Shown piece by piece: positions 1 through 64,000 of a DNA stretch of 64,000 nt. The notes below the pieces were generated by a model. It was given only the letters and a program-made list of their open reading frames with translations. It had not been told where the DNA came from and ran no database searches. Source of the DNA: an uncultured virus (IMG/VR IMGVR_UViG_3300020020_000024). Lineage: Duplodnaviria; Heunggongvirae; Uroviricota; Caudoviricetes. The position numbers and the translations under genes are program-made. The stretch is taken from IMG/VR virus record IMGVR_UViG_3300020020_000024; one strand, written 5' to 3'. Positions within the stretch are counted from its first letter, which is position 1, and each line of letters starts with the position of its first letter.

Positions 1-12
1 GCCCGGGTTGAG

Positions 13-20
13 TATATTTG
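13..20 (+). promoter_or_regulatory. Bacteroidota-type -7 promoter element (TAnnTTTG)
   Basis: TATATTTG about 20 nt upstream of the ATG at 42. Confidence 0.5.
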
Positions 21-41
21 AATACACATAATAGTTTTTAT

Positions 42-818
42 ATGATAACATGCGTACTTGATGGAGGAATAGGAAATCAGATGTACATGATTGCAGCAAC
101 AGCTGCACATGCAATGAGAAATGATTTTAACTATGGTATTCCAACACAATCAAGATCACCACATAGGTGGCCAACATACTTTTTTAATTTTCCACAGGTA
201 AACCAGGATGAAAATATGTTTGTTGATTGGCCAAGAGAAGTGATTGATTATAATAATGTGTTAGTAGGATATCAACAAATACCAGTAAGAGATAATTTAA
301 GATTGAATGAACACTTTCAATCTTATAAATACTATGATGATTGCAAGGAAAAAATATTTCCTCTTTTTGGTTTTAACTATGAATTAAAAAAAGATGTTGT
401 TTCTGTTCATGTAAGAGCAGCAGATTATAAAAACTATCCAGATAAACATCCGATTATTAAAGAAGAATATTTAAAAGAAGCTATTTTAAAAAACTTGGTG
501 CGGGGTTTTAAAAAGTTTTTATGTTTTTCTGATGATTACGAATATGCAAAACCATTAATTGATCGCTGCGTTGAATCTTTAATTGGTGTAACAGAAATAG
601 AAATAGAATGGAGTCACGAACCTGATCCAAAAAAAACAATTGAGATAATGAGTTGTTGTGAAAATAATATCTGCGCAAACAGTACTTTAAGTTTATGGGC
701 TGCTGAGATCAATCCGAATAAGGATAAAATGATTATCATTCCGAAAAAATGGTATGGCCCAGGTTATTCATATATTAGCACCGGCGATATGTTCAGAAAA
801 GAATGGATAGCTATATGA
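42..818 (+). CDS. GT11 alpha-1,2-fucosyl/colitosyltransferase
   Basis: GGIGNQM at the N-terminus, HVRxxDY and ANSTLSLWAA motifs. ATG at 42 preferred over the TTG at 18. Confidence 0.85.
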   Translation: MITCVLDGGIGNQMYMIAATAAHAMRNDFNYGIPTQSRSPHRWPTYFFNFPQVNQDENMFVDWPREVIDYNNVLVGYQQIPVRDNLRLNEHFQSYKYYDDCKEKIFPLFGFNYELKKDVVSVHVRAADYKNYPDKHPIIKEEYLKEAILKNLVRGFKKFLCFSDDYEYAKPLIDRCVESLIGVTEIEIEWSHEPDPKKTIEIMSCCENNICANSTLSLWAAEINPNKDKMIIIPKKWYGPGYSYISTGDMFRKEWIAI

Positions 819-1225
819 AAAAATGTAGAATTATAATTGCAGGTGGAAGAATTTATACGGATTACGAGTATTTAAAACTTCGTGTTTGTCGTTTAACTAA
901 AGGAGTTGATAACAATGAAATCGAAATAGTGTCTGGCGGTTGCGATATTCCAGGCATCCTCACCTTTACGAGAGATGATGGAACAAAAGTTTACGGTGTT
1001 GATGGTTTAGGTGAAAGACTTGCTAAAGAAATGAATTGGCCTATTAAAGTATTTATGGCAGACTGGAAAGGGAAAGGTAGATCAGCGGGGCCACTACGAA
1101 ATGAACAAATGGCTATATACTCAACACACGGAATTTGTTTTTGGGATAAGAAAAGCAAAGGAACAAAATCAATGATTGATCTCTGCGAAAAGCATAAACT
1201 AAACAGCAGGGTAATTTTTATTTGA
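815..1225 (+). CDS. SLOG/YspA (DUF2493-like) protein
   Basis: IIIAGGR, IVSGG, ADW..GRSAGPLRN..M, FWD.KSKGT..M. Confidence 0.8.
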   Translation: MKKCRIIIAGGRIYTDYEYLKLRVCRLTKGVDNNEIEIVSGGCDIPGILTFTRDDGTKVYGVDGLGERLAKEMNWPIKVFMADWKGKGRSAGPLRNEQMAIYSTHGICFWDKKSKGTKSMIDLCEKHKLNSRVIFI

Positions 1226-1293
1226 CTATGTTATAAAAATAATTAGCTTTATCACTGAGCGTTCCCCAATTCCTTTTAAAAACCCAAACACAG

Positions 1294-2487
1294 ATGCAAC
1301 CCAAAATCTTACTGGCCAAAGACACCATCGATAAAGCCGATTTCGATGCGTTAGCAGCATGGCTGCTTATTTATCCACGACTAACAAAAGGAAATCTAAC
1401 AATTGAGTTTGAAGAAAAATGGGCAAAGAAAGTAAAATCAGAATATGCTGTTTTCGTAAATAGTGGAAGCAGTGCAAATTTATTAATGCTTTATGCTTTG
1501 ATTGCTGGTAATAAACTAAAAAACAAAAAAATAGTTATTCCTGCTATTAGCTGGATTACAGATATAGCCCCGGTTATTCAATTCGGGTTAGAACCGATAC
1601 TTTGCGACATAAACACTTACGATCTCTCTGTTAATTTAACAGAACTGGAAAGAATATTCAGTTACGAAAAACCATCATGCTTATTACTTGTTTCTGTTCT
1701 TGGTCTTGTGCCACATATGCAAGCGGTCATAGAACTCTGTAATCGCTACGACGTAATACTACTGGAGGATATTTGTGAGGGTCTTGGTTCTTCCTACGAG
1801 AATAGAAGTCTTGGTAATTGGGGATTAATGGCCACCACGTCGCTTTATTATGGTCACCATCTTAGTACAATTGAGGGAGGCATGATCACAACAGATAACA
1901 AAGAAATGTATGATCTGTTGAAAATGCTTCGTAGTCATGGCTGGGATCGTGACTTAGATCCTGAAATTCAAACAGAATTAAGAGAATCGCACAAGGTTGA
2001 CGAATTTAATATTCCTTATACATTTTATCATCCTGGTTTTAATGTTCGCTCAACCGATCTCCAGGCATTTATTGGACTAAGGCAGTTGGATAAATTTGAT
2101 AATGTTGTTTCCAGAAGAAACACAAACTACAATCTTTACAATAAGTATCTTGAAAATCATTACTGGAAACCGGCAGATTATACGAATCGCTTTGTCTCTA
2201 ATCTCGGCTATCCGATCATTCACCCGTTTAGAGATGAAATAGCAAGGGTTTTAGTGGCAAATGGTGTTGAATGCCGCCCTTTAATAAGCGGAAGCATGGG
2301 CACGCAGCCGTTTTTTAAGAGGCTATATGGAGAGAAGTATATGCACTTTGCCAGCGTTTTGGATAAACGAGGCTTGTATGTTCCCAACCATCCATATTTG
2401 TTGGAAGAAGAAATCCAATATATTTGTTCCCTCATCAATCGGGTGATCCTGGAAAAACCAGTTGAAGAAAAAGAATTTCAGGTATAG
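1294..2487 (+). CDS. colD: DegT/DnrJ/EryC1/StrS-family PLP enzyme, ColD-type GDP-4-keto-6-deoxymannose 3-dehydratase
   Basis: VNSGSSANLL, LLEDICE, SLYYGHHLSTIEGG (His at the Schiff-base Lys position), LRSHGW, PGFNVR. Confidence 0.75.
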   Translation: MQPKILLAKDTIDKADFDALAAWLLIYPRLTKGNLTIEFEEKWAKKVKSEYAVFVNSGSSANLLMLYALIAGNKLKNKKIVIPAISWITDIAPVIQFGLEPILCDINTYDLSVNLTELERIFSYEKPSCLLLVSVLGLVPHMQAVIELCNRYDVILLEDICEGLGSSYENRSLGNWGLMATTSLYYGHHLSTIEGGMITTDNKEMYDLLKMLRSHGWDRDLDPEIQTELRESHKVDEFNIPYTFYHPGFNVRSTDLQAFIGLRQLDKFDNVVSRRNTNYNLYNKYLENHYWKPADYTNRFVSNLGYPIIHPFRDEIARVLVANGVECRPLISGSMGTQPFFKRLYGEKYMHFASVLDKRGLYVPNHPYLLEEEIQYICSLINRVILEKPVEEKEFQV

Positions 2488-2522
2488 TTTATATTCAACA
2501 AGACAATCGCATAAATTATTAT

Positions 2523-2753
2523 ATGGATAAGCGATATGGGTATATAAACATCAGGCAAGTTGAAAACGAGGAATTTAATAAAAAACCAGTTTATAGAATT
2601 TTCAATAATAGAAGTAAAAATCAACTAGGAATTATTTCTTGGTATAAACCCTGGAAGGAGTATGTTTTTTCCTCTAAAGAAGGGCATGTATTTAATAACA
2701 CATGCTTACTTGATGTGCTAGACTTCCTATCGCTTATTAAACCAAAAAAATAA
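2523..2753 (+). CDS. hypothetical phage-type protein
   Basis: ORF filling the gap in the + strand gene run. Confidence 0.6.
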   Translation: MDKRYGYINIRQVENEEFNKKPVYRIFNNRSKNQLGIISWYKPWKEYVFSSKEGHVFNNTCLLDVLDFLSLIKPKK

Positions 2754-2767
2754 TTATTTAAAATTAA

Positions 2768-3394
2768 ATGTCGCTCAACTCCTACTTTGAATCGGTATTC
2801 TGTATTCACTTGAAAGATAGTGATCGAAGGCCGCACATAGACCAGGAATTTAAAAAGCATCAACTTGATGTAATGATCGTAGATGCTATCGATGGAAGAA
2901 AACTAACAGACTACACCGAAAAAAAATCAAGCGATGATATAATTATGAAAAGGGGCGATATAGCGTGTACGCTTAGCCACCTTAAAGTTGTAAATATGGC
3001 AAAGGCTGCAAATCTAAAAAACTATTTTGTTTTTGAAGATGATGTTGTTTTGTGTGATGATTTTAATAAGAGATTCAATCAAGAAATATTAGAGATGCCG
3101 ACCGATTGGGATATGATTTATTTTGGAGGCAACCACGAAGAACCATTTACACCAATTACCGATCATATTGCAAAGATCAGTAAAACGTTTACAACACATG
3201 CCATCGGGATCAAGGAAACGGTTTATGATGCTTTAATAAACATATGGGGCCAATATGAAAAAGTAGATATAAGCATCAGTAGCCTTCACAAACAATTCAA
3301 CTGTTATTTGTTTCGTCCGCATCTTGCCTGGCAGAAAGCAGGATATAGTTATTTACAAGGAAAGTATGACAACTATGAACACTTAAAAAAGTGA
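2768..3394 (+). CDS. GT25 glycosyltransferase
   Basis: CIHL..RR, AIDGR, ACTLSH, FEDD, WDMIYFG, TTHA. Confidence 0.85.
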   Translation: MSLNSYFESVFCIHLKDSDRRPHIDQEFKKHQLDVMIVDAIDGRKLTDYTEKKSSDDIIMKRGDIACTLSHLKVVNMAKAANLKNYFVFEDDVVLCDDFNKRFNQEILEMPTDWDMIYFGGNHEEPFTPITDHIAKISKTFTTHAIGIKETVYDALINIWGQYEKVDISISSLHKQFNCYLFRPHLAWQKAGYSYLQGKYDNYEHLKK

Positions 3395-3807
3395 GCCTTA
3401 TGAAGTATAGGATTATCGTTGACAATAATTCATCTTTTGAAAAAGAGATCGTACTTTTTTCTTCTTCCGATTTAAATCTATCCAAGAGGCCAACCATTAA
3501 TGACAATGAGATTAATATTAGGGTAATAGACCCTTTTGATTTGGAAATAGGTTATGATACGTTTAGGAAAATTTGGGGTGAGTGCGGATTGGTAAAAAGC
3601 GTTTCGATTAAGCCCGATATTGATTTCACGATAAGAACAGAGGATGCAAATGGAATGAGGGTTGAATTACCCCGGCATCTTGTTAAAAAACGAGAGTTCG
3701 CAGCAGATATGGGTACTTGCATGTACTTCAATCTTAATTCTAAGAAAAAAGCGATAATTAAAATTGACTTCGTAAGTGGTTTGGTAAAACAAAAATATAA
3801 ATCATGA
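3391..3807 (+). CDS. hypothetical protein
   Basis: ORF overlapping both neighbours. Confidence 0.55.
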   Translation: MSLMKYRIIVDNNSSFEKEIVLFSSSDLNLSKRPTINDNEINIRVIDPFDLEIGYDTFRKIWGECGLVKSVSIKPDIDFTIRTEDANGMRVELPRHLVKKREFAADMGTCMYFNLNSKKKAIIKIDFVSGLVKQKYKS

Positions 3808-4157
3808 ATTACTTTGGAACAAGTTTGACTTCAAGCGGTCATTATATGTGGGAGCTAGATGGGATCAGCATGAAACAAATCGGTCTTTTTATTCGTGAAC
3901 TCCCATTTGATCCAGAAAAAATGCCAAACGATGGAAAGGGTGGCACACCAAAGGGGTTCTCAGAGTTTAAAAACATTGGAGAATATTCAATACTTGCAAT
4001 TGCCGGTAGTTGCATTGACCGCAGAGATGGAACAAAATCAGTTTTCTTTATTAAAGAAAAAGTTGATAAGGGAGAAATGATAAGCAGGATTAAATCAATA
4101 CCAATAGCAGCGAAAATAATTGAAGCATTGCCATTTAAGATAATTTGGAATGACTAG
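3804..4157 (+). CDS. hypothetical protein
   Basis: ATGA overlap with the upstream ORF. Confidence 0.6.
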   Translation: MNYFGTSLTSSGHYMWELDGISMKQIGLFIRELPFDPEKMPNDGKGGTPKGFSEFKNIGEYSILAIAGSCIDRRDGTKSVFFIKEKVDKGEMISRIKSIPIAAKIIEALPFKIIWND

Positions 4158-5046
4158 TACTATGGCTTACCCGATCATTGATGTATTTAAAAAAATGCGT
4201 GATAGTTTAATAGACTATGCTGCAGTCAAAAGGAATTGCTATTACAATTTCGACAAATCAGGTAAAGAGGATATCGTTGTAATTATTCCGGTAAGAGGTA
4301 GAACGGAATTTAGTCCGGTAACGATTAAAGAGATGAATAATGCAATTGGACACACCGGACTTAATATTTCAATTACTGTTATTGAACATAGTGGTAATCC
4401 TCAACACAAAAAAATATGTGAAGGGAAAACGAATTATATATGGTTGCCGGCAAATGATATAACTGGTTATGAGTTTAATAAATGTCTTGCTCATAATGTT
4501 GCGGCTTTATTCAATACTGATACAAAGTATTATTTATTTCACGATGTTGATATATTAGTACCAAACAACTTTTTTAATGCTTTGTGGGATAATATAAAAA
4601 CATTCAACGCCATTCAAACATTTGCGGGAAGGCGGCTGCTGCAGTTGAGCGAATCAGTAACAAGAAACATTCTTTACAACGACCTCGACCCGACCTATCT
4701 TACTGCTCCGCATCCTGAAATAAAAGAATGCCAGCCGGGGGCATCAGGAGGGTCAATACTTGTGGACTGTGATCTTTTTTATCGTGTGGGCGGTTTCGAT
4801 CCTGAATTGTTTACAGAATATAGCGTAGAGGATCAATTTTTTTTTGATAAATTAATGATCTCTGGTGCGATTGGTTTCTGCAATAATCCACCCATAGAAT
4901 TACTTCATTTATATCATGCCCCCTCCTTTAACCAGGAAACAAAGCCGCAGGATTGGGCTGCGTTCAATTCCTTTCACAGATTAAGCCCGGAAGAAAAAAA
5001 ATTGTTCATGTCGGAAAAAGCCAGATATTTATGCAGGTTTATTTAA
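4150..5046 (+). CDS. GT2/GT7-like glycosyltransferase
   Basis: VIIPVRGR, FNK...N, FHDVD (DxD), VGGFDPE...Y..ED, HLYH. Confidence 0.8.
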   Translation: MTSTMAYPIIDVFKKMRDSLIDYAAVKRNCYYNFDKSGKEDIVVIIPVRGRTEFSPVTIKEMNNAIGHTGLNISITVIEHSGNPQHKKICEGKTNYIWLPANDITGYEFNKCLAHNVAALFNTDTKYYLFHDVDILVPNNFFNALWDNIKTFNAIQTFAGRRLLQLSESVTRNILYNDLDPTYLTAPHPEIKECQPGASGGSILVDCDLFYRVGGFDPELFTEYSVEDQFFFDKLMISGAIGFCNNPPIELLHLYHAPSFNQETKPQDWAAFNSFHRLSPEEKKLFMSEKARYLCRFI

Positions 5047-5055
5047 CGCCGCATC

Positions 5056-5889
5056 ATGAAGCCACTCATAAAAATTATTGATACGCAATTTGCGCACGGA
5101 ACAAGTCTAGGAAGCGGAGACTTAAAGATATTTCCAAAATATTTTGATTGGTACAGGGGAAATGATAAAGTTGGTGATGTTATCATTTTTACAGAAAGTA
5201 GTTTTCATCTTGTAGATAACTATACTGAAAATATAAAAATTGCATGGCTGATCGAGCCGGTCAGCATTAATCCCGCATCATACGCCTGGATTACAAGAAG
5301 CGAAAATTATAGTAAGTTTACCCACATCTTTACTTATAACCGTAAGATATTAAGTTGTGATCCTCGATTCAGATATTATCATTTTGGTGGATGTTGGATA
5401 TTGCCGGAGGATAGAAAAATATATCCAAAGGAAAATAAAATATCAATTATCGCATCTGCAAAAGATATGACCTATGGCCACAAAATGCGTCATGCGGTAA
5501 TAAATCGCTTCAAAGACAGAGTTGAAGTATATGGCCGGGGATATGTTCCTGTTGATTACAAACTGTCGGCCCTGGCGAACTTTAAATATTCCATTGTAAT
5601 TGAAAATGATCAAACCCCTGGTTTCTATTCAGAAAAACTGGTTGATTGTCTTATTACAGGAACGATCCCTATTTTTTGGGGTGCAGATGATATTGAAGAA
5701 ACATTCAATATCGGTGGAATGCGTTTATTTAAAACGTTAGATGATCTTGAAAGGGTATTGAACAGTATTGACAAATACGGTGATTCAATTGTTGCAAAAG
5801 AGATAGTGGAAGATAATTTTGAAACGGCAAAAAAATATTGCTGCCCGGAAGATTCTCTTTGGGAACGTTTTTTACATAAACTATTTTAA
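5056..5889 (+). CDS. GT10 fucosyltransferase-like protein
   Basis: FKYSIVIEN...YSEKLVDC...GTIPIFWG. Confidence 0.8.
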   Translation: MKPLIKIIDTQFAHGTSLGSGDLKIFPKYFDWYRGNDKVGDVIIFTESSFHLVDNYTENIKIAWLIEPVSINPASYAWITRSENYSKFTHIFTYNRKILSCDPRFRYYHFGGCWILPEDRKIYPKENKISIIASAKDMTYGHKMRHAVINRFKDRVEVYGRGYVPVDYKLSALANFKYSIVIENDQTPGFYSEKLVDCLITGTIPIFWGADDIEETFNIGGMRLFKTLDDLERVLNSIDKYGDSIVAKEIVEDNFETAKKYCCPEDSLWERFLHKLF

Positions 5890-5891
5890 TA

Positions 5892-6164
5892 ATGGAAGAA
5901 GAAAAATACAGAGAAGCGCAGGGGATCAAGAATCGAATAGATAATCTTAAAATGATAAAAAGATACATGGAGTCTCTTTTATCAAACAAAAGATTGGGCA
6001 TGAAAATGCAGTTACAGATATTTAATGCAGATTATTCAAACGTAACCGATTTGAATTATCCACGACCGGAAGCTATAATGGAAAGCGAAGATGATGCAAA
6101 GTTTATAATTGATTCCATAGACACAAGAATTCGGGATCTAGAAAAACAGTTCATCCAAGTATAA
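5892..6164 (+). CDS. hypothetical protein
   Basis: ORF in the gene run. Confidence 0.6.
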   Translation: MEEEKYREAQGIKNRIDNLKMIKRYMESLLSNKRLGMKMQLQIFNADYSNVTDLNYPRPEAIMESEDDAKFIIDSIDTRIRDLEKQFIQV

Positions 6165-6183
6165 AACACAAAATCAAATAATA

Positions 6184-6936
6184 ATGAAACAAGTCAGGCC
6201 AACAAAACCAGTTATCGTAATTGCGAAAGATTCAAAATTAACGGAGACGATTCCTGCTAACTCCAACGATAATCAAATTTATGAATTCAGGCTGGCAGGG
6301 GGCGTTTATATTGATGCGGTGGATAATGGCAGCTTTGAGACAATATTAGTCTTTAAAGAACCAACACACATGAATGGATATTATAAGCATCCCGCTAATG
6401 TAACATCTCGTTGGCCATTAACCGAAAATCAGGCAATTGCTGTTTATGAGGAAATCATGAAAGAGGGATATGAAATCGTTGATGCAACAAAAGAAAGCCT
6501 TGAAATCTTTGAACATATCGAATTATTAAAGTTGCCAAAGGATCAATTCAAATTCTTGAATTTAAAAGTCAAGGCGGCAGATAAGTATGAGCCAGGTGTT
6601 ACTCACGTTGATGATGTTTTATTTTTAATTGAACAGGCAAAAAAGATGATTAATGCCGAATTAAAACATTACAATGGGTTGTTAAATCCAATGCGTGTTT
6701 TTAATTTTCAAATAATTCCATTTGTTGATACAATAGAGATGGTGATATTGCTCGTTCCTGATCCACAACCTCAAATGATGGCACAAATGAATATGGCACA
6801 ACAAGTGATGATGCAAAACTTTTTGGGCGGGATGATAGGCGGCCCAGGTTCTGCACAACAGTGCGATCATAATGACGGATATGAAATGAGAGGAAGTCAG
6901 TTATGTTGTAAAAGTTGCGGCAAGCCATTAGAATAA
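6184..6936 (+). CDS. hypothetical protein with Q/M-rich segment and C-terminal Cys/His cluster
   Basis: QMMAQMNMAQQVMMQ; CDH...CCKSC. Confidence 0.65.
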   Translation: MKQVRPTKPVIVIAKDSKLTETIPANSNDNQIYEFRLAGGVYIDAVDNGSFETILVFKEPTHMNGYYKHPANVTSRWPLTENQAIAVYEEIMKEGYEIVDATKESLEIFEHIELLKLPKDQFKFLNLKVKAADKYEPGVTHVDDVLFLIEQAKKMINAELKHYNGLLNPMRVFNFQIIPFVDTIEMVILLVPDPQPQMMAQMNMAQQVMMQNFLGGMIGGPGSAQQCDHNDGYEMRGSQLCCKSCGKPLE

Positions 6937-6957
6937 ATAATTTTAAAACTAAGGCAT

Positions 6958-7491
6958 ATGACGGCAACAAATCTACCAAAGAACATAGCGCCATACGTTA
7001 TCAAGATCAGTAATACAAACTTTGATGATGGAAAGGCCTTGTTGTTCGGAGGTGTCAAACCTGTTATACAAGATAAGGGAGTATATATAACTGTGTGGTA
7101 TGGGGATTATAGTCCGGTAACATATGAGAATATTTTACAGGAAATGTTTCTACAAACAACTAAAATTGGATTAACCATTATTGAAATTATTGATGGGTTT
7201 AAATATGACGACGAGGCAATTGAAGTAAAAACATGGCAAGGAGATGGATGCGTAGCAACATGGTATTTAAAATTTGGCCATGAAATCACTCGGCAGAGTG
7301 ATAAGCTATGGAAAATAGAAAAGGAATATCCAATAAACGTACTGACGCAATTGAAAATTCCAATCAAGGGCATGACAGATATTAAAATATATTTTTATCC
7401 GTCAGAAATTGAAAAGCTACAACACGGCAAAGAGATATATGACATTGTTTCTTCAAGAGAATTCCAGGCACTATTAAAACAGAATAAATGA
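6958..7491 (+). CDS. hypothetical beta-rich protein
   Basis: 177-aa ORF with alternating hydrophobic pattern. Confidence 0.6.
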   Translation: MTATNLPKNIAPYVIKISNTNFDDGKALLFGGVKPVIQDKGVYITVWYGDYSPVTYENILQEMFLQTTKIGLTIIEIIDGFKYDDEAIEVKTWQGDGCVATWYLKFGHEITRQSDKLWKIEKEYPINVLTQLKIPIKGMTDIKIYFYPSEIEKLQHGKEIYDIVSSREFQALLKQNK

Positions 7492-7895
7492 TTAAAGCAT
7501 TATTGATCGGTCATCTTGGTAAAGATGCTGAGGTAAACACAGTAAACGGCAAAACGGTAATTAATTTTAATGTAGCCCACTCCGAAAAATATAAAGATCA
7601 GCAGAACGTACAACATGAAACCACCCTATGGGTTCAATGTTCCTGGTGGACTGACAGAACTGCGATAGCACCTTATCTTAAAAAAGGAACTCAGGTTTAT
7701 GTCGAAGGCTATCCCAATGTAAAGGCGTATGAGAGAAATGGTGGCGACTGTGCGGCTCAAATGACATTAAGAGTGATCAGCGTTCAACTATTGGGTTCGG
7801 GTCAGAAAGCGGCGGGGTCGCAGCAATCAGCACCGTCCGACATGCCACCAGCATCAGGTGATAGCGGGGATGCAACTGATGATTTACCGTTTTAA
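7488..7895 (+). CDS. ssb: single-stranded DNA-binding protein
   Basis: LIGHLGKDAE, YLKKGTQVYVEG, acidic DDLPF tail. Confidence 0.95.
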   Translation: MIKALLIGHLGKDAEVNTVNGKTVINFNVAHSEKYKDQQNVQHETTLWVQCSWWTDRTAIAPYLKKGTQVYVEGYPNVKAYERNGGDCAAQMTLRVISVQLLGSGQKAAGSQQSAPSDMPPASGDSGDATDDLPF

Positions 7896-7904
7896 TCCAA
7901 AGTT

Positions 7905-8120
7905 ATGGTGGATGAAAATCTATTAAGTGTTACATTAGCCGCATATGCTGATCTGATCGACGGCAACACCATTTTTATAAATGGAGATGGAGAAGCAAGA
8001 AAAGAACTTGACAAAAAATGTATAAGTCAAATAAAAGACTTGTTTGAAAATAATGGTAAAAAATGGAAAGGTTTTAGTGCTTTTTACAAGATAAAAAAGA
8101 AGTATATTTTAAAGAAATAG
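7905..8120 (+). CDS. hypothetical protein
   Basis: ORF in the gene run. Confidence 0.5.
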   Translation: MVDENLLSVTLAAYADLIDGNTIFINGDGEARKELDKKCISQIKDLFENNGKKWKGFSAFYKIKKKYILKK

Positions 8121-8122
8121 TT

Positions 8123-8629
8123 ATGGCAATGTTTGAAGTTGATAATGTTGGTGCTGAATTTTCCGAATGTAAAAAGTATCGCTATAAGCTATGGCGTATA
8201 TGGGATACTAGCAAACCAAAAGCAATGTGCATCGGACTTAATCCATCTACCGCAAACGACAAAAAAAACGATAGCACTATTAATATTTTAATTCGTGTGT
8301 TGAAGCATCTTGGATATGGTGGTTTCTATATGACAAATTTATTTGCCTGGATTTCGTCAAATCCACAGGATTTATTGATCTGCGAAAACCCATTAGGCGA
8401 CAATGATGTTAAATTGAAAGAGGTTGAAGCTATTTGCGCAGACGTTATAGTTTGTTGGGGAGGGTTCAAACAAGCGGAAGAAAGAATAAAACAGGTTTTG
8501 CCTAATTATCCAAATGCAAAGTGTTTTGGAGTTAATGAAAATGGAACACCATTTCATCCTAGAGCATTAAGCTATATAAAGGGAATGCTAAATTCCCCGC
8601 AGCTGATTGATTATTTAAAACATAAGTGA
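8123..8629 (+). CDS. DUF1643-family protein
   Basis: YRYKLWRIWD, IGLNPSTA, NLFA, CWG, P.HP. Confidence 0.85.
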   Translation: MAMFEVDNVGAEFSECKKYRYKLWRIWDTSKPKAMCIGLNPSTANDKKNDSTINILIRVLKHLGYGGFYMTNLFAWISSNPQDLLICENPLGDNDVKLKEVEAICADVIVCWGGFKQAEERIKQVLPNYPNAKCFGVNENGTPFHPRALSYIKGMLNSPQLIDYLKHK

Positions 8630-8827
8630 ATGAAATTTGGAAAACCAATCAAAGAATATTGGGTTGGGAATCACCTTTACGCCTTGTGGGATAATTACGG
8701 TATTTCCTTTGATAGCGATGACTATATATTAGATATTGTCTCTTACAGAAACAGAAGGCTGTTCTTCTTTTGGAAAAGAAAACAATTCGTGCAAATAATA
8801 GCAACATTTAAAATAAAATTAAAATGA
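8630..8827 (+). CDS. hypothetical protein
   Basis: Abuts the upstream ORF. Confidence 0.45.
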   Translation: MKFGKPIKEYWVGNHLYALWDNYGISFDSDDYILDIVSYRNRRLFFFWKRKQFVQIIATFKIKLK

Positions 8828-9066
8828 ACTACGAAGATCTAGACCCCGACACAAAAGGTGTCATTACTGCCATGTGCGATCAAACAGGAAAAACAAAAGA
8901 GAAGGCAATCCTTGCTCTTATTGAATTCGGAATGGTATCAATGATTGCTGCTGTATCCGAGCCATCGGACAAGCAAAGACTGATGAATAATATTTATCAG
9001 GTTGTAAATAAAGACGACAATCTAAATAAAACTGCTGAATTGTATAAAAGCACCTGGTCTGTGTAA
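8824..9066 (+). CDS. hypothetical protein
   Basis: Start overlaps the upstream stop. Confidence 0.55.
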   Translation: MNYEDLDPDTKGVITAMCDQTGKTKEKAILALIEFGMVSMIAAVSEPSDKQRLMNNIYQVVNKDDNLNKTAELYKSTWSV

Positions 9067-9091
9067 TTAATCACATAAAAATAAAATCATA

Positions 9092-9778
9092 ATGGATAAT
9101 TCAAAATTAACCTATCACAAAGACGCATTTACGAAAAATGTGTTTGAAAAATTTACTGATGTATGCGGTGGCGATCCAAAAGAATATGCCAATATTCTTT
9201 ATGCAAGATTTGTTGTTGAAGATCAGTCTTATGGAGATGATATGTATTATTGGGGTGTATTGAAGTATTTCCAGGAAACCGTAGTGCCGCATAAAATAGC
9301 AGTTTACCAAGCAGGTGTTGAATTATTGAAGAACAAAGAACTTGGTTTGTATCTACCATCAGGCGACAGAGAATTATTTCTGCGTAATCTATGGATTCAC
9401 GATATGTCTAAATTCAGCGCAGATGAAGCGTTTGGATATGCTTTGTATAATCGAAAAACAGGAAGTGGCAAAGAAGGATTTGAGCGTTCCTGGCATCATC
9501 ACAAGATGAATAATCCACATCATCCTGAACATTGGCTTAATCCAAACAGGTCGGGAATATTAGAGCCATTAACAATGCCGCATATTTATGTTTTTGAAAT
9601 GATCGCTGATTGGATTGGTGCCGGTAAAACATACGGCAGCACACTAGAAGAATGGTTGCCAAAGAATATTGACAAGTTTGTGTTTCAGTCTCCAAAAATA
9701 GTTGCAAGTATTATTAAGCAGTTTACCGGAATAAATGTATCGTTGAAAGGAAATCAAATTGTACCGGAACTGGTTTAA
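9092..9778 (+). CDS. DUF5662-like HD-type protein
   Basis: HK, HDMSK, HH..NPHHPEHW, EMIADW. Confidence 0.75.
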   Translation: MDNSKLTYHKDAFTKNVFEKFTDVCGGDPKEYANILYARFVVEDQSYGDDMYYWGVLKYFQETVVPHKIAVYQAGVELLKNKELGLYLPSGDRELFLRNLWIHDMSKFSADEAFGYALYNRKTGSGKEGFERSWHHHKMNNPHHPEHWLNPNRSGILEPLTMPHIYVFEMIADWIGAGKTYGSTLEEWLPKNIDKFVFQSPKIVASIIKQFTGINVSLKGNQIVPELV

Positions 9779-9781
9779 GTT

Positions 9782-9789
9782 TATATTTG
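9782..9789 (+). promoter_or_regulatory. Bacteroidota-type -7 promoter element
   Basis: TATATTTG at the start of an intergenic region. Confidence 0.5.
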
Positions 9790-9907
9790 TATTCAAACAC
9801 ATGAGAAAAGCCGTTGGCATGAGGTAATACCATTGAAGAACCAAATTAACCGAAGGGTAATTTGTACTGATCCTGAGCGTTAGAAATAAATAACTACCCT
9901 TAAATTT

Positions 9908-9938
9908 ATCCCCTGTCTATGCAGGGGATTTATTATTT
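9908..9938 (+). terminator. intrinsic terminator
   Basis: ATCCCCTG-tctatg-CAGGGGAT stem followed by a T-rich tract. Confidence 0.65.
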
Positions 9939-10140
9939 AATTTATTGCTGAGAAAATATTCATGTAATTAATTCCTGCAATTGCAATAAAATATATCCCG
10001 GAAATTATAAAACAATTGATTTCCCGTTTAAAATAACGTTTTTGATAAATCAGTATTCTATAATAAAATATTGTTTAATTCCATAGAATATTCAATAATT
10101 AATTAATAAAAAGGGGATATTTCCGATATATAATTCAGGA

Positions 10141-10178
10141 AAATACCCTGCCCGAAATACCCTAAATTCATATATTTG
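10141..10178 (+). promoter_or_regulatory. -7 element preceded by a 9-bp direct repeat
   Basis: AAATACCCT at 10141 and 10155; TATATTTG at 10171. Confidence 0.4.
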
Positions 10179-10230
10179 GATATAATTAGCAAATGATTAT
10201 ATTTATATTTAATAATATATTTTCGCCATC

Positions 10231-10947
10231 ATGTTTATAGATAGAGTCACAATTACGGGAGCAGACGATAATACCGATCCTCAGCAACTTTTAGCATTAA
10301 GCCAGCAATATCCTTTTGTGGAGTGGGGAATATTATTCAGTAAATCAAAAATGGGTCAGAGGCGTTATCCAACTCTAGCATGGGTGGACAGGTTTAAATT
10401 ATACAGGATGAATAGCTCTGCTCATTTTTGTGGTTTTTTTGCCGCAGCAGTTATTAATGAAAAAAAATATCACTTAATTCATGAACTTCCGTCTTGTTTC
10501 AAGCGGGTTCAAATTAATTATAACTTTTCAAGCCAACCTGATCATAAATTATTTTCACTAGTTGAGCATTGTAGAAACAATGAACTTCCATCTGTAATAC
10601 TTCAATACAATAATAGTAATGAGAAGGCGATCACGCAGGAAGTATGTGATAAGCAAGCTACATCAAACATTCATTTATTGTATGATTCTTCCGGTGGCCG
10701 GGGCATGGCTATTGGGGAAATAAAACATCCATTTGATAAAAGATATACTGGTTACGCCGGTGGGATAAATAAATCAAATATTGAAGAATTGATTACTGTT
10801 ATATATAGCATGACCGGAAATCATCAACCAGTATGGATAGATATTGAAACTGGGGCCAGAGATAGCAATGATCAGTTCGATTTAAAAACTGTTGACGAAA
10901 TACTAAGCAAACTACTTACTTATAAATTAATCGGAAAAGCAATATGA
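10231..10947 (+). CDS. TrpF-like TIM-barrel protein (phage type)
   Basis: TITGAD, VEWGILFS, RVQIN, LYDSSGGRG, GYAGGI, WIDIETG. Confidence 0.7.
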   Translation: MFIDRVTITGADDNTDPQQLLALSQQYPFVEWGILFSKSKMGQRRYPTLAWVDRFKLYRMNSSAHFCGFFAAAVINEKKYHLIHELPSCFKRVQINYNFSSQPDHKLFSLVEHCRNNELPSVILQYNNSNEKAITQEVCDKQATSNIHLLYDSSGGRGMAIGEIKHPFDKRYTGYAGGINKSNIEELITVIYSMTGNHQPVWIDIETGARDSNDQFDLKTVDEILSKLLTYKLIGKAI

Positions 10948-12338
10948 AACAAAACGATGAATACGATTGGGTGAGATACACAATCGAATACGAGCAGCAG
11001 TTAAGAACAATGATGTCGGAAGGCACAGAGTTCTTTATAACTGATTTTAGTGTCCTTCCAGATAGCCTTGTTTATATGAATAATTTGCATCCAAACTGGA
11101 AAGAGATATACGATACCGTTTATAAACTTCGCCCAGCATCAATTCTTGAATGTGGTTGCGGGGCAGGGTATCATTTAAAAAATATTGATACGCTGTTGCC
11201 TAATACTGATATATCGGGAAGTGATATTGCTCAAGCTCAGTTGGATCTAGCGAACAGATTTTCTAATCTACCTGTTCACATATCCAGGCAGTTGTCAGTA
11301 CATGATTTTACAAAATCTCCTTACCCTGGTCGCAAGTTTGATTTTGTTTTTTGTCATGCAGTAATCATGCACCTGAGTACCGAAAATGCGAAAGCATTTC
11401 TAAGGAACATGGCTGAGTCATCAAATAAATATATCTTTTTGATTGAAGGTGTCGCTAATCATGCTGATTGGTTTGGACTAGTAAGAAGCACACTACCTGA
11501 ATATAAATTTGAGCGACCCGCCAAGCATATAGGTAATGCGATCCTACTTGTAAAAGAAGGTGTGGAAGTGAAAGTAACAGAACCGAAGAAAATAAGTGAG
11601 GTTCATAAATTCGCAAACGGTAAAATATTTGCATTCGATACTGCTGGTCAACAAATGCCAGAGTTTACTGGAGCGTACAATGAAGAAATGAAGGCGGCTA
11701 TTTCCAGGATCATGACAGGAGAAGAAAAATTTACAGGATTTTCGGAAGATGAATTGCCGCAGAAAGAAATATTAATGGTTCAGGAAGCACCCCCAGTTAC
11801 AAATCTTGCACCTGTGGTCAGGATAAAAGCTGTTTATCTTTTTCCTAATAATGAGATTATATGTTTCGATTATGACGATCAGCAAATACCATCACTCAAA
11901 GGAACATACGGAGAGATTATTGACGACGTGAGAAAGGCTGCGGATAAGGAAACTGAATGGAATGGAAAATTTCCCGAACCTTCTTCGCCTAACCCATCAG
12001 ATGCAAAGCCGATCATGGAAATTATTAAAGATGTGGTTGGTAACATGGAGCCTCCTGTAACTATCACAGAAGATGCAAAACAAATAAGTGAATTGATTGA
12101 GAAGGGTGCGCCAGATTCAGAAGTTAAAGAACGGGTTGAAAAATCCGTTACCGAAATGAACGACTTGTCTGCACCGCCAAATCAAAAAAGCATATCATAT
12201 CATGTGGAAAATGAAGGAAGCGACGGGAGTAAAACATTTCGTGACATTAAAACAAATAAATGGTATAGTGAAGCTGAATTGAAGCAATTTTTTAGCGACC
12301 ACGAAATTGATTTGATCAAACATCGTACTATAAATTAA
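10944..12338 (+). CDS. class I SAM methyltransferase with long C-terminal extension
   Basis: ILECGCGAG, GSDI, FDFVFCHAVIMH. Confidence 0.8.
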   Translation: MKQNDEYDWVRYTIEYEQQLRTMMSEGTEFFITDFSVLPDSLVYMNNLHPNWKEIYDTVYKLRPASILECGCGAGYHLKNIDTLLPNTDISGSDIAQAQLDLANRFSNLPVHISRQLSVHDFTKSPYPGRKFDFVFCHAVIMHLSTENAKAFLRNMAESSNKYIFLIEGVANHADWFGLVRSTLPEYKFERPAKHIGNAILLVKEGVEVKVTEPKKISEVHKFANGKIFAFDTAGQQMPEFTGAYNEEMKAAISRIMTGEEKFTGFSEDELPQKEILMVQEAPPVTNLAPVVRIKAVYLFPNNEIICFDYDDQQIPSLKGTYGEIIDDVRKAADKETEWNGKFPEPSSPNPSDAKPIMEIIKDVVGNMEPPVTITEDAKQISELIEKGAPDSEVKERVEKSVTEMNDLSAPPNQKSISYHVENEGSDGSKTFRDIKTNKWYSEAELKQFFSDHEIDLIKHRTIN

Positions 12339-12344
12339 TAGTCT

Positions 12345-12674
12345 ATGGCAAGGATGACAGAAGAAGAATGCGCAAAAGAAGGAATGTCTTATCTTATTTA
12401 TATTGAATGGCAGAACACGATGGATGTTCTTTGGAAATGCTTTCAGAAATTGGATTTTGATAATGTAAAGAATTCAGGAGAAAATACAATTGTCTGGAAT
12501 AATAAGATAACTGGAGTGTGGGAAATAAAAGCACATATGGTTAATGATAAATTTATTCAGGTGGTTGCTTGTAAACAAGGTCGTAGACTAAATACAATAG
12601 AATTGATTGTAGATGATAATATCAATGCTATTGTTATCTGTTTGTTTGCTATTTGTGGAAATATATATCCGTAA
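12345..12674 (+). CDS. hypothetical protein
   Basis: ORF in the gene run. Confidence 0.55.
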   Translation: MARMTEEECAKEGMSYLIYIEWQNTMDVLWKCFQKLDFDNVKNSGENTIVWNNKITGVWEIKAHMVNDKFIQVVACKQGRRLNTIELIVDDNINAIVICLFAICGNIYP

Positions 12675-12676
12675 AA

Positions 12677-13047
12677 TGGACATTGTAGGATTTGCACATA
12701 TTAAAAAAGATGCCAAGAGTGGAATGAGTGCTGTTTCGCTTGATCGGTTTATTGGAAAGGATGTTCGTGTAATGGGGTTTGCATCTGATGGCGGTGTTCT
12801 TGTTGTTGATGACGCAGCAACCGGCTACGCCACGTTTGACAAAGAAGATGTAAAGGCAAAATTTGAATGCTCCATATTCTCAGACATAGTGTGTCCACCA
12901 GGATTAGATTTTCTCGGACAAAGTGCTTATTGGTCAAATTGCATGAACAGAAAAGGGGGCTATAATAAGATGTTATGTAATATGGTAATCCAGGCAAGTT
13001 TAATGAAAGGAAAATTCACCGATGGATTTTTATGGCAATTGCAATAA
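12677..13047 (+). CDS. hypothetical protein
   Basis: Probable ATG at 12677, just after the upstream stop. Confidence 0.55.
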
Positions 13048-13054
13048 TAAATAT

Positions 13055-13510
13055 ATGGCAGAATTATATGAATTAGAAAAGGGCGCAGAAAAGGGTTATC
13101 CGAAAAAATGCCCAATCACAGGACTTGGATATTTTATGGAATTAACATCATTATATGGTAAAGATGTAGTTCCTACTTATGGTGGCCCGTTTGACAGCTA
13201 TACGATTCCTGTTAAGGATGGTGAGTCTGGTGAGTGGGTTAGATATAGATACGATCATGATGCCGGTACTTGGATTGACGGCGGCGAATCGCTTGATGAA
13301 AGAATGATTTTACCTCAGCATAGAAGGAAGGGAGAAATAAAAATAACGCAACAACAAATTAACGAATGGAGGCACAAGGCTGAAAAATGGGATAAACTTA
13401 ATAAACAAATTGGCAAATATTATAATGGGGAGAATAATGAACCGCCTGAAAAAAATGGCGACTTGTGTGATATAGGGGAAGCCGCAGCAACAGCATTCGG
13501 ATATTTATAA
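13055..13510 (+). CDS. hypothetical phage-type protein
   Basis: CPITG..FM, PTYGGPFDSYTIP; probable ATG at 13055. Confidence 0.6.
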   Translation: MAELYELEKGAEKGYPKKCPITGLGYFMELTSLYGKDVVPTYGGPFDSYTIPVKDGESGEWVRYRYDHDAGTWIDGGESLDERMILPQHRRKGEIKITQQQINEWRHKAEKWDKLNKQIGKYYNGENNEPPEKNGDLCDIGEAAATAFGYL

Positions 13511-13521
13511 TTTAGAAATCA

Positions 13522-13689
13522 ATGAAAAGATTATTTAAAACATTAAAAGACTTTTTCTGTAAGATCGGTTTACATAATGACGAATGTGTTGCAACAAACT
13601 ATAATAGCAGGGTTAGGGTTAATGGAAGACTCCCTAAATTTTATCAATGTAAAAACTGCCATCGGCAATCTGGATGGGAAATAAGATAA
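13522..13689 (+). CDS. 55-aa Cys/His protein (not in the ORF track)
   Basis: MKRLFKTLKDFFCKIGLH...QCKNCH fills the gap exactly. Confidence 0.55.
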   Translation: MKRLFKTLKDFFCKIGLHNDECVATNYNSRVRVNGRLPKFYQCKNCHRQSGWEIR

Positions 13690-13714
13690 TTTTAATAATT
13701 TGGAAAAGCAGAAC

Positions 13715-14370
13715 ATGATTAAAGAAAATTCAAGGGATTTCGCAGAGTATCTTTCTGATGTAGTCATTTTAAATGACATTAAAAGTGTTGATGGACTGGT
13801 TAAGCATTTTGAAAGTAACAAGATTAAGATTGCAAACTTTATTAATCATCTTCCGGATAAAATAAAAGACGTTCCACCTGGTTTGATAACTAAGGCCCGG
13901 GATTTCGCAATAAAAAGCCATGCTGCGGTAAGTCATACTATGTTCATCTGGAAATGGCAGATGACTTCGCAGATAAATATCAATGGCTTTTGCCAAAAGA
14001 TAAAGTTCCGGTTGTTCGTGCTGCTACTTGGGGTCATGATCTTATTGAAGATTGCAGGTTGACGTATAATGATGTTAAAAAAGAATTAGGCGAAGAAGTG
14101 GCCGAAATCGTTTTTGCCGTTACTAATGAAAAAGGCAAAACCAGGGCCGAACGAGCAAATAAAATTTATTATGATTACATTCTATACGTTGAGTATGCAA
14201 GGTTTGTAAAATATTGTGATCGGCTGGCTAATGTAAAATATTCTGTTGAGAAGGGAAGCGACATGGTTAAGAAATACAGGAACGAGCAATGGTCATTTAA
14301 GAAAGGTCTTTATTCGGCTGGAAACCCATACACGAAAATGGTTGAAGAAATTGACGAGATGCTGAGATGA
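13715..14370 (+). pseudogene. frameshifted RelA/SpoT-type (MESH1-like) HD hydrolase
   Basis: ARDFAIKSH..V.HT in one frame continues as YVHLEM...WGHDLIED...VKYCDRLAN in the -1 frame at about 13939. Confidence 0.7.
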
Positions 14371-14636
14371 TTAACACAAAAAGAAAAATAAGAGTAAGAG
14401 ACAGTAAGGGGTTTCATTATGAAGTCACGGTTGATCATGCCCCACATCTTGGATTTTCAACAGCGTATTATATGGGTCGTGTTATTGCGCAGGTAGATGA
14501 AGGTAAATTGAGTAAGCCATATAGTGATGATGATCGTGAGTGGGAGAAATACGAAGAAAGCTTGGTGACGTACATGGAAAAAGCCGAGATTGATATTATT
14601 CCAGGCTGCGTAAAATATTTTGATGAAAAAGAATAG
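14367..14636 (+). CDS. hypothetical protein
   Basis: ATGA overlap with the upstream ORF. Confidence 0.55.
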   Translation: MINTKRKIRVRDSKGFHYEVTVDHAPHLGFSTAYYMGRVIAQVDEGKLSKPYSDDDREWEKYEESLVTYMEKAEIDIIPGCVKYFDEKE

Positions 14637-14659
14637 CGAATCAACTAACTAACTGCATT

Positions 14660-15625
14660 ATGTCAGATACATTAATCTTCACCGAAGCGTTTGGTTGCGG
14701 GAAAATATTGAAGGTTGCTCTAAAAAGCTTTCATGAGCATCACAACAGGCATGTTCACATATTGGGAACTCAAAAAGACTTTGATGATCTTGGTGAAATA
14801 AAGGAGCATCCTAATAACATTTTTATTCTTGCTGACTTTCTTGCTGAGAAGTTTAAACGTGGTCACGAAGGTACTGCAGAAGCGTTTGCTCTTGTTCTTT
14901 ATGCGAACAAACTGGCGTCTATTGATATGGTTCTCTCTGAGAGTTATATGAATGTTGTAAATGTGATTCACTTTGACAGCGATGTATATTTTAAAAAGGA
15001 AAGCGTATCGTTAATTGAAAACGCCTTTAATGAAGGATATGATATCGTAGGTAGCAGACGATGTTATAAAAACAATCCTGCTGGTATTGTTGTTGATCCT
15101 TCGCTCTCTGATACTGTCTCAACTTATTTTTTTGGCATTCGCAGAACCGTGATCCCGCAGGAATATGATATGCAAACGTTTTCCAGAATGTGCCAGGGTG
15201 CTTTCAATCCGTTGGGATTTTCTGTTATGGATTTCTTTGATCCTGTAACTTTCGTTTGCTTAAAGAATGGTGCTAAAATAAAATTCATTGATAGCAACCT
15301 GATCGGTGGGCAGGATAAGAACGGAAGCAAAATAAACATGTATGATTCAAACTTGCATTTGGATATGGGGTATCATCTTGCTCATTTCGGCGGCGTTGGC
15401 TCTGGATACGTTTACAATGAAAATCCAGAAGGAAAAAATGTTAGTTATGGTTCATGGGCTATTGGAAGATTGTCTTTATTTAATTTATTGTTTAAATGCG
15501 GGATCAATGTAAATTATCCTTGCGGAGAAACTAAACTAGATCCTGCTGGAAGGTGGGTAAGCGGCGAAGCAGATGCTTATATTACATCACAAATAACACA
15601 AGACCTTTGGGGAATACCAATCTAA
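14660..15625 (+). CDS. putative GT-A fold glycosyltransferase
   Basis: VIHFDSDVYF (DxD), late HFGG, glycan-gene context. Confidence 0.5.
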   Translation: MSDTLIFTEAFGCGKILKVALKSFHEHHNRHVHILGTQKDFDDLGEIKEHPNNIFILADFLAEKFKRGHEGTAEAFALVLYANKLASIDMVLSESYMNVVNVIHFDSDVYFKKESVSLIENAFNEGYDIVGSRRCYKNNPAGIVVDPSLSDTVSTYFFGIRRTVIPQEYDMQTFSRMCQGAFNPLGFSVMDFFDPVTFVCLKNGAKIKFIDSNLIGGQDKNGSKINMYDSNLHLDMGYHLAHFGGVGSGYVYNENPEGKNVSYGSWAIGRLSLFNLLFKCGINVNYPCGETKLDPAGRWVSGEADAYITSQITQDLWGIPI

Positions 15626-15669
15626 AAAGAAACAAAATTGGTTCATTAAAATAATATAAAATAAAAGGT

Positions 15670-15882
15670 ATGAATACGGCATTTTACATTTTTATTGGGT
15701 TTATGGTTTATGCTGCATTAGCAAATCTATTTGTATTAATAACAAGTATTTTTTTTGAACCATTTTATAACAAGCATTTCAATAACGAGGAAAAGTGGCA
15801 AGAGTTGAGAGATGCGATTAAAAATTGTAAAAATGCTGACCATATACCCCAAAGAATGAGTTGGGAGGATATGATGCCATGA
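15670..15882 (+). CDS. small membrane protein
   Basis: Hydrophobic N-terminal helix. Confidence 0.5.
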   Translation: MNTAFYIFIGFMVYAALANLFVLITSIFFEPFYNKHFNNEEKWQELRDAIKNCKNADHIPQRMSWEDMMP

Positions 15883-15937
15883 AACACAAAGACAAAATAG
15901 TTTTTAAGTTGATACAACACCTTTGGGGAATACCAAT

Positions 15938-17047
15938 ATGAAAAAAGCATTAATAACCGGAATTACTGGTCAGGACGGAAGCTACCTTGCCGAACTACTT
16001 CTTGAAAAAGGGTATCAGGTTCATGGTATAATCAGAAGAAGCAGTTCTTTCAATACCGGAAGGATCGAACACTTGATGAATGATAAAGAGATTTACAACA
16101 ATTTATTATTTCTCCATTATGGAGATGTTACAGATTCAAGCAACATTAACAGGCTACTTGAAAAAACACAGCCTGATGAAATATATAACCTGGCCGCACA
16201 ATCGCATGTAAAGGTTTCGTTTGAACTTCCTGAGTACACGGCCCAGGTTGATGCTATCGGTACACTTCGCATTCTTGATGCTATTAAAGAATCAGGAAGT
16301 CAGATAAAATTTTATCAAGCAAGTACGAGTGAGCTTTATGGTGGCTCAGAGGGTACTCCATTTGACGAAAAGACTCCGTTTTATCCCCGCAGTCCTTATG
16401 GGGTTGCAAAGATTTATGGGTATTGGATCGTTGTTAATTATAGGGAAGCATATAATATGTTTGCGTGTAACGGTATTTTGTTTAATCATGAAAGTCCAAG
16501 ACGAGGCGAAACATTTGTTTCAAAGAAAATAACATCAGCTGCGATAAGAATTAAACTTGGTTTGCAGGATAAATTGTATTTAGGCAACCTCGATTCCGTT
16601 AGAGATTGGGGGTATGCCCCTGAATACTGTGAAGGAATGTATCGAATTATGCAACACGATTTTGCTAATGATTATGTACTAGCAACCGGCAGGGCTAATA
16701 CCGTTCGTGAGTTTGCAACAGTAGCATTTAAAATTCTAGGATATGATATTGTTTGGGCTCAGTCAAAGGAGAGAGAATATGCGTTTGATAATAATACGGG
16801 TAAGGTATTGGTTAATGTTGATCCTAAGTTTTACCGACCATCAGATGTTGAATATTTAAAGGGTGATGCGTCAAAAGCGAAACGAGTTTTAGATTGGGAG
16901 GCTAAAACAACATTTGAAAATCTTGTTGAAATCATGATCGCTGCCGATTATGATAAATACAGGCCAAAGAACGAAGGGATACCAGTAATGATTGATCTTA
17001 CTGATGTTGAAAGAAAAAGATTAATAGGAGTTCATAAGAATTCGTAG
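15938..17047 (+). CDS. gmd: GDP-mannose 4,6-dehydratase
   Basis: [52 protein letters not shown]. Confidence 0.97.
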
Positions 17048-17055
17048 AAATTTAT

Positions 17056-17754
17056 ATGAATACATACAAACTTTCAAAATGCTTTGCTTGTCACTCAGGT
17101 TATCCCTGTGATAAAAAGAATGCGGCTATACCAAGAAAAAGAAAAAAACAGTTAAAGAAGTTCTATGATCTTGGTTTTATCATTGCCCTATCCGGATTCA
17201 GGGGTTTTATTGGAAATAGCTGTTCTGCTGGTAGTGAATATAAAGAGTATCGCCGTTTATTTAATAATAATAATTATTTCTTTAAGCATAAAGATGCCAT
17301 TGCATTTTTACTCAACTGTACAAAATTTATGTGGTCTGGCGATATCATTCACGATGATAAATTACAACTAGGATTTCATTGGGAGCGTGATAATGGATTA
17401 TATACAACTGAGGGAGTTGAACCTTTTCATTTTAAGCCGCAAACAGATAACGGATGGCAATACGAAGAATTAAAAGAAATACTTAGTAGTATAAAAATTG
17501 ACATTGATACTCTTGAAAATGAAAAACAACTTTTACGGTTAATTGATAAAAAACTAAGAGCCGGAGAATTATTTCTTGTCAGGAATGAGCATGAGTTTTC
17601 TATTCTTAGTGAACAAATTGAAGAAGGCTGGCCTATCAAGAAACCAATAAAAAGAAAGCTCAGGATCATGAAGCGTATAAAAAAGAAAAAATCAAAACCA
17701 ATTAAAAGGTCACCAGCAAAAATGCAGGATGCCGAAGTAGAGTTACCATTTTAA
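17056..17754 (+). CDS. hypothetical protein
   Basis: Basic termini, ends in ELPF. Confidence 0.6.
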   Translation: MNTYKLSKCFACHSGYPCDKKNAAIPRKRKKQLKKFYDLGFIIALSGFRGFIGNSCSAGSEYKEYRRLFNNNNYFFKHKDAIAFLLNCTKFMWSGDIIHDDKLQLGFHWERDNGLYTTEGVEPFHFKPQTDNGWQYEELKEILSSIKIDIDTLENEKQLLRLIDKKLRAGELFLVRNEHEFSILSEQIEEGWPIKKPIKRKLRIMKRIKKKKSKPIKRSPAKMQDAEVELPF

Positions 17755-17755
17755 T

Positions 17756-18346
17756 ATGAAGTATAAATACATACCATATGGTACAAGATGCACATCAGCA
17801 GAAGTGATCTTTGACCTGGGCCTTAGATTCGGATCGCTTCCGTTCGATTGGATTGATTCCCCAATGAGCGGCATTAAGAGTTTCTTTCCAGGAACTAGGG
17901 AAAGAACAGAAGAATTTGTAAGGAATTATTTTAGTGAGGTGCAGCAGCAGCGCCATCCCAATGATAATACCTGGTTTCCACATGACTTTGTAACCAACAC
18001 ACCGGAAGAACGTGAAGATATAATTCAGAAATACATACGGAGATTTTACAGGCTTTTTGATTATCTGCAACAGGGAGACCACGAAATAGTACTACTAAGT
18101 ACAATTGCCATTGTAGGCGATGAATCGCATAGCAGAGGCTACGATAATGCAGTACAATGGATCAGGGCTTGTACTAATAAAAAGGTTCATGCTGTTGTTG
18201 TAAATCTTATAAGCAGGGATTATTGTTCATCAGATAATGATTTTGGATTGCATATTCCGTTTCGTAATGACTGGACTGTATTTAGAACAGAAGTAGCAGA
18301 AAGGCTATTATCAAATCCGCTAACGGAACATCTTTTTAAAAAATAG
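17756..18346 (+). CDS. DUF1796-like putative papain-like cysteine peptidase
   Basis: G.RC, LR..SLPFDW, FPHDF, KYIRRFYRL. Confidence 0.7.
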   Translation: MKYKYIPYGTRCTSAEVIFDLGLRFGSLPFDWIDSPMSGIKSFFPGTRERTEEFVRNYFSEVQQQRHPNDNTWFPHDFVTNTPEEREDIIQKYIRRFYRLFDYLQQGDHEIVLLSTIAIVGDESHSRGYDNAVQWIRACTNKKVHAVVVNLISRDYCSSDNDFGLHIPFRNDWTVFRTEVAERLLSNPLTEHLFKK

Positions 18347-18351
18347 AACCT

Positions 18352-18579
18352 ATGTCAATAAAATCAATCAACAGAATATTTCATCCAGGCGGCACAGATA
18401 TGCCAGCAGTAATAGTTTTTAGCCTTCGGAAGATGAATAAATCAAGATTGAAGGTGCTGACTAAAACAGAAAGAAAGGATATGTTGAGATTTATGAAAGG
18501 GTGTGAAAAAGATCTTAAAAGATTTAATGAGAGTATATTGAAATTTAGTAAAAAGAAAAAGAAGCATGGGCGTTCCTAG
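18352..18579 (+). CDS. small basic protein
   Basis: ORF in the gene run. Confidence 0.45.
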   Translation: MSIKSINRIFHPGGTDMPAVIVFSLRKMNKSRLKVLTKTERKDMLRFMKGCEKDLKRFNESILKFSKKKKKHGRS

Positions 18580-18778
18580 TATTTGGATAGATAGGCCATG
18601 CGAAACAGAAAACCCAATATTCTGGATTTGCTATCACGCTACCATGTTGTTTATACACGGGGCAATGACTTACCAACAGCTTGATGAAATATATGTTCGC
18701 TATACCAATAAATCAATAAAAGATGTTTGTAAAGAAAATAAAAGCGATGTTATTCTTCTGGACAAAGAAGAAGATTGA
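18566..18778 (+). CDS. hypothetical protein
   Basis: ORF in the gene run. Confidence 0.45.
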   Translation: MGVPSIWIDRPCETENPIFWICYHATMLFIHGAMTYQQLDEIYVRYTNKSIKDVCKENKSDVILLDKEED

Positions 18779-19586
18779 AAAAACATTCGCTGAGAAATTG
18801 GCAGAAGCATTGCCGGTAATAATTCAGCATCTGCCTGAAATAAGAAAATTAATGCGTACAAAATCAAATGATGAAATTGCCGAACAGGAATTGACAGGAT
18901 TTAATAGCGATGGTGGCAGGATCGGCAGGATGTATGATTTCGCAAGAAATTTTGACGGATCGTTTGATGTAGGACAAAACCCCTGGGGTATGACTGTTGG
19001 GGGCATTCCATATAATCCTACGGCCCCACAAGCAGAACTACCTGCATCCACATCAGGGGATAAGCCGAAAAAAATAGAAGCAAAACCAAAAGACATAGTT
19101 AATGAAGTTGAAGTGCCTCCGACTCCTATTAATGTTCAAGACCTTGATGAAAAGATTGCCTTGTTAAAAGACAAAAGCAAGCTGGTTAATCAGCGTTATG
19201 TAAACGAGGAATTAAAAGGAGTGATCAAGAAACTTGAAAACAGAAAGCATTATGCAAAGTATGCTGGTTTCTATGAGCAGTTCCCTGTTACCACTTCTGA
19301 GAAGATTGATAAAATGCTAGAGAAGTATGATCTTGTTTTTAAGACAGACGAATTATTTATTCCTTCTTTCCCAAAAGAAGCTATTGATGTAATGAAGGCA
19401 TTTGATGATACGACGAGAGAGATGTCAGGAGAAGGTGCAAACTTTTATGTCATTGCCGAGAATAAAGATTTTAAAGACAAGTATAAAAAGAATGATCCGA
19501 TCCTGCTTGCACAAAGTCCATTCGGATTCTTTTGGTATATACTTGGTGCATGGGATAAGGAGTTGATTTTATTATCTGAATTATAG
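18723..19586 (+). CDS. phage-type hypothetical protein
   Basis: C-terminal DPILLAQSPFGFFWYILGAWD. Confidence 0.7.
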   Translation: MFVKKIKAMLFFWTKKKIEKTFAEKLAEALPVIIQHLPEIRKLMRTKSNDEIAEQELTGFNSDGGRIGRMYDFARNFDGSFDVGQNPWGMTVGGIPYNPTAPQAELPASTSGDKPKKIEAKPKDIVNEVEVPPTPINVQDLDEKIALLKDKSKLVNQRYVNEELKGVIKKLENRKHYAKYAGFYEQFPVTTSEKIDKMLEKYDLVFKTDELFIPSFPKEAIDVMKAFDDTTREMSGEGANFYVIAENKDFKDKYKKNDPILLAQSPFGFFWYILGAWDKELILLSEL

Positions 19587-19608
19587 TATCCTTTAAAAGA
19601 AAATAATT

Positions 19609-19848
19609 ATGGGCAAAATGCCAAAACAAAAACCGTTGCATGAGTTGATGTTACAGGTAGAAGAATTCAACAGGAAACACAATTTCGGAGATGTTGTTCA
19701 GGTACAACAAACCAAGTCTGATCCCTGGCAAGATGTTACAATTAAACATCCTGCTACTATTCTTGGTAATCATACTGCGGTTGGATGGTTTAAGGAACTG
19801 TCCGGTTGTCACAATTTAGATTTTGTAAGAGAAAAACAAAAAGCATGA
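19609..19848 (+). CDS. hypothetical protein
   Basis: ORF in the gene run. Confidence 0.6.
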   Translation: MGKMPKQKPLHELMLQVEEFNRKHNFGDVVQVQQTKSDPWQDVTIKHPATILGNHTAVGWFKELSGCHNLDFVREKQKA

Positions 19849-20177
19849 AATTATTTAATTATAGAATTATTGATGACGAAACATTCTCCCATGAGATATG
19901 TAAGAGGATGGAAACATCTTCTTATGGGATAAAGCTGGCTTATAATCAAAAAAGGGAGTTGGAAGAAATTATAAAATCCCTTCCCTATCGTCACGTAGAG
20001 TTCATAAAAAAGAAAAAGACGAATCCGTTATTTAGAATAACCGCCATTTTCTTTTTGCTGTTTTATCTATTATTATTAATATTTTGGCCGATCAAATGGC
20101 TTGCTACTGGTTGTGGTTATGATTATAAAAGCAAACTCATTCAGTTTTTAAAAAAGTGGGAAAATAAATTATTTTGA
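19845..20177 (+). CDS. membrane protein
   Basis: ATGA overlap; TM segment ITAIFFLLFYLLLLIFW. Confidence 0.55.
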   Translation: MKLFNYRIIDDETFSHEICKRMETSSYGIKLAYNQKRELEEIIKSLPYRHVEFIKKKKTNPLFRITAIFFLLFYLLLLIFWPIKWLATGCGYDYKSKLIQFLKKWENKLF

Positions 20178-20178
20178 T

Positions 20179-20784
20179 ATGAAATTATCATCAGGACAAT
20201 GGAAGGTTTTGTCTCACATGAAAGCAGAGTATGTGTTGCGAAAACTTAATGGGAGATGGTGGCTGCGTAAGGATTTTATTGATAATACAATGAAATCGGA
20301 AACCGTACACCGTCCTACCGCAAAAGTCTTAATTGAACTTGATTTAATTGAAAAGGACGGAAGGCAGGACAAATATAAACATCAAAAATATAGGTTGACC
20401 AAAGCTGCGAAGAAGTTGCCTATTCCAGAATTGCCAGTACATAGGGAGGAACTAAAGTCAACAGGGGTTAAGTTTCAATTGACTTATGTTGTACCATCTG
20501 ACAAGACAGAAAGTTTTGTTCATTTTTTATCAAAAATAAAACAGCTTCTAGATCCTGAGACGATGGGTGATTATAAAAGTAACATCATAGAGCTTCCAAG
20601 ATGGCTTGTTGATGAAATTGAAGAATCGGTCGGGAAGGCATACGAGGTTGGCCACTCTCATGGAATTAATCCAATGCGCCTTGCATTAAATGAAAAGCCG
20701 CAGGATGTTGACAAGGGATGGTTACCGCATTTCAATGAAGTTATTAAGAGTGTTAAAGACTATACTAAAATAAAAAAGAAATAA
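20179..20784 (+). CDS. hypothetical protein
   Basis: 201-aa ORF in the gene run. Confidence 0.6.
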   Translation: MKLSSGQWKVLSHMKAEYVLRKLNGRWWLRKDFIDNTMKSETVHRPTAKVLIELDLIEKDGRQDKYKHQKYRLTKAAKKLPIPELPVHREELKSTGVKFQLTYVVPSDKTESFVHFLSKIKQLLDPETMGDYKSNIIELPRWLVDEIEESVGKAYEVGHSHGINPMRLALNEKPQDVDKGWLPHFNEVIKSVKDYTKIKKK

Positions 20785-20787
20785 GTT

Positions 20788-20976
20788 ATGATAAATTGGG
20801 AGGACTTTGATAATAACAACCATGATTATTCGCCTAATGAATTAGCTGAATTGTCCAGAACGAATCCTGATCTATATACAAAAATAGTTGAGCGAAATAT
20901 TCCAGAAGGAATGTCTGTTCATGAGTGGGAGCAAAAGAATTTGAGCTATATGCAAAAATTATTAAAACAAAATTGA
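20788..20976 (+). CDS. hypothetical protein
   Basis: TGATG overlap with the next gene. Confidence 0.5.
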   Translation: MINWEDFDNNNHDYSPNELAELSRTNPDLYTKIVERNIPEGMSVHEWEQKNLSYMQKLLKQN

Positions 20977-22574
20977 TGTCAAGACCATTAGCAATTTACG
21001 GTAGCCACGACAGCAGCGTTTGCTTTATTACAGACGAAGGGAAATACATGATCTATGAATTTGAGCGCATCTTAAATAAAAAGCATTGTCACATAGGTAG
21101 GGAAGAAACTTTTAAAGCCTGGATGCTATGGCTTAAAGAACATCTTGCAAGTAAGTTCAATTTCAATAGCTATGGCAGCATGTATTACGCTCAGCTTGAA
21201 CAAGACAAATTAAAGATCATGAAAGAGGTTTTTGGATTTGACCACATGGAGGAAATGAGCCACCATGCCTGTCATGCAGCCGGAGCGTTATACCAATCTC
21301 CATTTAACGAGTGCATTGTTATTAGCAGCGATAGCGGTGGGTACGAAACCAATGAAGGTATTTCGATGTTCACGGTATTTCATTGTGATAAGAGTAAGCC
21401 AATGAACCAGGTTGTAAATAAAGTTGCAGATATTCCAATTGACATCTGCGGTGCCTATACCGTGCTTGCTATTCCTATTTCAGAAATAAAGAAAAGTGAC
21501 GAGTGGACTGATTATCTAAATTATGCTGGTAAACTAATGGGGTTGGCAGCTTATGGTAAGATCAGGGAAGAATGGATTAAGCCAATGAAGAATTTTTTTT
21601 ACGGAGCGATCAATCTTGAAACCCTAGCCGCATTGGGTAATGAAATAAATCTCGACTTTTCAAAAATCAATACAATATCCGGGCCTACGTCATACGATAT
21701 TGCAGCTACTGTACAGCATTTGTTTGAAGAAGTTTCTATGACGCAGATGCTGCCATATATAAATAATTACAGGATGCCAGTAATATTAACTGGTGGTGGC
21801 GCACTTAATGTATTATTTAATGAGAAGCTTAGAAAGAAAATTGATTATTCTTTATTCGTGCCAGTAAACCCAAATGATAGTGGTCTGAGTTATGGTATGA
21901 TGTGCTTGCGCATTCCTCCCGAAATAGATAAGAGTAATGCTTACCAGACTTACGAGATGAATATAATGTATAATGGAGTTGGCATACTTGATATAGACGA
22001 TTTGCCATCGTATGTAGAAAAAAGAAAAGCAAGACTTGTTTCAATGGATGAAATAGCAGACTTGTTATATAAAGATAAAATCATTGGCGTTATAAGAGAT
22101 GGCAGCGAAGTCGGCCCCCGGGCGCTAGGCAACCGAAGCATTCTTTGTAATGCTGAGATCAAAGGCATAAAAGATTTACTTAATCATAAAATAAAATTTC
22201 GTGAATGGTTTCGTCCATTTGCTCCTGTGGTAGTACGGAAAAGAGTAAGAGACTATTTTGAGATTGATGACGATTCGCCATTCATGAGTTTCGCTGTTAC
22301 TGTTGTTGAAGATGTAGCAGATGAAATTCCAGGCGTAGTACATGAAGATGGAACAGCCAGGGTGCAAACAGTTTCAGCTAAAGATAATCCCTGGTTAAAT
22401 GATCTCTTACATTCATTTGGAAAACTTTCCGGTTATCCGATCCTGCTGAATACAAGTTTCAATATAAAAGGAAAGCCGATTCTTACAACTATTAAGGATG
22501 CGTTGCAGGTACTTGATGAAACAGGACTTGATTATGTACTAGTAAACAATTGGATTTTTTCAAAACAACAATAA
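20976..22574 (+). CDS. NodU/CmcH-family carbamoyltransferase
   Basis: HDSS, HHACHA, AGKLMGLAAYG, GGGALNV, EVGPRALGNRSI, KFREWFRPFAP, HEDGTARVQTV, LLNTSFN. Confidence 0.95.
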   Translation: MSRPLAIYGSHDSSVCFITDEGKYMIYEFERILNKKHCHIGREETFKAWMLWLKEHLASKFNFNSYGSMYYAQLEQDKLKIMKEVFGFDHMEEMSHHACHAAGALYQSPFNECIVISSDSGGYETNEGISMFTVFHCDKSKPMNQVVNKVADIPIDICGAYTVLAIPISEIKKSDEWTDYLNYAGKLMGLAAYGKIREEWIKPMKNFFYGAINLETLAALGNEINLDFSKINTISGPTSYDIAATVQHLFEEVSMTQMLPYINNYRMPVILTGGGALNVLFNEKLRKKIDYSLFVPVNPNDSGLSYGMMCLRIPPEIDKSNAYQTYEMNIMYNGVGILDIDDLPSYVEKRKARLVSMDEIADLLYKDKIIGVIRDGSEVGPRALGNRSILCNAEIKGIKDLLNHKIKFREWFRPFAPVVVRKRVRDYFEIDDDSPFMSFAVTVVEDVADEIPGVVHEDGTARVQTVSAKDNPWLNDLLHSFGKLSGYPILLNTSFNIKGKPILTTIKDALQVLDETGLDYVLVNNWIFSKQQ

Positions 22575-22579
22575 TCAAT

Positions 22580-22867
22580 ATGTGTAATTGTCTTAAAGAA
22601 CTTGAAAAAAGAGTTATAGAAAGCCACATTAAAAATCTGGAAGATGATGGAAAAAAGATTGATCATTTTGTTGACGAAAGCGAAAGTGGTTTTCAAACCA
22701 AAGCATTAATGCTTGGTGCCGGAAAATGGTCATTCACATTGCCAATGGAGTATAAATATGTTTTACAGAGAAGTAACGGCGAACCTGAAAAAAGAATTAC
22801 CAGATATAAAACAAACTTTTCACCTGCATTCTGTCCGGTATGTGGCGAAAAACAAAATGAATTATGA
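22580..22867 (+). CDS. small Zn-binding protein
   Basis: MCNC...FCPVCG. Confidence 0.6.
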   Translation: MCNCLKELEKRVIESHIKNLEDDGKKIDHFVDESESGFQTKALMLGAGKWSFTLPMEYKYVLQRSNGEPEKRITRYKTNFSPAFCPVCGEKQNEL

Positions 22868-23562
22868 ATATGAAATTTAAAAGAGGCGACAAAGTTAATT
22901 ATGATCCACATGCGCTGCCATCGGAAGAACAAAAGCAGGGTATAGAGAACGGAAGTATAATGGACTTGACTAAATCGGGATTCAGGGCTGCTACGGGCAC
23001 TTTTGTCTGGACTTGGTTTGCGCATTTAATGGAATGGGGATATGTTATAGAGCATCCAGAAGGGCATCCTAAAAAAGAATTCCTTGCAAAGCCTCCCTTC
23101 AAAGACGGTTTTGAATCAATACACTCAAGTGAGTTAGAAGATGGGAAAAAATATATTTATGCTGGTGCGTGGCAACTTGAACTATGGAGACCCCGAATTT
23201 ATATGGCAAGTAAAACTAAGCATCGAAAGAAATGGATTGACTTAATAACCGAAGGCCATAATATTATTAGTTCCTGGATATATGCAGAAGGTGACGCTGA
23301 CAGGAATGTTCTTTGTTTTCAATGCAAGCATGAATGCCTTAAATGCGATGGACTTGTCTTATATGCAGAAGAAGGAGAGACATTGCATGATGCGCTGATA
23401 GAAGCAGGAATTGTTCTTGCAAGTGGTTTAAAGAAAGTGGTTCTTGTTGGACATGGTTTTAAAAAAGACTCCCTGTTTAGGAGTACGGATCAGGTTATTG
23501 AGGCCGACACAGTTGAAGAAGCAATATCAATCATTAATAAATACGCAGAGCAGAAGAAATGA
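22864..23562 (+). CDS. two-domain protein with nucleoside-deoxyribosyltransferase-like C-terminus
   Basis: IYMASK, CDGLVLY, ALIEAG. Confidence 0.5.
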   Translation: MNMKFKRGDKVNYDPHALPSEEQKQGIENGSIMDLTKSGFRAATGTFVWTWFAHLMEWGYVIEHPEGHPKKEFLAKPPFKDGFESIHSSELEDGKKYIYAGAWQLELWRPRIYMASKTKHRKKWIDLITEGHNIISSWIYAEGDADRNVLCFQCKHECLKCDGLVLYAEEGETLHDALIEAGIVLASGLKKVVLVGHGFKKDSLFRSTDQVIEADTVEEAISIINKYAEQKK

Positions 23563-23801
23563 AATACGTCCTGTTGTTTATATTTTATATGTTGATGACG
23601 GCCTTTCTTATAGTAGAAAGATTAGTGAAAGCGATAGCAACCATTATTATTTTTCTTTGGGATTTTAAAATTGTAAAAAGTAGATATGTATTTTGGAAAT
23701 ACATTGAAGTTCCTAACCTTTTAACTCAGGATGGAAGCTCATGGTATTTCATCGGAATAAAAAACTATTATAAACTTAAAGTAGGAGCAAGAGAAATATA
23801 A
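23559..23801 (+). CDS. small membrane protein
   Basis: Hydrophobic N-terminus. Confidence 0.5.
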   Translation: MKYVLLFIFYMLMTAFLIVERLVKAIATIIIFLWDFKIVKSRYVFWKYIEVPNLLTQDGSSWYFIGIKNYYKLKVGAREI

Positions 23802-24508
23802 TGCAAATATCTCCATATATACAAACGGGGGAGTTTGATGCAAACGGCATCAAACTTGGTCATTCATCATTCAACTTGGATTGGATGAAAGAACTCGGCA
23901 TCGAAAATCCAAAAGTTATTTTTGATATTGGGGCTTATGACGCCGGTGATGCGATCAGGTTCAAACAAAAATGGCCAGAAGCAAGAGTGTTCTCTTTTGA
24001 GGCTGATCCCGATCGGGCCGAAAAGATCAGGAAGTACATTGGTAAGTTCGATATATCATTTCACGAACATGCGGTTATGAATTTTGACGGTACGGAAAAG
24101 TTTTATCAATCAATTTGTGAGTTAAAGGATGCCGGAGATACACATAAGCCGGGGGAGGTTGGTGGCCAGGGTTCTTTATACAAACACAGTCACACATACA
24201 GGTTAATTTACAAACACATAGAGCAGCAAAAAGATTTCATTTTTGTCAGTGCAATAAAGTTGAGATCGTTTTGCATTCGTAATAGCATAAAAGAAATTGA
24301 CCTTCTGCATGTAGATGTTGAAGGCGCAGAATTAGATGTTCTGTTTGGAATGGGGGATTATAACCCAAAAGTTATTTGGGTTGAAACGCTTTATGGAATG
24401 TTTGAAGATGCCCCGGATGCAAGGAATATTTATTCTTATTTGAGTCATAAAGGATATACGCTTGTAGCAGATTTTAAATCAGAACAATTATACATTTATA
24501 AAGGATAG
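23801..24508 (+). CDS. FkbM-family methyltransferase
   Basis: IFDIGAYDAG, FEADP, IDLLHVDVEGAELDVL. Confidence 0.9.
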   Translation: MQISPYIQTGEFDANGIKLGHSSFNLDWMKELGIENPKVIFDIGAYDAGDAIRFKQKWPEARVFSFEADPDRAEKIRKYIGKFDISFHEHAVMNFDGTEKFYQSICELKDAGDTHKPGEVGGQGSLYKHSHTYRLIYKHIEQQKDFIFVSAIKLRSFCIRNSIKEIDLLHVDVEGAELDVLFGMGDYNPKVIWVETLYGMFEDAPDARNIYSYLSHKGYTLVADFKSEQLYIYKG

Positions 24509-24513
24509 CAATT

Positions 24514-24888
24514 ATGAAGTTTCAAGATGTAATGATCAACATTGGTGCAGTACTGCTTATAATATTTATTATTATACATCTTATCAAAATGGGTGCTGTG
24601 GTAAGGGCGGTAGTTAAAAAAGTTGATTGTATTTCTATGTTCTGGAAAGACAACAAGGATATTTATGAAATGATATTGGATAGCCAGCACAATGTTTATT
24701 TTGTTTGTACTATTATCCGTGAAGAAGGAATTTCATTTCCCGCTTTCATGTTGTGCGACAAAAAGGATGTTACAATATTAGGCGCTATATCGGAATTATA
24801 TAGTTCAAAGAATTATTCTTATGATTCGGCGATTGAAGCATTTTTATTAATTCTTAATTCAAAAGAAAGCAAAAAACAAACAATATGA
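24514..24888 (+). CDS. membrane-anchored hypothetical protein
   Basis: N-terminal TM segment. Confidence 0.55.
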   Translation: MKFQDVMINIGAVLLIIFIIIHLIKMGAVVRAVVKKVDCISMFWKDNKDIYEMILDSQHNVYFVCTIIREEGISFPAFMLCDKKDVTILGAISELYSSKNYSYDSAIEAFLLILNSKESKKQTI

Positions 24889-25514
24889 ACATAGAAAATC
24901 TTACTGACGAACATGCTCTTGAAGCAGCAAATAAACTTGGTGGCGTAAGTCATCTTAGTGATGAATCAAAAATTCATCAGGCAAAACAATTGCTTACCAC
25001 AAACCAGCTATATGTCGGACAAACCAATATCAATGGGATCAATTGGTACAGGGCGTTCAAATATCTGGAACAAAAAGGGTATGAAATCGACAACTTTCAC
25101 CCAAATAAATTTGATATAACAATTCATTTTACAATAAAAGGGCAACAGGTTTCACAAATAAGTGATGCCCTTAATGCGTGGTTGAAAGAGAATTCCAAGA
25201 TAGTTGATTTCTCAGAGAGAAAAGAAGGAGAGCCAACAACTGTATTACATCATTGCTTTTTACCGGAGGCAATTGTAAAACAAAAAGGATTCCCAATGGA
25301 TGTGGTTGATTTTCTTGACGGGATTGCCACAGACCAAGTTCATTGGTATAGCACCAGCGATGATCTTGCAGAAAGCAGACTTCGTATGCTTCAAAATCTA
25401 AAAAGATTAAACGGCATCGCTCTGTTTGTTGGTGAAATAAAAGAAGGCGTTGCCGATGAATTTTTTATGATAGAGCAAATGAATATCGCATATGAAAAAA
25501 TTCCTTTGCTGTAA
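24885..25514 (+). CDS. hypothetical protein
   Basis: ORF overlapping both neighbours. Confidence 0.6.
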   Translation: MNIENLTDEHALEAANKLGGVSHLSDESKIHQAKQLLTTNQLYVGQTNINGINWYRAFKYLEQKGYEIDNFHPNKFDITIHFTIKGQQVSQISDALNAWLKENSKIVDFSERKEGEPTTVLHHCFLPEAIVKQKGFPMDVVDFLDGIATDQVHWYSTSDDLAESRLRMLQNLKRLNGIALFVGEIKEGVADEFFMIEQMNIAYEKIPLL

Positions 25515-26095
25515 TGAAACTCATAAAAGAAATATCGTTTCATCAGGTTCTGCAAGTATGGCTTAAAACAGAATGGTATCACCGGAAATATGATAATATA
25601 AAGTCATTTATTGACCTGAATGTTTTAGCAACTGCTTCGCCACAGCAGCAAGCCATTTTAAAAACGATCATGTTTTTAGAAAGAGGAACGATCCTTAATC
25701 GTCTCCCCTATCCTAAAACAAGATGGTATGTGGCCAGGATAACTCAGAAAGAATTTTTGAAATTTAATATTATAAATGAGAATACATGGTTTCAGATGTT
25801 TAGAGGCGTTAGAAATATTTCTAAGGTAGCGAAGATGTTCAAAGAGAGTAAGTATGTTACCGGAGTTCCAGGATCACACGAACACCTTACAAAGATTATG
25901 CAGCTGATAAAAAACAGGAAGAAGTATGAAAGCGAAGCACTGATTCTGATACAAAATGAAAAATCCGTTAAGCGAACAATTCTTGAAGGAAATCACAGGG
26001 CAATTTCATTCGCTGTTGCTGGGAGAAAATATTTACCAAAGAATGTCGTCATTGGAATATCCGAAGAAATGAATAATTGTATCTGGCATATATGA
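25514..26095 (+). CDS. hypothetical protein, possibly ParB/Srx-like
   Basis: ILEGNHRA motif. Confidence 0.45.
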   Translation: MKLIKEISFHQVLQVWLKTEWYHRKYDNIKSFIDLNVLATASPQQQAILKTIMFLERGTILNRLPYPKTRWYVARITQKEFLKFNIINENTWFQMFRGVRNISKVAKMFKESKYVTGVPGSHEHLTKIMQLIKNRKKYESEALILIQNEKSVKRTILEGNHRAISFAVAGRKYLPKNVVIGISEEMNNCIWHI

Positions 26096-26331
26096 GCAAG
26101 AGAAAATATACCAATATAAGAGACGCAGAGAATACTATTATAAAATATGGTGGCACTATCGTTGATGAAAAAATAACGAGACCGGTTAATTTACAATCTG
26201 GGTTTGACCCTGAATGGACGGAGTTTTGGGATGCTTATGATTTTCTGAGAATGAAGCACGGATATGAAAGCGACGCAGATGATATTATTGCAGAGATAGA
26301 TATTAATGAATTTTTAAACTATGAACCATGA
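26092..26331 (+). CDS. hypothetical protein
   Basis: ATGA overlap. Confidence 0.5.
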   Translation: MSKRKYTNIRDAENTIIKYGGTIVDEKITRPVNLQSGFDPEWTEFWDAYDFLRMKHGYESDADDIIAEIDINEFLNYEP

Positions 26332-26540
26332 ACTGGCCAGCTTTAATTATATGGATTACTGGTATTATCCCATGTTATTTTGTGCAAAGATATTGGCACT
26401 TAAAAACGTCAACGATATACACAAAAGCAGATAGGGTTATCGGAATTGTATTTAGTGTTGTTTCCTGGTTCGGATTTATTGTTATCGGACTAGTGTGGAT
26501 CAAAGAATCAAAATGGGGAAAGAAAAGCGTAAAATGGTAA
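26328..26540 (+). CDS. small two-TM membrane protein
   Basis: Two hydrophobic segments and a basic C-terminus. Confidence 0.55.
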   Translation: MNWPALIIWITGIIPCYFVQRYWHLKTSTIYTKADRVIGIVFSVVSWFGFIVIGLVWIKESKWGKKSVKW

Positions 26541-27457
26541 AAGAAAATAAAATACTCGTAACTGGTGGAACTGGAATGGTAGGCAGAGAGCTTCAAAAGA
26601 TAATGCCTAATGCTATTTACGTTGGTACTAAGGATTGCAATCTCATGAACTGGTCAGAAGTGTCGGCCCTGGTAAAAAGGCATCAGCCGGAATTAATAAT
26701 TCATCTGGCTGCAGTAGTCGGCGGGATCATGGATAATCTTAGTGACCCCACAAAATATATAATTGCCAATACTCTTATGAATACGCACATACTTACTGCT
26801 GCGCATCATTATGAAGTAAAAAAGTTTATTGGGATGTCCAGCACCTGCATATATCCAGATGTGATGCCAATAGATAGTTATCCCCTGAAAGAAGAATGTA
26901 TTCACAAGGGCGAACCGGCGAAAAGTAATTTTGGTTACGCTATTGCAAAGCGAACCATGTGCGCCACGATCGACAGTATCAGAAATCAGTACAAGTGTCA
27001 ATATTGTTATCTTATTCCCTGTAATTTATACGGGGAGTATGACAACTATGACACGTCCAGGTCTCATTTCGTGGCGGCGCTGATCAGGAAAATATATGAA
27101 GCAAAGAAGAATAACATTGACAAGATTGTTCTATACGGAACAGGATTGCCGCTTCGTCAATTTCTTTTTGCAGCAGATCTAGCAAAGGTTATCCGTGAGA
27201 TGATCCTTATGAACAGGTACGCCGACCTTAATGTAGCACCTGATGAAACTTATTCAATAGACGAAATTGCAAGAACAGCCTTACATGCCTGTGATGCTGA
27301 GCATTTAAAAATTGAATATGATACTACAAAACCGGATGGACAATTTAGAAAGGATTGCAGTAATAAGAAATTACTTAACATGATGCCAGATTTTAATTTT
27401 ACTGATCTTCACACGGGACTACAGGAAACATTTATTAAATATAAACCAGGATTCTAA
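26534..27457 (+). CDS. fcl: GDP-L-fucose synthase / ColC-type epimerase-reductase
   Basis: VTGGTGMVG, HLAAVVGGI, SSTCIYP, YAIAK, PCNLYG, SHFVAALIRK, GTG.PLRQF, KPDGQ. Confidence 0.9.
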   Translation: MVKENKILVTGGTGMVGRELQKIMPNAIYVGTKDCNLMNWSEVSALVKRHQPELIIHLAAVVGGIMDNLSDPTKYIIANTLMNTHILTAAHHYEVKKFIGMSSTCIYPDVMPIDSYPLKEECIHKGEPAKSNFGYAIAKRTMCATIDSIRNQYKCQYCYLIPCNLYGEYDNYDTSRSHFVAALIRKIYEAKKNNIDKIVLYGTGLPLRQFLFAADLAKVIREMILMNRYADLNVAPDETYSIDEIARTALHACDAEHLKIEYDTTKPDGQFRKDCSNKKLLNMMPDFNFTDLHTGLQETFIKYKPGF

Positions 27458-27942
27458 TGTATAATATTCTCTATGTTGACATGGACGGAGTAATTGCTGA
27501 TTTTAATAATGCAATTAAAAAAATAAACGCAGACGTTAAAACAGACTGGACAATGATTGAGGCCGTTGAAAAGGTCTGCCAGGAAAACCCTAATTTGTTT
27601 TTAACTCTTGACCTCATTCCCGGCGCACATGATTCGATCATGAAACTTAATGATCATTTTGATATATACTTTCTAAGTACTCCGATGTGGAGTTTGCCGA
27701 CAAGTTTTACCGATAAGAGATTGTGGATTGAAAAACACTTTGGACATAAGTTTGAAAGACGATTGATCCTTACTCACCGCAAGGATTTGAACCACGGCCA
27801 GTTTCTTGTTGACGATAGCAAGAGACATGGGGTTGATAATTTCAACGGCATTCATATTCATTTTGGCCAGCAGCCATTCCCCACATGGAAAGAAGTTGAA
27901 GAATATTTAATGGGATATTCAAACGTTCCACCAATAAAATAA
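27457..27942 (+). CDS. 5'(3')-deoxyribonucleotidase (NT5C, HAD family)
   Basis: YVDMDGVIADF, LST, DKRLW, LVDD. Confidence 0.9.
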   Translation: MYNILYVDMDGVIADFNNAIKKINADVKTDWTMIEAVEKVCQENPNLFLTLDLIPGAHDSIMKLNDHFDIYFLSTPMWSLPTSFTDKRLWIEKHFGHKFERRLILTHRKDLNHGQFLVDDSKRHGVDNFNGIHIHFGQQPFPTWKEVEEYLMGYSNVPPIK

Positions 27943-28093
27943 GTATGAATATTTATAAACCATCCCGTAAATCAATTGCTATTTTTTTGCGTATTGGCAA
28001 AAGAAGATATGAGATCGAATTTAACTGGTGTGTTTATCATATTAACATATATACTGGAGTAAAAGGTAAATTTTCAAAAAAAATATTTTAATC

Positions 28094-28603
28094 ATGAAAT
28101 TCAAAGTACTAAAAGGAAGCGACCTTTATAAAAAGCTAGATGCCGTTCGCAAAAGAATAGCAGAATGTAACAACGCTGCTCTTGATCTTGTAAACAAATT
28201 GGGTTATAAAAAGTTAAGAGGTAAAACAAGTGTCCTTGCCGGAGGTATTTCGTCAATTGAAATACTAGGTGGTAAACCAGAAGGTTGGAGAGATAATTAT
28301 TGGGGAGTAAGGAATGAATATTTCCCTAAAAAAAACAAAGCAAATAAGGAATTGCTGGCAAGTATTGACGCATTACCAATAGTTGAATATGATGAACTAA
28401 ACAATATACTTAATTTTAATTGGCACGCTTCGGAGACACGGCATATTTCATTTCATCCAGGCATTTATTGGAGAAAGAAGGAAATACTTATTTCTGTATC
28501 TGAAAACTACAACAATTATAAACCAGTAAAAGGAATGATCGAAATCCTTGAATCAGAGTTTATCCGTAAGACAAAAGAAGAAAAGAAAAAACAAACTGTA
28601 TAA
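28094..28603 (+). CDS. hypothetical protein
   Basis: 169-aa ORF. Confidence 0.6.
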   Translation: MKFKVLKGSDLYKKLDAVRKRIAECNNAALDLVNKLGYKKLRGKTSVLAGGISSIEILGGKPEGWRDNYWGVRNEYFPKKNKANKELLASIDALPIVEYDELNNILNFNWHASETRHISFHPGIYWRKKEILISVSENYNNYKPVKGMIEILESEFIRKTKEEKKKQTV

Positions 28604-28604
28604 T

Positions 28605-28850
28605 ATGGAAAAGGTATATAAGGTTATCGGGATGTCTGCGCCAAAACAATTTACTCTTACTACTGATAAGGAAATGACATTTTGGGCGAAATCAGGGATC
28701 AATCAAACTCGTTATGACGCCCTATTCGATATGGCAAAGGGTGATGATAATTTCTGGAAACAAAAAATAACCGGAGTGGTTGAGTTTGAAAGTACAGGTG
28801 TTGGCGGCACTCCTATCAATGGAATATTAAAATCGTTATTAATAGAATAA
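28605..28850 (+). CDS. hypothetical protein
   Basis: Probable ATG at 28605. Confidence 0.5.
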   Translation: MEKVYKVIGMSAPKQFTLTTDKEMTFWAKSGINQTRYDALFDMAKGDDNFWKQKITGVVEFESTGVGGTPINGILKSLLIE

Positions 28851-28865
28851 ATTAAACAAGCAAAT

Positions 28866-29450
28866 ATGCTAATAGACTTTGAAGATTTATACATTTCTAG
28901 CAATGTACCCCGTGTACACGGTAATGGTTTTATTCAACTAGATATACCAGGTAGCCCTGGTCATCGCATTAACATTTGGCCTGAACAAAAATTACAGACA
29001 CAAAAAGTTTATACCGGAATACATAATCACAAATTTAGTTTTAAAAGTAAAGTTCTACTTGGTACATTGATACATAAACAGTTTGAAAATATAGTGTTGG
29101 ATGATAACGGAGATTGTAACATCTATAAAGCTGCTCCAAGAGACAATGAAGATACGCAGCTGGTACTTGCATCTTCCCACTTATTCAAACTAACCAATCC
29201 GCAGACATTTAAAATGACTGCTGGGAGTGAGTATGAGTTTCTTGCTGGTAAATTTCATGACTCAAATGGATGTGGATTGACCGCTACATTAATGGAGAAA
29301 ACATCTATTGATAAAAGCATTGATGTGATTGTAGTATGTCCAAAGGACAAAGAGCCTGATAACGATTTCAATCGCTATCAGTTTGGTGAAAAGGTACTGT
29401 GGCCAATTATTGAAAACGCCTTTAAGCAGATTAAAGAAATAAGTATATGA
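28866..29450 (+). CDS. cupin-like (double-stranded beta-helix) protein
   Basis: H.NGFIQL, IHNH.F.F.S.VL.G, FH. Confidence 0.5.
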   Translation: MLIDFEDLYISSNVPRVHGNGFIQLDIPGSPGHRINIWPEQKLQTQKVYTGIHNHKFSFKSKVLLGTLIHKQFENIVLDDNGDCNIYKAAPRDNEDTQLVLASSHLFKLTNPQTFKMTAGSEYEFLAGKFHDSNGCGLTATLMEKTSIDKSIDVIVVCPKDKEPDNDFNRYQFGEKVLWPIIENAFKQIKEISI

Positions 29451-29764
29451 GTGATGTTATTTTAAAACAGGTTAATGCTTTTGCGGTTAGTGGTAATGGT
29501 TCTAAAGATAGAAATTATATAAAAGGATATTTTTTAGACAAAGATATCGCCTCAACCCAAACAAAATGGAAGGGATGGGATAACGGAGATGCTACGGTTA
29601 TCCCTGTCGTGGTATATCAGGACATGAGTGGTAAAATATACGATCTTGAATTGTTGTCATCTAACGGATTTATTGACGGCTCGGTAGAAGAAAGGAGTAA
29701 ATTGATCGAATCAATAAAATCAAAACTGACGCCAGAGGAAAGACGATTGCTCGGCCTTAATTAA
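29447..29764 (+). CDS. hypothetical protein
   Basis: Ends in KLTPEERRLLGL. Confidence 0.6.
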   Translation: MSDVILKQVNAFAVSGNGSKDRNYIKGYFLDKDIASTQTKWKGWDNGDATVIPVVVYQDMSGKIYDLELLSSNGFIDGSVEERSKLIESIKSKLTPEERRLLGLN

Positions 29765-29795
29765 CTACATTATTATAAAACCCAAATCAAATATT

Positions 29796-30080
29796 ATGGC
29801 TATAAAAAAAAGAAAAACGGAACTGCACAGAGCAGAAATTCAAAATTCTACGTTAGCTGATAACGTAACGATTGGCGGTATGTATGTGAACTACATCGCT
29901 GAGAACCAGGAAATACTTTCAACATCAGAGATTGTTGAAAAGGTATCATCTTGTAACAAGAACATTGTTTCTCATATTAAACTTTCTCATGGAAGGTTTA
30001 TGATAGTTCATGATAAGCGTAACGAAAAAAACGTGAAAAAATACAAGCTGTTTGCTGACGGAAGTAAATCACCTATGTAA
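29796..30080 (+). CDS. YegP/DUF1508-like small protein
   Basis: AENQEILSTSE. Confidence 0.4.
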   Translation: MAIKKRKTELHRAEIQNSTLADNVTIGGMYVNYIAENQEILSTSEIVEKVSSCNKNIVSHIKLSHGRFMIVHDKRNEKNVKKYKLFADGSKSPM

Positions 30081-30088
30081 TAAAAGAT

Positions 30089-30472
30089 ATGTGTTGTTTT
30101 AAATTATCATCAAAACCCTTATCTGATAAGATGATGTCCAGGATCAGGATAATGGATCATCATTATCCTGATTTGAAGTATGATTCAAATGGAGTTCGGA
30201 AAACTCCATTGTTTTGGGATTTTGTAGGAAAGGTTGTTTGGTTTGTTGACGAACAAAATCCTATCTACACCATAGACATGTCTGCTGGATTTTCATTTCG
30301 CATTGACAAGACGACAGCCGCCAACTATGCACATATAAAATCAAAACACATGGGCGAACCATATGGTGACAAGTGGTTATACTTCAAAGAAAGAAATGAT
30401 GCAAACAGATTTATAAAAAAGGTTAAAAAATTCATAGAGGATAATGCTTTTGAAAGCCATCGTACTAAATGA
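30089..30472 (+). CDS. hypothetical protein
   Basis: ORF in the gene run. Confidence 0.55.
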   Translation: MCCFKLSSKPLSDKMMSRIRIMDHHYPDLKYDSNGVRKTPLFWDFVGKVVWFVDEQNPIYTIDMSAGFSFRIDKTTAANYAHIKSKHMGEPYGDKWLYFKERNDANRFIKKVKKFIEDNAFESHRTK

Positions 30473-30878
30473 CTACTCTGGGGAATATTACGCAACCTGG
30501 ATGAAGGAAGGTAAAAAGAAAATTGAGACCCGGATGAATAGAACATTCTCCTATAAGGGAGATATTGTTATTTGTTGCGGTCTTAAATCTGTAACTGAGA
30601 ATGCTGGTAAGGCTCTTTGCATCGTTGAGATTTGGAAAACACGGCCAATGAAAAAGGAAGATGCTGAGGCTGCATGTATTGACTGGCATCCTCAAAGAAT
30701 TAGTTATCTGCTCAGGAACTGGAGATATTTCTCAGAAGATTTTGAATATAAAAAATTGAAGATGGGCGGCTCATGGCAAAGCATCTTTGATCTTATGATC
30801 CCTGACCACATAGAAATTATACCCCAACCAGGGATTTTACCATTTCCAGAATCGCAAATATCTCTTATGTTTGACTAA
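30444..30878 (+). CDS. ASCH-domain protein
   Basis: YA.W...GKKKIETR, YKGDIVIC, GKALCIV. Confidence 0.75.
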   Translation: MLLKAIVLNDYSGEYYATWMKEGKKKIETRMNRTFSYKGDIVICCGLKSVTENAGKALCIVEIWKTRPMKKEDAEAACIDWHPQRISYLLRNWRYFSEDFEYKKLKMGGSWQSIFDLMIPDHIEIIPQPGILPFPESQISLMFD

Positions 30879-31596
30879 ACAAGCTGCAATGGAGAAAAAT
30901 AAATACTACCCTATTGGTTGCGAACACAAGTTTGAGAACGGGCTTACCGCTTATACCCTTATTAAGGAATCAAAAGGCAATTTTCCAGAACCCTTTAAAA
31001 TAGTTCATCAGATTTGCAGTCTTTGCAGTACGATCAATGTCATAGGCTATCGTGGCAAGGAGCATATTGATGAAACGATTCACATTTGCATACCTGAACA
31101 CCTTAACTATATCATAAAGTATTGCAACTTTATGAATGTTCCTTCTAATAGTTATAAACTTCTTGCTGAAAATGCTGCTGATGTTTTTGCTATTGTTAAC
31201 CCATTACTTTCAGAAAACGAATTGTTAAGTCTTGGAACTCATTTTTCGGAAAGCACACGGCGGGAAGAATTAATAAATATTGTTAGTGCGCTTTTTTGGT
31301 ACAATGATTATTTGAAAGGAGAGACACCAAAAAATGATGGGCCAACAAAAAAACAAGTTGATCAGGCAAACAGACTTATCAATAATGTATTAAGCAAATA
31401 TTACGAGCAGAAAGAAGAAGAAAAAGAAGATAGGTTGTCAATGGCAAGATGGTGTTATAGGCATAACTGGACTTACGACAGCGTTAATGAGACATGGGAA
31501 AACCTGGTAACTACTGAAAAAAATATATCCTCTGACGAACTGCTATTAATTTACGAACAACAAGTTGTTAAAAGTTCAAAAAGTGATGAAGATTGA
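30871..31596 (+). CDS. hypothetical protein
   Basis: Long ORF in the gene run. Confidence 0.6.
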   Translation: MTKQAAMEKNKYYPIGCEHKFENGLTAYTLIKESKGNFPEPFKIVHQICSLCSTINVIGYRGKEHIDETIHICIPEHLNYIIKYCNFMNVPSNSYKLLAENAADVFAIVNPLLSENELLSLGTHFSESTRREELINIVSALFWYNDYLKGETPKNDGPTKKQVDQANRLINNVLSKYYEQKEEEKEDRLSMARWCYRHNWTYDSVNETWENLVTTEKNISSDELLLIYEQQVVKSSKSDED

Positions 31597-31858
31597 ACAT
31601 CGGGTAATAAATGAAATTCCTGGAACAATTCAAATGCCAGCATGGTTGGGTAGTTGCAATATCGTTAGTGATTGGTGCAAGTATAATGGTGTAATTTATT
31701 ATGGTGTACTTAACTGGCAGGAAAGTGAAAAAAGAAATAAACCAGTCATTGACCTTGCATACTGCGCTACAAGAGCGCTCAATGAAATATTTTTAAAGCA
31801 AAGAGTGTTTAGTAAAAGATTTGAACTATATGCCTTTGATCGTAGCAAAAAAGAATAA
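31586..31858 (+). CDS. hypothetical protein
   Basis: Probable ATG at 31586. Confidence 0.5.
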   Translation: MKIEHRVINEIPGTIQMPAWLGSCNIVSDWCKYNGVIYYGVLNWQESEKRNKPVIDLAYCATRALNEIFLKQRVFSKRFELYAFDRSKKE

Positions 31859-32001
31859 AAAATTTAAGCGTTGCCATATGTAATTACCTGACGTTCCAAA
31901 AGGACTAAGAAACAAATGTAGAAGGCAATGCGGGCTTTGCGCTATGATGCAGTATTCGGAAGAAAATCCCGGTAAAAAGCCTTATACCCTTAAATAACAT
32001 T

Positions 32002-32463
32002 ATGGAACTTGACGAAATACAAAGATTGGTTGTTACTCTCAATCAGGGAAAGAAACTACAAGAACTTGGCGTAGACCAGGAAAGTATGTTTTATCACAAC
32101 TGGAATAATACCGCCAAGAATCCATTGCTTGAAAAGTACAAATCAATGATCCCCGATGCTGTGATTGTTGATAAAGATTATAATATCTGTATTGAAATAG
32201 AATGTGATGTTTATGAGGGTTATTTAATGTGTTCGGCTTATACTGTCGGAGAACTCGGCGTAATGATTGGCCGTGGCACCAGGGCCGCAGATAAGTTTTG
32301 GCAACACTTGAACAGTCGGCTTAATAGCGGCAATAGCTCAACTATCTGTTTTGATGTTGTTGAAGTTGCTGACTTTTTAATTAAGTTAATAACAGAACCT
32401 GGGGTTATAGATGTTGATGAAATAAATAAACGAATGAGAAAACATTTTGAGTATGAGTACTAA
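32002..32463 (+). CDS. hypothetical phage-type protein
   Basis: KKLQELGV.QES.FY, SAYTVGELG. Confidence 0.6.
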   Translation: MELDEIQRLVVTLNQGKKLQELGVDQESMFYHNWNNTAKNPLLEKYKSMIPDAVIVDKDYNICIEIECDVYEGYLMCSAYTVGELGVMIGRGTRAADKFWQHLNSRLNSGNSSTICFDVVEVADFLIKLITEPGVIDVDEINKRMRKHFEYEY

Positions 32464-32965
32464 TAATAAAAAAGAAAATGATCTCGATGCCCCGTTCAAT
32501 CCGAACTGGCGATCCCATCCTCTTGATACAATAATTGAAACTTGTATAGTAAAAGGCAAGCTCGTTGATTTCTGCACTATGGCATCCATTTTAGAAATGG
32601 ATGTTTTTGAGTTAAGAGATTTCTTAGCTGAGCGAACTCCTATTGATGAAAAGATTGCTATGCGACTTGAATTATTACTTGGAGTTGATAAACAGTTTTG
32701 GCTTAATTGTCAAAACAACTATGATATAAGAGTCACGAATGTTTTGCCAGAGTATATCCCTACCGACGCAGGTATATTAGCATGGATAATTGAGAATAAG
32801 TGGGAGTGGTCAACAACAATACCCGGAATGTGGCATAATCCAAACCTTGATGGACATCCATATTGTGAACCCAAGGAACTTACAAAAAGATATCATCAAT
32901 ATAAAATAGAAAGAGATGAAAACGCAGGAAATGAGAGTGCAGAGACCGACGCCACTCACAAATGA
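32453..32965 (+). CDS. HigA-like HTH protein with C-terminal extension
   Basis: SHP, PIDEKIAMRLELLLGVDKQFWLNCQNNYD. Confidence 0.65.
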   Translation: MSTNNKKENDLDAPFNPNWRSHPLDTIIETCIVKGKLVDFCTMASILEMDVFELRDFLAERTPIDEKIAMRLELLLGVDKQFWLNCQNNYDIRVTNVLPEYIPTDAGILAWIIENKWEWSTTIPGMWHNPNLDGHPYCEPKELTKRYHQYKIERDENAGNESAETDATHK

Positions 32966-33287
32966 AGAAGCGACAAAGTTTTTCGCAGAATTTTATGGCG
33001 GCGAACATCACATCCCCGGTCATAAACTATATCGGTTTGGTGATGGCTGGATTGCAAAGCATTATTGTGGTCATGGTGATCTTGCAACGTATGATTTTAA
33101 TTCACTCACAAGGCTTGTGCTAATGGCTCATAGGGATTGCTATCGTGTATGTATAATGCCGCTTAATTTCAATACGATTAAAATCGCAATACACAAAAGG
33201 AGTCCGGATGGCGGCTGGAGTACTGGCCACCCTACTATTGAAACAGCATTAGAGGAATTCAACAATTCAATAAAACACGATGGATAA
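32916..33287 (+). CDS. hypothetical phage-type protein
   Basis: LATYDFNSLTRLVLMAH. Confidence 0.6.
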   Translation: MKTQEMRVQRPTPLTNEEATKFFAEFYGGEHHIPGHKLYRFGDGWIAKHYCGHGDLATYDFNSLTRLVLMAHRDCYRVCIMPLNFNTIKIAIHKRSPDGGWSTGHPTIETALEEFNNSIKHDG

Positions 33288-33618
33288 AAAAACAGTTTTA
33301 CTTTGCTCACACCATGACGAAAAGAAAGCGCCAATGATTTCAACATTTGCGTTTATTGGTGCTGAATATTGGTGCCCGTACTGCGGTAATACGCAAGGAA
33401 TATTCGGCGATTTCAAAGAAGTTGAATGGACAAAAGAACTACAAAAAGAAGTTGATTATTGGAATGGGAAGGCAAGGGAATTTCTTTCAGCAAAAGCAAC
33501 CTTTTCTTGTGCATCGTTAATGTGGGAGGGAAACAGAATTAGGCCGGATCAGCTTCCGGCAGAAGAATTAGAAAGGAGACAAAAAATAGTTAACGAGTGG
33601 AAATATGAAAGTGCATGA
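33280..33618 (+). CDS. small Zn-binding protein
   Basis: C.HH...EYWCPYCG. Confidence 0.6.
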   Translation: MDKKTVLLCSHHDEKKAPMISTFAFIGAEYWCPYCGNTQGIFGDFKEVEWTKELQKEVDYWNGKAREFLSAKATFSCASLMWEGNRIRPDQLPAEELERRQKIVNEWKYESA

Positions 33619-33932
33619 AATTAGATGCTACGATATTTCAGAAAACTGTCAATAGGGCTGTATCTGACCTAAATCCGTATAAGAAATGGATAAAAGGAGA
33701 AAGAGAATGGTTGAATATGTTTATAATATATGGTGATATGCATCAATATCGAATCGTTGTTTCAAGGCCAGGTCAATCGAAAATAATTACAACACTTAAA
33801 TATTATGATAGATTTGACCGAATGTTTGAATTGGAGGTAGAAAGCACGTTGCCTACAAGGTCAATGTTTCTAAAAAGGATGTCAGATACTTTGTCAATAG
33901 CAATAATTAATAAAAATGAAAAAAGGTTTTAA
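33615..33932 (+). CDS. hypothetical protein
   Basis: ATGA overlap. Confidence 0.55.
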   Translation: MKLDATIFQKTVNRAVSDLNPYKKWIKGEREWLNMFIIYGDMHQYRIVVSRPGQSKIITTLKYYDRFDRMFELEVESTLPTRSMFLKRMSDTLSIAIINKNEKRF

Positions 33933-36486
33933 ACTTCTTTGCTGGTTCGATTATAAAGCTCAAACCGGCTTTTCAACTGTATCAACAAATATTCTTGAAC
34001 ATCTAAAAGAATATTTCGGCAATAGCCTTCATGCAGATATTATCGCTGTTAATTATATTGTCAACGATAAAGAAGGAAACCCGCAACCTGGGCCGCATGT
34101 CTTTGAACACGGTGGCATGATCGCCGTTCATCCAGCTATTAATCTTAAATCACCACATGGCGTTGATGCGTTAGGACGACATGAATTTCTTGATTTTCTT
34201 GGCAAGTATGAATATGATGGTGTATTTATTATTCAAGACCCTGGTGTTATACATGGGGTCTCTGCGGTAATGAAACAAATAAGAGACATCAAAAAAAAGA
34301 ACAATCAAAAAGTGTTTAAGTCTGTTGTTTATTTCCCCATAGATGGAGGTCACCTAAAAGAATGGTTTGATGATTTCTTTTTTGATGTTCCTGTTGCCTA
34401 TACTGAATATGGAAGAAAGATCGTGTTGGGCTTCAATCCATCATTGAAGGGAAAAATAAAGGTGATCCCGCATGGTATAAATACAGAACATTTTCACTCA
34501 CTAGATCCGTCAATAAGAACTTCGTTCAGGCAAACATATTTTGGCAAGCACGATTTGAAAACAATATTTGCCAATGTCAACCGCAATCAATCAAGAAAAG
34601 ATATTCCAACAACAATACTTGCTTTTGAAAAGTATAAAAACGCTTACAATAAAAATTCCTTTCTGTATCTACACATGCACCCCATTGATGAACAGGGATG
34701 GGATTTGAGAAAGATCATCAAGCAAACGAGTCTTATCGAAGGAGAAGATTTTATGTTTATGAAAGATGATATTCATAAAGTAGATGAATATGTACTTAAT
34801 AACATCTACAACGCTTGCGATTTTTATTTAACAACAACAACAGGGGAAGGCTGGGGGCTATGTGTTCATCCGAGTACAACTATAAATACAAATAGCGGAT
34901 TTAAACTAATGGGGAATGTGTCCATCGGGGATCAAGTTATGACTGAAACTGGTAAGTACGAGAGGGTTGTTGATAAAATAACAAGAAAAGATAAATTAAT
35001 TAAGATAAGAGCATTGGGATGTCCAGAAACAAAAGTCACGCATAATCACCCATTTTTTTGCATAAGGAACATTACAAGTAGAAAATTGCTTGTTGATATA
35101 AAAAGAAAAGAATTAAGGCCGGAATGGATCGCTGCGGACAAAATTAAGAAAAATGATTTAGTGGCTATTGTCAAACCGATAATGAATAAACCATTACCAA
35201 AGCAAATAGACATAGTTGATTTCGTTCCAGATGTTTTACATAACGATACAGATTGTTGGTATAAAATGGGATACTCTGGGAATAAAACAGGTATTTCTAT
35301 TTCTCAGATTTCAAAAAAATACAAAGTAAGTAAGCGGGTCGCAGAAGATGCCAAGAATATCTTGTTAAAAAAAGAACTTTTTCAACGAGGTGGAATACAT
35401 TCTAAGGCTCAAATGATTTCAAAAAGAATAAAAAAAGATAAACTATTTATCAATGAAGATGTATGCAAAGTAAAAAGATTTATTAAAGTGTCTGATGAAT
35501 TTATGGAATATATAGGCTGGTACTTGGCAGAGGGAAGTAGTAATGGTGGAAACCAAGTTGAATTTTCATTACACAAAAATGAGATTAATGTAGCAAAGAG
35601 GCTTTCTTATTTATCAAATAAATTATTTGGAATTAAATCCATTTTTAAAATAAAATCAAACAATAGGTCATGTTGTCGAGCATCATCAAGCATTGTTGCT
35701 AAGTTTTTAAAATTGTATTGCGGTAATTTTTGTTATAATAAAAGAATTAATGACTCTTTATTTGGGAGTAAAAACATATCGGCTTTGGTCAAAGGTATTT
35801 TACTTGGAGATGGGCATATAGCTAAGGATAGAATTAGTATTGGCCTTTCAAGCAAACAATTAATATGGCAAATAAGAGATATTTTATTAGCTAATGATAT
35901 TTTCTGCTGCATTAATAATGAAAGAATAAGAGTTGGCGGTAATTACCCTATATGGAAGTTAACTATACAGGGGGAATCCCATAAAAAGCTATGTCAATTT
36001 GTTGGTTTATCTTATAAAAAATCAATAAAAAGAAAAAGAGGGCAGCATTATATAGAGCATAATAATATGTTTTTTGTTAAAGTAAAACACATTAGACGTA
36101 TCTCAGGATTTCATCAAGTAATGGACATATGCGTTGACAAAACGCATTCTTTTGTGGGTAATGGTCTCCTGCTTCATAATACGGTTACGGAGGCAATGGC
36201 GTGTGGTTTGCCAGTACTGGCCCCATACAATACCAGCCTAGAAGAAATATGCGGTGACAATGTACGAGCTTGGACATGGGATTGGTTTATTCCCTATTGC
36301 AGCATATTTGATTGTATGGTAAGGCAACAGAGCGATTTTGAAGAAGTGGCAGAAATTATGAATCATGCGGTACTAAATAATGACAAAACCGATCAGAAGA
36401 AACTAGCCGCTTACCATTATGTTGATCAGTTGGAGTGGAGTAATATTGCTAAACGTTGGATTGATATATTTGAAGAACTGTTTTAA
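33916..36486 (+). CDS. GT4 (GT-B) glycosyltransferase containing an intein
   Basis: TGFSTV, IPHGIN, VNRNQSRKD, YNACD, EGWGL|intein|TVTEAMACGLP. Confidence 0.9.
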   Translation: MKKGFKLLCWFDYKAQTGFSTVSTNILEHLKEYFGNSLHADIIAVNYIVNDKEGNPQPGPHVFEHGGMIAVHPAINLKSPHGVDALGRHEFLDFLGKYEYDGVFIIQDPGVIHGVSAVMKQIRDIKKKNNQKVFKSVVYFPIDGGHLKEWFDDFFFDVPVAYTEYGRKIVLGFNPSLKGKIKVIPHGINTEHFHSLDPSIRTSFRQTYFGKHDLKTIFANVNRNQSRKDIPTTILAFEKYKNAYNKNSFLYLHMHPIDEQGWDLRKIIKQTSLIEGEDFMFMKDDIHKVDEYVLNNIYNACDFYLTTTTGEGWGLCVHPSTTINTNSGFKLMGNVSIGDQVMTETGKYERVVDKITRKDKLIKIRALGCPETKVTHNHPFFCIRNITSRKLLVDIKRKELRPEWIAADKIKKNDLVAIVKPIMNKPLPKQIDIVDFVPDVLHNDTDCWYKMGYSGNKTGISISQISKKYKVSKRVAEDAKNILLKKELFQRGGIHSKAQMISKRIKKDKLFINEDVCKVKRFIKVSDEFMEYIGWYLAEGSSNGGNQVEFSLHKNEINVAKRLSYLSNKLFGIKSIFKIKSNNRSCCRASSSIVAKFLKLYCGNFCYNKRINDSLFGSKNISALVKGILLGDGHIAKDRISIGLSSKQLIWQIRDILLANDIFCCINNERIRVGGNYPIWKLTIQGESHKKLCQFVGLSYKKSIKRKRGQHYIEHNNMFFVKVKHIRRISGFHQVMDICVDKTHSFVGNGLLLHNTVTEAMACGLPVLAPYNTSLEEICGDNVRAWTWDWFIPYCSIFDCMVRQQSDFEEVAEIMNHAVLNNDKTDQKKLAAYHYVDQLEWSNIAKRWIDIFEELF
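34861..36180 (+). mobile_element. intein (440 aa) with LAGLIDADG homing endonuclease
   Basis: Starts CVHPST; block B VTHNHPF; IGWYLAEG and LVKGILLGDG; ends DICVDKTHSFVGNGLLLHN; +1 residue is Thr. Confidence 0.95.
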
Positions 36487-36495
36487 ATTTAGTAG

Positions 36496-36780
36496 ATGAC
36501 AGTCTATCTTATAGAAGTAAAAAAGCCGGGAGAGGGCAAGCCACCATACTGGTATGCCAAGAAGGTAGGAGAAAGGTTTGAATGTATTAAAGAAGAAAAT
36601 TCGCCACTTGCGGGGATTAACGGATTTTTCAATCCCATCTTTTCACTTAAACCAAATAAGAAGGAAATAAAAGCGGGGAAGCCGTGGAATTCTAGTGGTT
36701 TCAGAATTGTTGATATATTAGTAGTTGATAAATGGGAGGACAAAAGCATCCCAGATAATTTTATGTATGTATGGAAATGA
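36496..36780 (+). CDS. hypothetical protein
   Basis: ORF in the gene run. Confidence 0.55.
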   Translation: MTVYLIEVKKPGEGKPPYWYAKKVGERFECIKEENSPLAGINGFFNPIFSLKPNKKEIKAGKPWNSSGFRIVDILVVDKWEDKSIPDNFMYVWK

Positions 36781-37214
36781 AAGCCACATATAAGACTCTA
36801 ACTTATTTGTTATTTTGGAGTGACTTCGATCATGGCATTCATATATACAGTTTACAGGGAATGGAATATATTGCTAAAATATGTCTTAAATACAGTTTAC
36901 CGAAAATGAAAAAAGCAAAAGACTACGCACATGAAATTATTGAAGAACATTCAGAAAAAGGTATTGAGGCGGCTCACGCTAAAGCTGCTGGTGTTGTTAA
37001 AGAGTTGTTCAAAGAATATGATGAAATAGTGAAGATGCGAAAAATAACAAAGTACGAATCAATACTTGCGGTATTAAAAGAACTTCATGTAAAATGGGAA
37101 GCTGTTTGCAGGAGAGTGAACGCAGAAATTCCGATTCTTAATGATAAAGCTTTTTTGAATGTGATTGAAGAAAAAATGACTATGATCTGGCCAAATCTGC
37201 AAAAAATACTATAA
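36771..37214 (+). CDS. hypothetical helical protein (start uncertain, possibly 36906)
   Basis: ORF in the gene run. Confidence 0.55.
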   Translation: MEMKATYKTLTYLLFWSDFDHGIHIYSLQGMEYIAKICLKYSLPKMKKAKDYAHEIIEEHSEKGIEAAHAKAAGVVKELFKEYDEIVKMRKITKYESILAVLKELHVKWEAVCRRVNAEIPILNDKAFLNVIEEKMTMIWPNLQKIL

Positions 37215-37340
37215 TGAAAATTGTAGCTATAAAAATGAATGATGGTAATTGGTACAGGGCTGCTGCAGTTGTCAATGAACATTTTTGGCCAATGTATAAA
37301 ATTGAAATAGGGGTACTTCGATTAGAAACGCATATTATGC

Positions 37341-37736
37341 TTGTTAAAAGAAATAACAAACAGTATTTTGAACAACTCGGTAACGCCTGAGCGCATAATT
37401 AATATTCTAAAAACTCAACGGTTCGTTTTTAAAGACGAAAAGGATTTGCAATTCCAAATCTCAACTACACTTACTAATCTTGAAATAAATCATGGCAGAG
37501 AGTTTGAATTTATTCCCGGCTGTGGCGACATCATTGATTTCATGATCCCTGATTATATTGGAATGGAGATAAAAATAAAGGGAGGCAAAACTGATATATA
37601 TAAACAGATTCGCCGATATTGTAAACACTCAACAATACTTCATCTTATCTTGGTAACCACACGAAACATGCAGCTGCCTAAAGATATTGAAGGCTGTAAA
37701 TGTTATGTTGTAAATCTTAATCAAGCATGGCTATAA
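37341..37736 (+). CDS. PD-(D/E)XK-like nuclease
   Basis: REFEF, IIDF, IGMEIKIK, QIRRY; overlaps the helicase start. Confidence 0.65.
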   Translation: MLKEITNSILNNSVTPERIINILKTQRFVFKDEKDLQFQISTTLTNLEINHGREFEFIPGCGDIIDFMIPDYIGMEIKIKGGKTDIYKQIRRYCKHSTILHLILVTTRNMQLPKDIEGCKCYVVNLNQAWL

Positions 37737-39406
37737 AGTATTATGGACAGTTGGAATACGTTCCAGAGACGAGGCAATGGTCAATAACAAAAGCGCCACC
37801 GCATGTCTGTATTAAATTAAAGGCAGTATTTAAAAAGATTCAAACGGGTGCAGTACAGCCATTCAATCTTTCTGATATTCCGGATATGGCTGCTGACCTG
37901 CATTGGTTCTTGCAACGTTACCCAATGAAGATGACAGAGGCAGATGCTAAGTATCTCACTAAAAGAAAAAATGAGTATGTAAAGATTGTAGCTGATCTTG
38001 AAACGATCATGCTTCCCTCCTATAAGCCTGGAATCATTAAATTAAAGAAGCGTAAAAAAGCAAGAGTATATCAAAGTAAGGGTAATGAGGTATTCATGAA
38101 GAAAAGAAGAATGTTGCTTGGTGATGAATTTGGACTCGGCAAAACATTGTCTGCAATTCTGCCAATGACAATAATTCCTGAAAGGACTCTCCCGGCTGTT
38201 GTAGTTGTACAGGGTCACATGCAAGCGCAATGGGAAACTGATGGCATCAATCAATATACTAATCTCACCTGCCATTGTATAAAGAGCAGGAAAACCTATG
38301 ATCTCCCTGCTGCCGATGTTTACATAGTCAGATACACTTGCGTTTCTGGATGGGTAAATGTGTTTCAGGCCATGGGCATCAAGTATCTTGTTTTTGATGA
38401 AGTCCAGGAATTAAGAACTGGTAAGTCTGCAAAGTATGATGCCTGTTTTCAACTTAGTAATAATGTAGCACAGTTCTGCCAGGGTCTCTCAGCAACTCCG
38501 ATTTACAACTATGGTGGTGAAATATTTAATATACTTGATGCAATTGATGAAGGCTGTCTCGGTACTAAACATGAATTTGACCGTGAGTGGACAGGATGGG
38601 GAAACAAGATTGATGATCCAGAAGCTCTTGGAACACATCTAAGAGAAAAGTTTCTATTCCTTAGAAGAACAAGAGAAGAAGTAGGAATGCAGTTGCCTCC
38701 TATCAATACAGTCATTTATACAGTTGAACACGATCATCAGGTAGTAAAGGAGTCTTATGAAATGGCTAAACAACTTGCGTTGCGTGTGGTTCATGGTGAA
38801 TTTACTGAAAGTGGGCAAGCAGCAAGAATTTTTGATAACTTTCTTAGAAAGACAACTGGTATATCTAAAGCAAAGTATGTCGCTGCTTTTGTTCGCATGA
38901 TGATTGAATCAGGAGAAACCGTTTTGCTTGGTGGATGGCATCACGAAGTATATGATATTTGGGAAAAAGAATTTGCCGACCTAAATCCATGTTGGTTTAC
39001 AGGACTCGAATCTCCAACTCAAAAAGAAAAATCAAAACAAACTTTTATTAAAGGAGAATCGAAATTACTTATCATGAGTAACCGCAGTGGTGCCGGTGTT
39101 GATGGATTACAGGAACGATGCAGTATCGTTGTTAATGGTGAACTCGATTGGAGTCCTAAAATTCACGAACAGTTTTATTCAAGACTTAACAGAGATAGAA
39201 AAAATAAAGAGAAGAAACAAGTAACTGCGGTTATATTGATTTCGGAATATGGAAGTGATCCGCTCATACTCGACATACTTGGAGAAAAGAGCAGACAGCA
39301 ACAAGGGATCGTTGATCCTGGAAAACAAATACTGGCACAGCAGTCAGATGTTGCTAGGGTAAAACTACTTGCACAAAAGTTTTTGGAAAAAGAACAAGCC
39401 GCCTAA
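37727..39406 (+). CDS. SNF2-family helicase
   Basis: LLGDEFGLGKT, VFDEVQ, LSATP, LRRTR, GAGVDGLQ, ELDWSP..HEQ...RLNR. Confidence 0.9.
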   Translation: MAIKYYGQLEYVPETRQWSITKAPPHVCIKLKAVFKKIQTGAVQPFNLSDIPDMAADLHWFLQRYPMKMTEADAKYLTKRKNEYVKIVADLETIMLPSYKPGIIKLKKRKKARVYQSKGNEVFMKKRRMLLGDEFGLGKTLSAILPMTIIPERTLPAVVVVQGHMQAQWETDGINQYTNLTCHCIKSRKTYDLPAADVYIVRYTCVSGWVNVFQAMGIKYLVFDEVQELRTGKSAKYDACFQLSNNVAQFCQGLSATPIYNYGGEIFNILDAIDEGCLGTKHEFDREWTGWGNKIDDPEALGTHLREKFLFLRRTREEVGMQLPPINTVIYTVEHDHQVVKESYEMAKQLALRVVHGEFTESGQAARIFDNFLRKTTGISKAKYVAAFVRMMIESGETVLLGGWHHEVYDIWEKEFADLNPCWFTGLESPTQKEKSKQTFIKGESKLLIMSNRSGAGVDGLQERCSIVVNGELDWSPKIHEQFYSRLNRDRKNKEKKQVTAVILISEYGSDPLILDILGEKSRQQQGIVDPGKQILAQQSDVARVKLLAQKFLEKEQAA

Positions 39407-39483
39407 ATTGCTTCAAGCGACTTGTCAGTTTCTTGGTTTTTAATGAGGACATCGGAACTCCGGTACAGACCGGAATCGAAACC

Positions 39484-39597
39484 TTATTTTCTTAATGCCT
39501 TGTAGGTTAAAAAACCTACACCAGTTAAAAGCACCAGGAAGTGAACGTTACTTCCACCAAGAAAGTTTGGAGATTTGAGATCAAAAAATCCAGTCAT
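39484..39597 (-). CDS. 37-aa single-TM protein (not in the ORF track)
   Basis: MTGFFDLKSPNFLGGSNVHFLVLLTGVGFLTYKALRK*; TCCGGT-acag-ACCGGA hairpin just downstream. Confidence 0.55.
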   Translation of the reverse strand: MTGFFDLKSPNFLGGSNVHFLVLLTGVGFLTYKALRK

Positions 39598-39734
39598 GAC
39601 TCAAAATAAATGTATTTCAACGGATTTTTACTATAAGTGGCAAATATTATAATTGCGACAAAGTATTTTATCTCGGATAAATTATATATTAAGCGTTTTC
39701 TTATCTTATTTTGCATCATAACCAGCCCATTTTT

Positions 39735-40493
39735 ATGAGTCATCAATTACTGACAGACCTACGAAAGCCAGCTAAACTAAATACGGGTAGTTTGATCCTG
39801 TTTCAAGAAGATGTGTTTTTTCACGTTTCTAATTCAGAAAAACCACAATTCTGCGGATCAAGAACTACTTTGGCCCAGGTGCAAGAACCAGGAATAATCG
39901 GATATGTAATCGTTAAAATTATCGGTTCTAAAGGTATCTGTGCTTTACCTGCTGGCGTGAGTTTGCAAAAGCCAATTGCTAATTTAATGCGTGGTTATGA
40001 GATGCCATCAGATGTGATAAATAACATTTATTTAAAAGTTGGTGGACATCTTGAAGGAATAAAAGACGGGGAAAAGGTAGTGTTGGATGATGCAAGTAAA
40101 GGGGGTGTAAGCGTAGGCGCAAATCATGGCCCCGAAGGTGGAATAAAAGGAACAGTTGGAACAGAACGAAGGCCAATAGAATTTGAAAACAAAGAATTGA
40201 TTTTGGGAGAAAAAGTTTCAGAAGATAAGAGAGTTTATTCATTTGAAGGACAGATGATAACTGCGAAAGAAGTTGCTTCAAGACTTAATTCATTAAATGG
40301 GGGTGTTGATTTTGCTGAAAAAGGACAGGATCTAGGAACACCAGCAAATCCGATTTCTTTTAAGGGTAATGAAATAATTTTAACAGCACCTGTTTCCGAA
40401 GATAAAAGAGTTTATTCTTTTGAAGGACAGCAGATGACTGCAAAACAAATTGCTTCAAGACTTAATTCAAATAATAATGGAGTTTCTTTTTAA
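39735..40493 (+). CDS. hypothetical protein with G..H..GG motif and duplicated C-terminal domain
   Basis: VSEDKRVYSFEGQ..TAK..ASRLNS occurs twice; probable ATG at 39735. Confidence 0.7.
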   Translation: MSHQLLTDLRKPAKLNTGSLILFQEDVFFHVSNSEKPQFCGSRTTLAQVQEPGIIGYVIVKIIGSKGICALPAGVSLQKPIANLMRGYEMPSDVINNIYLKVGGHLEGIKDGEKVVLDDASKGGVSVGANHGPEGGIKGTVGTERRPIEFENKELILGEKVSEDKRVYSFEGQMITAKEVASRLNSLNGGVDFAEKGQDLGTPANPISFKGNEIILTAPVSEDKRVYSFEGQQMTAKQIASRLNSNNNGVSF

Positions 40494-41365
40494 TGCAAAC
40501 ACCGCTAACAAATATTCAAAAACTAGAAGCCGTTAATTGTTATGTTAATAGCAATATGTCTTTAGAAAAAACTGGTGCTTTGTATAGTGTAACTGGTGGT
40601 GCAGTTTTAAAATGGGTAAAAAGGTTTAAGGTTAAATCAAAGCGCAGGGGTCAATGGCATGGCAGGGAGGAGACGAATAAAAAGATTGTTGAAGCGTATC
40701 TAGCAGGAATGCGAACCAAAGATATTGCAAAAAAATATGAAGTTACTGGTAGGACTGTTTATGATTTGGTAACAAAGGCTGGGTATAAAGCCAAAAAACT
40801 AAATGAGACTCTTGGTATAACTCCAGAATTGAAGGCTAAGGTTGTAAAAATGTATGAGGATGGCATGAATGCATCAGAAATAGCTAAAGAATTAAAAGTT
40901 GTTAGTTGTAATTCGGTATTAGAGTGGGTAAAATATATTAAAAAATCGGCTTCTGAAATAGCCGCAATTAGATGTCAAAAAAAAGGATCATTTATTTATA
41001 AAGGGAATAGAAGTATTGCTGTTACAAGATTTGGGGATATAAAATGCGATAGCAACTATGAAAGGAAAAGAATACTACAGCTTTGTGAAAATGACGATGT
41101 AGTTGATGTTAAAAGATGCCCATATAATATTCAATACTTTTTTGCCGATAAAATAAAATTATACAATCCTGATTTTATTATTACTTATACGAATGATAGA
41201 ATTGTTGTTGAAGAAATAAAACCAAATTACAAGATAGAAGAAAATGTAAATCAGGAAAAGATAAAATCTGCCCTGCTGTTTTTTAATCGTATTAATATAG
41301 AGTTTAGTGTGATTACTGAGAACATCTTATTCCCGACATTAAAACACTTACACAAACAAAGATAA
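40493..41365 (+). CDS. multi-HTH plus TnsA-like PD-(D/E)XK endonuclease (probable free-standing homing endonuclease)
   Basis: Three HTH-like repeats, then DSNYE, YNPDFII, VEEIKP. Confidence 0.7.
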   Translation: MQTPLTNIQKLEAVNCYVNSNMSLEKTGALYSVTGGAVLKWVKRFKVKSKRRGQWHGREETNKKIVEAYLAGMRTKDIAKKYEVTGRTVYDLVTKAGYKAKKLNETLGITPELKAKVVKMYEDGMNASEIAKELKVVSCNSVLEWVKYIKKSASEIAAIRCQKKGSFIYKGNRSIAVTRFGDIKCDSNYERKRILQLCENDDVVDVKRCPYNIQYFFADKIKLYNPDFIITYTNDRIVVEEIKPNYKIEENVNQEKIKSALLFFNRINIEFSVITENILFPTLKHLHKQR

Positions 41366-41368
41366 TTT

Positions 41369-44300
41369 ATGGCCAAGAGTCTTTCAAAAATACTGGAAAA
41401 GAAAAAACATGCTAACCCTATTTACATGGATAAGGAGGATGCAAAAAAATCTATTTCCAAAATCAGCAATAAGAAATTATTATCCTTTATTAAAGAGTTC
41501 GATAAAGATGCTGATGTAAATGATTCTACCACAAAAAAACATCTGGAATCTGTTTTTTGGGCAGAATGGGATAGTCATCATGAGGACGGACAAGATAATG
41601 GTGAGATTGTTTTTCGTGCAGAGACGAGGGGCGGCAAGCGCAGGGTTGATGTTACAAAGTTTAAAGACGGCACTTATACTATTGAAGATTTTAAACATGG
41701 TAGTATAAATGCCATGATGGATTGCTCAAATAAATCTGTTGCTGAATTTGTCATCAATCAATCACTTGATGGTGATGCCAAGATAGACGGCATCAATTAC
41801 ATTGTAAAAAAGAATACTGGAGATATTCGCATTTTGGATATTGATAAAAAAGCAGCACCGCTTACAAAAAAGGAAATTGTAGAAAAACTTTCTCTTGATG
41901 TAAAAGATTTGTATGAAGAAGGCGGTCAGATTAAAAAAACAGAAGATGGTTACGAAGAATATTTGAACGAGCTTTCTGCGCAAACTAATGATCCGGAAAT
42001 TAAAGAACGTCATCCCTATGGTACATGGATGCGCAAGAGTGCGCCTAACGCATTTGAAATAGGCTTCCGCAACTGGTCAAAAGAATATCAGGGCGGCGGT
42101 CAGATTGAAAAAACGGAAGATGAATATGAAGAATATTTGAACGAACTCGGTACACCATCTGCGGATCTAGAAAGTGAAGGAGGTCGCATTCCTGATTCAA
42201 TGCCATACGGTACATGGATGCGTAAGAATGATCAGACTGCCTGGAATGTTGGATATCAGGATTGGTCAAGAGATGATAAATATGCAAAAGGTGGTAGCAC
42301 ATCTATACCTGCAATTGTAATGAGGGCTATGACTGATCGTGTTGTTGATATAGGCCAATTATCTGACCAGGAAATAAAAGACCTTAATAAGTATGTAAAG
42401 AAAGGCGTGTTGATTAAAGGAAAGGGTGGCCCGTTTCCTAAGCCTAAAACAGTATATGCAATTAAGGGCTTTGATTTTGAAAAAAATCGCACAGAAGAAG
42501 TTGAACAAATACTTTCTGATATAGAAAAATTAGAGCCGGGAACTGTTATTCGTTTTGATAAGGGTGGTGCGGTTGATTCTTCAAGAATTGATACTGCACT
42601 ACGCCAATACGCAAATACTGCTCTTTGGTCATCTACTTACATCAAAGATGACGAAGATGTTCCAATGGATCAGGATTATGGCTATGATGACATCTCAGAA
42701 AAAACAATAGCCTGGATGCGCAAGGATGTTGAAAAATTCTTTAATGAGAATATTGACAACATTGATAAATCAGAATTAGATGACGAAGCAGTAGGCCATA
42801 ATTTCTGGCTCAGTCGTAATGGCCACGGGGCCGGATTCTTTGATGCAGGTAGCGGCGATGAATTTGATGAATTGCAACAAGCCGCAAAAAAGTATAAAGA
42901 AGTAAATCTTGAAGTTGGTGACGATGACAAAGTACATGCGTTGCAAGAAAACTTTTCTGCTGGTGGCCAGCCTCTTGGCAGTACAGTTGGTCATCAGTCA
43001 TCATTTGCAAAAGGTGGCGAAATTATTGACGTTTTTACTTATTATGATAACATAGGTGGGAGGCAAACACAAGATTTTTCTTCACTAGAAGAAATTAAAA
43101 AACATATTGAAGATTTTGGTTGGCATGGAGACTCCGAAGGAGTAGTTTACAAAAATGGTCGTCCTGTATTGGAATATATTAGTAGAGAAAACGATCCAGT
43201 TGTTTTTACAGATGTTGAATTTAAAATAAATGGTCAGGTAACTCCTGAAATGGCAGAAAAATTAACCGATGAGTTTTGGAAAAAATACGGAAGGGATGAA
43301 GACGATACCAATCAAATTAAAATTTACGAATTATATGGTCAATATGATTTATATGAAAAGTATGATGAACGTTCATCAGAAATAGCACTTGGTTCAAAAG
43401 AACTTTACGCACTTCTTTCGCAAGATGATCTTAATGGTTTGTATAATGATTTGAAGAAGATATTTGATGGAGACTCGTCATTTGAAAAAGGCGGTAATGT
43501 GCAAACAGACAATCTTCGTGTGGGTGTACGGGAATTTTTGAACGAACTTGATTCAATTGGTACTGATCTTGACAATGAAGATGAAGCGACAATTGCAGAT
43601 GCAAGGTATGCGTTGGATGAAATGTTAGAGGATAAAACAAATCTTACTGTTACTGCGGTTAAAAGGATCGTGAAAAATGTTTCTAATATTGATTTTTCTG
43701 ATGAAGTAGAAGAAGAAACAAAAGAAAGATTAAAATCGGCGATAACAGAAATGAATAGAGTTTTATCTGGTAAAAAAGCAAAAAAGCAATTGCGAATAAG
43801 CGCCCATGTATGGCTTACGGCGGCAGAAGAATATTTGAAGAACGCCTATTTTCTTGAACTTAATGATATGGACTTGGATGTGGATAAGGCATTAACAGCT
43901 ATTCAAGAAAATGAAAATCCTGTTGAGTATATTGATGCTTATGCCTTAAAACATGATCTTGATAAAAACCCTGAATATGACTGGAAAGAACAAAAAGCTT
44001 TATTAAAAAAAATTGGATATGATGAATATTCAGAAGGTGGGATATTGGACGAAGAAGATCAAACATTATCTGATCAGGCAGATGAAGCCCGTGCGAAAAT
44101 AAATGAAATAGGAAAAGAACTTGGTGGTAAAGGTTATGCTCCGTACATATCCGGCCCATACCCTTTTGCATGGTATTATAAAGATGAAAATGATGAACCG
44201 AAGTTAGTACCTGAGAAGTATCAATCACAGCTTAGTGAATTGGCAGAAAAAGTTCAGGAATGGGATTCAAGATTAATGGAACTGGAATGGAAAAGTGAAT

Positions 44301-46096
44301 TTGAATCAGCAGAAGGCGAAGATGATAACGGAGAAGAAGGAGAACCATTCGCAACAGGCGGTGTCGTTGATAATCCAACCTATAATGATAAGAATCAGAA
44401 AACGGCAAATGGGATTTGGTTTACCGATGATTTTGTTGGTCATGCAGGTGCAAACTTTATCATATTTCCAGGAGATAATCACACAAAGGAAGATATTAGA
44501 AAGGCAAAAGCCTGGTTGCGTGATAATCGTGATGTGACTAGTATTGCAACAGCACAAGAAGAAGATCTAGACGAAGCGTACCGTTCTGCAATTTTCCGTC
44601 ATAAGAAAACCAAACCGCTTAAATGGTATCAGGTAAATGCAGATGATTATAAAGTTATCCGCAAGGAAAGGAAAGCCGGAACTTCAATTGATGATTTTGT
44701 TGAAAAGCATGTAATGCCACATATTGAAGAAACAGAAAACAAGAATATAAAAAAGTATGGCGAAGAAATTCGCAAGAGTTCTTACTTTGAAAAAGGTGGC
44801 CAGCCACTCGGTAGCAATGTTGGTCATCAATCTTCATTTGCATGGGGCGGTGTTGTTGGAGAAAAAAGAGCAAAAGATATTGCAGCATACATGGCGAAGT
44901 TGGGAGTTCAGCAAAAAGTTGACCTACCATATTTAAAAGAGTTTTCAGAAAAGGGATTAGTATTGGAAAACTTTTTTAAGATATTAGATGAATTACATGA
45001 TAAAGTAAATGTTGAAGGTGGAATCAGGATCAACTATGATGATAGTGTTAGGCTGAGTAATTATTTTATGGAGTATAGACTTACTCCAACGCAAGCCGAA
45101 CTGGTTAAGATATTCGGCCCGGATAAAATGGTAGATAAAAGGATAAGTTTCGCAGCAGGTGGCCAGCCTCTTGGTAGTACGGTTGATCATCAATCATCCT
45201 TTGCAAAAGGCGGTAAGAGCGAAAAGAAACTTGTACCTGGAATATTTGAGATTCCTGGAAGTGATCCGGAACACGATGTTCTTAGATATGAAGGATACCA
45301 TGATCCCGAAATTAGATGGAATGGTTTTGCAACACCTGAGTTCACTAAGGATGTAGCTACTAAAATATTAGAAGAAGCAAAGTATAAATATCGTTTTGAT
45401 GGTGAAAATCTATTTGCAACATTTGAGGAAGAAGATGGAGAACAAGAAATACCTGTATTGAAAAGAACGATTGATGGTAAGAAAGTGAATATGTATGGTG
45501 TTGGTTCGTTTGAATGGGTTTGGGAAGTAGCAAATACAGATGAAAAATTTATGGTTGAAGCAGATGACGAAAAATATGATCTTGATGCATTCCTTACTAA
45601 GTATAGCGATGAATTAACTTCCGAAGAAGAAGCGGACATTAAAAACTTGAAGCCGGGAGAAACATTGACTATTGAATCAATAGGGATGGTGAAGGTTTCA
45701 AGATTAAAGCCTGATGAATATGCAAAGGGTGGCAAGACAAAAGAAAAGGTTCAATTAGGAAAATCTTTGAACTGGTGGGATGAACTTGCAGAAGTAAGTG
45801 AAACAGGGGCATGGGGTGAAGATAAAGAGTATTTTACAGAGGCATTTGAGATCACAAAGAAAGCGGGAACAAAAAAAGACCTTGCCGCTTTCCGTGAAAA
45901 AGTTATTCCATTGTTCAATAAGCCAGAGGATCAAAGATTGCGCCATATCGGGATAGGGATCATGAACGATGTTCGTGCAATTGAAAGGAGTGAAACAGAT
46001 TACAGGTTTAATTATAAAACGAGTAAGGGAAATAGCTTTGCAACAAAGGGCTTATTTGATCTCTATCGTCAGGCATACACATACGGAGATAAATAA
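41369..46096 (+). CDS. 1575-aa acidic multi-module protein punctuated by 14 [FY]xxGG motifs
   Basis: Motifs counted by eye in the translation; three QPLGS..HQSSF cassettes. Confidence 0.85.
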   Translation: MAKSLSKILEKKKHANPIYMDKEDAKKSISKISNKKLLSFIKEFDKDADVNDSTTKKHLESVFWAEWDSHHEDGQDNGEIVFRAETRGGKRRVDVTKFKDGTYTIEDFKHGSINAMMDCSNKSVAEFVINQSLDGDAKIDGINYIVKKNTGDIRILDIDKKAAPLTKKEIVEKLSLDVKDLYEEGGQIKKTEDGYEEYLNELSAQTNDPEIKERHPYGTWMRKSAPNAFEIGFRNWSKEYQGGGQIEKTEDEYEEYLNELGTPSADLESEGGRIPDSMPYGTWMRKNDQTAWNVGYQDWSRDDKYAKGGSTSIPAIVMRAMTDRVVDIGQLSDQEIKDLNKYVKKGVLIKGKGGPFPKPKTVYAIKGFDFEKNRTEEVEQILSDIEKLEPGTVIRFDKGGAVDSSRIDTALRQYANTALWSSTYIKDDEDVPMDQDYGYDDISEKTIAWMRKDVEKFFNENIDNIDKSELDDEAVGHNFWLSRNGHGAGFFDAGSGDEFDELQQAAKKYKEVNLEVGDDDKVHALQENFSAGGQPLGSTVGHQSSFAKGGEIIDVFTYYDNIGGRQTQDFSSLEEIKKHIEDFGWHGDSEGVVYKNGRPVLEYISRENDPVVFTDVEFKINGQVTPEMAEKLTDEFWKKYGRDEDDTNQIKIYELYGQYDLYEKYDERSSEIALGSKELYALLSQDDLNGLYNDLKKIFDGDSSFEKGGNVQTDNLRVGVREFLNELDSIGTDLDNEDEATIADARYALDEMLEDKTNLTVTAVKRIVKNVSNIDFSDEVEEETKERLKSAITEMNRVLSGKKAKKQLRISAHVWLTAAEEYLKNAYFLELNDMDLDVDKALTAIQENENPVEYIDAYALKHDLDKNPEYDWKEQKALLKKIGYDEYSEGGILDEEDQTLSDQADEARAKINEIGKELGGKGYAPYISGPYPFAWYYKDENDEPKLVPEKYQSQLSELAEKVQEWDSRLMELEWKSEFESAEGEDDNGEEGEPFATGGVVDNPTYNDKNQKTANGIWFTDDFVGHAGANFIIFPGDNHTKEDIRKAKAWLRDNRDVTSIATAQEEDLDEAYRSAIFRHKKTKPLKWYQVNADDYKVIRKERKAGTSIDDFVEKHVMPHIEETENKNIKKYGEEIRKSSYFEKGGQPLGSNVGHQSSFAWGGVVGEKRAKDIAAYMAKLGVQQKVDLPYLKEFSEKGLVLENFFKILDELHDKVNVEGGIRINYDDSVRLSNYFMEYRLTPTQAELVKIFGPDKMVDKRISFAAGGQPLGSTVDHQSSFAKGGKSEKKLVPGIFEIPGSDPEHDVLRYEGYHDPEIRWNGFATPEFTKDVATKILEEAKYKYRFDGENLFATFEEEDGEQEIPVLKRTIDGKKVNMYGVGSFEWVWEVANTDEKFMVEADDEKYDLDAFLTKYSDELTSEEEADIKNLKPGETLTIESIGMVKVSRLKPDEYAKGGKTKEKVQLGKSLNWWDELAEVSETGAWGEDKEYFTEAFEITKKAGTKKDLAAFREKVIPLFNKPEDQRLRHIGIGIMNDVRAIERSETDYRFNYKTSKGNSFATKGLFDLYRQAYTYGDK

Positions 46097-49000
46097 TTTT
46101 TAATTCTTTTTTAAAAAATGTTATGGCTAAGAAATCAAGACTTTCTAAAATCCTAAATAAAAACCGAACTAAAAAAGCGGTTGTAAAGGATAAGGGTATT
46201 AAAGCAAAACATCCTGGTAAGCGTACAAGCGCATCAGGAAATGAGTATTGGGAAGGTCGTGGAAATCGTAGCGATGCTGATCGCAGAAAGAAATTTGAAG
46301 AAGGCGGCGGTGTAAGGCCAGGTCGTAAATTGACAATGAATCCAGAATTTCCGGTTCTTCATAAAAAGTATCATGAGTTAATTACTATTAAAGGGTATGG
46401 TAGAAAAAAAATGAGTATAACTCAATTGTCTGCTGATTCCGAATACAGGCAAGCTGCAAAAAAGTTATTTCCGGGCATGAGTGAAGAAGCTCATAAGCAG
46501 AAAGCAGCAGAATATGCCAATGATTATCAAAGAAAGCAGAGTACTTACAATAAAACAGTAAACGAAGAATTCAAAAAGGTATTCAATCGTGAATATCATG
46601 TATCTGATTATAAGGTAAGCGGAATTGTGAGAGAAGAATTTTCGGATGAAGTAAAAAACAAATTGAGGAATTTGATCCGTGATATGAATTTATATGAAGC
46701 TGCTTTTGATGTTCACAATTCAATGCTGAAAAAAAAGGACAAATTGAATTTAGAATTTGAGCAGGGTGGCCAGCCGCACGGTAGCACAGCAGGTCATGAG
46801 TCATCATTTGAAAAAGGTGGTTCAATAGAAGTACTTGAATTCACGATCCCTAATTGGGCTGTATCCCCGTTAATCAATGCTGATAATAGTGCGTTGACTG
46901 ATGAAGATGAAGAAAAGCTAAACAAGTTTACTGACCGCATTGTTAAAAAGTATGGCAATGCTAATTTTTCTTTGCCATCAGATGATGAATTAGAATTAGG
47001 ATTTCTTTCACAAAATGATATTGACAACCTCGGTGGTGATTGTGTTAAGTTATTACTCATGCCATCAAAAGAGTACGCAAAAGGTGGCAAGACATCTGAT
47101 ACAATCCCTTTTTCAAATAAAAAAGAAGGTGTATTTATTGCCTATCCATATAGAAAAAAGTATGTAATAGTTGATAACGTTATTGAAAAGTTGTGGGCTA
47201 ATGAATTATTTGACAATAAGCAGGACGCTATTGATTTCGCTAAGCAAAACAACCTTGATCTGATTGACGAAGAAACGCATTCTTATGAATCATATTATAA
47301 GTATGATCGTGGTGGCATGATTGCTGATTTGAAGGCCGACAAAGAAAAGTTTGATAGCATCTTCAACAACGATGATATAATGGTATTGAAGATTTCCAGT
47401 AAGAACCCATTATCATCACAACTGGAAAAGATTACAGGTGATTCCTGGAACGCTCAGGATTTTGAAGGTGATGATCTTTCGTTGGGTAAAATCATCACTA
47501 ATAAAAAAACCGGAAAAAAGTTTACCGTTGTAAATGAAAAAGAATGGGAAGATATTTTCGGTAAAGGTGCGACCTATGAGGGGCCAGCAAGAGCAAGCGG
47601 GATCATTGGTAATTTTTACGGTGAATTTAAAAAAGGATTCAGTTCAGAACAAAGAGTAAAAGATTTTTTCCAGGCCATCTATGATAATGATATTGCTATT
47701 CATCCTGACGATGATTTCAATGATATTGTTTGGTATGGATCGAGAGGCGATACAGAAGGAACAAAAACATTTACAGAGGACGAAGCTGAGCAGTTAAATA
47801 AAATAATGGAAAATGCTTTTAAGTTCTGTGATGAAAAAGGCTTAGACATCTACGAAGTTGCAGGGGAAGTTCAACAAGCAGAGTTTATTAAACGTGGAAT
47901 TATTCCCGTATATAATGGTGGAGATTACATAATGTATTCAATTGACGGAGAAGAACCAATCACATTAACTGAGTTTTATAATGCTAATAGCGGCGAAGGT
48001 GTTGAACCTTTACCGCTTGAATGGTGGTTACAGGTAAGAGCATTAAAGCCGGGAGAAAAAATGGGTAATGAACATTCTCATACTGGTTCGGGAACTATTG
48101 AAAGAATGCCTGATGCCGAAACAATGTCTAATGGTGGCGTAATGAGCAGAGATGAATATGGTGCTGCAAGAGATAAGTACGACCAGCTTACAGATTTATA
48201 TGCAGATGCTGAAACGGACGAAGAAAAGCAGAAATTACAGATACGAATCGATGAACTAGCTACAAAGATTCATCAATATGAAAGACCTGAACTATATTCA
48301 AAATTTAATGAAGGAGGAAAAACCAACATGAAAAATAATAAACTTAAAGGGCTACAAGGAAAAAGTCAATCGCAGCTTGCTGATATGTATAAGGAAAAAT
48401 ACGAAATTGATGCTAGTCATCAATCGTACAATACGCTGCTTGCTGCACTTTATTTTGACAAAAGAATCAAATATCTTACGGAAGAAGAAATCAACGAAGT
48501 GAGAAATTTTGAGTCCGGTGGTCAGCCACTAGGTAGCACCGTTGGTCATCAATCAATGTTTTTCAAAGGAGGCACACCTAAAAAGCAAATAGCAAATTCA
48601 TCAACCACCCCAATTAAATACGGTAAGAAAGGTTCAAGTCAAAGGGCTGATGGCGGTTTCGCTGGCCAGCCTCTGGGTAGTACGGTTGGTCATCAATCAT
48701 CATTTGCAAAAGGTGGTGTTGTTCGTCTTGATAGTTTTAAACATCAGGTTGAGCATAATGGAAAAATATATGTTCCTATCAACATGAAAGAATATCATAG
48801 CGGTAGAGATTTATCCAGACGTTTTAAAGCAAATTCTGATATTGCTCCTAAAGATTGGATCACAGTTGAAGTAGAAATGAGTCGCAATCTTCGTGGTAGA
48901 AATGATCTTCATGGTAAACCATATCAACCAAGTCAATATATTTTTGTTGAAAAGAGTTTAGCAAGCCAGGTGTTTCAGTCCGGTGGCCAGCCTCTTGGTA

Positions 49001-50043
49001 GTAATCTTGGTCATCAATCATCATTTAAAAAAGGTGGTCAGGCAGCTATAAAAGAAGGAGATGAAATTCCAGAACAATTAGTTTATATGTGGCCAAGTTG
49101 GGATGAAGATGTTGACGACATGAAAATAAATTTTATTGTAAAGGGAATAAGAAATACCGAAGCAGAAGGACATATCGGTAGAAAGAAAATGTATTATGTC
49201 TGCGTTGTTCCAGAAGGAACTGCTAAGAAAGTTGATGCTTATGATGTAGATGCAGAAGAATTGGAGAGTATGGAAACGCAAGAAACATTTATACCTGTTC
49301 GTGATAGAAGAATAAAAGAAAGAATAGGTACGCAATCGGCAACAATGTTTTTCAAGGGAGGCACACCAAGAAAACAAGTTGCTGCTAATAATCCATCTGC
49401 GCCTCGTTACGGTAAAAGAGTTTCAGGACAAAAAGCTGATGGTGGTTTCGCTGGCCAGCCTCTTGGTAGCAATCTTGGTCATCAATCATCATTTGATAAA
49501 GGTGGTAAGGCTAAGGCAAAAAAAGCACCTGAAATAATCTTGCATTGGATAGAAAAAAGAATAACCGAGGATAATCATAGTGAAGGGCAGAACCCTGAGA
49601 CAATGCAAACGATATTTTGGGAGCAGCTTAATAAAACATCAATGTCTAAGGCAGGATTATTTGAGTTCCTGAACGAGAAATACGGATTGCCGAATGATCC
49701 GAAGAAATATACCGCATTTGAGAATGGTCGTTTGACTTATTCAAGAATAGAAGATGGCGAAGGGGATATTCCAAGCGCTGCAATGATGCAACAGTTCAAT
49801 GAGGATAAAATAAATCTATGGTCTGCTGATTTTGATATTTATATTTCTTATGCAGTTATCAGGCCAGTATCGGTAGAAGAAATGGCCGAATGGGGTGCAG
49901 AAAAATATGAGCAGGGCGGCGCAGTTGCCGGGTCGGAACATTTAAACATTGCTTATCCTGCGGACACAGCCGGATATTTTAAAGATGGTGGTAAACCGCT
50001 CGGTAGCGATGTTGGCCATCAAAGTCAATTTAAGCAGGGCGGC
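42962..50043 (+). repeat. dispersed 57-nt coding repeat, 9 copies (GGQPLGSxxGHQSSFxKGG)
   Basis: Copies start near 42962, 44795, 45158, 46765, 48517, 48661, 48982, 49450 and 49987. Confidence 0.95.
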
Positions 50044-50403
50044 GTTGCTCGTATTCCAAACCAGGAAGCAAATGTTTATGCTGAATTGAAAGAGGATTTC
50101 AAGGGAAACAACCTGGAAGGAAAAACATTGGACAATAAAGATTATGCTGTTCTCAGCTTTGGTCATTATCCTATTTGGTATTTCAATAGTCAGGAGCAGA
50201 AGTGGTATGGGAATAAAGACCCATATTCTACAAGCACTAAGAGACATATTGCTGAAAGTCGTCCTGATTGGAATGCAACTATTTTATCACATGAAGAAAT
50301 GCTTAAAAAAATGCAGACGGCGCAGGAATTTGATCTCGGTGGTATCGTAGTGCAGGAAATGTTCCCGCATAATATTGATAATACCGGACTGGCCAAAAAC
50401 TAA
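46123..50403 (+). CDS. 1426-aa multi-module protein with about 18 [FYM]xxGG motifs
   Basis: Basic N-terminus; six QPLGS-type cassettes. Confidence 0.85.
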   Translation: MAKKSRLSKILNKNRTKKAVVKDKGIKAKHPGKRTSASGNEYWEGRGNRSDADRRKKFEEGGGVRPGRKLTMNPEFPVLHKKYHELITIKGYGRKKMSITQLSADSEYRQAAKKLFPGMSEEAHKQKAAEYANDYQRKQSTYNKTVNEEFKKVFNREYHVSDYKVSGIVREEFSDEVKNKLRNLIRDMNLYEAAFDVHNSMLKKKDKLNLEFEQGGQPHGSTAGHESSFEKGGSIEVLEFTIPNWAVSPLINADNSALTDEDEEKLNKFTDRIVKKYGNANFSLPSDDELELGFLSQNDIDNLGGDCVKLLLMPSKEYAKGGKTSDTIPFSNKKEGVFIAYPYRKKYVIVDNVIEKLWANELFDNKQDAIDFAKQNNLDLIDEETHSYESYYKYDRGGMIADLKADKEKFDSIFNNDDIMVLKISSKNPLSSQLEKITGDSWNAQDFEGDDLSLGKIITNKKTGKKFTVVNEKEWEDIFGKGATYEGPARASGIIGNFYGEFKKGFSSEQRVKDFFQAIYDNDIAIHPDDDFNDIVWYGSRGDTEGTKTFTEDEAEQLNKIMENAFKFCDEKGLDIYEVAGEVQQAEFIKRGIIPVYNGGDYIMYSIDGEEPITLTEFYNANSGEGVEPLPLEWWLQVRALKPGEKMGNEHSHTGSGTIERMPDAETMSNGGVMSRDEYGAARDKYDQLTDLYADAETDEEKQKLQIRIDELATKIHQYERPELYSKFNEGGKTNMKNNKLKGLQGKSQSQLADMYKEKYEIDASHQSYNTLLAALYFDKRIKYLTEEEINEVRNFESGGQPLGSTVGHQSMFFKGGTPKKQIANSSTTPIKYGKKGSSQRADGGFAGQPLGSTVGHQSSFAKGGVVRLDSFKHQVEHNGKIYVPINMKEYHSGRDLSRRFKANSDIAPKDWITVEVEMSRNLRGRNDLHGKPYQPSQYIFVEKSLASQVFQSGGQPLGSNLGHQSSFKKGGQAAIKEGDEIPEQLVYMWPSWDEDVDDMKINFIVKGIRNTEAEGHIGRKKMYYVCVVPEGTAKKVDAYDVDAEELESMETQETFIPVRDRRIKERIGTQSATMFFKGGTPRKQVAANNPSAPRYGKRVSGQKADGGFAGQPLGSNLGHQSSFDKGGKAKAKKAPEIILHWIEKRITEDNHSEGQNPETMQTIFWEQLNKTSMSKAGLFEFLNEKYGLPNDPKKYTAFENGRLTYSRIEDGEGDIPSAAMMQQFNEDKINLWSADFDIYISYAVIRPVSVEEMAEWGAEKYEQGGAVAGSEHLNIAYPADTAGYFKDGGKPLGSDVGHQSQFKQGGVARIPNQEANVYAELKEDFKGNNLEGKTLDNKDYAVLSFGHYPIWYFNSQEQKWYGNKDPYSTSTKRHIAESRPDWNATILSHEEMLKKMQTAQEFDLGGIVVQEMFPHNIDNTGLAKN

Positions 50404-50415
50404 GAAAAACCGAAC

Positions 50416-52728
50416 ATGCTTTACATATATAAATGCAATAAGGCTGCTAGTAGATTGCAGCTATCTGTTAGTAATAGTAACGGTCAAACCATTTGGGGTT
50501 TGACCTATCCTGTTTATACAGAGAATGCCGCTACTGGTGGACTTGAACAAGACCCTACTATTATCGAACTTGGAATAATGAGGGATACTGATGATGTAGA
50601 TGGATTAAAAAACTATCTACTGCAGCAGTCAATTATTAAGCCTGATGATGAATTAATAAATGAAAAAGGATATGCTGATAAAGTAAGTAATGAAAAAAAA
50701 CAGAACAGGATCGTTGAGATCACTAAGACTAATCAAGATTTGGAAAGTCAATACCTGCAAGCAAGAACACTTTTTTGCAGAGAAGGCGGTATCCTTCATG
50801 GATCAAACACAACTCAGATAAAGACAATGGTTGATGCTGGTTACAATGAGTTGTCTGAGTTGCAGGGAATTTCATTTGCAAAGGGTGGAACAATTGAGGT
50901 TGATACTGTGCTATTGCCGGCACTCATAGCAGACCAAGTTGCATCAAAAGAAGTGGCCAATAATTTTAGAACTTCATCTTTGCCTGATGATTCAAAATCA
51001 AAACTAACTATTGAATTGACGGATTACCTTACCGATCATGCAAATACCCTTTATTCCAATAGCGAACATTTCAAAAAAATGTTAAATGCGAATGGTAACA
51101 AGGGCAGAGATAATCTTTATATGTTCATGCAGCATTGGAGTAAAGCATGGATGAATAAAAAAGCATGGTTGCCAAATGGCGGTAGAATCAATTCGAATTC
51201 TTTTCAAAAGGGTGGCAATATTGGAAATAATATTCTTTATTCGGTTGTGTATGGTGAAAATAGATTTGACTTTCACTTCAATAATGATAAGTCATTTATG
51301 CTCGTTGATCACATTACGGATTTCAGGGGAACGCAATTTGAGAGCATGTATCCAAACACAGGTGGTATTTCAAAAATAACAGGTGCATTCAAACAGCCGA
51401 TAATAAAAGGATTCAATGATAAAGATGAAACTGTTTCTATTAATCAGATAGGCAGAAAGATGCTTAAAGATTGGAAAGATATTTCTATGCCGTATGAAAA
51501 AGAGAGGGTGGTCACGGTTGATAGCTTTGAAAAAGGTGGTGTTACAAATAAAATAAAACTTGTTGTTGCTGACGAAAACACTCTTGGCTATATTGATCCA
51601 AGAGTACCCGATCATTTAAACATATTACATGGCTCTATTCTTAAAGGTTCTAACCTGGACTGGAGAAATGGCCCCACTTATGTTATGGGAAGAAATATTC
51701 GTTTGGCAAGTGAAAAAGATTTCAATGATTATGGAGTTATGTTTGATGGATATAAAAACTCAGGTGACTTTGAATATGCAGAACCTGCTAGTGAGAATTC
51801 ATTTGCAAAAGGTGGTGTAACTGATGAAGCGAAAGAAAATAGAAAGTTTTATTTGGAGCAGGTCAGGAAAATAGCAAAAGAAAAAGGTTACCGTACACAA
51901 GGAGACTTTATTTTTCTTTATCATGGCACTAATCAAGCTAATCATAAAAAGATAATCAAATCGGCAAAGTATAAAGCAGGAACTTGGTTTGCGGTAGATG
52001 AAGAAACGGCAAGGAAATACGGCAGACAATCTATTAGTAAAGGTGAACCTGTTGTTTCGATTGCAATTGTTTATATGGGCAGTCTTTATTACAATGGCTA
52101 TTTTTCTTCCTTAGAGGATTTGTATTTGCAGAATGGTAAATATCAGCCCAAAGATATGAACCTGTTTGCGACAGGAGGAACAGCTAAACTAAACATAACA
52201 AGGCAAAAGTTTGATCTTGGCGGCGAAGCGAATGATTATAAAATTGAAAAGTCATTTTATGTAAGGGATACTTTAGTTGATAAAGATCACTTCAATTCAC
52301 TTCCTATCGAAAAAAGAAAAGCAATAACGGAGGCAATTGCAAAAGCCCCACGAAATTATATTGATGCAAGAACGGCACTTGGCCCCGATCAGGCTCGTAG
52401 AATGAATGATAAGCAAAGAGATAAGTTAAGTGATACTGCACTTCAAATGTTTCGTGTCGAAGATGAAGTAAAAGAATTACTCAAATCCGACGACCAGGCT
52501 GAAAAAGAAAAAACACAGGCTAGGATAAAGGAACTTGAATCAAAGAAATTGCAACTGACTCGTCATAATGAAACATTGCATCAGGTCTATAAACACAAAT
52601 TGGAGTCAAAAAGAGACAATCCGGCTAAAAGAACCGTTACGGATAATAATGAACGATTGAGGTTGATTGACGAAGAATTATCTTCCCTTCAAAAAAAAAT
52701 AACCCATGTCCAACGTATCAAAATATAA
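50416..52728 (+). CDS. 770-aa multi-module protein with 6 FxxGG motifs, including an ADP-ribosyltransferase-like module
   Basis: FAKGG, FQKGG, FEKGG, FAKGG, FATGG, FDLGG; LYHGT module; C-terminal coiled coil. Confidence 0.8.
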   Translation: MLYIYKCNKAASRLQLSVSNSNGQTIWGLTYPVYTENAATGGLEQDPTIIELGIMRDTDDVDGLKNYLLQQSIIKPDDELINEKGYADKVSNEKKQNRIVEITKTNQDLESQYLQARTLFCREGGILHGSNTTQIKTMVDAGYNELSELQGISFAKGGTIEVDTVLLPALIADQVASKEVANNFRTSSLPDDSKSKLTIELTDYLTDHANTLYSNSEHFKKMLNANGNKGRDNLYMFMQHWSKAWMNKKAWLPNGGRINSNSFQKGGNIGNNILYSVVYGENRFDFHFNNDKSFMLVDHITDFRGTQFESMYPNTGGISKITGAFKQPIIKGFNDKDETVSINQIGRKMLKDWKDISMPYEKERVVTVDSFEKGGVTNKIKLVVADENTLGYIDPRVPDHLNILHGSILKGSNLDWRNGPTYVMGRNIRLASEKDFNDYGVMFDGYKNSGDFEYAEPASENSFAKGGVTDEAKENRKFYLEQVRKIAKEKGYRTQGDFIFLYHGTNQANHKKIIKSAKYKAGTWFAVDEETARKYGRQSISKGEPVVSIAIVYMGSLYYNGYFSSLEDLYLQNGKYQPKDMNLFATGGTAKLNITRQKFDLGGEANDYKIEKSFYVRDTLVDKDHFNSLPIEKRKAITEAIAKAPRNYIDARTALGPDQARRMNDKQRDKLSDTALQMFRVEDEVKELLKSDDQAEKEKTQARIKELESKKLQLTRHNETLHQVYKHKLESKRDNPAKRTVTDNNERLRLIDEELSSLQKKITHVQRIKI

Positions 52729-55700
52729 GAAAGTTCAGTTCAAAGGAGATGATGATGTTTTCTATTATGTAATAGAAGATAAAGGGGATAGTTATAAAGT
52801 TGTTATTGACGAGAAGATCAACCATTTTAAAAGTACCGAAGGCACTCCGGAGGAAATGTATTATGTTGAGTTTATCCCAAAATCGGAATTCAAATCTGAA
52901 ACGTTTGATGATGGTGGGTCGCTTGATTCTTTTGACCAATGGAAGAACGGCCCTGGTTATACTGCTGCGATAACAGCATTAAATGAAAAAGACATCAATT
53001 ATTTATCATGGTCTGATGTTGACATTTATAAGTGGTGGTTGAAGTACGACGAAGATGAAGAATTTGCCAAAGGCGGTTCAGTTGATGAACAAGTCCAGGA
53101 GTTGCTTGATAAAAAACAAGAGAAAAAACAATTTAAAGATATTGGCAAAAGAGTTGCAGGAAGCAAAAAAGAAAAACGAGCTTACTCACTAATTACATTT
53201 TCTGACCTGTCTGATCTTGAACAGGACGAATTAACCGCACATGAAATAGTTACAAAGGATCGTGTATATCCAGAAGTGAACGTTGCCGAACAAAAAGCAG
53301 CCGGGGTAAGTAGTGGTGCTGCATTTCTTAAAGTTGAATTGCGAAAAAGTTGTGCTGCACAGCCGCCAAACAGTAAAGATAAACGTGCTTCATTCATTTC
53401 CTTCATCCAGGTTCTTACAGCAAGACACGATAATGTAAAAAGCGTTACTCAATTAAGAGAATCCTGGTATGGACTTCGTGACCTTAATGAAGAACAGATC
53501 ATTGAATACCTTTTTAATCCTATCTATAAAACATTAAGCGACGAAATAAAAAAGACGGCAAAGGACAGATTCAAAACTGCATTTCCTTTTTATTCTTATG
53601 CTAAAGGTTCATTTATTGAACAGGTAATTAGCGAAGTGTTTGGAAAAAGATTTTCAAACTTTTTATTTTTTCAAAGCGATTCTGCAAAAGAGGCATATCA
53701 AAAAGCCAAGGATCTAGAAGCGGTTACCGCAGAACAGGAGATTGAGCGTACTGCAAGGTATTTGGAGATAAGACAGAACGCCATCAATAAAACAAAAGAA
53801 AAAATAAAAGAATATACTGACGCATCGGAAGATCAGTTAAAGGAACTCACCAAGAATTGGTCTCGGTTAGACCCGTTATGGAAAAAGCATCCGGAAGAAT
53901 TCAGGAAGTTTGGTCTCAATTATTATAACAGGAAATTAAAAGACGACCAGGCTGCATTTGATAATGTTCCTGCTTCCTATAAGGAGCGTCCTGATGATTG
54001 GAGTTGGTTTGAGCAGCCAAAGGATAAGAAGGAGGGGCAGAGGTCGGGTGAGATGGTAATCAATAGTGGTATTCCTCTGAGTTTTATTAAACGTACTGGT
54101 GGGCTTGTAATAAAAGAAAAATATGTTGACGAAGCAAGGAACACAAACTTGGAAGAAAATCCGATCACAAATGATTTTGGATTTAAGTCAGTTCAATTTG
54201 GTAATGCCCTTCGTGATAAAGAAGCAAGAGAGCATATTCGTCATTTCCTCGGTGCTATATCAGATATGGCTGAGGTTCTTGACATAGATATAAAAGCAAT
54301 GAATGGAATAGGTGGGCTTAGTATGGCATTTGCCGCCCGGGGCGCAGGTAGAGCATTAGCGCACTATGAACCAGGAAGGGCGATCATCAATCTTACTAAT
54401 AAGCGTGGCGATGGTACTGTTGCGCATGAGTATGCTCACTATATTGATAACGCTATCATGATTCACGGCAGGGAGAGAACAACCACATCACATGCAACTG
54501 AAAGAACAACTCCAAGTATTGAAGATAGAATACAAAATGAAAATGTTGCAGAAGCGGTGAGAGCCATTGTTCATTTTATCAATAAGGGTAAGCCTGGGAT
54601 CACACCGGGGGTAACAAAATATTTTGCTAGTTGGAAAATTGGTGAAATAAGATCATTCAATAAGGGGAAGAAATCTGTTACGCTTGATAAACCTCCACGT
54701 TTTTACGACGAAGTAAAAAAAGAATTTACAGAAGTGCAGATGCTTGATACGATTGAGGACACGATCAAGGATTTGAAATCGAAAACAAGGATTGCACGTT
54801 CACTCGTTACTGATGATCCTATCAGGCAGTCTCAGATATTTGGTTTTGTCATTGCTCATTTCAACTTAGATGATTATGAAGTAGAGTTTGATGCGCCAAA
54901 TGAAAGTGCCTACAAATATTATAGTAGTCGTATGCGCAGTCAGTATTGGATCGCCATAGCAGAAATGTTTGCCCGTGCTTTTGAATGTTTTGTTTTTGAC
55001 AAATTGCAATCTCTGGGCCGCATGAATAATTATTTAGTAAGTGGATCGCTGTTTGAAAAACAAATATTTACTGCCGAAGGTGGTTTTACTTATGTGTATC
55101 CATTTGGTGCTGAAAGAAAATATTTATATGGTTTGTATGACAATCTTATCCAAGTAATAAAAAAAGAGTATGGATTGAAATCATTTGAGACCTTTACTGA
55201 TATCAGGGAAGATGAATATGTTGCATTTGATGAACAAAAAGAAAAAGGTGGTAGTCTGGAAGGCCCGGGTTGGAGAAAATCGGAATATGCAAAGGGTGGA
55301 ACAGTTGACATGAAGGGAAAACTTTCAGATTATCTGCACCAGCTTGAAAAGGATGAAATATATGACGAAGATTTGGAAATGTCAATTTGGAGGGTAGAAG
55401 GATATTCTCATGATCTTTCTGTAACTCAATGTACGTCGAGCGCCATGCTTATTGCAGATACATTTGGTGGCAAAGTATATGGTTATTCTCTTGACATGGA
55501 AGATAACGATAGTGAAAAAATTGGTAGTGATAGTGGTGGTCATGATTTCGCAATTGTAGGTGATTATCTTATTGACTATTGGGGCAGGTATGTTAATGGA
55601 GATAAAAAACTTAAACCAGTTCTGCATTTAAAAGAGGATGCAAAAGAAATTGAAAAATATTATCTACCCCAATCAGAGTGGGAAGAAGTTCCGCATTGGA

Positions 55701-57583
55701 AATTAGAAGAACAATCAGAAGCATTTGCAAAAGGTGGTAAGGTGGATCGGTATTCAAGCGGTAATGATAAAATAAAAGCAACAGGTGTTGCGAATAAAGA
55801 AGAATTTGTAAAAAAGTATAGATCGTTTTTTTCAGACATTGCCGAAAAGGAAAAGATAGGAAAATATTTAGGCATAAGCGAACATATATTCTCTGATGGG
55901 TATGACACTATCCGCATTTTTGGTGAGAAAGGATTTGTGGAGATTGAGATTAATGATTTTGAAAATTTTAATAAGGATGGCAGTTATCGTGTAGCAACGA
56001 ACAATGTTAAGTTTATGTACGATAATGGTGGTATTGTTCCAGATCAAACGCAACTGCTAAATGATATCTCAGCATTACCAAAGGATGACTATATAAAAAA
56101 GTTGTATGCAAACGACCCTGAAAAGATGTTAGGATTTATTCAGGAGCAAGCAACTGGTATGGATCATCCCAGAACATACGCCGGTGATCCTGCTTATGGC
56201 CCGATCGTCAGAGATTACGGAGCAGACATTGTTAAACGAGCGATTCAGTTATTATCTGATAGTGAAAAACAAATGATCCTTGCTTCTTGGAAAAAAAGAA
56301 ATACAAAAGTTCCTCGTAGACTTTTAGAAATAATAGATGAAAGTGAGTTTACATCTCCGCATGATTATGATGTCGCAGTATGGATACAAAAAACTGAAAA
56401 TAGTAAGCTGGAATTAAGCAAACTGATGTCATCTAGCTATAATACAACTGAACCTGTTGTCATTGCTACTGCAATGCAAACGGTAATAAAAGCATCGAAT
56501 GAATATTACAATGCTTTTGCTTATATAAGAAAGGGAACAGAAGTAGTTGCGACCGTATATCCAAATGAGGTAGATTTGGAAGAAAGGATTCAAATGGCAA
56601 AAGGCGGCAAACTTCCAGATAGTTATATTGAATGGTCACAGGTAGAACAAAAGCTATATAAAAGACTGAAACAATTCTTTGGCGATAAGCATATCTCCGT
56701 ATTTAAAGACCTTACATTACATGACACTACAACTGATCATGTTTACCGTAAAGAGTTATTATTAAAAAAGATAGGCGGCAATATAGTCGAAGTCGTAGTT
56801 GTTTACTACCATGGCCAGAAACCTGAAAGTGTTGGAGATATTGTTTACGATATTAAAAAAGACGAACTCACTTTTGATTTTTCAGGAATTGATCATTGGA
56901 ATCTAAAATCACAAACTGAAAAATTTGCAAGTGGTGGTGAAGTAAATAAAACACTTGGAGAAGGTTGGTTTTATATTTGGGTAACTCCAAAGAATAAAAA
57001 CTTTAAGCCACACATTTGGATTGAAGGCGGTTTGTTTAATTCAAAGCTTTCAGCAACCAAACATATCAAGCAACTAAAAGAAACAAAATTATATGAAGAT
57101 GTCGAAGTTGGTCAGGTATCAGAATGGTTCAATAAGGCTGGCAATTTGGAAAACGATTCAGCACCTGCGGTTCAAAAAACATTTATTGAACAACAGGAAA
57201 ATAATCCAGAGAAAATCAGAACGTCCTTAAATGATTATAAACCTTCGCCTGTGATCCTTGCGGCCCTGGGTAAGCCTGATATTCAGAAAAGAGGAAAGGA
57301 TAAGAACGTGCATACTAAAATGGATTGGGAATTCATGGAAGGTGATACTAAATACACAATAACGGTTGATCAGAATAAAGATTCATTTGCTATTTATTCC
57401 GGTTCATATGGTTCTCATGGAGATAACATTAATATAAACAAATGGAGACAGTATGACCAGGATTTTGCGGAGAGTGCTGAGGAAATTGATCGTTATATTT
57501 TCAAGCAATGGGTTAGTATTAAGACATTGCAAGAGAGAATGGAAAAACTCATTGAGCAAATGAGAGCAAAATCAGCCGTATAA
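52706..57583 (+). CDS. 1625-aa polyvalent protein with LPD1/HExxH module and 7 [FYM]xxGG motifs
   Basis: VQFGN, AFAARG.G.A.AHYEP...INLT...GDG..AHEYAH.ID, YW....EMFARAFE, NNYL, YP.G.ER. Confidence 0.85.
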   Translation: MSNVSKYKKVQFKGDDDVFYYVIEDKGDSYKVVIDEKINHFKSTEGTPEEMYYVEFIPKSEFKSETFDDGGSLDSFDQWKNGPGYTAAITALNEKDINYLSWSDVDIYKWWLKYDEDEEFAKGGSVDEQVQELLDKKQEKKQFKDIGKRVAGSKKEKRAYSLITFSDLSDLEQDELTAHEIVTKDRVYPEVNVAEQKAAGVSSGAAFLKVELRKSCAAQPPNSKDKRASFISFIQVLTARHDNVKSVTQLRESWYGLRDLNEEQIIEYLFNPIYKTLSDEIKKTAKDRFKTAFPFYSYAKGSFIEQVISEVFGKRFSNFLFFQSDSAKEAYQKAKDLEAVTAEQEIERTARYLEIRQNAINKTKEKIKEYTDASEDQLKELTKNWSRLDPLWKKHPEEFRKFGLNYYNRKLKDDQAAFDNVPASYKERPDDWSWFEQPKDKKEGQRSGEMVINSGIPLSFIKRTGGLVIKEKYVDEARNTNLEENPITNDFGFKSVQFGNALRDKEAREHIRHFLGAISDMAEVLDIDIKAMNGIGGLSMAFAARGAGRALAHYEPGRAIINLTNKRGDGTVAHEYAHYIDNAIMIHGRERTTTSHATERTTPSIEDRIQNENVAEAVRAIVHFINKGKPGITPGVTKYFASWKIGEIRSFNKGKKSVTLDKPPRFYDEVKKEFTEVQMLDTIEDTIKDLKSKTRIARSLVTDDPIRQSQIFGFVIAHFNLDDYEVEFDAPNESAYKYYSSRMRSQYWIAIAEMFARAFECFVFDKLQSLGRMNNYLVSGSLFEKQIFTAEGGFTYVYPFGAERKYLYGLYDNLIQVIKKEYGLKSFETFTDIREDEYVAFDEQKEKGGSLEGPGWRKSEYAKGGTVDMKGKLSDYLHQLEKDEIYDEDLEMSIWRVEGYSHDLSVTQCTSSAMLIADTFGGKVYGYSLDMEDNDSEKIGSDSGGHDFAIVGDYLIDYWGRYVNGDKKLKPVLHLKEDAKEIEKYYLPQSEWEEVPHWKLEEQSEAFAKGGKVDRYSSGNDKIKATGVANKEEFVKKYRSFFSDIAEKEKIGKYLGISEHIFSDGYDTIRIFGEKGFVEIEINDFENFNKDGSYRVATNNVKFMYDNGGIVPDQTQLLNDISALPKDDYIKKLYANDPEKMLGFIQEQATGMDHPRTYAGDPAYGPIVRDYGADIVKRAIQLLSDSEKQMILASWKKRNTKVPRRLLEIIDESEFTSPHDYDVAVWIQKTENSKLELSKLMSSSYNTTEPVVIATAMQTVIKASNEYYNAFAYIRKGTEVVATVYPNEVDLEERIQMAKGGKLPDSYIEWSQVEQKLYKRLKQFFGDKHISVFKDLTLHDTTTDHVYRKELLLKKIGGNIVEVVVVYYHGQKPESVGDIVYDIKKDELTFDFSGIDHWNLKSQTEKFASGGEVNKTLGEGWFYIWVTPKNKNFKPHIWIEGGLFNSKLSATKHIKQLKETKLYEDVEVGQVSEWFNKAGNLENDSAPAVQKTFIEQQENNPEKIRTSLNDYKPSPVILAALGKPDIQKRGKDKNVHTKMDWEFMEGDTKYTITVDQNKDSFAIYSGSYGSHGDNININKWRQYDQDFAESAEEIDRYIFKQWVSIKTLQERMEKLIEQMRAKSAV

Positions 57584-57675
57584 TTATTTTCATTACTTTT
57601 ATACCGGATTCCAATATCATTGACAAAACATTTTAATACTGCAAATAAATTTCAAAACTCCTAAACCCAATTATC

Positions 57676-58218
57676 ATGAAATTCCCCGGTAAACTTACAG
57701 AACATGGCTACACGGAACTAACTGTTTCAACAGGTGTAAAAAAAGATATTAAGGATTATCACAAATTAGCTGAGGCTATTGGTGATGCAGAGCAAGAGTT
57801 ACAAACAGAAGGACTCTCAGAGAGAAGGATCAGTACACTCAATGCTGAGATAGCAGAAGGAAAAGCGGATTTGGAAGCTCTCGATACTAAAATCTGCAAT
57901 GGCATTGACAGGTACAAAAAGAACGAGGCTACTTACAAAACGCAAGGCAAAAGGATGAACGATGCAAGGAAAAGTAAAACTGGTGATAAGCAACAAGTGA
58001 AGGCTACCGGCATCACTACACCTGCTGCTACACCTGCTGCACAGACCATACCTGCGGCTGATGAAGGTCAACAACAGCAACAACAGCAGCAACAAACAGC
58101 TACTGCTACTCCACCATCCGTTAAGAAAGAAAGTAGTGGTTGGGGTTGGGTACTTGGCAGCATACTGGCACTTGCAGGTATAGGCACAACGGTATATCTT
58201 GTAAACAAAAACAAGTAA
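57676..58218 (+). CDS. coiled-coil protein with poly-Q linker and C-terminal TM
   Basis: Poly-Gln run; WGWVLGSILALAGIGTTVYL then NKNK. Confidence 0.8.
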   Translation: MKFPGKLTEHGYTELTVSTGVKKDIKDYHKLAEAIGDAEQELQTEGLSERRISTLNAEIAEGKADLEALDTKICNGIDRYKKNEATYKTQGKRMNDARKSKTGDKQQVKATGITTPAATPAAQTIPAADEGQQQQQQQQQTATATPPSVKKESSGWGWVLGSILALAGIGTTVYLVNKNK

Positions 58219-58219
58219 T

Positions 58220-58540
58220 ATGGAGGCATTACAGGTCATCGCTAACCGAACTAAAAGAATTGATAAGTTTATTGCAATTGCAATGCCTATTGCCATTCTA
58301 ATTGGGGCTGGTTATTGGATATACCTGAACGTATATCGTCCTTATGTAAAAATTGTGGAAATTGATTATAAGAAAGGAATTGCTACGGTGAAGATCGGAA
58401 CAAAAGAAAGGCATATCTATAAAGGCTCTATTACTGCTGCCGGTGGTGGGTGGGGTGTTAGGTTCGGGCCGTATGGATATGATGAAGAACCAAACAGGAT
58501 CGAACTTGTTAAAGATGATTTAGTGTATCGGGTGTTTTAG
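58220..58540 (+). CDS. N-terminal TM protein
   Basis: FIAIAMPIAILIGAGYWIYL. Confidence 0.7.
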   Translation: MEALQVIANRTKRIDKFIAIAMPIAILIGAGYWIYLNVYRPYVKIVEIDYKKGIATVKIGTKERHIYKGSITAAGGGWGVRFGPYGYDEEPNRIELVKDDLVYRVF

Positions 58541-58562
58541 TTTTAAATCCAATATTTCATAT

Positions 58563-58961
58563 ATGAAAATCCAAGCCTTAGTTGTGGACTACACAACAAA
58601 AGAACCATTGGGATATTTCAGCGCATGTTTTATAAACAATGCTACTGGAGAGCAGGAAGGAAGTTGCACTATGGTTAATAGTGATGGTTACCTGATGATA
58701 AATGATCCGCTCTTAGACAGACCGGATATATCAGTAGAAATATCCGGTGTTGGTTATAGAACACAAAGATTTTCTCCCGAAGAACTTGCACTCGGCCAGG
58801 CTGAACTGAGACAAAAAGCATCAAACACTCTTTCTGATGTTATAATCACAGGTATTAAAAAGAAACTTCCTGAGAGTCAAAAGAAGTACACCGTTCCTAT
58901 AATTCTAGGATCGGCTGCAATGGTCACTTTTAGTATATGGGCATATAAAACCTGGTTTTAA
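58563..58961 (+). CDS. carboxypeptidase-regulatory-like beta domain with C-terminal TM
   Basis: VVD..TKEPL, ISGVGY.TQ, TLSDVIIT, C-terminal TM. Confidence 0.65.
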   Translation: MKIQALVVDYTTKEPLGYFSACFINNATGEQEGSCTMVNSDGYLMINDPLLDRPDISVEISGVGYRTQRFSPEELALGQAELRQKASNTLSDVIITGIKKKLPESQKKYTVPIILGSAAMVTFSIWAYKTWF

Positions 58962-59539
58962 TGAAAATAAAACCAGTACACACTATTATAGTTGCAGGAG
59001 TTGCAGTAGCTGCATTTATGCTTTTATCTTGGAGAAAAAAAGTTTCCCGGCTGGCAAAACTTTATGCTGGTGTAAATGAGATAGGAAATAATGTTGCGGT
59101 TTCTGATCCGCAGCTTAATGAGTGGCTAAAGGCAGTTGGCTGGAAAAATGGTGAAGCCTGGTGCATGTATTTTGTAAAAGCTCTTTACATGAATGCGTTT
59201 CCCAATAAGGCTGCTGAGATCAATAAAATTCTTACAGGATCAACGCAAGGAAGTTGGGCAAATGTAAAACAGCATCCAGATGTTTTTAAAGTGATCATAG
59301 ATGGAAAGCCTATGTCTGGTGATATCATCATTTGGCAAAGCGTGAACGACCCGTCAAAAGGACATGCGGGTATCGTTTATAAAAGAGATTCAGGAGATAA
59401 ATATTTTACTGTTGAAGGAAACTCGGATTTATCCGGTAGTGCAGAAGGTGATGGTGTTTCAAAAAATACGAGAACGCTTGTTCCAGGAACTGTTGAAGGA
59501 AGTTTGAAGTTGCTTGGATTTATCCGTTTAAAGATGTGA
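58961..59539 (+). CDS. CHAP-domain peptidoglycan hydrolase with N-terminal membrane anchor
   Basis: AWCMYFV, GDIIIW, GHAGIV, TVEGN. Confidence 0.85.
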   Translation: MKIKPVHTIIVAGVAVAAFMLLSWRKKVSRLAKLYAGVNEIGNNVAVSDPQLNEWLKAVGWKNGEAWCMYFVKALYMNAFPNKAAEINKILTGSTQGSWANVKQHPDVFKVIIDGKPMSGDIIIWQSVNDPSKGHAGIVYKRDSGDKYFTVEGNSDLSGSAEGDGVSKNTRTLVPGTVEGSLKLLGFIRLKM

Positions 59540-59578
59540 TAATCATTGCTAATTCAAAAAACGATCGATTGAAATCAA

Positions 59579-60259
59579 ATGGGAATAAAAACATTTTATA
59601 TTGAAGAAACCGGAGACATACAACTCACTCTTTATGTATATTCTAAAGGTGAAGGATGTCCACTTTCTAATAATGGTACTCACTACGCCAGACAACTTAT
59701 TGAAGAACGATATAGGTTGTCAGATGATAGGAAGGTCGGATTGATCCCTGATGATCTTCAAAAACTAATTGAAGAAAAATACAAATGGCCAGTTCATTGT
59801 AATTGCGGTTATGAGTTCAGGCCAGAAGATGACAGATCAATTTTGCGTGATGCCGAATACATAAGCCCAACTGGTGAAAAAATGACAAGACGCAATGCCC
59901 CTGTTGGTGCGATGTGGGATGCAGATTGGTTGCATGATGTTCCAGAACTTTGCGGGGCTGATGGCATATCACTGCATGTAAGAACTCCCAATGGTTGTGA
60001 TTGGAATATTGATGGACGTGGCACTAATTGCGATAGTCCTTGTGAAGTTTGTGGAGTTTCATATCATCAGCATAAAATAAATAATGAAGCAGGACATTTT
60101 TATAAGGATGCACGTCCGCATAAATGTTGGGTGCGTCATGGCGATCCAAAGTCAGGCAATGTTAATGTAGATAAAAATGGAGTAACCTGCGGTGCCGGTG
60201 GTGGAAGTATTCAGATCGGAGATTATCATGGTCATTTGCACAATGGAGAATTTACATAA
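59579..60259 (+). CDS. Cys/His-rich hypothetical protein
   Basis: GAMWDA.W, HKCWVRHG, TCGAGGGSI, YHGHL. Confidence 0.7.
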   Translation: MGIKTFYIEETGDIQLTLYVYSKGEGCPLSNNGTHYARQLIEERYRLSDDRKVGLIPDDLQKLIEEKYKWPVHCNCGYEFRPEDDRSILRDAEYISPTGEKMTRRNAPVGAMWDADWLHDVPELCGADGISLHVRTPNGCDWNIDGRGTNCDSPCEVCGVSYHQHKINNEAGHFYKDARPHKCWVRHGDPKSGNVNVDKNGVTCGAGGGSIQIGDYHGHLHNGEFT

Positions 60260-60637
60260 TTGAAAAAGAGACATTACATATTAGCAGCGATTGCAGGGGT
60301 AACTACTGGCTATTTACTTGGTTGGTACTGGACTAAAAAATGGTATGATATAAATGCACCTTATGGAAAGCTGCTTGGTTATCCTGATTGTTGTATAAAA
60401 GCGTTCTGTGACCAGCCGCCACAGTTACTAAAGATCACAAGGCTTACTGACGATGATAGAATGAGATTTGATGCGGCGCATATTAACGGAGAATATACCG
60501 GCTTTATTCCATGTGCCGAACATGCAAGACAGGTCAAGACAGGAGATATAACACTTCAATCACTTATTAAAAATAGGAGTGATGAATTTCCAGAGTTCCC
60601 GAAGAACAGATTCGATGTAACAATTATTTCAAACTAA
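60260..60637 (+). CDS. N-terminal TM protein
   Basis: TM segment, then YGKLLGYPDCCIKAF and FIPC..H. Confidence 0.65.
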   Translation: MKKRHYILAAIAGVTTGYLLGWYWTKKWYDINAPYGKLLGYPDCCIKAFCDQPPQLLKITRLTDDDRMRFDAAHINGEYTGFIPCAEHARQVKTGDITLQSLIKNRSDEFPEFPKNRFDVTIISN

Positions 60638-60648
60638 ACCCAATATTT

Positions 60649-60984
60649 ATGTATTTACTACTTATTATACTCAGCGCATGGCCTTGTGCATTATGGGAAA
60701 TAATACACACTGATTTTGACCAATCCAACCTTGTCGGAAAGAATGATTCTTTCTGGAAGCCAGAAATAAGCAGAGATAAAAAAAAGTTTTTTGGGTTGAT
60801 CAGATTAGATGCAGAAACGCTAATGCCGATTGCAACAATATTTATTCTTATCTCAGCAACTATACTTGCGCAGTTACATCTATTTCAAATTGGTTTTATC
60901 GGTAAGGGTTGGCAATTGTTAATAGCATGTATTGTTTTTATAATGGCCTATAATATTATTTGGCGTAGGTATATGAAAAAATAA
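60649..60984 (+). CDS. small multi-TM membrane protein (holin candidate)
   Basis: Three hydrophobic segments and a basic C-terminus, between two hydrolase genes. Confidence 0.45.
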   Translation: MYLLLIILSAWPCALWEIIHTDFDQSNLVGKNDSFWKPEISRDKKKFFGLIRLDAETLMPIATIFILISATILAQLHLFQIGFIGKGWQLLIACIVFIMAYNIIWRRYMKK

Positions 60985-61010
60985 CTTCGTTTAAGTTAAA
61001 ATCCCACAAT

Positions 61011-61823
61011 ATGAAAAACCTAAAACTAATCGGCTTGGTTGCTTTAATCGCAATCATTATTTTCTCTTGTAAAAGAGAAATTGTACCTGAAACAAAAAAA
61101 TACCCCGGTGATGTTGAATTGTTCAATCATTCCAGGGATGCGGAAATTGCTACTAAAAAACCGCCTAAGCCGCCTAAAGGCGGTGGTGGTAATCCACACA
61201 ACCCACCCGATACAACGACTAATCCTCCGGTAGATACAGCAGAAGTTTGTATATATCTGGATTATGACGGAGAGATTTTGTCAGGCACCTTATGGAATAT
61301 CAATTACGGATCAGGTAATACACTTGTTTTTAGTCCAAGTGGATTAAGCGATACGCAAAAACAAGAAATCCGTGTAAGAGTTTCGGCTGATTATGCAAAA
61401 GAAAAAGGGTTTGTTAAGAGAATTAAAATCACAGATTCATTATCTGTTTTTAATTCTTATCCTAAGAGTAGAAGAATGCAAGTTATAATCACGGCCTCTC
61501 ATGAGTGGTATCCAGAATCTGCTGGCGGTGTTGCTTATATTAATTCATATACATGGGGAGATGGTACACCATGCTTTGTATTTAGCAAGGCTTACGACTA
61601 TAGGGCAGATTATATAGCTCATGCTTGCTCACATGAACCAGGGCACATGACCGGATGCAGACATCAATCAGTATATGACTCAAACTGTAACCTGGTAAAT
61701 AATTATAGAGTGGGTTGGATCATGGGGCAGTATGGCGGTTATCCCGCAATTTTTGGAATAGGAACAAGTATTTGTTGTACTTGCATACAAGATGATATAG
61801 CAGTAATAAATTCTAATTTATAA
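61011..61823 (+). CDS. lipoprotein metzincin-like zinc metalloprotease
   Basis: Lipobox IIFSC; GGVAY; HEPGHMTGCRH (HExGHxxGxxH); IMG Met-turn. Confidence 0.75.
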   Translation: MKNLKLIGLVALIAIIIFSCKREIVPETKKYPGDVELFNHSRDAEIATKKPPKPPKGGGGNPHNPPDTTTNPPVDTAEVCIYLDYDGEILSGTLWNINYGSGNTLVFSPSGLSDTQKQEIRVRVSADYAKEKGFVKRIKITDSLSVFNSYPKSRRMQVIITASHEWYPESAGGVAYINSYTWGDGTPCFVFSKAYDYRADYIAHACSHEPGHMTGCRHQSVYDSNCNLVNNYRVGWIMGQYGGYPAIFGIGTSICCTCIQDDIAVINSNL

Positions 61824-61845
61824 ATAAAAATAAAATCTAGATCTT

Positions 61846-62400
61846 ATGTTACCTAAAGAATACCAATGGATCGAAACTATCGGCACACTACCAAAGATGG
61901 TTTCAGCAGCATTGCAATATATTGGAGTAAGAGAATATCCAGGTTCTAATGCTAATCCTGTCATATTGGATATGGCAAGATCGATAGGCGTTTCTGATAT
62001 ATATACTTCTGACGAGACTTCTTGGTGCGCTCTTTTCATTAACTATCTTATCAGAATAACAGCTAAACCGCAGGTAGATGTAAAGGGTGATCGTTATAAT
62101 CTTCTTCGGGCCAAGTGGCTTTTGAATTGGGGAACGAAAGTTACTGCCGGTGATGAAAAAATGGGAGACATTGTTATTATTGACCGTGATGGTGGTGGTC
62201 ATGTGTTTGTACTGATAGCAAAAACAAAAGCCGGAAACTATATTGGTATTGGTGGAAACCAGGGTAATAAAGTTTCATTTGCCGAATTTGATAAAAATAG
62301 AGTTCTTGGAATCAGAAGATTTTATACAACTGCACTTCCAGGATCAGCTAAACTTTATGTGGTTGATGGTACTGGTCAGTTTTCAACCAATGAAGCATGA
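61846..62400 (+). CDS. TIGR02594-like NlpC/P60 peptidoglycan hydrolase
   Basis: GVREYPG..NP.I, DETSWCALF, GGGHV, GGNQ. Confidence 0.85.
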   Translation: MLPKEYQWIETIGTLPKMVSAALQYIGVREYPGSNANPVILDMARSIGVSDIYTSDETSWCALFINYLIRITAKPQVDVKGDRYNLLRAKWLLNWGTKVTAGDEKMGDIVIIDRDGGGHVFVLIAKTKAGNYIGIGGNQGNKVSFAEFDKNRVLGIRRFYTTALPGSAKLYVVDGTGQFSTNEA

Positions 62401-63338
62401 GTGAAGTTATTAGTTTGAATTACAGAAAAAAATCTATTACATTACGCCCGAAGAAATCCAATGTCATGAAAAGAAACCACAATTCAAAACGTAACCATTT
62501 TTTGAACTTCGTAGGTGTTCCACCAAGTTCCGGATACTTAAATTATATGGCTGCGCAAGAAGGCTATTCTCAATCCGGTGATCCATTAGCACTATATCCA
62601 AATATGTATCCAAGTGATGACGGCATTAGTGGAACACTTCTTCCAGGTGGTGGAGGTGATGCAATTGGTGCAGGTACTAGTGACCTGGGTTTGGGTAGTG
62701 GCGGTATTAAACCGATTGTTCCAGAGCAAGAATTGGGTCTTGGTGCTGGTAATGCTTTGATGGAAAGCGGCGGCGGCACTACTCTTGTAAATACTCCTTA
62801 CACTTACAACAATGTTGATAATGCTGATTGCCCTACTATCACTAGGATGATAGGAGAGGTAGAAAATAGCATGATAATGATAAGATTCACGCCGGAAGGT
62901 TATGCTGCATGGATGGCATGGCTGCAGTATGCGTATGCAAGAAAAGAAATTATCTGTAATCCGAAATCAAGCCCTGTTGATGAATATTGTCCAAGCGGTA
63001 ATTGTGGTCAGACTACAACTGCCCCTGTTCAAACTTTTGGTGGCGGCGCTAGTGGCGGTGGAGTCATTGGGGCAGGTGTGGGTGATGGTGGTGGCGGTGT
63101 GATCGGTGCAGGTGGGGGTGTTGAAACTCTTACAAGTGGTGGTGCAGCAACTTCGCCGACAACATCTGCTCCAAAGAGTAGCGGCATTCTTGGTGGCCTT
63201 AGTGGACTGTTCGGCGGCGGCGGTGCAGGTGGTGGCAATGGACAAGCACCAACAGGTAAAGGAAAAGATTGGTTCTGGATCGTGTTTGGTGCAGTTTCAA
63301 TCACAGGATTAATAGTACATCTTTCAAAATCTGAATAA
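62397..63338 (+). CDS. Gly-rich protein with C-terminal TM
   Basis: Gly-rich tracts; WFWIVFGAVSITGLIV. Confidence 0.75.
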   Translation: MSEVISLNYRKKSITLRPKKSNVMKRNHNSKRNHFLNFVGVPPSSGYLNYMAAQEGYSQSGDPLALYPNMYPSDDGISGTLLPGGGGDAIGAGTSDLGLGSGGIKPIVPEQELGLGAGNALMESGGGTTLVNTPYTYNNVDNADCPTITRMIGEVENSMIMIRFTPEGYAAWMAWLQYAYARKEIICNPKSSPVDEYCPSGNCGQTTTAPVQTFGGGASGGGVIGAGVGDGGGGVIGAGGGVETLTSGGAATSPTTSAPKSSGILGGLSGLFGGGGAGGGNGQAPTGKGKDWFWIVFGAVSITGLIVHLSKSE

Positions 63339-63347
63339 AAAATATTT

Positions 63348-63680
63348 ATGGATCAAGTTATTCCAGACGGTGCAGCAACTGCACCACCAGGGCCGATAGG
63401 CGATGTATCGCAGGTTGCAGCACCGGCAGCGCCACCGATACAACAAGCTGCGCCAGTATATACTCCCCCGCCAACTCCAACGCCATCTTTTTTTTCAGGT
63501 ATAAATGTTGGTGATGTGCTTGTAGGTGCTATTGTATTTGGTGCAATGTTTACGATCATCTATTACTACCGAAAAGAAATAAAATATTCAAAAACCGAAA
63601 AGAGTGAGATTCGCCAGCAGCTTGATGAAGTTTCGCAAAATGTTCAAGCAGCACTTGGCCCGAATTATCAAAAGTACTAA
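63348..63680 (+). CDS. Pro/Ala-rich single-TM protein
   Basis: Pro-rich N-terminus, TM segment, short coiled coil. Confidence 0.75.
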   Translation: MDQVIPDGAATAPPGPIGDVSQVAAPAAPPIQQAAPVYTPPPTPTPSFFSGINVGDVLVGAIVFGAMFTIIYYYRKEIKYSKTEKSEIRQQLDEVSQNVQAALGPNYQKY

Positions 63681-63717
63681 AACCAACCTTGTCATTTTTC
63701 ATACGCTAGATAAACCT

Positions 63718-63750
63718 ATACCTGTGATTTCTATCACAGGTATTCCTTTT
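63718..63750 (+). terminator. intrinsic terminator
   Basis: ATACCTGTGAT-ttct-ATCACAGGTAT, an 11-bp stem followed by TCCTTTT. Confidence 0.7.
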
Positions 63751-63790
63751 TATACATACATTTACAATACGCAAATCTCAAGATAACACA

Positions 63791-63820
63791 GAAACCCTGT
63801 ATATTCATGTACGGGGTTTC
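63791..63820 (+). promoter_or_regulatory. stem-loop upstream of the next gene
   Basis: GAAACCCTGTA...TACGGGGTTTC, one G-U pair. Confidence 0.45.
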
Positions 63821-63834
63821 AAATTTAAAAGCGT

Positions 63835-64000
63835 ATGCAACCAACGATAAGAGATATTGATAAAATAGTTTTTGGCAATCCATCATTACGGGATTATAAA
63901 ATAATGCAGCAGGAATCATATCTGGACAGGTTAGTTCCTGAATTAAAAATGTTTTCACCTCCAAAAAATTCCTCTACTGCAGCCGTAAAAGAATTAGAAT
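63835..64000 (+). CDS. N-terminus of a gene running off the window
   Basis: MQPTIRDIDKIVFGNP...PPKNSSTAAVKELE is open to the window edge. PP.N.S...EL is weakly PAP2/haloperoxidase-like. Confidence 0.55.
   Translation, partial: MQPTIRDIDKIVFGNPSLRDYKIMQQESYLDRLVPELKMFSPPKNSSTAAVKELE

Follow-up and report, generated by a model that had tools for sequence, protein, structure and literature searches.

A recurrent aromatic/Gly-Gly joint at module borders in four giant open reading frames of an uncultured phage

Four giant open reading frames (ORFs) stand next to one another on the same strand of the window analyzed here, a 64-kb (64,000-nucleotide) stretch of an uncultured virus (IMG/VR record IMGVR_UViG_3300020020_000024) that belongs to a contig of ~133 kb. 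All four are punctuated by the same short peptide, in which an aromatic residue or methionine is followed by two further residues and a pair of glycines. What this joint does, and why it recurs so often, is the question that the locus raises. The initial annotation viewed the ORFs as virion-packaged polyproteins that are cut by a Gly-Gly-specific protease, with the motif serving as a plug-in joint for gaining cargo. The four ORFs are as follows.

41369..46096, + strand: ORF A, 1575 aa, 14 joints, 15 segments
46123..50403, + strand: ORF B, 1426 aa, 18 joints, and the most 17-aa mini-modules of the four
50416..52728, + strand: ORF C, 770 aa, 6 joints
52706..57583, + strand: ORF D, 1625 aa, 7 joints; its first 23 nt are shared with the end of ORF C

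By eye, the N-termini of ORFs A and B resemble each other (MAKxxSKIL), a likeness for which BLAST gives an E value of 1.5.

A manual count had put the number of motifs at about 45 (14+18+6+7), and our recount of [FYM]xxGG gives exactly 45 in the 5,396 aa of ORFs A-D, or 8.3 per 1000 residues. The earlier remark that the motif is only sporadic elsewhere in the window also holds, as the 73 other + strand ORFs of at least 80 aa contain nine matches in 14,681 aa (0.61 per 1000). When the enrichment statistics that had been called for were computed, residue shuffles of ORFs A-D (n=2000) yielded a mean of only 3.34 matches (standard deviation 1.78, maximum 10). Furthermore, a six-frame translation of the whole window contains 21 matches to the stricter form [FY]xKGG, and 21 of 21 fall in the coding frame of ORFs A-D. 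An unbiased search for repeated short peptides likewise picked out the joint as the biggest repeat of each of the four ORFs, with 4-7 repeated-peptide components versus at most 3 in shuffled sequences (five shuffles each). The joint is enriched, and the joint code is real and selected.

The consensus consists of a short polar spacer, Phe or Tyr, any residue, usually Lys, Gly-Gly, any residue, and then Val, Ile or Pro. This second residue after the glycines is usually hydrophobic (V in 13, P in 9 and I in 7 of the 45 joints), and the polarity of the flanks is barely above that of random sites (0.054 of random sets had a hydropathy at or below the observed value). In agreement with the sizes initially reported, the segments of ORF A measure 186, 58, 65, 91, 133, 17, 159, 182, 107, 146, 17, 104, 17, 173 and 120 aa. 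Across the four ORFs, 10 of 49 segments are shorter than 30 aa. Internal duplications had been said to start and stop at motifs, and indeed A187-244 matches A245-309, and B818-865 matches B1081-1128, each from joint to joint and end to end. In addition, two joints can enclose a 17-aa mini-module, of which there are nine copies whose codons differ at synonymous sites.

42953..43018, + strand: double joint F-x-x-G-G-QPLGSxxGHQSSF-x-K-G-G with the 17-aa mini-module
44786-44851, 45149-45214, 46756-46821, 48508-48573: further copies
48652-48717, 48973-49038, 49441-49506, 49975-50043: further copies

The surroundings of the ORFs are those of a phage. Matches to PHROG families in the window include SSB, an endolysin-type CHAP protein and a hub lysozyme, with lysin/hub-type genes located just downstream of ORFs A-D. 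The window contains no tRNA and no match to Rfam, and a scan for promoters and terminators gave nothing informative. No RNA data set is listed among the sequencing runs that hold this phage. A megablast comparison with a phage collection found no match for this DNA, and searches of IMG/VR, JGI metagenome contigs and GTDB genome contigs by the P0004 protein, by an alignment of shared modules or by a back-translated mini-module pattern found no loci. Contigs from two further studies are at least 99% identical to the window and show no indel or rearrangement at the joints.

ORFs A-D hold 39 modules of at least 40 aa. The suggested search for stand-alone homologues found that six of the 39 can be aligned almost from end to end with free-standing proteins or families, and evidence from folds or homologues that a joint lies outside a domain likewise covers six of the 39. 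The modules discussed here, with one signature inside the LPD1-type core, are listed below.

42569..42967, + strand: A401-533, equivalent to a small phage protein that stands alone (phrog_1915, E 4e-20, matched at profile positions 7-137 of 141)
45215..45733, + strand: A1283-1455, related to the free-standing family phrog_9945 (E 2e-7), with a copy in P0006 at 1566-1673
49507..49920, + strand: B1129-1266, an end-to-end match to P0005 310-445 and P0006 1115-1251
51541..51816, + strand: C376-467, equal to free-standing proteins of 81-89 aa (phrog_11458, E 9e-19)
51817..52179, + strand: C468-588, ADP-ribosyltransferase-like module (Pfam ART-PolyVal, E 1.2e-4, a sub-threshold 23.3 bits against a cut-off of 31.2)
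53078..55300, + strand: D125-865, LPD1-type core (Pfam LPD1, E 7e-15, 55 bits against a cut-off of 27)
54425..54439, + strand: HEYAH, D574-578, an HExxH signature invariant in its family (36 sequences)
55301..55738, + strand: D866-1011, YunG-like module with invariant Cys909, His946, Asp947 and Asp957 and a poorly ordered tail that bears FAKGG

The clearest case is C376-467, whose homologues (P0160-P0168) start right after the Gly-Gly and stop about 10 residues before the next FAKGG, and whose counterparts are small ORFs in phages of Tenacibaculum, Flavobacterium and Parabacteroides. Its neighbor C468-588 has two free-standing homologues (P0158 and P0159), both of which carry PF18760. Tenacibaculum phage pT24 was considered as a genome with both ORF C modules as adjacent genes and was ruled out, only its gp069 being homologous. 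The counterpart of A401-533 is a 127-aa coding sequence of Klebsiella phage FBKp34. PADLOC found no matches in ORFs A-D.

In ORF D, the core that had been described as an LPD1 module of ~730 aa without an internal motif spans 741 aa and indeed has none. It has 75 homologues, and it corresponds to the full length of LPD1 proteins of 644-706 aa that occur on their own; two of these are assigned by name to Marinilabilia. In a 36-sequence alignment of its family, H, E, H and D are invariant, as is an E further downstream. The NCBIfam model CLCA_X matches D479-587 at E 1.3e-19 and 70.7 bits, under its family cut-off of 260. The YunG-like module that follows gave E 0.009 and 16.6 bits with Pfam YunG, under the cut-off of 27 (families PF24585 and PF24591), and among its Atlas neighbors are clusters with PF24585 or PF24591 in 14% and 72% of their members. 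A literature search on 'YunG' returned only surnames. The proposed fold check came out favorably at the one joint that was modeled, where a domain with a pLDDT of 92 is followed by a low-confidence tail that contains the joint.

Relatives from other contigs extend this picture. Proteins P0005 and P0006, in which Pfam found no matches, have 7 and 13 joints, and where homologous modules recur in ORF B, P0005 and P0006, the aromatic residue and the Gly-Gly are kept while the two middle residues and the neighboring modules differ. For instance, B1129-1266 has other neighbors in ORF B than in P0005 and in P0006. Modules have been shuffled between relatives, and the motifs are true borders between modules. 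Here the initial idea of a plug-in joint is well borne out, because modules equal free-standing proteins, are shuffled between relatives and retain the joint at the peptide level. Outside this group the joint is scarce: free-standing homologues of the modules have 0-1.0 joints per 1000 aa and a motif within the last 15 residues in 1 of 212 cases, and the range is 0-2.3 per 1000 aa in 16 other multi-domain proteins that contain a YunG-like module. Judged from these comparisons, the joint appears to be specific to a lineage.

What might such an arrangement accomplish? Our preferred reading, which we hold tentatively and with slightly less than even confidence, is that ORFs A-D are phage polyvalent proteins made of cassettes that are each closed by a lineage-specific joint and are predicted to be cut by one protease. 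The polypeptides of this one phage hold six modules from distinct free-standing families, and they display an LPD1 domain above the cut-off, an invariant HExxH and an ART-PolyVal match that is itself sub-threshold, the free-standing homologues of which carry the corresponding domain. By this scheme, cassettes that exist elsewhere as separate small genes would be strung together, and the products would travel in the particle and enter the host along with the DNA. One protease would then read the joint and cut at or beside the Gly-Gly, perhaps in the head or after injection, which would free up to ~40 modules and some short spacer peptides. Given the 10 short segments, many short peptides would be among the products if every joint were cut. 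Virion packaging of ORFs A-D is plausible because the LPD1/HExxH core is related to a virion protein, gp47 of phage phi24B, and because of the lysin/hub-type genes downstream.

Parts of this scheme have precedents. Iyer et al. (2017; PMC5512222) predicted that polyvalent proteins are delivered with DNA and that their domains are released by embedded peptidases. As in those proteins, many unrelated domains are combined in one phage polypeptide here, including LPD1, ART-PolyVal-like and zincin-type HExxH domains. Unlike them, ORFs A-D repeat one joint 45 times, and the modules are mostly small cassettes without an assigned family; the words 'linker' and 'glycine' are absent from that main text, which therefore describes no conserved junction peptide. 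Similarly, gp47 of Stx phage phi24B, which has LPD5, LPD1 and metallopeptidase domains, has been detected in virions by mass spectrometry, according to a preprint that suggests a role for it as an ejection protein (10.64898/2026.04.10.717836). Relatives of gp47 share 41% identity over 107 aa with the HExxH region (tblastn), which is 7% of ORF D. Both are thus large polyvalent proteins with LPD1 and a metallopeptidase, whereas the passages on gp47 in that report mention neither a junction motif nor processing. In the giant phage SPN3US, gp245, a head-maturation protease of the type of T4 gp21 and phiKZ gp175, cuts head and ejection proteins after the Glu of an A-X-E motif, at 14 sites in nine proteins as given in the paper, and 13 of these cuts remove N-terminal propeptides (PMC10052503). 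That system resembles the cutting proposed here in that packaged proteins are cut at a short consensus by one phage protease, but the cut does not follow Gly-Gly and the substrates, as that paper presents them, do not consist of dozens of independent modules in a row.

Gly-Gly-directed processing is itself known from eukaryotic viruses, through adenain, ASFV pS273R, coronavirus PLpro (LxGG) and potyvirus HC-Pro (YxVG/G), and from bacteriocin leaders, through the C39 double-glycine peptidases. Like these polyprotein or leader junctions, the joint places a hydrophobic or aromatic anchor shortly ahead of the Gly-Gly, although the aromatic residue is one position further from it than in LxGG of PLpro. 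As in viral polyproteins cut at Gly-Gly, the glycines lie at borders between modules. The joints are internal and repeated rather than leaders, which sets them apart from double-glycine leaders and C39 export, and unlike C39 systems, ORFs A-D have neither an ABC exporter nor a leader context; no match to C39 or to an ABC transporter was found in the window. The Gly-Gly-specific protease of the initial annotation did not materialize, in that the 80 other ORFs of the 64-kb window and the 39 modules include no member of the adenain, Ulp1, JAB or C39 families and the window no other family with known Gly-Gly specificity. Capsid, scaffold, portal and prohead protease genes were also not found within this window, and a candidate for the proposed activity would be a head-maturation protease on the rest of the contig. 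Other candidates are embedded in ORF D itself, namely the HExxH core with its downstream Glu and, less probably, the YunG-like module with its Cys-His-Asp fold. Both of these families also occur free-standing and in polyvalent proteins that have no joint; they are therefore not tied to the joint and are weak protease candidates.

The lack of a Gly-Gly protease in the window would also suit joints that are never cut and act instead as repeated docking handles that tether cargo to the capsid, portal or tail, or as hinges for unfolding and threading through the tail, comparable to encapsulin cargo-loading peptides or the T4 capsid-targeting sequence. We consider this somewhat unlikely. The motif reaches to a hydrophobic residue two positions past the Gly-Gly, which could mean a structural turn with two anchors around it and counts against cutting, and 45 copies along with double joints 17 aa apart would suit avidity. 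A pure hinge would have no need of an invariant aromatic residue, however, and binding to the particle is itself a prediction. The cargo protein C1 (gp45) of Bacteroides phage crAss001 bears on both sides of this question: two separate segments of it, 214-245 and 425-552, occupy binding sites in the tail barrel and on the portal, and 'cleav' or 'proteoly' occurs 0 times in the main text of the report (PMC10172136). Like the cargo proposed here, gp45 is a packaged and ejected Bacteroidota phage protein with F-x-x-G-G motifs (FDTGG at 17, FAEGG at 260 and FAYGG at 559), and these three are not significantly more than the 1.2 expected. It differs in lacking sequence similarity to ORFs A-D, as blastp of gp45 and gp46 gave no match better than E 0.05 and tblastn of gp45-gp52 against the window gave nothing at E 0.01 or better. 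All three motifs are outside the resolved segments, with FAEGG between the two, an arrangement that fits cutting equally well. Cargo might also be docked first and then cut, as in T4.

Alternatively, the joints might chiefly be evolutionary seams, that is, boundary cassettes for recombinational module swapping that persist as plain linkers in the finished protein, much as has been proposed for the pre-toxin motifs of polymorphic toxins. Modules are indeed shuffled and duplicated exactly at joints, and eight mini-module copies compared as DNA are 70-76% identical over 66 nt with common runs of identical bases. Nevertheless, the plain five-residue joints have no common DNA identity, with 40 distinct 15-nt sequences among 43 joints, and relatives retain the aromatic residue and the Gly-Gly with common modules that are only 46-60% identical. 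Synonymous variation under a constant peptide indicates that selection acts on the protein; the joint is selected at the peptide level as an aromatic residue and two glycines. For these reasons we regard the seam as very unlikely to be the main role of the joint.

Whatever the role of the joint, the joint code is apparently undescribed. Literature searches on motif strings, on linkers or cleavage sites of polyvalent proteins and on cleavage motifs of phage polyproteins found no description of such joints, and matches to FEKGG were to what we take to be a laboratory affinity-tag sequence. The initial claim that no characterized bacterial virus is known to have this organization must be narrowed, since domain release had already been proposed in PMC5512222 and A-X-E cutting in giant phages is documented in PMC10052503.

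Under the preferred reading of cut polyvalent proteins, the strongly selected joint offers exact candidate cut sites for what are thought to be the first weapons injected by a phage, the cutting of which is a prediction dating from 2017. It also provides a rule for splitting giant orphan genes into ~40 small testable proteins, and the modules include candidate counter-defense effectors, namely an ADP-ribosyltransferase-like unit, a thiol enzyme and a zinc enzyme. A docking role would instead make the joint a natural choice of tag with which to load foreign cargo into capsids. It is tempting to go further and speculate, with considerable doubt, that [F/Y]-x-K-G-G is one dialect of a general junction code in which lineage-own peptides mark injected cassettes and are read by a co-evolving protease. 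If so, a few giant genes would yield dozens of small proteins, as in eukaryotic viruses, and, as in ubiquitin-type modifiers, a Gly-Gly would form the C-terminus of every freed module. The presence of crAss001 gp45 in both tail and capsid could then follow from the FAEGG between its resolved pieces, and the Gly-Gly dialect would be common to many ocean and soil Bacteroidota phages, crAss-like phages included.

The joint, an [FYM]xxGG motif between modules (strict form [FY]xKGG), is concentrated in four neighbouring ORFs.

41369-46096, + strand: ORF A, giant joint-bearing ORF
46123-50403, + strand: ORF B, giant joint-bearing ORF
50416-52728, + strand: ORF C, giant joint-bearing ORF
52706-57583, + strand: ORF D, giant joint-bearing ORF

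A recount returned the number given in the initial annotation, 45 motifs (14+18+6+7) in 5,396 aa, and matches elsewhere in the window are indeed sporadic, with 9 in the 14,681 aa of the 73 other + strand ORFs of at least 80 aa. Enrichment was equally evident against 2000 shuffles of the four proteins, which gave a mean of 3.34 motifs (sd 1.78, maximum 10). Moreover, all 21 strict motifs in the six-frame translation of the 64 kb lie in the reading frames of ORFs A-D. The joint consensus is [S/E/D]-[S/E/K]-[F/Y]-[A/E/D]-K-G-G-x-[V/P/I/T], and segments of 17 residues exist because nine joints are doubled (F-x-x-G-G-QPLGSxxGHQSSF-x-K-G-G). When recurrent short peptides were sought in a motif-blind manner, the joint again came out as the largest such element in all four proteins, with components of 4-7 versus at most 3 in five shuffles per protein. 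The segment lengths, the lack of an internal motif in the 741-aa LPD1 module, and duplications bounded by motifs are likewise as first described.

ORF D starts 23 nt upstream of the ORF C stop in a different frame (52706-52728). The N-terminus of ORF A (41369-41480) is MAKSLSKILEKKK, with AKKSISKISNKK repeated at residues 25-36, and that of ORF B (46123-46165) is MAKKSRLSKILNK. Judged from sequence, the two starts may share a basic leader, but their BLAST similarity is not significant (E 1.5).

Division of the proteins after each motif yields 49 segments (median 98 aa), 39 of them at least 40 aa long. The proposal that these modules have stand-alone homologs holds for six of the 39, which free-standing proteins or families match over almost their full length, and it is these six that the homology evidence for borders covers; none was found for the remaining 33. 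Residues are numbered within each ORF.

A401-533: phrog_1915 (profile positions 7-137 of 141) and a 127-aa CDS of Klebsiella phage FBKp34
A1283-1455: phrog_9945
C376-467: free-standing proteins of 81-89 aa
C468-588: free-standing ART-PolyVal proteins of 129 and 141 aa
D125-865 (LPD1/HExxH core): LPD1 proteins of 644-706 aa, two named from Marinilabilia
D866-1011 (YunG-like, Cys-His-Asp): 233 homologues, mostly 120-150 aa

The 81-89-aa homologues of C376-467 start where the module starts, three residues past Gly-Gly, and end about 10 residues ahead of the next FAKGG; further matches are small ORFs in phages of Tenacibaculum, Flavobacterium, and Parabacteroides. In the LPD1 homologues whose N-termini were inspected, a conserved N-terminal stretch aligns directly after the FAKGG of ORF D. 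The joint itself is absent or sparse in module homologues (0 in 12 hits to ORF C modules, 0.72 per 1000 aa across 150 YunG-like hits, and 1.01 per 1000 aa in 75 LPD1 hits), and a motif falls within the last 15 residues in only one of the 212 free-standing homologues. Motifs had also been expected in linkers between domains. This fits the one joint modelled, in the low-confidence tail of D866-1011, where AlphaFold2 confidence (mean pLDDT 92) falls to 70 and then 55 over the last 16 residues with their FAKGG. The flanks of the joints exceed random sites in polarity, but only marginally.

The 43 [FY]xxGG joints are encoded by 40 distinct 15-nt sequences, and the nine copies of the 17-aa double joint carry many synonymous differences. 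Therefore, it is the peptide and not the DNA that is conserved. Because the DNA copies of the double joint are 70-76% identical over 66 nt, these longer units may nevertheless have a role in recombination. Contigs at least 99% identical across the polyprotein region, from runs of two further studies that are all labelled soil metagenome, exhibit no rearrangement at joints.

When the joint-rich portion of ORF B served as query in a word-indexed search, the only further proteins matched were P0005 (785 aa, 7 joints) and P0006 (1725 aa, 13 joints), both encoded on other contigs; the motif-blind search gives 8 and 13 joints. Module B1129-1266 corresponds end to end to P0005 310-445 and P0006 1115-1251 at 46-60% identity among differing neighbours. 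Its flanking joints keep the aromatic residue and Gly-Gly, and the middle residues vary (DK, AK, or AV before the module; EQ, AR, or AV after). Sixteen other multi-domain proteins with a YunG-like module have 0-2.3 motifs per 1000 aa. One of the sixteen, the unrelated polyvalent protein P0102 (1822 aa), carries its own repeated junction peptide, R-x-G-A-I-G-x-Q-P, at residues ~503-960. Of its four copies (versus at most two in shuffled sequence), two lie on either side of the YunG-like module. This protein hints at lineage-specific dialects among junction peptides.

The domain composition of ORFs C and D is that of the phage polyvalent proteins outlined by Iyer et al. (PMC5512222), with LPD1, an HExxH unit, and a module (C468-588) that is ART-like by sequence. 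D125-865 matches Pfam LPD1 with 55 bits (cut-off 27), and its HEYAH at D574-578 is invariant in 36 aligned relatives, as are an Asp and a downstream Glu. The HExxH stretch is 41% identical to Stx phage polyvalent proteins, which retain HExxH, and matches NCBIfam CLCA_X at E 1.3e-19, under the family cut-off. As summarized in a preprint on Stx phage phi24B (10.64898/2026.04.10.717836), mass spectrometry detected in virions a protein of 2811 aa that combines LPD5, LPD1, and metallopeptidase domains.

The window is AT-rich (G+C ~36%), has nearly all long ORFs on the + strand, and looks like a section of a large phage genome; according to the database record of one of its own proteins, the contig is 132,863 bp long. 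Genes for an SSB, an SNF2 helicase, an endolysin-type CHAP protein, and a TIGR02594/hub-lysozyme protein are present in the window. Positions 1-27500 hold a sugar-nucleotide and glycan gene block that is unusually long for a phage (GT11, GT25, GT2, and GT10 glycosyltransferases, DegT aminotransferase, GDP-mannose dehydratase, epimerase, carbamoyltransferase, and FkbM methyltransferase). An 856-aa glycosyltransferase-like gene (33916-36486) contains intein splicing (PF14890, E 8.9e-11) and LAGLIDADG homing-endonuclease (E 2.6e-7) domains.

The anticipated GG-type protease (adenain/Ulp1 or JAB) did not emerge from the 64-kb window, where searches of the 80 other ORFs and the 39 modules detected no adenain, Ulp1, JAB, C39, or M23 family member. 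Genes for a head-maturation protease, capsid, scaffold, or portal are also absent from the window. Its peptidase-like units are as follows.

Inside ORF D: two units, the HExxH core and the YunG-like module
58961-59539: CHAP protein with membrane leader
61846-62400: TIGR02594 protein
61011-61823: lipoprotein-like protein, 270 aa, with zinc-protease signature HEPGHMTGCRH (HExxHxxGxxH)
17756-18343: partial DUF1796

We know of no Gly-Gly specificity for any of these, and the two ORF D units are widespread without this joint. The lipoprotein-like protein has a weak Reprolysin_5 hit (E 9e-4) and no PDB sequence match was found for it; its gene sits between the polyprotein ORFs and the hub-lysozyme gene.

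Because the aromatic residue and Gly-Gly are invariant, the residues between them vary, and the joint is restricted to one lineage, the data point to a single reader that recognises it. Gly-Gly-directed viral proteases exist, and a protease, which would fit with them, is tentatively our leading candidate for this reader. A giant-phage precedent for a protease reading a short motif is SPN3US gp245, reported to cut after A-X-E at 14 sites in nine head proteins (PMC10052503). A strong rival, which we consider less likely, is that the joint serves as an uncut docking handle or hinge. Docking or a hinge would agree with the extension of the motif to a hydrophobic residue two positions past Gly-Gly, with the lack of a protease of known Gly-Gly specificity in the 64-kb window, and with the crAss001 cargo protein gp45, whose segments are described as bound, proteolysis being unmentioned in the main text (PMC10172136).

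The gp45 protein (L003, 3988-6516) has FDTGG at 17, FAEGG at 260, and FAYGG at 559, three motifs versus 1.2 expected, which alone is not significant. Its segments resolved by cryo-EM are given as 214-245 in the tail barrel and 425-552 on the portal (PMC10172136). All three motifs fall outside these segments, with FAEGG between the two, and therefore the structure favours neither cutting nor docking. None of the crAss001 proteins gp45-gp52 resembles ORFs A-D in sequence. That the joint is mainly an evolutionary seam seems improbable.

Full-text searches for motif strings, polyvalent linkers or cleavage sites, and phage polyprotein cleavage motifs returned no description of such a joint. Iyer et al. 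(PMC5512222) predicted that polyvalent proteins are delivered together with the DNA and that embedded peptidases release their domains. A protease reading the joint in ORFs A-D would fit this model of released domains. We regard ORFs A-D as polyvalent proteins whose modules are linked by a hitherto undescribed Gly-Gly junction peptide that is under strong selection and is a candidate cutting or docking signal.
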